A stretch of 18,019 nucleotides of DNA, taken from NCBI GenBank assembly GCA_964519935.1, contig CAZFLQ010000048.1, positions 1-18,019 of the forward strand, in the 5' to 3' direction. The notes under the pieces were generated by a model. The model made no database searches. It saw only the letters and a program-made list of their open reading frames with translations, and was not told where the DNA came from. Shown piece by piece: positions 1 to 18,019 of this stretch (position 1 is the first letter of the stretch; each line of letters begins with the position of its first letter). Source of the DNA: an uncultured Puniceicoccaceae bacterium. Lineage in GTDB: Bacteria > Verrucomicrobiota > Verrucomicrobiia > Opitutales > Puniceicoccaceae. The translations under genes and the position numbers were made by a program.

Positions 1-14
1 GAGGGGTTCGGCAA

Positions 15-35
15 CCACACGCTGGAAGCGTGTGG
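15..35 (-). terminator. Possible weak intrinsic terminator hairpin downstream of comF
   Basis: Perfect 8-bp GC-rich inverted repeat CCACACGC-tggaa-GCGTGTGG, 36 nt past the comF stop. On the minus strand it is followed only by 'UUGCC', so the U-tract is poor. Confidence 0.25.
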
Positions 36-70
36 GCACTGTAGCGACACGGATTTTGTGTGTGGGCGGG

Positions 71-826
71 TTAGCCGTGGGCGAAAGCGACGGCGTCGAT
101 CGGGGTGGCCCCGGCGCGGTGGAGGGCACTGGCGGCGGCCTCGAAGGTGGCGCCGGTGGTCTGGACATCGTCGAGAAGGACGATCCGTTGTCTTCGGACA
201 CTGGGGATCATGTCCGGGGGGACGGCGAAGGCGTGGCGGACATTTTTCATCCGGTTTTGGCGGGTGCGGGCGGAGTAGGCTTGGGCGGGGGTTTCGCGAA
301 TGCGGTCGAGGGCCTCGATGACGGTTAGACCGAGATCGGGGGCTAGGCCGGGTAAGGCCCTCGCGATGAGGGTGGATTGGTTGAAACCGCGTTCACGGAG
401 ACGGATGCGGGCGAGCGGGATGGGCACGACAGTGGCGTTCCGGAGCAGGTTGCGGACGTGGGAGTTGGCGAGAAGGGCGCGGGCGATATCGGGAGCGATC
501 CAGCGCTGTTTTTCGTATTTGAGACGAACGACGAAATGGCGTGAGGCATCGTTGAGGAGGACCGCCGAACGCGCGTGCCGGACGTGGGGGTTGTGGTATG
601 CAAGACAGTCCTCGCAGGTTGCGCTGGTGTTCAGTCCGGGGAGCGGTTTGCCGCAGCGGTCGCAGATGGGTTCGCTGATAAAGGCGAGGCGAGTGCGGAC
701 AAAGCTTGAGAAATTGCGGAACGGGCTGGTGTCGTCGAGGGGGAGGTTGGCGACCTCGCAGGTCCGCGGATAGATCAGGTCAGCGAAACGGTGGGCGACC
801 CTGATCAAGGGTTGCAAGGTATTCAT
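71..826 (-). CDS. comF: ComF-family phosphoribosyltransferase-like protein (ComFC/amidophosphoribosyltransferase-like)
   Basis: N-terminal double Cys pairs (ICDRCG..TCEDC) give a zinc-ribbon. C-terminal PRTase motif 'VLLDDVQTTGAT' is present. I place the start at the ATG at 824-826, which overlaps the truA stop (ATGA). The ORF track begins 9 nt further upstream at a TTG. Confidence 0.8.
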   Translation of the reverse strand: MNTLQPLIRVAHRFADLIYPRTCEVANLPLDDTSPFRNFSSFVRTRLAFISEPICDRCGKPLPGLNTSATCEDCLAYHNPHVRHARSAVLLNDASRHFVVRLKYEKQRWIAPDIARALLANSHVRNLLRNATVVPIPLARIRLRERGFNQSTLIARALPGLAPDLGLTVIEALDRIRETPAQAYSARTRQNRMKNVRHAFAVPPDMIPSVRRQRIVLLDDVQTTGATFEAAASALHRAGATPIDAVAFAHG

Positions 827-1581
827 CGATACCAAACCTGTTCGAGGGTGAGACCTTCGGGTGCGGCGGTGGGGACATCGACGGCTCTTTCGCGGGCGGC
901 GAGGATCCGGGCGAGATCGGGTCGATCCAGTTTCCCGAGGCCGACCTGAATGAGGCCGCCGGCCATTGAGCGGACCTGTTTGTAGAGGAATCCGGAACCT
1001 TCGACGATGTACTGAATGCGGTCGCGGCGGGCGAGGATGGTCGAGCGGGTGACGGTTTTGACGGGGTGGTCGTCGGAGTCGCTGGTGGCGGCAAAGGCGG
1101 TGAAATCATGGGTCCCGAGAAAGACATCGGCGGCAGCACGAATGGCCTCGATGTCGAGGGGGCGGGATCGATGAGAGTAGTAGAAGCGGGTTTCGAAGGG
1201 AGGGGCGAACCCCCGATGAATGCGATAGACGTAGCGTTTTCCGGAGGCGGAAAAACGGGCGCTGAAGTCAGGGGCGACGGCTGTTGTGTCGAGGATCTGG
1301 ATGGAGGCAGGAAGACGGCTGTTGAGAGCACGGGTGAGGGTTTCGGGTCCGTGTTTCCAGTCGGCGTCAAAGTGGAAGACCTGACCGCGGGCGTGGACCC
1401 CGGAATCGGTCCGGCCGGCGCCGACAATACGGATGTCGCGTTTGAAACAGGAGCGGAGAGCCTTTTCGATCCGGTCCTGGATGGTTTGTCCACTGACCTG
1501 GCTTTGCCATCCCTCGAAGTCGGTCCCGTCGTAGGCAACCCGACATTTCCAGCGGGATTTTTTCTCCTGATTTGTATTCAT
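823..1581 (-). CDS. truA: tRNA pseudouridine(38-40) synthase TruA
   Basis: 'AGRTDSGVHARGQV' holds the TruA catalytic-Asp motif and the N-terminus reads 'YDGTDFEGWQ'. Length is about 252 aa. The start ATG overlaps the folC stop (ATGA). Confidence 0.9.
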   Translation of the reverse strand: MNTNQEKKSRWKCRVAYDGTDFEGWQSQVSGQTIQDRIEKALRSCFKRDIRIVGAGRTDSGVHARGQVFHFDADWKHGPETLTRALNSRLPASIQILDTTAVAPDFSARFSASGKRYVYRIHRGFAPPFETRFYYSHRSRPLDIEAIRAAADVFLGTHDFTAFAATSDSDDHPVKTVTRSTILARRDRIQYIVEGSGFLYKQVRSMAGGLIQVGLGKLDRPDLARILAARERAVDVPTAAPEGLTLEQVWYR

Positions 1582-2879
1582 CTTTTGGATACAATATAAT
1601 CGTGGGAGGATTTTTCCTGAATCCGGAGGAGGGCGGAGGATGGGTGGAGGGAGGCGAGGATTTCCCCGATAAGGTAAATGGATCCGGTTACAACTGTCGG
1701 GCGGGCGGGATCGGAGCGGTGGTCGCGGGCAAAGTCGGCAACGGTGGATTCGGTGACCTTTCGGGGGAAGTTTCCGGGGATGAGGGATCGGAGAGTGGCG
1801 GTGGGAACAGCTTTTGGTTGGTCGGGGGCGAGGAGGATTAATTCGCTGGCGAAGGGGAGGACGGTCTCAATGAGGGATCGGGCACGGTCGAGCCCGAGGG
1901 ATCCGATCGCGCAGGGGACGGCCTGGCCGACCCGGTTGGCAAGGTCGCGGAGGTTTTCGGCGAGGGCAGCGCAGCCCTCGGGGTTGTGGGTCGCATCGAG
2001 GATGACTGGGCCGATCGGGGAATCGACCTCCTGCCAGCGAGCGGGCCAGTGAACAGACCGGAAGCCGCGTTCGATTGCGGCGGGCGGGCAGGGGAGGATT
2101 GGGCGGACAGCGTGAAGGACGAGAAAAGCGGTCGCAGCGTTGCGGCGCTGAACCCTCCCGGGAAGATTGGTGAAGGGATAGAGGCTTTCGTCGGAACCAA
2201 AGTAATCTTCAACCGAAATGACGGGAGCCTGGCGGGAGGCGGCGATGGTGCGGATGGTGGATTCGGCGGGCGGTGGAAGACGCCCGATGGTGAGGGGAAT
2301 CCCGGTTTTGACAATACCGGCCTTTTCGGTCGCGATGGCCTCGAAGGTATCGCCGAGGATCTCGGTGTGGTCGAGCCCGATTGAAGTGATCGCGGTGGCG
2401 ACCGGTGTGACGATGTTGGTGGCATCAAGGCGTCCGCCGAGGCCGGTTTCGAGGACGGCGACCTCGACCCCACGCCGGGCGAAGGTGAGGAGGCCCATCG
2501 CGGTGATGTATTCGAAAAAGGTTGGATGATCGTCGGTGGCGAAGGGGGCGATGGATTCGGCCGCCCGGCGAACCATTTGGAAGGCATCGAGGAGGGCGTG
2601 ATCGCCGAGGGGTGATCCGCTGATTTCGATCCTCTCGCCGAGATGAACGAGGTGTGGGGAGGTAAACAGTCCGACCCGGTAACCTGAGGCGGCGAGAGCG
2701 GAGCGGAGGATGGCGCAGGTCGAACCCTTTCCGTTTGTCCCGGCGACGTGGAGAATCGGGTATTGGAGGTGAGGGTTCCCGAGGGCGGCAGCGAGGGCGC
2801 GCATCCGGTCGAGACCCAATTTGGATCCGCGGTTCCGAAGGGCGTAGAGGTCGTCGAGAACCGCCTTCAGGTCATGCAT
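1578..2879 (-). CDS. folC: Bifunctional folylpolyglutamate synthase / dihydrofolate synthase (Mur-ligase family)
   Basis: 'HVAGTNGKGST' P-loop typical of the Mur ligase/FolC family. Length about 433 aa. Lies immediately downstream of accD, as in the E. coli accD-folC arrangement. Confidence 0.85.
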   Translation of the reverse strand: MHDLKAVLDDLYALRNRGSKLGLDRMRALAAALGNPHLQYPILHVAGTNGKGSTCAILRSALAASGYRVGLFTSPHLVHLGERIEISGSPLGDHALLDAFQMVRRAAESIAPFATDDHPTFFEYITAMGLLTFARRGVEVAVLETGLGGRLDATNIVTPVATAITSIGLDHTEILGDTFEAIATEKAGIVKTGIPLTIGRLPPPAESTIRTIAASRQAPVISVEDYFGSDESLYPFTNLPGRVQRRNAATAFLVLHAVRPILPCPPAAIERGFRSVHWPARWQEVDSPIGPVILDATHNPEGCAALAENLRDLANRVGQAVPCAIGSLGLDRARSLIETVLPFASELILLAPDQPKAVPTATLRSLIPGNFPRKVTESTVADFARDHRSDPARPTVVTGSIYLIGEILASLHPSSALLRIQEKSSHDYIVSKR

Positions 2880-2930
2880 GATTTTGGGTTTGGGACCTCT
2901 GGAGAGAGGGGTTGCGAGGGGCCGGAAGGG

Positions 2931-3806
2931 TTAGCCGGTAACGTCGGCGATCTCTTCTTTGCCGAGGCCGGTAAACTGTGCGAGGAAGCGGGTGAGGCGC
3001 ATCTTGATCTCGTGCCGGGGAACGATTTGGTCAATCAGCCCACGGTCGAGAAGGAATTCGGAAGTCTGAAATCCCTCGGGGAGATCCTGCTGGGTGGTTT
3101 CCTTGATAACGCGGGGACCGGCGAAGCCAACGAGGGCACCGGGTTCGGCGAGGATGAGGTCACCAAGGGAGGCAAAGCTGGCCATGACCCCGGCCATCGT
3201 GGGGTTGGTCAGGATGGAAATGTAGGGCAGGCCGAGACGGGAGAGGCGGCCGAGGGCGGCGCTGGTTTTGGCCATTTGCATGAGGCTGAGGATGCCCTCA
3301 TACATCCGGGCACCGCCGGAGGTGCTGACGATAATGACAGGAGTTTTCATCTCAACCCCGCGTTCGATGCAGCGGGTGATTCTTTCGCCGACGACCGACC
3401 CCATGCTGGCACCGAGAAAACGAAAATCCATCACGGCGAGGTTAATGCGGATGCCGCTGAGGTCTCCGTAGCCGGAGAGGACGGCATCGGAAATGCCGGT
3501 CTTCTTTTCGTATTGGGCAAGCTTGTCGGGATAGGCACCGGAGGGACCGCGGAACTTGAGGGGATCGCAAGAGCGAAGGCCGCCATCGGTCTCGGTCCAG
3601 GTTTCTTCATCGATGAGGGAATTAATGCGGGCGGGAGCGGGGAGGGGAAAGTGATAGCCGCTCTTTGGGACGACCATCAGGTTTTGCTCCAACTCCTTGT
3701 TGTAAATGATCTCGCCGGAAATCGGGCATTTGCTCCAGAGGCCTTTAGGGATGTCCTTTCGGGAGACGGTGACGCGGGAATACTGTGGTTTACTGAAAAG
3801 TGGCAT
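2931..3806 (-). CDS. accD: Acetyl-CoA carboxylase carboxyltransferase beta subunit
   Basis: Carboxyltransferase core ('GGARMYEG', '[13 protein letters not shown]') and an AccD-type N-terminus '[20 protein letters not shown]'. Only one of the four zinc-finger Cys is retained. Confidence 0.9.
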
Positions 3807-3911
3807 CGGATTGAATCCTGAATGATTGGTCGTGTAGTCAAGGGCTTGGGATTGGTGAGATCAACCTTTTAGACCCTCGGTGTTTTCGCTTGTCGGTTGC
3901 GGGTGCGGTGA

Positions 3912-4967
3912 ATGGAGTTGGGAGAAGTGCGATTTCAGAAAACGGTTTTGGATTCCCTCGTAACGGCGTTGCCGGAGGAGGTATGGACCTCGGAGGCGAT
4001 TGAGGAGCGGTTGGCTCCGGCTTACGCGCGGGCAGGTTTGCAGCGCGGGCGGATCGAATTGATGACAGGCATCCGCGAGCGCCGGATGTGGGCAGAAGGA
4101 ACCCGTCCGAGCGCAGCCTCGGCGATGGCGGTGAATCGTTTGTTGGATTCTGTGGGGGTGGATCGGGAGAAGATCGATATTTTGATGCACACGGCGGTGA
4201 GCCGGGATCGATTGGAACCGGCGACGGCAGCGACGGTACACCGTCTGGCGGGCCTCGGAGGGGGATGTCAGATTTTCGATCTGTCGAATGCCTGTCTGGG
4301 ATTTTTGAATGGGCTCCTGGTGGCGGCGGCTTTTGTGGAATCGGGGCAGGCGGATCGGGTTCTGGTCGCAGCGGGGGAGAATGGCCGCCCGCTGGTGGAG
4401 GGGACGATCCGTGCCTTGAACGCAAAGGAGGATTTGAACCGGCAGAGAATCAAGCCCTGGTTCGCAAATCTGACGGTCGGTTGCGGGGCGGTGGCGGCCC
4501 TGGTTTGTCGGGAGAATCTGGCAACAACGGTCCATCCCGTCCGGTTGCGGGGCGGAAGCGGGGAAACGGACACGCGTTATTCCGAGCTTTGCGAGGGGGA
4601 TGCGTCGGGTGAGGAGTTGGTGATGGCGACGGATTCGGAGGAGTTGCTGGTGGCGGGAATCGGGGTGGCCGGGCGTTCGTGGGATCGGTTTTGTGAGGAA
4701 ATGGAGGTGGATGCGGGTAGTTTTGAACGGATCGTTACCCATCAGGTGGGCCGGGCGCATCAACGGGAACTTTATCGGGGGCTGGGTCTGGATCCGGCAC
4801 TGGATTATCCGACCTTTCCGGTCCTCGGGAACGTTGGGTCGGTATCGTGTCCGGCGACATTGGCGATGGCGATGGAGGCGGGAGCGGTCGTCGCGGGGAA
4901 TCGGGTCGCTTTGCTGGGGATCGGGAGTGGATTGAGTTCGGTGATGCTGGACGTGGAGGTTCTATGA
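3912..4967 (+). CDS. FabH-like thiolase (beta-ketoacyl-ACP synthase III family; OleA-like candidate)
   Basis: KAS III architecture: 'MTGIRERR' near the N-terminus, active-site Cys context 'FDLSNACLGF', 'VTHQV' (His) and 'GNVGSVSCP' (Asn). The stop overlaps the start of the downstream hydrolase. Confidence 0.8.
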   Translation: MELGEVRFQKTVLDSLVTALPEEVWTSEAIEERLAPAYARAGLQRGRIELMTGIRERRMWAEGTRPSAASAMAVNRLLDSVGVDREKIDILMHTAVSRDRLEPATAATVHRLAGLGGGCQIFDLSNACLGFLNGLLVAAAFVESGQADRVLVAAGENGRPLVEGTIRALNAKEDLNRQRIKPWFANLTVGCGAVAALVCRENLATTVHPVRLRGGSGETDTRYSELCEGDASGEELVMATDSEELLVAGIGVAGRSWDRFCEEMEVDAGSFERIVTHQVGRAHQRELYRGLGLDPALDYPTFPVLGNVGSVSCPATLAMAMEAGAVVAGNRVALLGIGSGLSSVMLDVEVL

Positions 4968-5860
4968 AGCACTGGAATCGGGAATTACCGGATCGGCTAA
5001 AGGTGCTGTATCCGTTCGAGCGCCGTTATTTTGAGCATCCGGACGGTGCCCGTCAGCACTACGTCGATGAAGGCGACGGGGATACGGTTGTGCTAATGGT
5101 GCATGGAAATCCGAGCTGGTCGTGGTTGTGGCGGGATCTTATTTTGCGCCTTCGGGGGAGCTATCGCTGCGTCGCGGTGGATCATATTGGGTGCGGTCTA
5201 TCGAGTCGGCCGGGGCGGGAATATGGGTATACGCTGGAGACGCACATCGCCAACCTCCGGCGTTTGTTGGATTCGTTGGAGTTTTCGAAGATTCACCTCG
5301 TGGTCCATGACTGGGGTGGGCCGATCGGTCTGGGGGCGTTGATGGGGCTGGGGGAAAAGTTGGATCGTGTGGTGATCACGAATACCTCGGCCTTTCCGAT
5401 GCGGGTGGGGGATTGGAAGATCGAAATCTGCCGAAAACCCTGGATTGGACCGCTATTGTCGGCGGGTTTGGGACTTTTTCCGAAAGGGGCGGTTCGCAAG
5501 GCGGTCGTTCATCCAATGGCGGAGGGAGTGGCGGAGGGATTTCTATTCCCCTATCGGCGGGCCTCGGAACGTCGGGCGATTGGAGCATTTGTTCGCGATA
5601 TCCCGGTCGGGCCACGGCATCCGACCTGGTCGACTCTAAAGCAGGTGGAAAGTTTTCTGCCGTCGTTGCGGGAGCGGGAGGTCCTCCTGCTTTGGGGAGG
5701 GCGGGATTTTTGTTTTGACGCGCGTTTTCTAAACGAGTGGCGGGATCGTCTGCCGGACGCGCGGGTTGAGTGGTATGGAGATGCGGGCCACTATGTGTTG
5801 GAGGATGCGGGCGAGGTAGGAATCGACGATATCGCGGGTTTTTTGGGAGTACCGGATTGA
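4964..5860 (+). CDS. Alpha/beta hydrolase, haloalkane-dehalogenase-like (OleB-like candidate)
   Basis: 'HGNPSWSWLWR' and nucleophile-elbow 'VHDWGGPIGLG' match the HLD/OleB-type fold. I place the start at ATG 4964, which overlaps the upstream stop (ATGA). The longer upstream ORF in the track is G-rich and implausible. Confidence 0.8.
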   Translation: MKHWNRELPDRLKVLYPFERRYFEHPDGARQHYVDEGDGDTVVLMVHGNPSWSWLWRDLILRLRGSYRCVAVDHIGCGLSSRPGREYGYTLETHIANLRRLLDSLEFSKIHLVVHDWGGPIGLGALMGLGEKLDRVVITNTSAFPMRVGDWKIEICRKPWIGPLLSAGLGLFPKGAVRKAVVHPMAEGVAEGFLFPYRRASERRAIGAFVRDIPVGPRHPTWSTLKQVESFLPSLREREVLLLWGGRDFCFDARFLNEWRDRLPDARVEWYGDAGHYVLEDAGEVGIDDIAGFLGVPD

Positions 5861-5960
5861 TTTGAGATCTGAAAACACGGGGGCGACCTTTTCGTAGAGT
5901 CGGGTTGGTTCTTGCAGTTGGGGGAAGGTTCGGGCAGGGTGGAGGGTTTAGGTTAAATTC

Positions 5961-7130
5961 ATGAGTGTGCGCCGTTTTGTTTCCAGCCATGTAGCCGATT
6001 TGCCCCGATCCGGGATCCGGGATTTTTTCGCGATCGTTGCGCAGATGCCGGAGGCCATTTCGCTCGGAATCGGCGAGCCTGATTTTGTGACCCCGTGGCA
6101 CATTCGGGAGGCGGCGATCTATGCTCTCGAACGGGGCAAAACCTATTACACGGATAACCGGGGGCTGCTCTCTTTGCGAAAGGAAATTTCGCGCTATGTG
6201 GAGGGCTTTTTCGGGGTTGGCTACGATCCGGGGGAAGAGATCCTCGTGGCGGTGGGTGTTTCCGAAGCTCTTGATCTGGCATTGCGGGCGGTCCTGAATC
6301 CGGGAGACAAGGTGATTTACCATGAACCCTGTTATGTCAGCTACAGTCCGAGTATTGTGTTGGCGCATGGCGTTCCGGTCGGGGTGGCGACGACCCCGGA
6401 GGAGGGCTTTACGCTGCGGCCGGACCGGTTGATCGAGGCCTGGGAACCGGGATGCAAGGTGCTGATCCTGAATTTTCCGACCAACCCGACGGGCGGGACG
6501 GTAGGTCGGGATTCTCTGGAGGCGATTGCCCGGTTTGTGATCGAAAAGGATCTCCTGGTGATCTCGGACGAGATTTATTCGGAGCTGACCTACGATGGCG
6601 AACACAGCAGTATTGCGGCCCTGCCGGGGATGCGGGAGCGGACCCTGCTGTTGCACGGGTTTTCAAAGGCCTTTGCGATGACCGGGTTTCGGATCGGGTA
6701 TGGATGCGGACCGGCTGAACTGATTGAGGCGATGATGCGCGTCCATCAGTATTCGATGCTGTGTGCGCCGATTCTGAGCCAGGAGGCAGCGATCGAAGCG
6801 CTCCGTAACGGGGCGGAGAGCGTTGCGATGATGCGTGACCAGTATCGGCAGCGCCGGGATTTTATCGTGCGGCGGTTCCGGGAATGTGGTCTACCCTGCC
6901 ATCTGCCGAACGGAACCTTTTATGCCTTTCCGGAGATCGGGGGGACGGGGATGGACGAGGTGGCTTTTGCGAGAGGGTTGTTGGAGACAGAGAAAGTCGC
7001 AATGGTTCCGGGGACTGCCTTTGGGCCGACCGGGGCAGGGTATGTCCGGGCGAGTTTCAGCACGAGCTACCGGCGGATTATCGAGGCGACCGAACGGATC
7101 GAGCGCTATGTTGGAGAGGTATCCAAATAA
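5961..7130 (+). CDS. PLP-dependent aminotransferase, class I/II (AspC-like)
   Basis: 'LGIGEPDF', 'NFPTNPTG' and the PLP-lysine context 'HGFSKAFAMTGFRIGY'. Length 389 aa. Confidence 0.85.
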   Translation: MSVRRFVSSHVADLPRSGIRDFFAIVAQMPEAISLGIGEPDFVTPWHIREAAIYALERGKTYYTDNRGLLSLRKEISRYVEGFFGVGYDPGEEILVAVGVSEALDLALRAVLNPGDKVIYHEPCYVSYSPSIVLAHGVPVGVATTPEEGFTLRPDRLIEAWEPGCKVLILNFPTNPTGGTVGRDSLEAIARFVIEKDLLVISDEIYSELTYDGEHSSIAALPGMRERTLLLHGFSKAFAMTGFRIGYGCGPAELIEAMMRVHQYSMLCAPILSQEAAIEALRNGAESVAMMRDQYRQRRDFIVRRFRECGLPCHLPNGTFYAFPEIGGTGMDEVAFARGLLETEKVAMVPGTAFGPTGAGYVRASFSTSYRRIIEATERIERYVGEVSK

Positions 7131-8566
7131 TGAATACAGATGCAGGTGAACGGCAGGTTGTTCTGGTCGGACGTCCGAACGTGGGGAAGAGCCGATTGTT
7201 CAATCGTCTGGCGGGGAAACGAATTTCGATTGTCCATGACCTGCCGGGGGTGACCCGCGATATTGTGACCCATCCGCTGAAAGGTGGACGGGTGCTTGTG
7301 GACACGGGGGGACTGGGGCTGGTCGAGGGGGCGACCCCGGAGGTGCTGCGGGAGGCTGTGGAGACGCAGGTTTTTGTGGCGACGGAAACGGCCAGTCTGA
7401 TTCTTTTCGTACTCGACGTGCGCGAGGGGCTGACTCCGCTCGACGAGGAGATTGCGATGGAGTTGCGAAAGGCGCGCTGTCCGGTCCGGGTGGTTGTGAA
7501 CAAGTGCGATACGGAGGCACTCGATTTACGGGCGCTGGACCTCGGGAAGATTGGTTTTGGGGATGTCGCGCCGGTTTCGGCGGAGCATGATCGGGGAATT
7601 CGGGCACTGGAAAAATGGATCTTTGATGTGGTTCCGGCGGTTGAGGATGCGGCATCGGAGGAGGATCTCGATGCGCATCGGGTGTCGATCTGTTTTGCGG
7701 GAAAACCGAATGTCGGGAAATCCTCGTTGACCAATCGGTTACTGAAGGCGGAGCGGGTGATCGTGAGCGATGTGCCGGGGACGACGCGGGACGCGGTGCA
7801 GTTCAATCTCGATTGGACGACGCCGAACGGTCGGGAGTTTCTGTACCGTCTGCACGATACGGCGGGTTTGCGGGCAAAGCGGAAGATCGATTCGTCGATC
7901 GAGTATTTTTCGGCTTTGCGGACGAAGGAGGCGGTCGAGCGGAGCGATGTGGTGGTGTATCTACTTGACGCCCTGACAGGAGCGACGAAGCAGGACCAGC
8001 GTTTTGTCGGGGACGTTCTGGAGGCGGGTCGGGGTATGGTTCTGGCAGTGAACAAGTGGGACCTTGCGCTGGAAAGCTTTGCGACCGGTGGGGTGGATGG
8101 ATTTACCGATGAGAATGCCTTCACGAGGGCCTACGAGGCAGCACTGCGGAGAGAATTGTTCTTTTTGCCGGAGTGCCCGATCGTCTTTCTTTCCGCGATG
8201 GAGGGGCACGGAATCGACGCCATGATGACGGCGGTGCGGAAGGTTCACCGCGTGCAAAATACCCGTCTGGCGACGGGACCGTTGAACCGTAAAATTGGTG
8301 AGTTGTTCGAGGCAAATCCGCCGAAGGCGAAGGATGGCAAGCGCTTCAAGCTGTACTACACCGTTCAGACGGGGGTGGCGCCGATCAGCCTGAAGGTCTT
8401 TTGCAACAACCCGAAATTGCTCGACGACTCGTTTCGGAGGTATCTTGAAAAGGGATTGGTTAGCGGCTTCAAGCTGACGGGGGCGCCTCTGGCGATGAGG
8501 TTTGTCGGGAAAAGCCGGGAGAAAAACCCCTTTGTGTCGGCATCGGGCAAGCCGCTGAGAGGTTGA
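7130..8566 (+). CDS. der: Ribosome-associated GTPase Der (EngA)
   Basis: Two tandem GTPase domains ('GRPNVGKS' ... 'GKPNVGKSSL') plus a C-terminal KH-like region. The ATG at 7130 overlaps the aminotransferase stop (TAATG). The longer in-frame ORF in the track is a G-rich artefact. Confidence 0.9.
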   Translation: MNTDAGERQVVLVGRPNVGKSRLFNRLAGKRISIVHDLPGVTRDIVTHPLKGGRVLVDTGGLGLVEGATPEVLREAVETQVFVATETASLILFVLDVREGLTPLDEEIAMELRKARCPVRVVVNKCDTEALDLRALDLGKIGFGDVAPVSAEHDRGIRALEKWIFDVVPAVEDAASEEDLDAHRVSICFAGKPNVGKSSLTNRLLKAERVIVSDVPGTTRDAVQFNLDWTTPNGREFLYRLHDTAGLRAKRKIDSSIEYFSALRTKEAVERSDVVVYLLDALTGATKQDQRFVGDVLEAGRGMVLAVNKWDLALESFATGGVDGFTDENAFTRAYEAALRRELFFLPECPIVFLSAMEGHGIDAMMTAVRKVHRVQNTRLATGPLNRKIGELFEANPPKAKDGKRFKLYYTVQTGVAPISLKVFCNNPKLLDDSFRRYLEKGLVSGFKLTGAPLAMRFVGKSREKNPFVSASGKPLRG

Positions 8567-8836
8567 GGTCGCAGACATCCTGGTCTGGATGGAATTGGAA
8601 TGAACCTAAACGTTCGCGTGTCCGATTCTGGGCGCGACGAAAGAGCGGGCTTTCGAGTTTGATGAAGTTTTCCAAATCGAAATCGCTATCGGGTCTCGAA
8701 TCAGGGGAAGGCGAATCGATTTCGATCCCGATCCCGATTTCGACCAATAAGGAACCATAAAAGGCAGCCATCTTCAATGGTCAGGCCGACCCCTCGATCA
8801 TGAAGCCAGGCCCGGACATCGTGGTTTGGAGTGTGC

Positions 8837-8955
8837 GGGGCGCCGAAAAGGGATTGCAAATCCCTTCTCCATAGGGGGCGCCGAAAAGGGATTGCAAATC
8901 CCTTCTCCATAGGGGGGCGCCAAAAAGGGATTGCAAATCCCTTCTCCATAGGGGG
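8837..8955. repeat. Three tandem ~38-39 bp direct repeats, each with a perfect 8-bp inverted repeat (AAGGGATT-gca-AATCCCTT)
   Basis: Unit 'GGGCGCCGAAAAGGGATTGCAAATCCCTTCTCCATAG' occurs three times head-to-tail, with hairpins at about 8848-8866, 8886-8904 and 8925-8943. Confidence 0.9.
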
Positions 8956-8990
8956 TGGAGTCGGTGAGCGGACCTCCTGCGGTGGGCGTG

Positions 8991-10388
8991 TCAGGAGTTG
9001 GGTGGGGTTTGGTCGGGGTTTTGCGGGGGTGCGGTCGTGGGGACTGTTGGGTTGCCCATTTTCCCGAGAAATTCGGGGAGTTCGATCCCGACGTTGCGGG
9101 TTAGGTCGTGGATCGGGGGAATGGCCCCGGCGAGTCCGGAAACAAAGGAGGCGGTAGAGTTTTTGCCGTCGGCCCCGCGCCCGCCTTCCCAAACGGTGAT
9201 GTTGCCGATTTCGAGGTTGGAGATTGCCTTGACCTGTTCGGCAACGAGTTCGGGCAGTTTTTCGGTGATCATGAGGAGGGCAGCGAGTTCGGCGTTGCCT
9301 CCGGCGGCCTCGACGACCTTGGCGAGACCAGCGGCCTTTTCCTCGAGTTCGGAGCGGTTGCCCTTGGCCTCGGCCTCCATCATGGAGCGGATACCGTCGG
9401 CCTGACCCTGCTTCTCGATGCGGATCTTCTGAGCCTCGGCCTCGGCGAGGGTCTCGATCCGCTCCTTTTCGACGAGGGCGGGGACGACAACGTTGGCCTT
9501 TTGGGTGGCGCGGTCGCGTTCGGCGCGCTGGACCTCGGCGGTCTGCTCGGCGGCGTAAGCTTCCTCGAGGGCGCGGGCGCGGGCGACCTTTTCGGCGGCG
9601 GAGGCAGCGCGTTCGGCCTCGGCCTCGCGGGTACGGCGTTCAGAATTGGAGTTGGCGATTTCGACTTTGGAGAGGTTTTCCCCGGTGGTGGCCTCGGCGT
9701 CGGCACTGGCAACGGAAATCCGTTTGTCGCGATCGGCGCTGGCCGAACCGACCTCCCCGTCCCGGTTGGCCATGGATACTTTGACCTTGGCTTCATTGAT
9801 CGCTTTGCTGGAAGCCTCCTGGCCGAGGGCATCGATGTAGCCGGATTCGTCGGTAATGTCCTGAACGTTGACGTTAATCAGTCGCAGTCCGACTTTTTTG
9901 AGTTCGACCTCGACCCCGTTGGAAATGTTTTCAATCAGCTTGTCGCGGTCGGCGTTGATTTCCTCGATGTCCATCGTCGCGATGACAACGCGCATCTGGC
10001 CGAAGATGATATCCTTGGCAAGCTCCTTGATCTCGGTCAGGCCGAGTCCGAGAAGCCGTTCGGCGGCATTTTCCATCACCCCGGTTTCGGTCGAGATCCC
10101 AACGGTGAAAGTGGAGGGCGTGTTGACCCGAATGTTTTGTTTGGAGAGCGCACCCTGAAGGTTGATGTCAATCGGGAGGGGGGTGAGGTCGAGGAACTGG
10201 TAGTCCTGGATCACCGGCCAGATGAAGGAAGCACCACCATGGTAGCAGCGGGCAGACTCTCCGCCGCTAACTTTACCGTAAACGACAAGGATGCGGTCAG
10301 AGGGACAGCGTTTGTAGCGGGAGGCGAACGCAATGAGCGTTCCGAAAAGCGCGAGGGCAATCGCGACGAGGAAGATGAGGATGTCCAT
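8991..10388 (-). CDS. Flotillin-like SPFH/band-7 domain protein (YqiK/FloT family)
   Basis: N-terminal hydrophobic anchor 'MDILIFLVAIALALFGTLIAF', an SPFH domain, then a long E/A-rich coiled-coil ('EAEAERAASAAEKVARARALEEAYAAEQ'). The ORF also reaches an upstream ATG at 10499, but that N-extension is P/R-rich and would overlap the nfeD-like gene. Confidence 0.8.
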   Translation of the reverse strand: MDILIFLVAIALALFGTLIAFASRYKRCPSDRILVVYGKVSGGESARCYHGGASFIWPVIQDYQFLDLTPLPIDINLQGALSKQNIRVNTPSTFTVGISTETGVMENAAERLLGLGLTEIKELAKDIIFGQMRVVIATMDIEEINADRDKLIENISNGVEVELKKVGLRLINVNVQDITDESGYIDALGQEASSKAINEAKVKVSMANRDGEVGSASADRDKRISVASADAEATTGENLSKVEIANSNSERRTREAEAERAASAAEKVARARALEEAYAAEQTAEVQRAERDRATQKANVVVPALVEKERIETLAEAEAQKIRIEKQGQADGIRSMMEAEAKGNRSELEEKAAGLAKVVEAAGGNAELAALLMITEKLPELVAEQVKAISNLEIGNITVWEGGRGADGKNSTASFVSGLAGAIPPIHDLTRNVGIELPEFLGKMGNPTVPTTAPPQNPDQTPPNS

Positions 10389-10443
10389 GGGAGGTGTGGG
10401 TCGGTGGGTTTTGGTTCTTTGCGGATCGGTATTCGAGAGAAAA

Positions 10444-11034
10444 TCAGACGACGGTTGTGGCGGTGGTCTCGGACACGACCGAGACGGCGTTGTTGCCAAT
10501 CACACCGACGATCTCGACGCGGGTGCGCGGGGGGATTTCAGAACTTTCGTCGGTGTAGGCGTCGATGATGCTGAGCCGGTTCTGGACCATGACCTCGACC
10601 TGTCCGGCTCCGCTGCGGGCGGCGGGAATGCGGATGTAAACCGAACCTCCGTTCCCGATCGCATTGTGGATGTCGATTGTTCCGGTGGTTTGAAGACGCA
10701 TCAGCAGCAGCATCACCCCGTAGATCGCAAACATCAGGGTGAGTCCAGACAGGGTCGCCCAAATCAGGGCAACCGGAAGGGAGGCACCCTGATTGAGAGC
10801 GATTCCGCCAACCCAGCCGAAGCCAGTGAAAAAGGCGGTGACGGTACGAAATGAAAGGATCCCAAGCCCAGTGGTGTGATCGGTGGCGGCACCGATGTCG
10901 GGCAGATCGGTAGAGTGTCCGCCGATCCCGATGATTGAAAGAATCAGATCGAAGAGCATCAAAGCAAGGGAGACAATGCCGATGCCGTAAAGAAGCTGTT
11001 TCTCGAAATCGAGACTGATCCACCAGTCAACCAT
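10444..11034 (-). CDS. NfeD/YqiJ-like membrane protein (flotillin-associated)
   Basis: Three predicted TM helices followed by a beta-rich OB-fold-like C-terminus ('GSVYIRIPAARSGAGQVEVMVQNRLSIIDAY'). Sits immediately upstream of, and co-oriented with, the flotillin gene, as in yqiJ-yqiK and yuaF-floT operons. Confidence 0.7.
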   Translation of the reverse strand: MVDWWISLDFEKQLLYGIGIVSLALMLFDLILSIIGIGGHSTDLPDIGAATDHTTGLGILSFRTVTAFFTGFGWVGGIALNQGASLPVALIWATLSGLTLMFAIYGVMLLLMRLQTTGTIDIHNAIGNGGSVYIRIPAARSGAGQVEVMVQNRLSIIDAYTDESSEIPPRTRVEIVGVIGNNAVSVVSETTATTVV

Positions 11035-11271
11035 GGGGTAAATTCACGATGGGGAGAACCTAGTGGTTCCTGTTCGGGATCGTCGATGGAAAATTCCGGT
11101 GTTTCCGGAAAGCTGACGAAATCGACACATGGATGGCGTCGAGGATCTTTTTGCGCGGGTTCGGGATTAAGCCCCCCGGTGTCTTGCGGGAACTCTGGCC
11201 TAGCCGGGGGATGGTGGTGACCTCCGATTGCGTTTGCGGTTGGCGAATTTCAACAATTACTGTCGAGAAGA

Positions 11272-12345
11272 ATGGATTTTGAATCAATCAACGGCTTAAT
11301 CGGGGACTATGAGGCTTGGCATGAGGCCTCGGTTGAACGGTTCGTGGGCCGTTTGCGCGAGGCTGAGGGGGTTGATCCGGTGATCGGGCGTTTTGGGGAG
11401 TATCTCCGGAGGCCGGGAAAGCGACTGCGTCCCCTGTTGTTGATTCTGGCGGCGGAGGCTGGTGGGTGTGGAGATCGTGGGATGGTGATGCCAGCAGCGT
11501 TTTCGGTCGAGGCGTTCCACACCTTCATCCTGATTCACGACGATGTCATTGACGAATCAGCCTCCCGCCGGGGCCGCCCGAGCCTTCATCGCGATCTTGT
11601 CGACGGGCTGGGGATGCCGTTGCGAAGGGGTGAGAGCCTGGCGGTTGTTCTGGGGGATCTCCTCTATGGCTATGCTCTCGAGGTACTCAATGAAGTAACG
11701 GCGGGACCGGGAATACGGGCGACAGCAATCCGGTATTTTTCGCGGGTTATTCAGGACACCGGGCTGGGGGAGGCGCTGGAGCTGAGCCTGGCGGAGCGTC
11801 CTCTGGCAGATGTGACGGAGGCGGCGATTGAGACCGTTTACCAGCTCAAGACGACCCGCTACACCTTCGAAGCACCGCTAGTTCTGGGGGCTGTTCTGAG
11901 CGGCCTGCCGGATGGTGCGCAGGAAGTTCTCGAACGGTATGCCCGCCCGGTGGGTAGGGCTTTTCAGATCGCGAATGATTTGCACGAGATTCGGGAAGTG
12001 ATCGAGGGGCGGACGGAGCTGGCCTACGATCTCTCGGGAGAGATTCGAACTCTCTATATGCTTCGGCTGATGGCGGCGGTTGGGGCGGGGGACGTTGAGC
12101 AAGTGGAACGTTGGGCAGGCGGTGAGGGAGAAGGGATAGCCGGGATTGTCGGACTTGTCCGAAGCGACAAAGGCGTGGAAATCTACGGGTCGCTGCGGGA
12201 GGAGGTTCTCGAGGGGTTCCGTCAGGGCAGGCAAATATTGGCGGCGGCAATAGACGAAGGGATTTTGCCGATCCGGTTTGCGTCAATTGCCGATCTTGTC
12301 GAGGCAAGGTTCGAGCACAGCGAGGCATTTGTATCCAAAAAATGA
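11272..12345 (+). CDS. trans-Isoprenyl diphosphate synthase (polyprenyl synthetase) family protein with degenerate second Asp-rich motif
   Basis: 'GKRLRPLLLILAAE' and an intact first Asp-rich motif 'LIHDDVIDESASRRGRPS', plus 'YQLKTTRYTFEAP'. The second motif is 'FQIANDLHEIRE', not DDxxD. The stop overlaps the polB start. Confidence 0.75.
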   Translation: MDFESINGLIGDYEAWHEASVERFVGRLREAEGVDPVIGRFGEYLRRPGKRLRPLLLILAAEAGGCGDRGMVMPAAFSVEAFHTFILIHDDVIDESASRRGRPSLHRDLVDGLGMPLRRGESLAVVLGDLLYGYALEVLNEVTAGPGIRATAIRYFSRVIQDTGLGEALELSLAERPLADVTEAAIETVYQLKTTRYTFEAPLVLGAVLSGLPDGAQEVLERYARPVGRAFQIANDLHEIREVIEGRTELAYDLSGEIRTLYMLRLMAAVGAGDVEQVERWAGGEGEGIAGIVGLVRSDKGVEIYGSLREEVLEGFRQGRQILAAAIDEGILPIRFASIADLVEARFEHSEAFVSKK

Positions 12346-14510
12346 ATACAAATGACGAATGCCTGGTCGGTCTCTGGGTTGATCCTGACGGGATCGTGAG
12401 GGAGGCCTGGAGGGATCGTTCGGGGCGGCGGACGGACCGGGAAGCCCGACTGTCTCCGCCGGTTTGGTGCAGTGCGGGGATTGCGGAAGAGTGGGAGCAG
12501 CGTGGCGGTGGGGGCACGGTCGTTGCGCTGGAAGGGGCGGGGGTCCTTGATCGGCGGATTACCTTTGGGGATCCGGCCGGGGCGGAGGCGTTTTTGAAGG
12601 AGCACCGGGGAACGGCCGAGGTGGAGGCATTGCGTCCGGCCGAGCACGCCTGGCTGGTGTTGAATCGCGGCCGGTTTTTCGAGGAGGGCACCTTGCGGCG
12701 TGTTCGGCGTTTGCAGTTGGATATCGAGACCGCAACGGGCGAGGGGAGGGCGTTCAGTGATCCGCACGAGCCGGAGGACCGGGTTCTCGCGATTGGGCTG
12801 AGGTTTGAGGGACGGAATGAGATCCTCGATTTGGGGGAAGAAACGGACGCGGCTGAGAGGGGGCTGCTGAAGCGGTTCGCCGAGCGTTTGTGTGAGATCG
12901 ATCCGGACACGATGGAAGGGCACAATATTTTCCGGTTTGACCTCGAATACCTGCGCGAGCGGTGTCGGCGTTATCGGTTAAAGCCAGAGTGGGGTCGGTT
13001 TGGGGAGATTGCCCGTTTTCGAAACAGCCGGATTCGGATCGCGGAACGGACGGTGGATTTCCCCCGCTGTGACGTTCCCGGTCGGACAGTGGTGGATACA
13101 TTTTTGTTGGTCCAGATTCACGATACGACCTCGCGGGAGCTGGAGGGCTACGGGCTGAAGGATGTCGCGGTGGCCTTTGGGGTAACCGATCCGGATGCGG
13201 GGGAACGGACCTATCTGCGGGGGGAGTTGATTGCGGATGCCTGGCGACGGCAGCGGGATGTGTTCCGGAAATATCTCGAGGATGACCTCCGCGAGACCGA
13301 GGGGGTGGCCTCGGTTTTGCTGCCGACCTATGTGGCACAGTGTCCCAACTTTCCGATGACGTTGCAGGAGATACTGCTTCGAGGGACGGCGGCGAAGGTT
13401 GATTCGGTTTTCCTCGAGGCGTATCAGCATGCGGATCAGGCTCTGCCAGTTCCGGGCAGTATCGAGCGATTCGAGGGTGGGTATAGCGGGAGTTTTGAGA
13501 CCGGGGTTTTCCGGCCGGTTTACCACTATGACGTGGCATCGCTCTACCCGAGCCTGCTATTGCAGATCGGGAGGAATCCGGTGGGGGATGACCTCGGGAC
13601 GTTCATCCCGACCCTCGAGCGGCTGCGGGCGGCCCGGCTGGAGTTCAAGCGAAGGGCGAGGGAGTCTACGGATCCGGAGGATGTGCGGGACTATGGGGCG
13701 CGTCAGGCGAGTTTCAAGATTCTGATCAATTCGTTTTACGGGTATCTCGGCTTTGCCGGGGCGCGTTTTGCGGACGGGAAACTGGCGGCAGAGGTTACCC
13801 GCCGGGGCCGGGAGCTGATCAAGCATTTGATTGGGGAATTGGGAGGGCTGGGGGTACGGATTCTGGAGGCGGACACGGACGGGATTTATGTGTGTCCGGA
13901 TGGCTATGCAGGTGGACCGGAGGACCTGTTGGGGGATCTTTCGGCGCGGTTGCCGGAGGGGATTGATCTGGAGTTGGGAGGCGTTTACGAGGCAATGTTC
14001 TGCTACAAGGCGAAAAACTACGCTCTCGCGACGGATGTTGGGATGGTGGTGCGGGGATCGGCCCTGCGCTCGCGGGGTACAGAGCCCTTTTTGCGGGAGC
14101 TGACGAGGCACTATTTAGCGGAGCGGCTCGGCCTCGAAACCCGTTCGACGCTCGACCTGGTCGAGGAAATGGGAACCGAAATCGAGGAACAGCGGATGCC
14201 GGTCGAGCAGTTGGCGAAGGCGGAGCACCTCGGGATGTCACCGACGGTCTACCGGAGCGGGGTAGAGGCTGGAACGAAGACCCGGCGGGCGGCACTGGAG
14301 GCGGCCTTGGGGATCGAGCCGCTCCCGAAACAGGGGGATCGGGTGGCCTATTACCTGCGAGAGGGTGATCGGTCGGAAAAGGCGGATTGGCAGCGGGCGG
14401 TTCCGGTTGAGGCCTACGATCGGGAGAGATGTCCCTATGATGCGGGTGCCTATCTGAAAAAGTTGCGGGCTTGGGCGCGGCGGTTTCCGCTCGAGCCGGA
14501 ACTGTTTTAG
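12342..14510 (+). CDS. polB: Family B DNA polymerase (DNA polymerase II-like) with 3'-5' exonuclease domain
   Basis: Exo I 'LDIETAT', Exo II 'HNIFRFDLEYL', Exo III 'YLEDD'; polymerase motif A 'YHYDVASLYPSLL', motif B 'KILINSFYGYLGF', motif C 'EADTDGIYV'. Length 722 aa. Confidence 0.85.
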   Translation: MNTNDECLVGLWVDPDGIVREAWRDRSGRRTDREARLSPPVWCSAGIAEEWEQRGGGGTVVALEGAGVLDRRITFGDPAGAEAFLKEHRGTAEVEALRPAEHAWLVLNRGRFFEEGTLRRVRRLQLDIETATGEGRAFSDPHEPEDRVLAIGLRFEGRNEILDLGEETDAAERGLLKRFAERLCEIDPDTMEGHNIFRFDLEYLRERCRRYRLKPEWGRFGEIARFRNSRIRIAERTVDFPRCDVPGRTVVDTFLLVQIHDTTSRELEGYGLKDVAVAFGVTDPDAGERTYLRGELIADAWRRQRDVFRKYLEDDLRETEGVASVLLPTYVAQCPNFPMTLQEILLRGTAAKVDSVFLEAYQHADQALPVPGSIERFEGGYSGSFETGVFRPVYHYDVASLYPSLLLQIGRNPVGDDLGTFIPTLERLRAARLEFKRRARESTDPEDVRDYGARQASFKILINSFYGYLGFAGARFADGKLAAEVTRRGRELIKHLIGELGGLGVRILEADTDGIYVCPDGYAGGPEDLLGDLSARLPEGIDLELGGVYEAMFCYKAKNYALATDVGMVVRGSALRSRGTEPFLRELTRHYLAERLGLETRSTLDLVEEMGTEIEEQRMPVEQLAKAEHLGMSPTVYRSGVEAGTKTRRAALEAALGIEPLPKQGDRVAYYLREGDRSEKADWQRAVPVEAYDRERCPYDAGAYLKKLRAWARRFPLEPELF

Positions 14511-14534
14511 ACCACGACGGCGGTAAGTTGAGAA

Positions 14535-15977
14535 TCAGTTTTCTCCGAGTGTATCCGATTCGATATGACGCAGTTGAACGGTGTGAATAATCTTCGAACG
14601 GCGGAGGACGTTCGTGATGGTAACGATCCAATCCCCCTTAAAGACCCACTGCCCTTTCATGAGGATGTTGATGGCGTCGGTGATGGTGACATCGCGTTCT
14701 TCCGAGAATTCCATCAGGAAAGGTTCAACTCCCCAGATCATCGTTAATTGGCGAAAGAGAACCGGATTGTCGGTGAAGGCGAAAATCGGGGTATGGAGCG
14801 GTCGCAGCGAGGAGAGAAGCTGGGCAAGCTGTCCGCTGCGGGTAAAGACAAGGATGGCTGAATTTTCGAGATCGTCAGCGAGGACGGTGGCGGAACGAAT
14901 CATCTTGTCTTTGGGAGTCTTGAGAACGAGTTCATCGCGTAGACGGCGTTCGGACTGGGCCTCAAGACGTTCGGAGATCCGCTTGAAGACGCGGACGCAT
15001 TCGATAGGATATTCCCCGACGGTGGTTTCGCCGGAGAGCATCAGACAGTCAGTCTGTTGCGAGACGGCGTGGGCGACATCAGCGACCTCCGCGCGGGTCG
15101 GAACCGGAGCATTGGTCATCGATTCGAGCATGTGGGTGGCAACGATGGCGGGTTTGAAGCTACGGATGCACTTTTCGACAGCGCGTTGCTGAATGATCGG
15201 AATCTCCTCGTAGGGGCATTCGATCCCGAGATCGCCACGGGCGACCATTATTCCGTCAGATGCGGAGATGATCTCGTCAAGATTCGAGATTCCCTGCTGG
15301 TCCTCGATTTTCGCAATGATTCGGGCCTGGGAGCCGAGCTCGTTCAAGTAGCGGCGGAAGATGTCGAGATCATCGGCCTCGCGGACAAAGGAGAGGGCAA
15401 AGAGATCAATCCCCACCTCGACACCGACGGCGACATCGCCGCGGTCTTTCTGAGTGAGGCAAGGGAGGCTGACGCGAACGCCGGGGAGGTTGATGTGGCG
15501 TTTTGAGCCGAGTTTGCCGCCGATGGTAACCTCGCAGTGGATGCGACCTTCTGATTTGCCGAGAACGACAAAGCGGATCAGCCCGTTGTCGACGAGGACG
15601 GTATCACCAGCAGACAGATCATCGATCAACTTTTCGTAATTGACCGGAACACAAAGCGTGCCGTCGATAAAACCGCTGTCGTCGTTGACGGTCAGATCAA
15701 TTTTTTGCCCTTCTTTGATCTCGACTGCGTTTTCGAGTTTGCCGGTGCGGATTTCGGGGCCCTTGACATCCATCATGACAGCGATTTCGCGTCCAACCTC
15801 GGCACTGACCTTGCGAACGCGGGCGACGATCGCCCGCGTCCAGTCGTGGTCGGCATGGGCCATGTTGATCCGACAGACATCGACCCCCTCGAGAATGAGC
15901 CGTTTGAGTTGTTCCTCGCTCTCGGTGGCAGGGCCGATCGTGAAGATGATTTTGGTGTGGCGGTAGCGTCGCGGCAT
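14535..15977 (-). CDS. pyk: Pyruvate kinase
   Basis: N-terminus 'KIIFTIGPATESEEQLKRLILEGVDVCRINMAHADHDW', then 'MMDVKGPEIRTGK' and 'MVARGDLGIE'. Length 480 aa. Confidence 0.9.
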   Translation of the reverse strand: MPRRYRHTKIIFTIGPATESEEQLKRLILEGVDVCRINMAHADHDWTRAIVARVRKVSAEVGREIAVMMDVKGPEIRTGKLENAVEIKEGQKIDLTVNDDSGFIDGTLCVPVNYEKLIDDLSAGDTVLVDNGLIRFVVLGKSEGRIHCEVTIGGKLGSKRHINLPGVRVSLPCLTQKDRGDVAVGVEVGIDLFALSFVREADDLDIFRRYLNELGSQARIIAKIEDQQGISNLDEIISASDGIMVARGDLGIECPYEEIPIIQQRAVEKCIRSFKPAIVATHMLESMTNAPVPTRAEVADVAHAVSQQTDCLMLSGETTVGEYPIECVRVFKRISERLEAQSERRLRDELVLKTPKDKMIRSATVLADDLENSAILVFTRSGQLAQLLSSLRPLHTPIFAFTDNPVLFRQLTMIWGVEPFLMEFSEERDVTITDAINILMKGQWVFKGDWIVTITNVLRRSKIIHTVQLRHIESDTLGEN

Positions 15978-16165
15978 GGTGTCGTGGATTTGAAATTAGG
16001 AAGTCAGTAGTATCGTTGAGTTGGCAGCAAGTCTTGTCCCAACTTGGATGTTTCAGAATCTTTTCCGGATTGAAACCGGGAAGTTTAGCGCGGCTTTCGA
16101 GATTCCGGCAGTCTGTTCAAGAGTTGGCGTATTTCCGAGACAGGGTAGTGGAACGATTCGGGAGA

Positions 16166-17995
16166 TCATTTCCGTCTCCCGGCAGGAAGCCAAAACGTGA
16201 AGGACGTTCCCTGCGGGGTTGAGTGGTTCAGGTGGATATCGCCACGGTGTCCGCGGAGAATGCTTTTAACGATAGCCAGCCCGAGACCGGTGCCGCCCTT
16301 GCGGTGGGTGAGGAAGGAATCAAAAATCCGGGGTTGAAGGTCGGGGGGGATTCCGCCCCCGCTGTCCTCAATTGTGATCTGGACGCGTTTTTCTTTTTTA
16401 AGGACGGTTGTTTCGATGCTGAGAGAACCGGGGCCTTCGATCGCCTGAACGGCATTGAGGATCAGGTTAAGGAGGACTTGTTGGATTTGTCCGCGATGGG
16501 CGGAAACGATCGGCTCGGTCGGGGCGGGGTTGTAATTGAGATGAATTCGGCTCTGATAAAGTTTGATTCGAACTAGTTGAAGGGTCTCGGCGATAACGGT
16601 GTCGAGATTGAGGGTGCTGAATTGCCCGCTTTTGGATCTTCCGTAGGTTAGGAATCGGCTGGCAATCTCTTCGAGTTGATCGAGTTTCTCGCGAATAACG
16701 CGGATATCCTGCAGGCGCATGTCACCCTCGGGAAGGTCGAGTTTGAGGGAGTTGAACAGTAACTTGATGACCGTGAGGGGGCTACGGATCTCGTGGGCGA
16801 GCTCGGAGGAAAGTTGACCGAGGGTCGTGAGTTTTTCGTTTCGGCGGAGAATTTCCTCGGATTCGAATATCCGGCTGTAGAGGCGGCTGTTCTCAATCGC
16901 GACGGCACCAAGGCTGGCGAGAGCAGTGAAGACCTGTTTCTCGTCGTTGTTAAAGCGGTGGGGTCGGCGAGTATAGGCATTGAGAATCCCGATAATTTCT
17001 TTTTCGTAAACGATGGGGGTCGCGAGCATTGAGGTCAGCCCGAGGTTCTGGGTGAGGTCGACAAAGTGATGTTCCTCGGTTTTGGCGAGATCGTGAACCT
17101 CGACCTGTTTGCGGCGACGGATCCCGGCACCGATCGAGCTCTCGTCAATATGAAGATCCTCGTGATATTCGAATCTGCCATCGGCAGTAAAAAGGGAGTG
17201 AAGGCGGAGGACGCTCTCGTTGGGGCTGAGGATGAAGAGGGCGGTAGCGTCGCAATTCATGAGGGCGCGAGCCTCTTCGGCGATACTGTCGAGGACATTG
17301 CCGAGTTCTTTTTTGGACACCACCTTCTGGCCGATCTTGACGAGTAATTCCATCTGTTTCGCACGGACACGGAGTTGGCGAAGAGCCCAGATTTGTCCGA
17401 TGACGCGGGATGCTTCACGGGTCAGAAGGGTGATAATCTTGAGATCGTCGGTGGTGAAGGCATCAGGACGGTCGCTGTCGACGTTAAGCACCCCGATTAC
17501 CTGGCCCTGATCCTCGAGAGGGACGGCAATTTCGGATCGGATGCCCTCGCGGATTTGAACGTAGCGGGGATCCAGCTCGGTCCGGGGGACAACCAGCGGG
17601 CGGTGATGAAGAGCGACCCATCCAGTGATCCCTTCGCCGAGAGCAAGCGCAATCGGGTAATCAGAGGGAGGGAGACCGCTGGCGGCCTCAATGACCAGTC
17701 TCTTGGTATCCGGATCAATCAGGGAGATGGAGGCACTTGAACCACCGAGGACGGAGACAACCGTGTTGAGGACGAGGGACAGAGCCTCCTTGGGGTCTTC
17801 GGTTTTTCCGACGAGACTGCTGATCCGGTAAAGCGAATCGATCAGCGAAGAGGCATCATCGGAAAGTGGTCCATTTTCGGGCATCGCAGGACGGAGTCTT
17901 GCGACCGATAAAAGGATGACAACGCAATTAGACGGATCTGGTTGACAGAACCCTCGACAAGATGGACGGCGAAAGGGGTCAAACCAATGTTTCAT
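16166..17995 (-). CDS. Cytoplasmic sensor histidine kinase with two GAF domains (GAF-GAF-HisKA-HATPase_c)
   Basis: Two GAF-like regions, the H-box 'ELAHEIRSPLTVI', and ATPase N/G boxes ('LILNAVQA', 'DSGGGIPPD', 'GGTGLGLAIV'). No TM segments. An in-frame ATG at 17884 is an alternative start. Confidence 0.8.
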   Translation of the reverse strand: MKHWFDPFRRPSCRGFCQPDPSNCVVILLSVARLRPAMPENGPLSDDASSLIDSLYRISSLVGKTEDPKEALSLVLNTVVSVLGGSSASISLIDPDTKRLVIEAASGLPPSDYPIALALGEGITGWVALHHRPLVVPRTELDPRYVQIREGIRSEIAVPLEDQGQVIGVLNVDSDRPDAFTTDDLKIITLLTREASRVIGQIWALRQLRVRAKQMELLVKIGQKVVSKKELGNVLDSIAEEARALMNCDATALFILSPNESVLRLHSLFTADGRFEYHEDLHIDESSIGAGIRRRKQVEVHDLAKTEEHHFVDLTQNLGLTSMLATPIVYEKEIIGILNAYTRRPHRFNNDEKQVFTALASLGAVAIENSRLYSRIFESEEILRRNEKLTTLGQLSSELAHEIRSPLTVIKLLFNSLKLDLPEGDMRLQDIRVIREKLDQLEEIASRFLTYGRSKSGQFSTLNLDTVIAETLQLVRIKLYQSRIHLNYNPAPTEPIVSAHRGQIQQVLLNLILNAVQAIEGPGSLSIETTVLKKEKRVQITIEDSGGGIPPDLQPRIFDSFLTHRKGGTGLGLAIVKSILRGHRGDIHLNHSTPQGTSFTFWLPAGRRK

Positions 17996-18019
17996 GATTT
18001 TTGAATTGCCTTGGCCTTA

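Follow-up and report, generated by a model that had tools for sequence, protein, structure and literature searches.

A short palindromic element at overlapping stop/start junctions of unrelated genes in an Opitutales contig, with a possible role in translation start

A short, near-identical element sits on the stop/start overlaps of three unrelated gene pairs in the window analysed here, which is a complete 18-kb contig (18,019 bp) from a Puniceicoccaceae MAG (Opitutales). The pattern GTATCCAAA-NN-ATGAATACA occurred exactly three times, with 0 occurrences expected, and the pattern search placed the exact matches to GTATCCAAANNATGAATACA at 1573–1592 (−), 7119–7138 (+), and 12331–12350 (+) of the window. 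All three full copies were in the sense orientation. No further match was found in the window when up to three mismatches were allowed, and 200 dinucleotide shuffles gave no match to the motif. These results agree with the preliminary description, which had reported a near-identical element at three unrelated overlapping junctions and judged it to be beyond chance, but the spacer it gave as 2–3 nt was always 2 nt. We tentatively read the element as a lineage-specific start cassette acting at the mRNA level, which might allow Shine–Dalgarno (SD)-independent, hairpin-gated re-initiation or start of translation. The copies and the genes meeting at them are listed below.

1570..1594, − strand: copy 1, folC/truA junction, TTGTATCCAAAAGATGAATACAAAT (exact pattern match, sequence reading, ORFs and Pfam)
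1578–1580 and 1579–1581, − strand: folC stop TGA and truA ATG of copy 1
7119..7142, + strand: copy 2, aminotransferase/der junction, GTATCCAAATAATGAATACAGATG (pattern match, sequence, Pfam)
7128–7130 and 7130–7132, + strand: aminotransferase stop TAA and der ATG of copy 2
12326..12354, + strand: copy 3, polyprenyl synthase/polB junction, extended palindrome CATTTGTATCC-AAAAAAT-GAATACAAATG (pattern match, Pfam)
12343–12345 and 12342–12344, + strand: synthase stop TGA and polB ATG of copy 3
818..833, − strand: shortened variant GGTATCGATGAATACC, truA/comF junction, GGTATC-GATGA-ATACC
824–826 and 823–825, − strand: ATG and truA stop TGA of the truA/comF variant
1578–2879, − strand: Mur-ligase/FolC-like gene (Pfam)
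823–1581, − strand: TruA gene (Pfam)
5961–7130, + strand: class I/II aminotransferase gene (Pfam)
7130–8566, + strand: Der gene (Pfam)
11272–12345, + strand: polyprenyl synthase gene (Pfam)
12342–14510, + strand: family-B DNA polymerase gene (Pfam)

The element is an AT-rich island of 20–24 nt, with a G+C content of 26%–39% compared with 59% for the contig. It is also an imperfect inverted repeat, GTATCC-N7-GAATAC, a feature absent from the preliminary description. The ATG of the motif shares bases with the upstream stop in each copy, as ATGA at truA, polB, and comF and as TAATG at der. The shared protein ends described earlier were read at all three junctions: the upstream proteins finish with VSKR, VSK, and VSKK, and the downstream proteins begin with MNTN, MNTD, and MNTN. 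The truA and polB copies share 27 of 30 nt, 9 of them among the 12 positions outside the core. The arms of the inverted repeat are lengthened in both of these copies and in that of the related locus L135, and the arms of the polB palindrome (12326–12354) reach 11 nt with one C·A mismatch. The weaker fourth copy noted before at truA/comF is present at 818–833 (−); it is without the CAAAN spacer, has its ATG enclosed by an inverted repeat of 5 bp with a shorter loop, and gives ComF the start MNTL. We infer that this variant belongs to the same family, and three to four copies are clustered in 11.5 kb of the window.

Could an ordinary start context or codon bias have repeated itself by chance? 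Opitutales genes often have A at +4 and Asn at codon 2, and the upstream regions are A-/C-rich without SD. However, besides the result of the shuffles, GTATCC at −11 to −6 was found at none of the other ~100 called starts in our comparison set (~104 kb of related Opitutales DNA retrieved via protein homology). The whole motif was absent from these starts save for two orthologous junctions, and species-representative genomes held at most two exact copies each. The question raised earlier, whether this is a specific element or the generic start context, is thus answered in favor of the former. Starts with MNT were rare among homologues of the downstream proteins (TruA, 2/120; Der, 1/120; PolB, 1/120), and TruA is truly extended at its N-terminus, with 99 of 120 homologues beginning MRWKC. 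The Der extension that had been called unusual turned out not to be so: relatives have 4–10 residues before the G1 motif with the element absent. Chance is an extremely unlikely explanation and is already refuted, unless the source genome uses the exact sequence at most of its genes.

Puniceicoccaceae/Opitutales are an SD-poor lineage, as had been proposed for this genome, and an Opitutaceae genome is listed among the SD-scarce ones (PMC10783764). CCUCC is retained in Opitutales 16S rRNA, although the gene starts examined here were mostly without SD. The 11 nt preceding each copy contain none of GGAG, GAGG, and AGGA. Complementarity to the 16S rRNA, suggested earlier as a check, was no better than that of shuffled motifs, and the same was true of the 23S rRNA. 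The 16S tail offered only an AUCCAA/UUGGAU pairing at chance level, with UUGGAU lying 5′ of the anti-SD and partly in helix 45. Pairing with rRNA was rejected, as there were only 6-nt matches and the duplex energies fell within the range of shuffles (Nibricoccus 16S and 23S, L029); with this rRNA from another genus, the fraction of shuffles (n = 300) that formed 16S/23S duplexes as good or better was 0.19–0.73.

Two further candidates were discarded. A leaderless promoter was rejected: 20 aligned instances had no conserved −35-like or other upstream element, TATCCA is too near the ATG, and the −7 T is missing. A frameshift fusion at the A-run fails as a general explanation, a plausible slippery run being present only in the polB copy. 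For Verrucomicrobia or Opitutales, our literature search yielded no account of a motif of this kind.

Comparison of orthologous junctions, also proposed earlier, revealed conservation at close range only. The motif was kept (16–17 of 18 positions) with unchanged length in the closest orthologues, whereas more distant ones had SD-like sequences or nothing at the junction. For der in L135, 18 of 20 motif positions were kept, compared with 41/60 and 46/60 in the flanks, and for truA in L128, 16 of 18 were kept, though the N-terminal extension that follows could not be aligned. The Der orthologue in L136 (88% identical) retained the ATGA overlap with the motif gone, indicating that the motif is dispensable for the junction. 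Presence and absence switched among orthologues that were 88%–91% identical; the motif turns over quickly, and orthologous junctions acquire and lose it rapidly. In L140, GGGAGG lies 8 nt ahead of the ATG of the polB orthologue, the der orthologue in L137 has GAAGGAAG, and the sole motif-free overlap in the window has GGAGG. The element thus appears to be interchangeable with SD-like sequences. It is conceivable, though rather doubtful, that it is an SD-replacing, sequence-specific (re)initiation signal, read by an Opitutales-specific ribosomal component or initiation factor and swapped gene by gene with SD. In that case it would be the bacterial equivalent of a viral TURBS or of a strong Kozak element.

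The fast shifts between close relatives would also suit a copied short repeat, spread in a REP/MITE-like manner, by short-patch gene conversion, or by an uptake-sequence-like drive, with the start codon being incidental. Near-identity within the genome, as between the truA and polB copies, fits this explanation, and so do the imperfect palindrome, which REPs also have, and the local clustering of the window copies against at most two per relative genome; in both L019 and L105, near-copies and exact copies were ~2.2 kb apart. However, the der junction measured 41 and 44 nt in orthologues with and without the motif, respectively, and the motif-bearing polB junction was 15 nt shorter than its motif-free orthologue. 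As the lengths were essentially equal or shorter with the motif, there is no insertion footprint. No flanking homology was found that could seed recombination, all window copies are in the sense orientation and in start-codon register, and Pfam scans of the window detected no transposase or RAYT gene. The presence of the same sequence in different Opitutales families argues for functional constraint. We therefore consider copying improbable, and the spread by gene conversion or recombination suggested in the preliminary description is not favored.

REPs are extragenic, occur in both orientations and in hundreds of copies, and are linked to RAYT transposases. The element resembles REP/BIME sequences in being a dispersed imperfect palindrome of 20–30 nt that is near-identical within a genome, but it is half coding, in start-codon register, and without an insertion footprint. 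Features of REP/MITE mobile repeats were lacking in that the junctions were not lengthened and the window copies were all sense and partly coding. DNA uptake sequences (DUS/USS) recur roughly once per kb on either strand, irrespective of start codons, unlike this element, with its low number of exact copies per genome and its window copies at starts.

Two public collections gave instances in GC-rich Verrucomicrobia, in which the identical 18 specified bases begin real, unrelated genes. They include genes for a sulfatase that carries a signal peptide, a phage capsid, a cupin, and a DUF3106 protein; another, found conserved in two genomes, encodes a protein of 311 aa. At such starts the copies lay on overlaps or mostly 14–34 nt past the upstream stop; overlap placement was enriched, at ~7–9 of 16 independent instances against ~16% of the gene pairs called in related loci. 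Thus, of the re-initiation or coupling element envisaged earlier, the sense orientation and the start register were upheld in both the window and other Verrucomicrobia, in keeping with a role in translation, but not a confinement to overlaps, given these spacers and a few copies that are not at starts. Two instances were in prophage-like genes (the capsid gene in L101 and a small-ORF region in L019), and phages are expected to mimic host translation signals.

The few exact copies away from gene starts were in a 5′ region, within a gene, or before an rRNA operon. ORF length is unreliable evidence of a gene start in GC-rich DNA, and two copies were reclassified after Pfam and frame checks: that in L015 is antisense within gcvP, and that in L062 is in frame within a menE-like ORF. 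The copy in L029 is non-coding, upstream of an rRNA operon, and adjoins a perfect palindrome. Two neighboring palindromic sites lie 22 bp apart in this locus, and reading of the sequence revealed no promoter or terminator signature at this site. Matches in AT-rich genomes opened no ORF and resembled chance or conserved coding segments. Searches of viral contigs were set aside: the 57 matches to the perfect-palindrome pattern represented a few conserved phage coding segments in antisense with no gene starts, and the only match to an ACG variant was an ATG without an ORF on a contig of 37% G+C.

The pattern GTATCC-N7-GRATAC, with at most one mismatch, gave six extra sites in Verrucomicrobia loci against 0.7 expected, although three of the six, each located in coding DNA and one mismatch away from the pattern, may be due to chance. 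This enrichment would fit a DNA operator, namely a 6-7-6 palindrome bound by a dimeric protein that acts at gene 5′ ends as a repressor or transcriptional roadblock. The inverted-repeat geometry with its extended arms (truA, polB, L135), the pair of sites before the rRNA operon in L029, and the intragenic or antisense copies point the same way. However, an operator on DNA gives no reason for the internal ATG to fall on a start codon, yet this fixed register, in sense orientation, is seen in all three to four copies of the window and in most of those from other Verrucomicrobia. Moreover, the window sites are inside operons at overlaps, with no conserved upstream promoter element. We regard a DNA operator as decidedly unlikely.

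At the RNA level, the predicted core hairpin differed in strength among copies. It reached −7.2 kcal/mol (z = −5.8) in the polB copy, −3.9 kcal/mol (z = −2.35) in the truA/comF variant, and −2.7 kcal/mol (z = −2.75) in copy 1, whereas the der hairpin, at −1.5 kcal/mol (z = −0.5), was indistinguishable from shuffles. The predicted hairpin engages the U and G of the AUG in base pairs in four of five folded sequences (z, −2.4 to −5.8). Nearly all copies have identical arms, leaving few variants to compare, and no compensatory changes were seen among them; in the truA copy of L128 one pair is broken with no compensation. Searches against Rfam yielded no match for the window at the gathering score, and relaxing the search at the polB copy added nothing beyond hits at chance level (E > 1). 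Hairpins enclosing the start were not enriched at 99 called starts compared with 2923 random ATGs in the clade, and generic start-codon hairpins were rejected on this ground.

An AUG hairpin of this kind could serve as a translational operator, bound by an antisense small RNA or by an RNA-binding protein acting in trans; either factor would repress or activate unrelated mRNAs as a set. T4 RegA, the MS2 coat-protein operator, and CsrA targets are analogues. The high information content, the identical sequence on unrelated mRNAs, the AUG inside the hairpin, and the recurrence of the sequence across Opitutales genera all speak for such an operator. The hairpin is not generic to starts of the clade, and therefore the sequence matters. 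The non-coding copy in L029 beside a perfect palindrome could be a decoy or small-RNA locus, but no promoter or terminator signature was apparent when its sequence was read. We found no candidate binding factor or small RNA, the carrier genes have no evident common function, and gain and loss among orthologues so similar would be fast for a conserved regulon. A translational operator therefore seems unlikely to us.

The MS2/Qbeta coat-protein hairpin and the T4 RegA sites are like the element in that a short hairpin or sequence includes the AUG, and the RegA site is common to many unrelated mRNAs. Their sequences are unrelated to it, however, and the element has no known binding protein and is chromosomal, in housekeeping operons. 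Caliciviruses and influenza B likewise have a defined sequence on a stop/start overlap, the TURBS, regarded as retaining the ribosome after termination so that it can re-initiate. TURBS acts by complementarity to helix 26 of 18S rRNA and sits 15–70 nt upstream, whereas the present element is bacterial, spans the AUG, and pairs with Opitutales 16S/23S rRNA no better than shuffled sequences.

Returning to the start cassette, we suggest that the element promotes or gates (re)initiation and that its sequence specificity would reflect a putative partner, not rRNA pairing as far as testable. The cassette would provide the final codons of the upstream gene together with its stop, the downstream AUG with A-rich codons 2–3 (AAU ACA), and the short imperfect inverted repeat GUAUCC/GAAUAC. 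A weak hairpin would pair the U and G of the AUG and be melted by the ribosome completing the upstream ORF, which would terminate 1–4 nt from the AUG and re-initiate there without SD. After short spacers or in 5′ leaders, the cassette might act as an SD-independent initiation region. Several observations run against the cassette reading: an identity of 18/18 carries far more information than structure and AT-richness alone would call for, and the analysis turned up no recognition partner. The marginal der hairpin, the lack of compensatory changes, the clade starts not generally enclosed by hairpins, the motif-free overlap in L136, and the few exact copies away from starts also count against it.

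Overlaps of the ATGA/TAATG type are established sites of re-initiation (Huber et al. 2019, PMC6728339), and stop/start pairs of this type were found at truA, polB, comF, and der, where coupling itself is predicted from sequence. The junctions resemble those known overlaps in their 4- or 1-nt overlap, their co-directional compact operons, and a downstream gene without a strong RBS of its own. Unlike the element, the known overlaps have an SD in the upstream gene or no defined signal (PMC6728339); here, a discrete 20-nt palindrome is reused at unrelated junctions and also past short spacers. The Kozak-like contexts of Bacteroidota and other SD-scarce bacteria (PMC10783764) are comparable in being SD-poor with the 16S CCUCC kept and A-rich at −3 to −5 and from +4. 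They are weak, degenerate preferences at most genes, whereas the element is discrete, of high information, and present at a minority of genes.

The choice of start codon in SD-sparing bacteria is poorly understood outside Bacteroidota. If the cassette reading is true, a portable 20-nt sequence would offer a concrete target for mutation in the study of how Verrucomicrobia initiate and re-initiate without SD, and it could be used as an expression part for bacteria that are hard to engineer. If the element is instead an operator for an RNA- or DNA-binding protein, its copies would define a new regulon. Gene callers miss cassette starts, as with TruA in L128.

A pattern scan of the window found GTATCCAAANNATGAATACA, a 20-nt AT-rich imperfect palindrome with 18 specified bases, as exact copies at 1573-1592 (-), 7119-7138 (+) and 12331-12350 (+). 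No further match was present in the window, even at three mismatches, and 200 dinucleotide-preserving shuffles of the window gave none, indicating that the repeated element at three stop/start junctions reported in the preliminary description is real; chance or bias is a scarcely credible source. At all three, the downstream gene began at the motif ATG, which overlapped the upstream stop as ATGA (truA), TAATG (der) and ATGA (polB). The weaker fourth copy described at truA/comF was also present, as a shortened variant, GGTATCGATGAATACC, on that overlap. The G+C content of the copies was 26-39%, versus 59% for the contig, so that they form AT-rich islands. The nearest named relatives of the window were Puniceicoccaceae (Opitutales, Verrucomicrobiota), and its gene assignments were backed by Pfam:

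71-826 (-), comF-like gene
823-1581 (-), truA
1578-2879 (-), folC-like gene
5961-7130 (+), aminotransferase gene
7130-8566 (+), der
8991-10387 (-), flotillin gene (SPFH/Band 7)
11272-12345 (+), polyprenyl synthase gene
12342-14510 (+), family-B DNA polymerase gene (polB)
also in the window: accD, a fabH-like gene, and genes for an alpha/beta hydrolase, pyruvate kinase and a GAF histidine kinase

Most gene starts in the window had no Shine-Dalgarno (SD)-like sequence. The 16S rRNA of Nibricoccus, an Opitutales member, kept the canonical CCUCC tail, and an Opitutaceae genome was among the SD-scarce organisms with a conserved anti-SD in a published survey (PMC10783764). A motif that was simply the generic start context of most genes, an outcome raised in the preliminary description, disagreed with both related DNA and the wider scan. 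Across ~104 kb of Opitutales DNA fetched via protein homology, matches of at least 16/18 occurred only at junctions orthologous to those of truA and der in the window, and GTATCC at -11 to -6 was found at none of the remaining called starts in these loci (99 starts together with the window). Exact scanning of 185,579 species, each represented by one genome, gave at most two copies per genome. Starts with MNT, the N-terminus encoded by the motif, were found in 2 TruA, 1 Der and 1 PolB among 120 homologues each. A at +4, Asn as residue 2 and A/C-rich upstream sequence are common generic start features, which explain the motif only in part; its specificity exceeds that of a start context. Compared with the MRWKC start seen in 99/120 homologues, window TruA was extended by 9 residues, and the N-terminal extension of Der, earlier considered unusual, proved normal for the clade. 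The fabH-like/hydrolase junction (4950-4967) was the sole overlap in the window without the motif (ATGA at 4964-4967) and had GGAGG 5 nt before its ATG, so SD-like and motif-type junctions lie side by side in one contig.

Beyond the window, 51 loci matched the motif in the genome scan and 75 in the metagenome scan (L-numbers below). In AT-rich genomes the matched ATG opened no ORF, and many of these matches were one conserved coding segment recurring in Lactobacillus, Bacteroidales or Pelagibacter. In GC-rich Verrucomicrobia, the motif ATG started real, mutually unrelated genes. Their products were a sulfatase (L031) and a DUF3106 protein (L027), each with a signal peptide; a capsid protein of a phage (L101); a cupin (L025, also L105 and L122); several small proteins (L019, L037, L117); and a 311-aa protein conserved between two genomes (L013, L080). 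By our own estimate from base composition, well below one chance match was expected in all Verrucomicrobia of the collection; another GC-rich phylum gave one match (L014), about as chance predicts. Thus, the motif is found elsewhere as a discrete element. Some exact copies were not at gene starts: one lay antisense inside gcvP of a genus-level relative (L015, 1747-1766), one in frame within a menE-like acyl-CoA ligase ORF (L062, 441-460; ..SIQKMNTS..), possibly but not necessarily an internal start, and one opened only 26 codons (L053). In Nibricoccus sp. (L029, JASGKG010000001.1, 208-249), an exact copy preceded the 16S rRNA gene by ~460 nt; its ATG opened only 37 codons, and a perfect palindrome, GTATCCGATTTTAGGATAC, ended three bases ahead of it. 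The perfect-palindrome version GTATCCAAANNATGGATAC was rejected as a start site: its 57 IMG/VR matches (L145-L201) all came from a small set of conserved coding segments in phages, read in antisense and giving the same peptide (..G-I-H-D-L-D-T..) as the gcvP match.

Of the independent gene-start copies, about half were on an overlap, and most others lay 14-34 nt past the stop of an upstream ORF running in the same direction. Counted from gene tables of related loci, ~16% of called gene pairs overlapped, and ~60% of genes had a co-directional neighbour within 40 nt. Overlaps were therefore enriched approximately three-fold, indicating that the link to overlapping junctions holds as a tendency and not as a rule.

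Conservation at the orthologous junctions, a check proposed in the preliminary description, was partial. At folC/truA, the closest relative (L128, TruA 77%) had GTATCCgAAAAATGAATtCA in register, followed by an unalignable N-terminal extension, and L130 (65%) lacked the motif. At aminotransferase/der, L135 (Der 91%) had GTATCCAgAAAATGAATACA, with 18/20 identity versus 41/60 and 46/60 in the flanks; L136 (88%) retained the ATGA overlap in unrelated sequence, and L137 (76%) had an 11-nt spacer with GAAGGAAG. At synthase/polB, L140 (PolB 71%) had a 17-nt spacer with GGGAGG and no motif, and in L141 (65%) the upstream neighbour differed. The motif thus appears to have been gained and lost in place over short evolutionary distances, alternating with SD-like sequence or nothing. 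A repeat driven by copying would account for identical sequence at unrelated genes, but the distance between conserved anchors was equal or shorter with the motif than without it (41 vs 44 nt at der, 39 vs 54 nt at polB), leaving no insertion footprint, and we consider this origin unlikely. In L128 (1719-1766), the public TruA call (P0002) begins at a later, internal Met; starting at the motif ATG, 45 nt upstream in the same frame, recovers the conserved RRWMC region. Motif-bearing starts seem to be missed by gene callers.

The preliminary description did not mention that the element forms an imperfect inverted repeat, GTATCC-N7-GAATAC. This repeat is lengthened in the polB copy to CATTTGTATCC/GAATACAAATG, and the truA and polB copies were identical at 27/30 nt. 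The core RNA was predicted to form a small hairpin in which U and G of AUG pair with CA of CCAAA. Fold energies were -2.7 (truA), -1.5 (der, indistinguishable from shuffles), -7.2 (polB, z = -5.8), -3.9 (comF variant) and -5.3 kcal/mol (der orthologue in L135). Hairpins enclosing start codons were no general feature of the clade among the 99 called starts, which suggests that the sequence of the motif matters beyond its fold. Verrucomicrobia loci held six additional GTATCC-N7-GRATAC palindromes (at most one mismatch; 0.7 expected): two with ATG or GTG in the motif register, one decayed copy in a 5' leader and three in coding DNA. No Rfam family matched the element, and no paper describing it was found in the literature searched.

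Fixed register and sense orientation with true start codons, the built-in stop, the AT-rich island, alternation with SD-like sequence among orthologues and the occurrence at prophage genes point to an mRNA-level role in translation. No conserved promoter element was found upstream of the copies, and a DNA operator, which the palindrome might otherwise suggest, appears improbable. Pairing with rRNA, another idea of the preliminary description, found no backing: AUCCAA of the motif is complementary to UUGGAU immediately 5' of the anti-SD, two bases of which close helix 45, but equally long matches occurred elsewhere in rRNA, and duplex energies with 16S and 23S of Nibricoccus, a different genus, were no better than those of shuffled motifs. 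A cis-acting start or coupling cassette is our tentative preference, and hairpin-gated termination-reinitiation is its most economical mechanism. The weak hairpin would mask the AUG from free ribosomes, and a ribosome completing the upstream ORF would open it and restart 1-4 nt away. Where a short spacer intervenes, the cassette may act as an SD-independent initiation region. Such gating leaves identity at 18 positions unexplained, so a putative sequence-specific partner, or a copying process, is still likely behind it. A translational operator, recognised by an RNA-binding protein or a small RNA, is a possible, though rather doubtful, reading.

Elsewhere in the window, a 38-39-nt unit, GGGGCGCCGAAAAGGGATTGCAAATCCCTTCTCCATAG(G), was repeated 3.1 times in tandem at 8837-8955, every copy with an 8-bp hairpin, AAGGGATT/AATCCCTT; the array lies in the spacer that separates the convergent der and flotillin genes and had no Rfam match. 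A 486-aa ORF at 9108-10568 (+) was rejected as a gene, having no family match and being an antisense shadow of the flotillin gene; this GC-rich DNA commonly contains long spurious ORFs, making ORF length a misleading gene-start test elsewhere. Compared with 3912-7130 and 11272-14510 of the window, the L140 contig (SRR28370423, a close relative) has the order polyprenyl synthase, polB, fabH-like, hydrolase, aminotransferase, so the synthase-polB block is differently placed in the window; the breakpoints lie away from motif copies. GC skew was very strong across 1-18019, at +0.1 to +0.33 (mean 0.23) whatever the gene orientation, and related Puniceicoccaceae loci (L130, L137, L141, L027) had skew of the same magnitude and either sign (-0.24 to +0.19), indicating an unusually strong strand asymmetry of the lineage.

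Follow-up and report, generated by a model that had tools for sequence, protein, structure and literature searches.

We report that an 18,019-bp window of DNA, which is an entire contig of an Opitutales MAG, carries two overlapping genes that encode well-supported orthologues of OleA and OleB. [quoted passage not shown] This is very probably an Opitutales genome in which the pathway is split in two loci, with oleAB present here and oleCD elsewhere, and which makes long-chain olefins; the presence of oleCD in this particular MAG, the enzyme activities and the product are presumed by analogy with relatives and with characterised enzymes. The pair is real but ordinary, i.e. it represents an Opitutales-typical layout of known enzymes, and ole genes and olefins in Opitutae-class bacteria are already in the literature.

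The oleA gene, encoding an OleA-type thiolase (acyl-CoA:acyl-CoA alkyltransferase), is located on the forward strand at positions 3912-4967 and corresponds to 351 amino acids when read from the ATG at 3912. An alternative start, the GTG at 3927, gives 346 amino acids and may be the true oleA start because homologues begin at a residue that aligns with Val6 in an N-terminal alignment. On the same strand, oleB (4964-5860; 298 amino acids) encodes a predicted beta-lactone decarboxylase, an alpha/beta hydrolase of the haloalkane dehalogenase subfamily III (HLD-III) type. Direct reading of the sequence confirmed the 4-nt ATGA overlap between the thiolase and hydrolase reading frames that had been noted in the initial annotation, where the TGA of oleA and the ATG of oleB together occupy positions 4964-4967 (forward strand). 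The same reading identified a Shine-Dalgarno-like GGAGG on this strand at 4955-4959, within the 3' end of oleA and 4 nt before the oleB ATG, which may function as a Shine-Dalgarno sequence. The ATGA overlap suggests translational coupling of oleB to oleA. At 27 of 60 oleA-oleB junctions the genes overlap by 1 nt (17 loci) or by 4 nt (10 loci, the window included), and such overlaps occur in both split and canonical loci. No sigma-70-like promoter was found on scanning positions 3700-6100, and terminator-like matches in this region did not exceed the expectation from shuffled sequences, with none located in the gap between oleB and the aminotransferase gene that follows it. An Rfam scan of the window gave no match.

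With respect to the thiolase, the ACP_syn_III (PF08545) and ACP_syn_III_C (PF08541) Pfam domains were identified, and these together with C128, H277 and N307 substantiate the earlier description of the protein as a KAS III-fold thiolase with a Cys/His/Asn triad. A search of the PDB sequences with the thiolase returned Xanthomonas OleA structures as the top twelve matches (3fk5, 3row, 4ku2 and others), all over the full length and with scores between 192 and 197 bits. The best of these were the OleAs of X. campestris and X. oryzae (3row and 3fk5; E = 5e-57, 197 bits), compared with 79 bits for the best FabH in the PDB and 50 bits for E. coli FabH. Moreover, the thiolase passes the NCBIfam model NF006720 (374 bits vs a cut-off of 285), which is also matched by OleAs of oleABCD clusters (418-437 bits), and it scored 79-93 bits with the FabH models, i.e. 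below their cut-offs of 249-292 (for TIGR00747, 79 vs 292). An alignment of 32 canonical OleAs has 56 columns with a conservation of at least 95%, and the thiolase matches 50 of them. Specifically, C128 (within SNACLG), H277 and N307 align with XcOleA and with invariant columns of the OleAs from oleABCD clusters, and the OleA-specific E102, the counterpart of Glu117 in the Xc enzyme, is kept as well. The pattern EPxx[AS]x(14,18)DxxNACL, which Surger et al. used in their search for OleAs (PMC7158056), is present as LEPATA and DLSNACL separated by 16 residues, and some close homologues of the thiolase are named acyl-CoA:acyl-CoA alkyltransferase in IMG.

The hydrolase has Abhydrolase_1/6 Pfam domains, and the haloalkane dehalogenase hallmarks claimed earlier were recovered, with HGNPSWSWLWR at residues 47-57 and VHDWGG at residues 114-119. 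Among PDB sequences, the hydrolase best matches DhmeA (8ckp; 112 bits), an HLD-III enzyme that is to our knowledge the only haloalkane dehalogenase-like enzyme of subfamily III with a solved structure. This subfamily includes XcOleB and has a pentad of Asn and Trp, an Asp nucleophile, a His base and an Asp acid (PMC10503415), all of which are kept in the hydrolase as N49, W117, D116 (nucleophile), H276 (base) and D248 (acid). An OleB HMM was built from 41 OleBs whose genes directly adjoin oleC, taken from genomes and metagenomes. With this HMM the window hydrolase scored 335 bits, whereas DhmeA reached 184 bits and DhaA, included as an outgroup only, 161 bits; training-set members scored 388-482 bits and other Opitutales OleBs 378-400 bits, the grouping being a comparison of profile scores with reference OleBs from oleABCD clusters of other phyla. 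In addition, 60 of 64 conserved OleB columns are kept, and the OleB of a Bacteriovorax oleABCD cluster is 41% identical to the window hydrolase (219 bits). All NCBIfam haloalkane dehalogenase models scored the hydrolase below their cut-offs (NF002873, 138 vs 466; NF002938, 126 vs 241; NF002043, 115 vs 265), and the Bacteriovorax OleB likewise misses the curated dehalogenase models. Within the Opitutales set, the OleBs of the window and of its nearest relatives, loci L001 and L004, diverge most (326-335 vs 378-400 bits), and common to all three are the substitutions P150D, N170G and P239E at sites where canonical OleBs show at least 95% conservation.

The OleA/OleB identity put forward in the initial annotation is thus upheld by the thiolase scores (197 bits with XcOleA and at most 79 bits with FabH) as well as by the OleB HMM scores (335 bits vs 184 and 161). 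Likewise, the profile-HMM placement against OleA/FabH and OleB/HLD sets that had been suggested as a check was carried out in the form of profile scores, and it favours OleA and OleB. Every sequence-level feature of OleA and OleB that was tested is present in the two proteins. The single missing feature is physical linkage to oleC and oleD, which concerns the arrangement of the genes and not the enzymes themselves.

The pair is flanked by the genes named earlier. Specifically, accD (2931-3806; TIGR00515, 356 bits vs a cut-off of 317) is located upstream of oleA and is divergent from it, and a class I/II aminotransferase gene (5961-7130) is positioned downstream of oleB and is followed by der. 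The other genes in the window are all of housekeeping types and encode a ComF-like phosphoribosyltransferase, TruA, a FolC-like Mur ligase, a flotillin, a polyprenyl synthase, a family-B DNA polymerase, a pyruvate kinase and a GAF histidine kinase. The ORF adjoining the flotillin gene is without a Pfam match. The absence of OleC and OleD from both flanks, as originally claimed, was corroborated in two ways: tblastn of the window with Bacteriovorax, Desulfobulbia and Opitutales OleC and OleD as seeds gave a best E value of 0.66, and Pfam predicted neither AMP-binding nor 3Beta_HSD domains in the ten other large ORFs of the window. Coraliomargarita and a Puniceicoccaceae MAG likewise have the aminotransferase-der genes close to oleAB, and this recurrence points to vertical inheritance of the oleAB locus and not to a recent insertion. 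We did not observe accD adjoining oleAB in the gene-called related loci (L001-L003 and L164).

The nearest named relatives of the window protein belong to Puniceicoccaceae and other Opitutales (Verrucomicrobiota). Loci of relatives were collected in a one-genome-per-species scan, supplemented by a few look-ups, and were subsequently subjected to tblastn with OleB, OleC and OleD seeds. Among 26 distinct related loci from Opitutales and other Verrucomicrobiota, oleB is located directly after oleA in 23 (two of the oleB matches are cut by a contig end), and neither oleC nor, beyond a 54-bit SDR match, oleD was found within ±10 kb in these loci. The 23 oleAB loci are set among housekeeping genes and include Puniceicoccaceae, Coraliomargarita, Lacunisphaera, Oleiharenicola, Opitutus and Cephaloticoccus; Coraliomargarita akajimensis DSM 45221 is one of the genomes with oleAB, and a stand-alone oleAB is typical of the lineage and is not special to the window. 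As for other groups, contiguous oleABCD is present in Bdellovibrionota and in most Desulfobulbia, cable bacteria have oleAB without oleCD within 10 kb, and the Planctomycetes loci have oleA alone. FabA-like and SDR genes are located upstream of oleA in many Opitutales and were considered as substitutes for OleD and OleC; this was rejected because they are absent from the window and because real oleCD pairs exist in Opitutales.

These pairs came from a scan of metagenomes with an OleC alignment, which gave 80 loci with the layouts ABCD, BCD, CD and C alone. The loci were clustered by UPGMA on identity distances, a rough procedure, and two groups of stand-alone oleCD loci were singled out. An OleC profile of both groups retrieves proteins whose records name Coraliomargarita sp. 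SDUM461004 (= Thalassobacterium sedimentorum), Puniceicoccaceae, Opitutales, Opitutae and Lacunisphaera. In those contigs a gene for a 3Beta_HSD-type reductase comes directly after oleC, the surroundings are made up of housekeeping genes, and neither oleA nor oleB lies close by; conserved neighbours of the Opitutales oleCD are Ppx-GppA, thymidine kinase and a metallo-beta-lactamase-fold gene. The Opitutales OleC passes the OleC-family model NF006754 (631 and 675 bits vs a cut-off of 478), and the Opitutales OleD scored 364-408 bits with the OleD models, which is level with the OleD of a canonical cluster. One of the clustered OleCs is named olefin beta-lactone synthetase in IMG. A stand-alone oleCD is also present in the planctomycete Gimesia maris, and an oleCD-only locus considered as an Opitutales example (L091) was rejected since it represents this species. 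When the best 120 matches of each search were compared by protein accession and assembly id, no named OleA and OleC coincided in a way that would place oleAB and oleCD in one genome. In the literature, the Opitutae genomes were the only ones of their study in which Cabello-Yeves et al. found oleABCD (PMC5673642), and another study describes oleC from Opitutaceae MAGs (PMC10176705). Opitutae are not mentioned in the supplements of PMC7064751, PVC bacteria do not feature in PMC6463001, and a literature search on hentriacontanonaene and Verrucomicrobia returned no papers.

To account for the missing partners, the initial annotation had offered two alternatives, a system split across the genome and a two-gene variant module. 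The former is favoured because related loci that keep an adjacent oleB carry oleAB alone and because the order has separate oleCD pairs, and it also agrees with the published Opitutae genomes (PMC5673642); the latter gained no positive support. The mechanism that we propose for a split pathway is transferred from the characterised Xanthomonas enzymes. Here, Cys128 of OleA would be acylated by one long-chain acyl-CoA, and Glu102 would deprotonate the alpha-carbon of a second acyl-CoA, with the resulting non-decarboxylative Claisen condensation yielding a 2-alkyl-3-keto acid. OleD, encoded elsewhere, would reduce this product with NADPH to a beta-hydroxy acid, and OleC, also encoded elsewhere, would close the beta-hydroxy acid to a cis-beta-lactone in an ATP-dependent reaction. 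Finally, OleB, using Asp116 as nucleophile, His276 as base and Asp248 as acid, would decarboxylate the lactone to give a long-chain cis-olefin for the membrane, and its synthesis would be coupled to that of OleA via the ATGA overlap. The Xanthomonas OleB assembles with OleC and OleD and not with OleA (cited in PMC7158056 and PMC10503415), and the division into AB and CD therefore departs from the known physical complex. We also note that the divergence of the window, L001 and L004 OleBs (326-335 bits, with P150D, N170G and P239E) was counted against a split pathway.

It is unlikely that oleAB instead constitutes an autonomous two-gene module, which would operate without OleC and OleD and give a product other than olefins, e.g. 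long-chain ketones formed by spontaneous decarboxylation of the beta-keto acid, or in which the hydrolase would act as a thioesterase or hydrolase on the condensation product. Such a module would fit the lack of oleC and oleD within 3.9 kb upstream and 12 kb downstream, the similar situation in cable bacteria (oleAB without oleCD within 10 kb), and the fact that both pairs were not found together in one genome among the matches listed. It would also fit the OleBs of the window and L001, which are more divergent than other Opitutales OleBs and have three changes in common at conserved positions. However, the hydrolase keeps the full pentad together with 60 of the 64 conserved OleB positions, and the stand-alone oleAB is the rule across Opitutales, where oleCD pairs are widespread. 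Moreover, the only OleB substrate known to us is the beta-lactone, which requires OleC. A self-contained oleAB is also at odds with the oleABCD reported in Opitutae genomes (PMC5673642).

Restricting a change of function to the divergent, Puniceicoccaceae-like lineage of the window, L001 and L004 is a related option, in which this lineage would have lost, or never had, oleCD and its oleAB would be self-contained with another product, or its OleB would act with another partner. We consider this quite improbable, and it is left with a small probability because the OleB scores are approximately 60 bits lower than those of other Opitutales OleBs and the three substitutions are shared.

That the pair is a decaying, non-functional remnant of a former oleABCD cluster is very improbable. 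The partners are indeed absent locally and the OleB of this lineage is somewhat divergent, but neither ORF is interrupted or truncated and every catalytic residue is kept. Moreover, different Opitutales families have the pair in common, together with its tight junction and some of the neighbouring genes. Finally, a reading as ordinary adjacent housekeeping enzymes, i.e. FabH next to a haloalkane dehalogenase or epoxide hydrolase, which could draw on the generic ACP_syn_III and Abhydrolase Pfam assignments, on the divergent accD as a plausible neighbour of a FabH that starts fatty-acid synthesis, and on the public annotation of homologues as '3-oxoacyl-ACP synthase III', is effectively refuted by the model and profile scores (FabH models, 79-93 vs 249-292 bits; haloalkane dehalogenase models, 115-138 vs 241-466 bits; XcOleA far above any FabH and the OleB profile far above DhmeA and DhaA), and it also conflicts with the absence of an adjoining accD in L001-L003 and L164 and with the IMG name acyl-CoA:acyl-CoA alkyltransferase given to some homologues.

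With a split pathway as the preferred explanation, the separation of AB from CD is a mild curiosity in that it parts OleB from OleC, which are fused in Actinobacteria and are part of one complex in Xanthomonas. The value of the present analysis lies mainly in correct annotation, since the public labels are "3-oxoacyl-ACP synthase III" and "alpha/beta hydrolase"; for the Opitutales OleC they are "peptide synthase" or "fatty acid CoA ligase". One genome-mining rule in use demands that oleA be accompanied by at least two ole genes (PMC7064751), and another limits its search to ±5 kb (PMC7158056). Given that such rules presuppose tight clustering and that ole loci can be split, olefin producers in Opitutales, Planctomycetes and cable bacteria can be missed or under-called.

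Compared with the X. campestris OleA (3ROW and 4KU2), the window OleA is approximately 40% identical over its full length (E = 5e-57), and the Cys/His/Asn triad and the Glu are common to both; the four ole genes of X. campestris form one cluster, whereas oleB is the sole ole gene adjoining oleA in the window. The window OleB and the X. campestris OleB are alike in belonging to the HLD-III subfamily and in having the Asn-Trp/Asp-His-Asp pentad, but the window oleB differs from characterised OleB in that it is neither adjoining nor fused with oleC and has 3-4 substitutions at sites otherwise conserved to at least 95%. The order oleA-then-oleB is the same as in canonical oleABCD clusters (Shewanella, Xanthomonas, Bacteriovorax L030 and Desulfogranum L031) and in the actinobacterial oleA-oleBC-oleD, and the stop/start overlap is of the kind seen in canonical ole clusters. 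In canonical oleABCD, oleC and oleD follow oleB, while in Opitutales they constitute a second two-gene locus. Finally, the window shares the OleA-type thiolase with the oleACD beta-lactone clusters of the lipstatin and nocardiolactone type; these are without oleB and have oleC and oleD beside oleA (PMC7064751), and the window represents the reverse arrangement, lacking oleC and oleD and having oleB.

In the Opitutales the genes next to oleAB are partly conserved. In Coraliomargarita akajimensis (locus L002), a block of five genes lies directly 5' of oleAB on the same strand (positions 5282-9899) and encodes a photolyase, a YfcH-type epimerase, an FAD/amine-oxidase-type oxidoreductase, a FabA-like dehydratase and an SDR. 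Among the 26 Opitutales loci, the FabA-like family was found upstream of oleA in 22 and a photolyase-sized family in 18; the window carries no such photolyase/epimerase/oxidoreductase/FabA-like/SDR block. The stand-alone Opitutales oleCD pair has conserved neighbours of its own (loci L156, L157 and L162, approximately positions 7000-13500): upstream, the opposite strand encodes a SAM methyltransferase, thymidine kinase and Ppx-GppA, while the gene found downstream is for a metallo-beta-lactamase-fold protein.

Elsewhere in the window, the polyprenyl synthase gene (11272-12345) and the gene for a family-B DNA polymerase of 722 aa (12342-14510) share a 4-nt overlap, and these two are odd partners for what appears to be translational coupling. 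Using TRF we also identified a tandem repeat array at 8837-8955, between the 3' ends of two convergent genes (der and the gene for flotillin), with 3.1 copies of a 38/39-bp unit, GGGGCGCCGAAAAGGGATTGCAAATCCCTTCTCCATAG(G) (score 222-224, matches 96-97%). Each unit includes a short hairpin, AAGGGATT-GC-AAATCCCTT, and the array, for which Rfam gave no match, may represent a REP-like or terminator array. Moreover, GC skew on the + strand of the window (1-18019) is very strong (+0.23 overall, with a maximum of +0.33 per kb) and independent of gene orientation; among the loci with which it was compared (L001-L025) the skew was +0.16 for the nearest Puniceicoccaceae, +0.13-0.14 for Coraliomargarita and close to zero for the Opitutaceae.

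With respect to the distribution of the ole genes, two verrucomicrobial loci, Verrucomicrobiia Co_bin.226 (L024) and Puniceicoccales Ct408_bin121 (L025), contain a gene for an OleA homologue of 49-55% identity that is not accompanied by an adjacent oleB. In Pirellulales and other Planctomycetes (L050-L066) oleA is present on its own, while Gimesia maris (L091) has a stand-alone oleCD and some metagenome contigs (L080-L082) carry oleBCD without oleA. Together, the planctomycete, G. maris and oleBCD arrangements indicate that the ole genes are dispersed in several modes across the PVC bacteria. Finally, an oleA-oleB pair is present in the cable bacteria Candidatus Electronema and Electrothrix (L026, L028, L029, L039 and L041), and neither oleC nor oleD was detected within up to 10 kb of these loci. 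In this respect these cable-bacterial loci differ from other Desulfobulbia, in which oleABCD is contiguous.

Follow-up and report, generated by a model that had tools for sequence, protein, structure and literature searches.

A tandemly triplicated REP singlet beside a flotillin-like gene, and the TAWGGAG-tagged REP/REPIN-RAYT family of the Verrucomicrobiota to which it probably belongs

The tandem array between Der and the flotillin-like gene

The window, by which we mean the whole 18,019-nt NCBI MAG contig that was analysed, carries a Der/EngA GTPase gene and a flotillin-like gene that converge on a 424-bp gap, and this gap holds a tandem array of hairpin-bearing units. Judged by its proteins, the contig is Opitutales/Puniceicoccaceae-like, with flotillin and Der 80% and 76% identical to their counterparts in the Puniceicoccaceae MAG GCA_050330715.1, Der 52% identical to that of Puniceicoccus vermicola, and Der homologues beyond the close relatives of the window at about 53% identity or less. 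The array starts 36 nt past the stop codon of the flotillin-like gene (8991-8993, minus strand), of which it would occupy the 3' untranslated region, and the Der/EngA stop (8566, plus strand) lies 270 nt before it. The features of the locus are as follows.

7130..8566, plus strand: Der/EngA GTPase gene, running toward the gap; synteny with the closest relative stops at about 8541
8837..8955, minus strand: head-to-tail array of three predicted REP units, delimited by Tandem Repeats Finder and by three minus-strand nhmmer matches to the family profile (E about 1e-10 each)
8847..8873, minus strand: REP copy 3, with tail TAT, GGAG and hairpin 8848-8866
8874..8884: co-duplicated flank of 11 nt between copies 3 and 2, plus-strand GGGGGCGCCGA
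8885..8911, minus strand: REP copy 2, with tail TAT, GGAG and hairpin 8886-8904
8912..8923: co-duplicated flank of 12 nt between copies 2 and 1, plus-strand GGGGGGCGCCAA, with one extra G and one G>A
8924..8950, minus strand: REP copy 1, nearest flotillin, with tail TAT 8948-8950, GGAG 8944-8947 and hairpin 8925-8943, then T
8991..10388, minus strand: flotillin-like SPFH/Band_7 gene (Pfam PF01145, E 2e-25; an identical 465-aa protein, P0001, is in the protein collection)
10444..11034, minus strand: 196-aa ORF upstream of flotillin, the pair being conserved in relatives

The flotillin-like gene is given here from the ATG at 10388, a TTG at 10499 being also possible, and the 196-aa ORF upstream of it has no Pfam match. 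In exact look-ups, flotillin and this upstream ORF were not on record, and Der was found in a 1.5-kb Logan contig only; an identical Der is present in the run SRR7048222.

Tandem Repeats Finder reports a single array at 8837-8955, with a period of 38/39, 3.1 copies, 96-97% matches and a score of 222-224. Its copies (8837-8874, 8875-8913 and 8914-8955) differ at two points, a G>A change and an additional G, and all three contain a perfect hairpin, AAGGGATT-GCA-AATCCCTT, with an 8-bp stem and a 3-nt loop. The 19-nt palindrome AAGGGATTGCAAATCCCTT occurs exactly three times in the window, always in the array (0.01 occurrences expected from 200 shuffles), and is absent elsewhere in the window even with up to three mismatches. 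The repeat finder and the palindrome count thus bear out the three tandem hairpin repeats 3' of flotillin that a preliminary description of this DNA had noted, with periods of 38 and 39 nt in place of the 37-nt unit it had written out. The same description was right to set aside a CRISPR array, since the putative spacers are only 11-12 nt long and nearly identical; the Rfam CRISPR-DR match scores 16 bits against a gathering score of 42 bits, and a Pfam scan of the seven ORFs around the array found no cas-like genes.

The array has a polarity. Its tag-first orientation is found on the minus strand, the sense strand of flotillin, and read in this direction each unit holds a 27-28-nt core, TATGGAG-AAGGGATT-TGC-AATCCCTT-T, with the GGAG of copy 1 beginning 43 nt past the flotillin stop. 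The 11-nt flank GGGGGCGCCGA lies outside the consensus of the family described below, and what the array has in common with other loci is limited to the core (matches of 25-28 nt at 100% identity, reaching 31 nt at 97%), so that the array can be read as one REP singlet which was triplicated together with its flank. The 11-12 nt between the REPs of the window are hence local sequence, duplicated along with the REP. Profile and tblastn searches of the 18-kb contig found no further REP copy, even degenerate, and no RAYT gene; both further copies and a RAYT would be expected elsewhere in the genome from which the window derives.

A dispersed family of tagged hairpins and its transposase

Outside the contig, the core is widely dispersed. 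An exact 24-mer comprising the hairpin and the adjoining CTCC was found in 14 metagenome contigs, with one match each, and in no viral contig. A pattern with the window-specific CCRA prefix gave no match in 185,579 representative genomes, a result that reflects the excessive specificity of the pattern to the window and not a real absence, since the family-level pattern AAGGGRTTNNNAAYCCCTTCTCC, run on representative genomes, matched at least 114 stretches in about 40 assemblies, where some four matches would be expected by chance according to an estimate made by hand. Among the matches listed, 112 belong to the Verrucomicrobiota, with carriers that include MAGs of Akkermansiaceae, Verrucomicrobiaceae, Luteolibacter, Haloferula and Prosthecobacter as well as the isolate 'Verrucomicrobiaceae bacterium E54', and copies lie on as many as 10 or more separate contigs of a single MAG. 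The two outliers come from MAGs of Rikenellaceae and Clostridia; they have no tail, their stems are mismatched, and they are attributed to chance. The search for other copies that had been proposed for this repeat was therefore negative within the 18-kb contig and richly positive beyond it, and the local minisatellite that the preliminary description had kept as a fallback does not agree with a core that recurs in many other genomes.

The anatomy of the family was established from a census of 223 hairpin sites in 130 sources (943 kb), each site being oriented by its asymmetric flank, and is summarized in the profile AATAWGGAGAAGGGRTTNNNAAYCCCTTT and the consensus (AA)TAW-GGAG-AAGGGRTT-NNN-AAYCCCTT-T. 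The 5' tail, (AA)TAWGGAG, is unpaired and present at one end only, which gives the REP its orientation. Two features of the census stand apart from the way in which sites were retrieved. On the one hand, the TA of the tail (positions -16/-15) is about 90% conserved among 200 sites, yet it was absent from the search patterns. On the other hand, stem pair +-4 is A.T in 82 sites, G.C in 106 and T.A in 4, with non-Watson-Crick combinations in only 8/200, and the scan patterns never tied R to Y at this pair. In a non-redundant alignment (A1), 91.8% of the cells are paired and double-sided changes are seen at four pairs (50 cells), values reached by none of 500 shuffles (0/500), and the signal vanishes once the register is slid. 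Furthermore, positions +-10, 12 and 13 place G opposite U or C, so that the stem can be extended on the tag-first strand only, an asymmetry that favours a single-stranded hairpin, of DNA or RNA, over a duplex protein site. Loop sequences vary among the sites (TGC 81, TGA 51, TTC 29, and others). Neither GTAG nor CGTC adjoins the stem, the tag being TAWGGAG instead.

The sites of the family are mostly extragenic, with 126/143 clusters outside called ORFs, and are arranged in a limited number of ways. Most frequent is the inverted doublet whose tails face outward ('><'), of which there are 54 clear cases and 13 more with a degenerate partner; it constitutes a REPIN-like element of about 95 bp, with a mode of 54-55 bp in centre spacing and a few recognizable spacer subfamilies. 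Singlets number 64, and the tails-inward arrangement ('<>') was not found in any of the 143 clusters. Direct arrangements are rare, being limited to L064 (32 bp, with two unlike stem variants), L113 (60-bp period) and L034 (120-bp period), the periods of the last two including flank. The array in the window ('<<<') is not a doublet and is the sole three-copy direct array (1/143 clusters).

Several other identities were considered for the repeat and discarded. A resemblance to the tRNA-Cys anticodon arm (AGGGA-TTGCAAA-TCCCT) finds no tRNA call in ARAGORN and a loop that varies across the family, and a Y-U-NNN-R-N loop arises on either strand simply from the palindrome. A mini-ORF beginning 'MEKGFAIPF...' would depend on an ATG present in only 89/200 tails (59 have TAA), with frames and stops unconserved. 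As regards known RNA families, there are only sub-threshold matches to miRNA and CRISPR-DR models, which reflect the palindrome.

RAYTs are enzymes of the Y1/HUH class that recognize REP hairpins on single-stranded DNA and are thought to mobilize REPs. Clustering of the ORFs in the 943 kb of REP-bearing loci yielded one family of about 200 aa (200-240 aa as called), present in six assemblies, in all of which the predicted RAYT gene has inverted doublets on both sides, 10-20 nt away. A tblastn search added three partial copies at contig ends that are likewise doublet-flanked, so that the homologues are directly flanked by doublets at 9/9 loci, six of them on both sides. The predicted protein contains the HUH motif FVIMPNHVHVLF and the stretch LWQREYWDRLIR...NYIFKNP, scores 30-39 bits against Pfam Y1_Tnp PF01797 (gathering cutoff 23 bits) and has NF047646 REP_Tyr_transpos as its best NCBIfam family (E 1.7e-19), at 70.1 bits where the equivalog cutoff is 80. 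Its sole match in the PDB is E. coli TnpA_REP in a REP-bound structure (4ER8), with which it aligns at 'NHVHV' (the HUH motif) and at the Tyr of 'NYIFKNP'. In a large protein collection, homologues with E <= 1e-20 number over 2,400, many bearing the JGI name 'REP element-mobilizing transposase RayT', and the close homologues with a name are all of Verrucomicrobiales type.

A tagged hairpin, its dispersal, the inverted doublets and a flanked Y1 transposase, taken together, are the defining traits of REP/REPIN-RAYT systems (PMC3116915; PMC3337134; PMC3733652). The suggestion of a small REP-like repeat family is in this way upheld by the dispersed copies, the stem covariation and the flanked RAYT, and the family is a newly documented REP family, with a TAWGGAG tag and a RAYT, in the Verrucomicrobiota. 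The most probable reading of the window, to which we assign a probability of roughly 0.8, is that its array consists of a singlet of this family that was tandemly tripled together with its flank, a generic 3'-hairpin effect being its likeliest role.

Gene 3' ends and the terminator question

On the flotillin-sense strand, each unit is predicted to fold at -14.0 kcal/mol into an 11-bp stem (GAGAAGGGAUU/AAUCCCUUUUC) that includes one G.U pair, as compared with -9.7 kcal/mol at best for the opposite strand. The preliminary description had seen UUUUCGG after each stem and had proposed a triple weak intrinsic terminator. The U-run is there in part, since the 8-bp stem takes in two of its U's; the copy closest to flotillin has UUUUUGG. 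Counting the 8-bp stem only, UUC or UUU is left after it, and the 11-bp stem absorbs the U's and has GGCGCCCC downstream. As for the proposed terminator, a consensus terminator scan called neither the array hairpins nor any canonical terminator downstream of Der or flotillin, and the 11-bp stem has no U-tract after it. The array thus lacks the usual form of an intrinsic terminator, taken here as a G+C-rich stem directly before a U-tract that has about five or more U within 8 nt.

A dedicated triple intrinsic (Rho-independent) terminator of the flotillin operon, whose likeness to other sequences would be secondary, is accordingly a quite unlikely identity for the array and is not supported by its predicted features. 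The position of the array, sense to flotillin and 36-43 nt past its stop codon, would suit such a function, as would the lack of any other terminator-like site after flotillin or Der, the GC-rich hairpin with a T-run that the flotillin genes of two relatives (L132 and L133) bear at the equivalent place, the stability of the hairpins (-14 kcal/mol) and the five U's of the copy nearest flotillin. The scan is silent on all three hairpins, however, the stems have only three G.C pairs, and in the favoured 11-bp stem the U's that the 8-bp stem would leave over are themselves paired. Moreover, a 27-nt sequence with an asymmetric tail that recurs at more than 100 unrelated sites, usually in inverted doublets, and that flanks a transposase, is not what a terminator of one operon predicts. 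The REPs of the family do resemble intrinsic terminators in placing a stem-loop on the sense strand just past a stop codon, with a few U's on its 3' side, but they differ from them in an AT-rich stem (3 G.C pairs) that lacks a 7-9-nt U-tract after it, in a sequence conserved across unrelated genes and in their occurrence in both orientations and as inverted doublets.

The wider family is nevertheless a family of gene 3' ends. The copies lie at a median of 8.5 nt from the nearest 3' end and 146 nt from the nearest 5' end, and divergent gaps are under-represented (9/98 clusters versus 70/376 background gaps), counts that rest on a simple home-made ORF caller and are indicative only. A strong orientation bias toward the sense strand is seen only in copies directly next to a stop codon, and among singlets far from one, in co-directional gaps, 4 are sense versus 10 antisense; given this antisense excess farther off, the family is not read as one of dedicated terminators. 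The tail triplet among 200 REPs is TAT in 89, TAA in 59 and TAG in 10, and the stop codon of a sense-strand gene falls within the tail region in 55/200, a figure that is likewise only indicative, as a tail TAA ends any ORF in its frame. Because the TAA of the tail partly builds in the sense bias, this bias was not used as evidence of function. The stop-abutting habit does not hold in the window, where the first REP lies 43 nt from the stop. Liang and colleagues are said to have found, in 2015, that REPs lie close to stop codons.

One orthologous site shows how an element may come to adjoin a stop codon. The upstream gene ends in an identical ...GAAGTCCGCTAA in L081, which lacks the element, and in L003, which has it, and in L003, L002 and L090 the REPIN begins immediately past TAA. 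In this comparison of occupied (L002, L003, L090) and empty (L081) sites the native TAA is retained and the flanks are strongly diverged; at least there, the element lies directly 3' of a native stop codon. Transposons of the IS200/IS605 group insert 3' of a short target, and the TAA-adjoining REPIN recalls that behaviour. It is also reminiscent of the GTAG REPs, which provide TAG stops (PMC3733652).

For the window, a partial contribution of the array to termination or to protection of the 3' end is plausible. Read-through from the flotillin operon into the array would let each copy fold as an 11-bp hairpin, and such hairpins may exert the generic REP effect of a barrier to 3'->5' exonucleases that stabilizes the mRNA; read-through into antisense Der would be blocked at most in part. 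In E. coli, REP hairpins block 3'->5' exonucleases. Stabilization and turnover of mRNA and partial termination are among the REP roles named in two papers on the subject (PMC3733652; PMC3479197).

Origin of the array and its place among known repeats

Runs of four to six G's delimit the unit on the plus strand, in the order ...GTGC/GGGGCGCC...CCATAG/GGGGCGCC...CCATAG/GGGGGTGGAG, with slashes at the bounds of the units, and it is at this microhomology that slippage or unequal exchange is inferred. A singlet REP with about 11 bp of adjoining DNA would have been amplified to three head-to-tail copies by replication slippage or by unequal exchange between the flanking G4-6 runs, perhaps with help from the hairpin, and the G-run of the co-duplicated flank would probably have supplied the microhomology at which the slippage took place. 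Tandem REPIN clusters 'including the flanking sequences' are known in Pseudomonas (PMC3116915), and a singleton reiterated in tandem with its flanking DNA is a type of REP cluster on record (PMC3733652).

Other origins have to be weighed against the triplicated REP singlet. The doublets resemble elements of about 95 bp with terminal inverted repeats of 27-31 nt and a near-invariant TA on each side, as would befit non-autonomous MITEs of a DDE transposon (for instance a TA-duplicating one of the IS630/Tc1 kind), in which case the window would hold three copies of one terminal inverted repeat. This is very unlikely, since Y1/RAYT is the only protein that recurrently adjoins the elements in 943 kb, bracketed by doublets in 9/9 cases, and no recurrent DDE transposase was seen in those REP-bearing loci; in addition, each arm forms a hairpin whose stem shows compensatory changes, which fits the recognition of single-stranded DNA by a Y1 enzyme, and at the one orthologous site the element follows a native TAA directly, in the manner of an IS200/IS605-type insertion. 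It is extremely improbable that the array is a local set of sites for a dimeric DNA-binding protein (an operator, or sites for a nucleoid protein or gyrase) selected at this locus. A perfect 19-bp dyad every 38-39 bp, in a convergent gap where positive supercoils build up, has the look of one, and E. coli REP/BIMEs do bind protein partners, namely IHF, gyrase and Pol I. Recruitment of IHF is also among the REP roles given in PMC3479197. Against this, the position of the array is 3' to Der and flotillin alike and far from any promoter, variation in the loop and stem preserves base pairing and not base identity, and the G.U-compatible extension (+-10, 12, 13) is found on one strand only. The locus-specific protein-binding array entertained in the preliminary description is thus unlikely, given also that the same sequence is dispersed.

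The synteny of the locus raises the question of whether the contig is sound. The closest relative (80% nucleotide identity) is syntenic with the contig exactly as far as the 3' end of Der, and the array hence marks a lineage-specific junction. The Der-flotillin junction is absent from the flotillin relatives (L130-L133) and the Der relatives (L134-L138), and these offer no comparable empty site. An assembly artefact or chimeric join at the array would account for a break at precisely this point, as well as for the separate contigs on which Der and flotillin lie in the nearest named MAG, GCA_050330715.1, and repeats are typical sites of misjoins; it is nonetheless highly improbable, because both sides of the array are nearest to that one Puniceicoccaceae MAG (80% and 76%), the units are distinguished by one substitution and one indel, unlike what a collapsed or cycled de Bruijn path would give, the array of 119 bp can be spanned by single reads, and the Der side has 270 bp of unique sequence, the first 51 nt of which are matched at 96% by an independent Logan contig.

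The distribution of the family across lineages bears on a further alternative. The relatives of the REP and the RAYT that carry a family or genus label are all Verrucomicrobiales among the matches listed, some having class-level labels only, and no REP of the family was found in about 150 kb (partly redundant) of the closest Puniceicoccaceae relatives. Carrier genomes have, by a rough census estimate, about one extra REP cluster per 65 kb, so that this absence is weak evidence. The 27-28-nt REP is 100% identical between the contig and many Verrucomicrobiales genomes, with no flank in common, and the few proteins that can be compared between the contig and the Verrucomicrobiales carriers are 33-36% identical. 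We regard it as unlikely, if conceivable, that a stray REP or a REPIN-RAYT system has moved from one order to another, or that a host function at gene 3' ends keeps the hairpin, together with its stop-adjoining TAW tail, near-invariant and the triplication was selected for that function. REPIN-RAYT systems are held in the prevailing view to be inherited strictly vertically, and a spread across orders would run against that view.

As a member of a REP/REPIN-RAYT family, the array can be compared with the systems of the Proteobacteria, exemplified by E. coli (REP/BIME with TnpA_REP/RayT) and by the REPINs of Pseudomonas fluorescens SBW25. They have in common a short hairpin with an unpaired tag at one end, extragenic copies that are numerous in each genome and form mostly inverted doublets with some singlets, a RAYT gene flanked by the elements and tandem clusters that include flanking DNA. 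The family described here differs from them in having TAWGGAG in place of GTAG, a perfect 8-bp stem with a 3-nt loop and a host phylum, the Verrucomicrobiota, of its own; its RAYT, of about 200 aa, has an N-terminal extension of about 90 aa and falls below the NCBIfam equivalog cutoff, and the window itself holds a head-to-tail trimer of singlets with units only 11-12 nt apart.

GTAG and CGTC are two described REP superfamilies, the former having a family in the verrucomicrobium Opitutus terrae, and GTAG REPs supply the TAG stops of flanking ORFs (PMC3733652). The present family shares with both superfamilies its range of arrangements (singletons, HH, TT and HT dimers, and tandem clusters with flanks) and a tag that often supplies or abuts the stop of a flanking ORF (PMC3733652), here in 55/200 REPs. 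It departs from them in that the stop is a TAA or TAG in the TAW triplet upstream of GGAG and in that neither of the two tags is present. A TAWGGAG family was not found in the text of Di Nocera et al. (2013; PMC3733652), nor was any description of one in the literature searched, but protein annotation already labels its RAYT automatically as RayT; the same literature did not link REPs to Akkermansiaceae, Luteolibacter, Prosthecobacter or Verrucomicrobiales. Lastly, the array is similar to intergenic minisatellites such as the mycobacterial MIRU-VNTR in its tandem intergenic units of about 40 bp and a copy number that is probably variable, but its unit is a dispersed hairpin element with its flank, and not a locus-specific sequence.

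An unexplained repeat thus becomes an identified element, and a REP/REPIN-RAYT family that is neither GTAG nor CGTC is added in a phylum where such systems have barely been described. In practical terms, hairpins of this kind are best masked or annotated as REPs, and not as terminators, sRNAs or CRISPR-like arrays, and REPs can break contigs and cause misjoins when MAGs are assembled. The tail and the 8-bp stem provide a defined substrate for RAYT tests outside the Proteobacteria, and the near-identity of REPs across orders, together with element starts at stop codons, offers modest leads for the population biology of REPINs. The array itself is a bacterial repeat of a common type, from a phylum that has received little study.

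Array folding and the Der–flotillin junction

Every co-duplicated inter-REP spacer of the head-to-tail REP array (window 8837-8955) contains the self-complementary hexamer GGCGCC, and in the predicted folds the spacers of adjacent units pair with each other and enclose a REP hairpin, generating a branched structure with a z-score of -3.4 on the minus strand versus -1.8 on the plus strand. On these predictions, the spacer–spacer branched structure is probably a by-product of duplication.

When the region around the array (window ~8541-8990) was compared with the flotillin and Der loci of related genomes (L134 2658-3414 and L131/L135), the closest relative presented 80% nucleotide identity across the aminotransferase and Der genes, with synteny stopping at the 3' end of Der and a convergent HAD hydrolase located 18 nt past it. 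In the nearest named MAG (GCA_050330715.1), Der and flotillin lie on separate contigs. This arrangement and the loss of synteny at the Der 3' end hence place the REP array at a junction, resulting from rearrangement or, possibly, from assembly.

The Der–flotillin gap also harbors an imperfect palindrome unrelated to the array (window 8677-8743, and 8723-8738). Its 17-nt arms (TCGAAATCGCTATCGGG / CCCGATCCCGATTTCGA), separated by 33 nt, show 88% complementarity, and a CGATCC micro-repeat (x2.7) forms part of the palindrome; it has no T-run, and its comparison with Rfam returned nothing above noise. Elsewhere in the window, the 722-aa ORF listed below was oddly assigned, in 90% identity clustering, to a cluster represented by a 55-aa Streptomyces hypothetical protein, a grouping that is probably a clustering artefact.

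12342-14510, +, 722-aa ORF with the polymerase (PF00136) and exonuclease (PF03104) domains of family-B DNA polymerases

RAYT genes and direct REP arrangements

In six loci from other genomes, REP doublets flank on both sides a gene encoding a RAYT (Y1/HUH transposase).

L033 2151-2738, (-), RAYT gene
L119 2351-2938, RAYT gene
L076 3949-4536, RAYT gene
L021 637-1224, RAYT gene
L059 6985-7572, RAYT gene
L089 6278-6865, RAYT gene

RAYT reading frames extend into the adjoining REP, which encodes a C-terminal '...WRRDFQSLS', and in L089 the REP loop supplies the TGA that ends the frame. Another locus (L064 5885-5945) carries two REPs arranged head to tail and spaced 32 bp apart. Their stem variants are distinct (GGGGCTT/AGCCCC and GGGATT/AATCCC), indicating that direct arrangements can originate by routes besides simple local duplication.

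REP tails and native stop codons

Across the REP-bearing loci (L002-L129), the REP tail has a conserved TAW triplet that frequently constitutes or adjoins the upstream gene's stop codon, and the tail contains the sense-gene stop in 55 of 200 REPs.

L002 1290-1300, TAW tail/stop codon
L003 4315-4325, TAW tail/stop codon
L081 4800-4810, TAA stop codon in the gap lacking the element

The same TAA is kept in L081, an orthologous gap devoid of the element, so the REPIN lies directly 3' of a native stop codon.

Follow-up and report, generated by a model that had tools for sequence, protein, structure and literature searches.

The window, i.e., the whole stretch of 18,019 nucleotides that was analyzed, belongs to an uncultured Puniceicoccaceae bacterium (Opitutales, Verrucomicrobiota). 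Two of its genes, lying on the forward strand and overlapping by a few nucleotides, are described here. The first encodes a homolog of the trans-isoprenyl diphosphate synthases (IPPSs), the second a family-B DNA polymerase (PolB). Their coordinates are listed in Table 1, together with those of the motifs and flanking signals discussed below.

Table 1. Features of the synthase–polB locus, with positions in the window.
Feature	Position	Strand	Basis or remark
Gene for trans-isoprenyl diphosphate synthase homolog, 357 aa, Verrucomicrobial 'ND-L-x-E' clade	11272..12345	+	PF00348, alignment, AF2, Foldseek
Region I GKRLRP, residues 49-54; IPP-diphosphate-binding Lys and Arg	11416..11433	+	G49, K50, R53, P54 invariant
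First Asp-rich motif (FARM) DDVID, residues 90-94	11539..11553	+	D90, D91, D94 invariant
Phe85, position -5 to the FARM, chain-length-determining position			F85 invariant (alignment)
Variant second metal-binding motif NDLHE, residues 235-239, in place of DDxxD	11974..11988	+	Translation, alignment
Gene for family-B DNA polymerase, 722 aa, 3′-5′ exonuclease and polymerase site intact	12342..14510	+	Pfam, NCBIfam, motif check
Weak terminator-like hairpin and T-run, 3′ end of polB, before convergent pyruvate kinase gene	14481..14510	+	Count of such sites not above shuffles
Junction cassette ATTTGTATCCAAAAAATGAATACAAATGACGA	12326..12358	+	3 near-identical copies in window
Divergent intergenic region, 237 nt, upstream of synthase; presumed promoter of two-gene unit	11035..11271	.	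ORF map

A preliminary description of this DNA had recognized an IPPS fold in the upstream protein from GKRLRP, DDVID, RRG and KT, and the assignment holds. The translation contains RRG at residues 99-101 and KTT at residues 193-195, and residues 41-242 match PF00348 at 129.1 bits (cut-off 27), the sole Pfam family found at E≤0.01. The AF2 model (pLDDT 92.5) was compared with the PDB using Foldseek; all 50 of the best 50 matches are trans-IPPSs (TM 0.64-0.79), and no terpene synthase is found among them. Regarding the hallmarks of the PF00348 superfamily, the FARM is present as DDVID followed by RRG, of which R99 and R100 are invariant, and so are the IPP-binding basic residues with the KT and FQ regions (GKRxRP, KT, FQ), all of them invariant. 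The second Asp-rich motif (SARM), which is expected to read DDxxD (or DDxxN/G), does not; at its position, within FQIANDLHEIRE, the protein has NDLHE, so that the replacement noticed earlier is real. None of the NCBIfam equivalogs of GGPPS, CrtE and FPPS comes near its cut-off, e.g., 78 bits versus 460 for NF045685 (CrtE) and 92 versus 500 for NF041003 (GGPP_syn). A literature search for Verrucomicrobial IPPSs or ispA returned nothing specific.

The replaced motif had initially been called degenerate. However, in an alignment of 49 homologs N235, D236, L237 and E239 are invariant, as are G49, K50, R53, D90, D91, D94, R99, R100, K193, T194, F231 and Q232; purifying selection therefore acts on the entire catalytic and IPP-binding apparatus. 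When 1.8 billion representative sequences were searched, ND-L-x-(E/D/..) was present in nearly all matches of at least about 300 bits, while the canonical DDxxD/DDxxG appeared only below about 300 bits. In a neighbor-joining tree the 124 ND-state sequences form one D-free clade with the window protein inside, the size of the ND-state clade being about 130 sequences. Every named genome with the ND motif belongs to the Verrucomicrobiota, including the cultured Cerasicoccus maritimus (ortholog at L001 8001-9044); a scan of genome contigs gave about nine Verrucomicrobial loci among the 80 loci listed, which were largely generic IPPSs. Across the 50%-identity representatives, position 5 of the motif varies (E/D/A/K/S/G), and position 9, a Val in the window protein, is not conserved in the alignment. 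The 'GK' that follows a few residues after the SARM is missing from the ND clade. The exchange of Asp for Asn and the loss of this GK together suggest a diphosphate/Mg-B site unlike that of textbook IPPSs. On these alignments N-D-L-x-E reads as a clade-wide state and not as decay. What emerges is a phylum-wide clade of putative Verrucomicrobial short-chain synthases with Asn for the textbook first Asp of the SARM, found at the usual site of crtE. If its members are active, motif filters based on DDxxD would wrongly call them 'degenerate', and the clade would be a natural test of how much of the SARM Mg-B binding really requires.

The genomic context of the relatives gives an indication of their function. 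At three loci (L005, L006 and L007) the synthase gene is followed by a crtI-family desaturase gene (610-638 bits). In L006 and L007 a SQS_PSY synthase comes after crtI, with an acyltransferase next in L006 and a GT2 gene further on in L007. In L166 the synthase is followed by SQS_PSY, and the order in L167 is synthase, crtI, SQS_PSY, acyltransferase and GT2. In these relatives the synthase thus heads carotenoid clusters, which is the crtE position. The carotenoid clusters holding the synthase contain no second IPPS. The window copy itself lies outside any carotenoid cluster, its neighbors being orf196 and polB. At another locus, L089, xseB lies next to dxs, and no ispA separates them.

Most likely, the window protein is an active short-chain synthase, probably producing FPP or GGPP, because its relatives occupy the crtE position and because D-to-N mutants of related enzymes still couple. 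The Melampsora GGDPS double mutant D250N/N254S keeps about 40% of its GGPPS activity (PMC7484799). Similarly, Planococcus transIDS11, whose SARM is NDYYD, performs regular coupling, and a D308N mutant still couples (PMC10960109). Head-to-tail condensation of IPP with an allylic diphosphate is supported indirectly, by these published mutants and by the carotenoid context. The suggestion that the protein may be non-catalytic is unlikely, given that every other motif for catalysis or IPP binding is invariant and that the relatives sit in the crtE slot. The enzyme would condense IPP with DMAPP, GPP or FPP to yield FPP and/or GGPP, as possible precursors of carotenoids and squalene-type lipids and for the prenylation of quinones or heme. 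In the proposed mechanism, the Asp residues of the FARM would bind two Mg2+ ions with the allylic diphosphate, and Asn235 and Asp236 would bind the third. The carboxamide of Asn is able to bind Mg2+.

Other chemistries were considered for this active site. One of them is irregular coupling, in parallel with chrysanthemyl diphosphate synthase, which also has Asn at the first Asp of the SARM; in PMC10960109, which cites Liu 2012, such an Asn is linked to the evolution of irregular coupling, and the absence of the post-SARM GK from the ND clade would fit as well. Nevertheless, among the genes of the carotenoid clusters is a standard SQS_PSY head-to-head synthase, an enzyme dependent on regular FPP or GGPP, and no other IPPS is present in them. 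Moreover, the Planococcus D308N mutant lost its irregular activity and kept the regular one (PMC10960109), which makes irregular coupling improbable for the window protein. Quite improbable, too, is an 'all-alpha-helical prenyltransferase' of the ComQ/XiaM/Ord1/PalQ type, in which the FARM serves the prenyl donor and a pseudo-SARM pocket accommodates a non-isoprenoid acceptor. In such proteins the FARM is conserved but the pseudo-SARM diverges, and no condensation of isoprene units takes place (PMC12510300); a FARM together with an altered SARM is indeed what the window protein has. The residues expected for IPP binding (GKRxR, RRG, KT, FQ) are invariant, however, and the carotenoid-cluster context suits a precursor synthase. 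Peptide-precursor or indole-terpenoid genes are not found near the synthase, and none of the loci examined holds comX or an indole-terpenoid cluster. For these reasons regular chain elongation is preferred.

The downstream protein is matched by PF00136 and PF03104 (Pfam). Its motifs LDIET, NIFRFD, YGLKD, DVASLYPS, KILINSFYG, DTDG and KNYA are intact, so that Exo I-III and Pol A/B/C of family B are all represented. Of the seven patterns searched for, six recur in 114-120 members of a set of 120 homologs; Exo III in its strict form is matched in only 51 of the 120. The protein ends in ...EPELF, which looks like a clamp-binding motif. It has in common with the bacterial B-family polymerases described in PMC12926913 the N-terminal domain, a DnaQ-like exonuclease that is active, the polymerase motifs A/B/C and, at the C-terminus, a peptide of clamp-binding type; in that paper E. 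coli Pol II represents group G1 and group G3 comprises uncharacterised bacterial B-family polymerases. The protein had been called Pol II-like. It differs from E. coli Pol II, however, as the Pol II equivalogs are not reached (NF004421, 83 bits versus 570; NF004422, 71 versus 1103; NF004420, 49 versus 1435), and it is closer to archaeal PolB, which provides the best PDB matches (114 bits, compared to 58 bits for E. coli Pol II). Among the best 120 of 3954 matches at E≤1e-5, PolB orthologs are about 50-65% identical. Loci L086-L089 represent three distinct genomic contexts, and in each of them PolB has different neighbors. PolB belongs to a highly conserved, stand-alone Opitutales family, and the gene would encode the conserved proofreading B-family polymerase of this lineage. 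A reading of the synthase–polB pair as a defence system was rejected, as PADLOC returned no defence-system match for the synthase and a generic polymerase-domain match only for PolB.

At the junction TCCAAAAAATGAATAC, the TGA of the synthase gene (12343-12345) overlaps the ATG of polB (12342-12344) in a 4-nt ATGA, as first reported. The conserved junction element mentioned in the same report was also recovered; its core, GTATCCAAAnnATGAATACA, occurs three times in the window, always where one gene stops and the next starts, and in 0 of 200 shuffles. The cassette, of about 20-30 nt, thus occupies three unrelated co-directional junctions within 18 kb. In all three copies it supplies an upstream protein tail ..VSK[K/R]*, an overlapping stop/start and a downstream head MNT[N/D]... 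At the synthase/polB junction it contributes the final synthase codons (..FVSKK*), the overlapping ATGA and the opening codons of polB (MNTN..). The same junction in the sister locus L082 lacks the cassette and has a 17-nt spacer with GGGAGG, an ordinary Shine–Dalgarno sequence, instead. Elsewhere in the 89 loci fetched, the cassette has no match. A metagenome scan gave 75 single matches, which were set aside as chance or in-frame coding, e.g., inside an AMP-ligase gene or a capsid-like gene. The copy at the synthase/polB junction folds well (10-bp stem, z -3.7), but a hairpin shared by the cassettes was rejected, as the other two copies do not fold well. A known RNA at the junction was likewise rejected, since the window contains no Rfam family; it contains no tRNAs either. 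Concerning signals for transcription, a simple scan of 11035..11271 gave no sigma-70-like site, a promoter and terminator scan of 10900-14700 did not rise above shuffles, and no terminator was found between the synthase gene and polB.

In this genome the ATGA overlap probably leads to co-transcription of both genes and to a degree of translational coupling. The overlap was installed by the genome-specific junction cassette and is no sign of shared function. One might suppose that the cassette, at about 26-30 nt, propagates by copying and wrote the stop/start overlap, as a 'translational-coupling module' that is truly mobile or spreads by gene conversion. We consider this doubtful, and to our knowledge no such element has been described.

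The pair of synthase and polB genes was found only in the window and in its closest sister (L082/L083; 63% and 71% identity). PolB is absent from the flanks (about 7-8 kb, or less at contig ends) fetched for 13 other synthase loci (L001-L007, L017, L081, L084, L165-L167), and at four other PolB loci (L086-L089) there is no synthase beside PolB. In the next relative, a Puniceicoccaceae metagenome-assembled genome, synthase and PolB are on separate contigs with unrelated contexts. The adjacency across divergent genomes that marks a conserved operon or functional pair is thus not seen. The pair has survived a rearrangement on the downstream side of PolB, yet retention in only two lineages cannot be told from shared ancestry. 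Since the adjacency arose only by recent, lineage-specific rearrangement, no functional meaning of the pairing is apparent. The preliminary description had put forward a linkage between IPPS and polB and had named absence of the adjacency in relatives as speaking against it; except for the closest sister, that absence is what was found. There is no evidence here of a prenyltransferase working with a DNA polymerase, and the pair is not upheld as a new linkage.

Two readings in which the pair would nevertheless be meaningful have to be weighed at this point. The first takes the synthase as a non-catalytic or terpene-synthase-like IPPS derivative, in which NDLHEIRE mimics the NSE/DTE triad and which is tied to the polymerase by translational coupling. 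The ATGA overlap is real, and Asn for the first Asp of the SARM followed by Asp-Leu does recall N-D-(L/I/V), the resemblance that had been proposed. The NSE/DTE triad, however, requires Ser or Thr at position 5 and Glu or Asp at position 9, whereas NDLHEIREV has Glu at 5, where the family varies, and an unconserved Val at 9; the triad was rejected on this spacing and on the missing conservation. A precedent exists in fungi, where IDS-like terpene synthases with NDLLSLSxD evolved from GGDPS, but there the D-to-N/N-to-S exchanges alone gave no terpene synthase activity, while loss of an IPP-binding Arg did (PMC7484799), and the corresponding Arg residues are invariant in the window family. With a comparison of the predicted structure returning trans-IPPSs only among its best 50 matches and with an adjacency that is not conserved, this reading is highly improbable. 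Equally hard to maintain is a selected synthase–polymerase operon, e.g., one placing the supply of membrane or isoprenoids under common control with the repair or replication of DNA: the overlapping stop/start, the lack of a terminator between the genes and the persistence of the pair despite the rearranged downstream region would suit it, but the pair is confined to two close relatives, is missing from the Puniceicoccaceae metagenome-assembled genome and from the 13 synthase and four PolB loci, and is parted by an ordinary Shine–Dalgarno spacer in the sister genome.

Altogether, the probable explanation is that two unrelated housekeeping genes, an active short-chain synthase and a conserved PolB, have recently come to lie side by side in one Puniceicoccaceae-like lineage (Opitutales, Verrucomicrobiota).

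Several known enzymes can be compared with the synthase. Of the proteins with solved structures, GGPPS from C. glutamicum (3LK5, 177 bits) and Rv2173 from M. tuberculosis (8F8F, 156 bits) match best by sequence. They share with the window protein the fold (TM about 0.77), the FARM, GKRxR, RRG, KT and FQ, a similar length and the C-terminal helices. In contrast, these enzymes are active with a DDxxG SARM where the window protein has NDLxE, they have the post-SARM 'GK' that it lacks, and the identity is only about 20-26%. A second comparison is with CrtE, whose place immediately ahead of crtI and crtB/crtM-type genes is taken by the relatives of the window protein; the window copy differs by its score under the CrtE equivalog, its non-carotenoid surroundings and its non-canonical SARM. 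Thirdly, chrysanthemyl diphosphate synthase, the coccoid FPPS-like proteins and the Melampsora IDS-like terpene synthases have the same D-to-N exchange at the Mg-B ligand position. These belong to different IPPS subfamilies (eukaryotic FPPS/GGDPS) and are of independent origin, and their altered activity depends on further changes, e.g., loss of an IPP-binding Arg, that are not seen in the window protein. Lastly, ComQ, XiaM, Ord1 and PalQ resemble the window protein in that their IPPS fold keeps the FARM intact while the second motif is altered. They transfer a prenyl group to indole or Trp without chain elongation and are encoded in quorum-peptide or indolosesquiterpene clusters. The window protein family is set apart from them on the basis of their description, as its conserved IPP site and its context point to chain elongation.

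The polyprenyl-synthase-like gene encodes a 357-aa product containing all the elements read in it earlier: GKRLRP, the first Asp-rich motif DDVID, RRG, the KT region (KTT) and FQIANDLHEIRE, with NDLHE at the place of the second Asp-rich motif. Besides the Pfam match (see table), the IPPS fold is borne out by a confident AF2 model (pLDDT 92.5), for which every one of the top 50 fold matches in the PDB is a trans-IPPS. The preliminary description considered the second motif to be degenerate, which does not agree with its conservation. About 76 close homologs of at least 127 bits were retrieved from 5.8 billion proteins by word-indexed search, after which scores fall sharply to generic polyprenyl synthases. 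In an alignment of 49 of these, N235, D236, L237 and E239 are invariant, as are G49, K50, R53, P54, D90, D91, D94, R99, R100, K193, T194, F231 and Q232, the residues that define active trans-IPPS. When 1.84 billion representatives clustered at 50% identity were searched exhaustively with a profile, almost all matches of at least about 300 bits have FQxxNDLx followed by E (rarely D, A, K, S or G), while canonical DDxxD or DDxxG is confined to lower-scoring, more distant sequences. A crude NJ tree places 124 ND-state sequences, including the window protein, in one clade without any DD-state sequence. All named genomes with the ND motif belong to Verrucomicrobiota (Cerasicoccus maritimus, Opitutales, Chthoniobacterales, Verrucomicrobiae and Methylacidiphilales); DDxxD is found instead in a Kiritimatiellae homolog and in the outgroups. 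The invariance, the single clade and the restriction of the named genomes to one phylum mark NDLxE as an old and selected clade signature. The alignment and phylogeny proposed as a check thus reveal close homologs that keep NDLxE, not an intact DDxxD, and a clade instead of decay.

Features of the window and of compared loci (positions refer to the window unless a locus is named)
Feature	Location	Strand	Remarks
comF-like, truA, folC, accD		-	
Cassette copy 3	1565-1594	-	folC stop / truA start
fabH-like KAS III, alpha/beta hydrolase, aminotransferase, der		+	
fabH-like/hydrolase/aminotransferase block	3894-6101		~6 kb upstream of synthase
Same block in sister locus L082 (KAS III, PRK09258)	3410-5566		directly downstream of polB
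der ORF as called mechanically	6884-8566		
Cassette copy 2	7116-7142	+	aminotransferase stop TAA over der start 7130 (most likely the true one)
Tandem repeats	8837-8955		gap between convergent der and flotillin
flotillin		-	
orf196	10444-11034	-	
Polyprenyl-synthase-like gene	11272-12345	+	PF00348, 129 bits
Stem arms	12323-12332, 12355-12364		
Cassette copy 1	12326-12358	+	synthase/polB junction
polB ATG / synthase TGA	12342-12344 / 12343-12345	+	ATGA overlap
Family-B polymerase (polB)	12342-14510	+	PF00136/PF03104
pyruvate kinase, GAF histidine kinase		-	
Carotenoid cluster, L006	8001-12186		
Carotenoid cluster, L007	8001-14304		
Carotenoid cluster, L167	7001-12667		
xseB and dxs, L089 (Actomonas aquatica CP139781)	1756-3987		

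The proposed likeness of NDLHEIRE to the terpene synthase NSE triad, (N/D)D(L/I/V)x(S/T)xxxE, is not supported: Glu stands at position 5 and Val at position 9, the family shows no conservation past position 5 (e.g., NDLHEIGLL, NDLIEYHQF, NDLQEFARF), and the suggested structural comparison yielded only trans-IPPS folds among the 50 best matches. Position 5 itself is variable among the 50%-identity representatives.

The genomic context of homologs is informative about function. Three Chthoniobacterales/Verrucomicrobiae loci (L005-L007) have a crtI-family phytoene desaturase gene (TIGR02734, 610-638 bits) directly after the ND-clade gene, with a squalene/phytoene synthase gene next in both L006 and L007. 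An acyltransferase gene then follows in L006, and a GT2 glycosyltransferase gene lies further downstream in L007. Locus L167 has the full series of synthase, crtI, SQS_PSY, acyltransferase and GT2, while in L166 the synthase gene is followed by SQS_PSY. No second IPPS is present in these five clusters. In these loci, the ND-clade gene occupies the classic crtE place, that of the carotenoid-cluster precursor synthase. Other ND genes have housekeeping contexts: some have aroK or thiH upstream in divergent orientation, others isochorismate synthase downstream or hemC-hemD-trpF upstream. Moreover, a Phe at position -5 from the first Asp-rich motif, which limits type-I short-chain synthase products to C20 or shorter, is invariant in the 49-homolog alignment. 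Published variants indicate that Asn at the first position of the second motif is compatible with coupling. The Melampsora GGDPS mutant D250N/N254S kept about 40% of GGPPS activity without gaining terpene synthase activity, a switch that needed loss of an IPP-binding Arg (PMC7484799). Likewise, a Planococcus FPPS-like enzyme with NDYYD performs regular coupling, and coupling persists in a D308N mutant (PMC10960109). The third Mg2+ would then be bound by Asn235/Asp236 in place of Asp/Asp. The crtE-like context, the Phe and the Asp-to-Asn mutants together argue that the protein is probably an active synthase, and probably a short-chain one (FPP/GGPP). Two caveats apply to this reading: the ND clade does not have the GK that follows the second motif in canonical enzymes, and every equivalog HMM falls well short of its cut-off.

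The carotenoid clusters of L006, L007 and L167 are compact and Verrucomicrobial. All five genes are called in L167, L006 is annotated up to the acyltransferase, and in L007 GT2 was identified and the acyltransferase was not. This gene set suggests acylated glycosyl carotenoids as products. A divergent thiH lies upstream in L167, and a homolog of the L005 thiH upstream in L006 and L007. In E. coli, the gene order is xseB-ispA-dxs. In Actomonas aquatica, only about 30 bp separate xseB from dxs and ispA is not there, a hint that Opitutales either lack the canonical FPP synthase or encode it elsewhere.

The linkage of the synthase gene with polB had been described as an unfamiliar one. Apart from the window, the adjacency occurs in its closest sister alone (L082/L083; 63% identity for the synthase and 71% for PolB). 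No PolB is encoded in the fetched flanks (~7-8 kb where the contig allows) of the synthase genes of L001-L007, L017, L081, L084 and L165-L167, and in the next relative, a Puniceicoccaceae MAG, both genes are in unrelated places. From the PolB side, the neighbors change in every one of three separate genomic contexts: L086/L087 have dapF and a Ser/Thr kinase gene, Puniceicoccus has isocitrate/isopropylmalate-type dehydrogenase and dienelactone hydrolase genes, and Actomonas has a SirB-like gene and an ApbE-GT fusion. The order orf196-synthase-polB is colinear in window and sister, but downstream of polB the two differ, as the fabH-like block is placed differently, indicating a rearrangement breakpoint right after polB. 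Absence of the adjacency from relatives is what the preliminary description had itself named as refuting the idea. This confinement to window and sister points to a recent lineage-specific juxtaposition, an ordinary pairing that does not indicate shared function. Co-transcription is plausible in this genome, since there is no room for a terminator between the two genes and none was detected.

The ATGA overlap itself is present; it arises from a short repeat that the window contains in three copies. The 20-mer core of this repeat, GTATCCAAAnnATGAATACA, is found at three sites of the window but in none of 200 shuffles, so that the junction element described earlier is real. The three near-identical copies all lie at co-directional stop/start junctions, each encoding an upstream tail ..VSK(K/R)*, the overlapping stop/start and a downstream head MNT(N/D)... 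PolB homologs elsewhere have no MNT start, and the cassette is absent from the orthologous junction in L082, where a 17-nt spacer with a GGGAGG Shine–Dalgarno sequence separates both genes. None of 89 loci searched contains a copy; 75 metagenome matches to the core were rejected as chance or in-frame coding. The cassette has no Rfam match, nor is a hairpin common to its three copies. Only at copy 1, a 10-bp stem (AGGCAUUUGU/ACGAAUGCCU; -11.7 kcal/mol, z = -3.7) with a 22-nt loop encloses the polB start codon. The cassette is the oddest thing near the synthase-polB finding.

The window, an 18,019-bp bacterial chromosome fragment, otherwise carries ordinary housekeeping genes. Across 1-18019, GC skew stays strongly positive (+0.09 to +0.33) with about half of the genes on each strand; the asymmetry therefore tracks the DNA strand and not the coding strand. 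The true der start is most likely 7130 and not 6884, because the G-domain starts about 8 codons past the ATG at 7130, which shares 1 nt with the aminotransferase stop (TAATG). Downstream of der, GGGGCGCCGAAAAGGGATTGCAAATCCCTTCTCCATAG is repeated three times head-to-tail (period 38-39 nt, 98-100% identical), with a hairpin AAGGGATT/AATCCCTT in each copy. No Pfam, NCBIfam or PADLOC match was found for orf196, which is probably a real gene, as its start region is 91% identical in L083. It lies immediately upstream of the flotillin ORF and overlaps it, where an NfeD-like flotillin partner might be expected.

PolB has all exonuclease and polymerase motifs, and its proofreading motifs are intact. 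Its family is large (3954 proteins at E<=1e-5); the best 120 of these matches are full-length and about 50-71% identical, the named ones belonging to Opitutales/Puniceicoccales, relatives among which the protein is highly conserved. Most motif patterns are conserved in 114-120 of these 120 homologs, the strict Exo III pattern in only 51. The C-terminus (..EPELF) represents a Q-G-E-L-L/EPELF-type peptide found across homologs (window and L086-L089). According to a 2026 survey, many Verrucomicrobia are without Pol I, so PolB may have a larger role there.

Altogether, the fold, the variant motif and the overlap of the preliminary description stand, while the degenerate or triad-like motif and the meaningful polB linkage do not. 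The synthase belongs to a known kind of enzyme as an uncharacterised variant, and its pairing with polB is ordinary. The closest named relatives of both proteins are Puniceicoccaceae/Opitutales MAGs, so that the window probably stems from an Opitutales-type Verrucomicrobium. Among known systems, archaeal PolB resembles the window's polymerase more closely (114 bits) than E. coli Pol II does (58 bits). For the synthase, the nearest sequences with a solved structure are those of C. glutamicum GGPPS (3LK5) and M. tuberculosis Rv2173 (8F8F), two active enzymes that themselves have just DDxxG as second motif.
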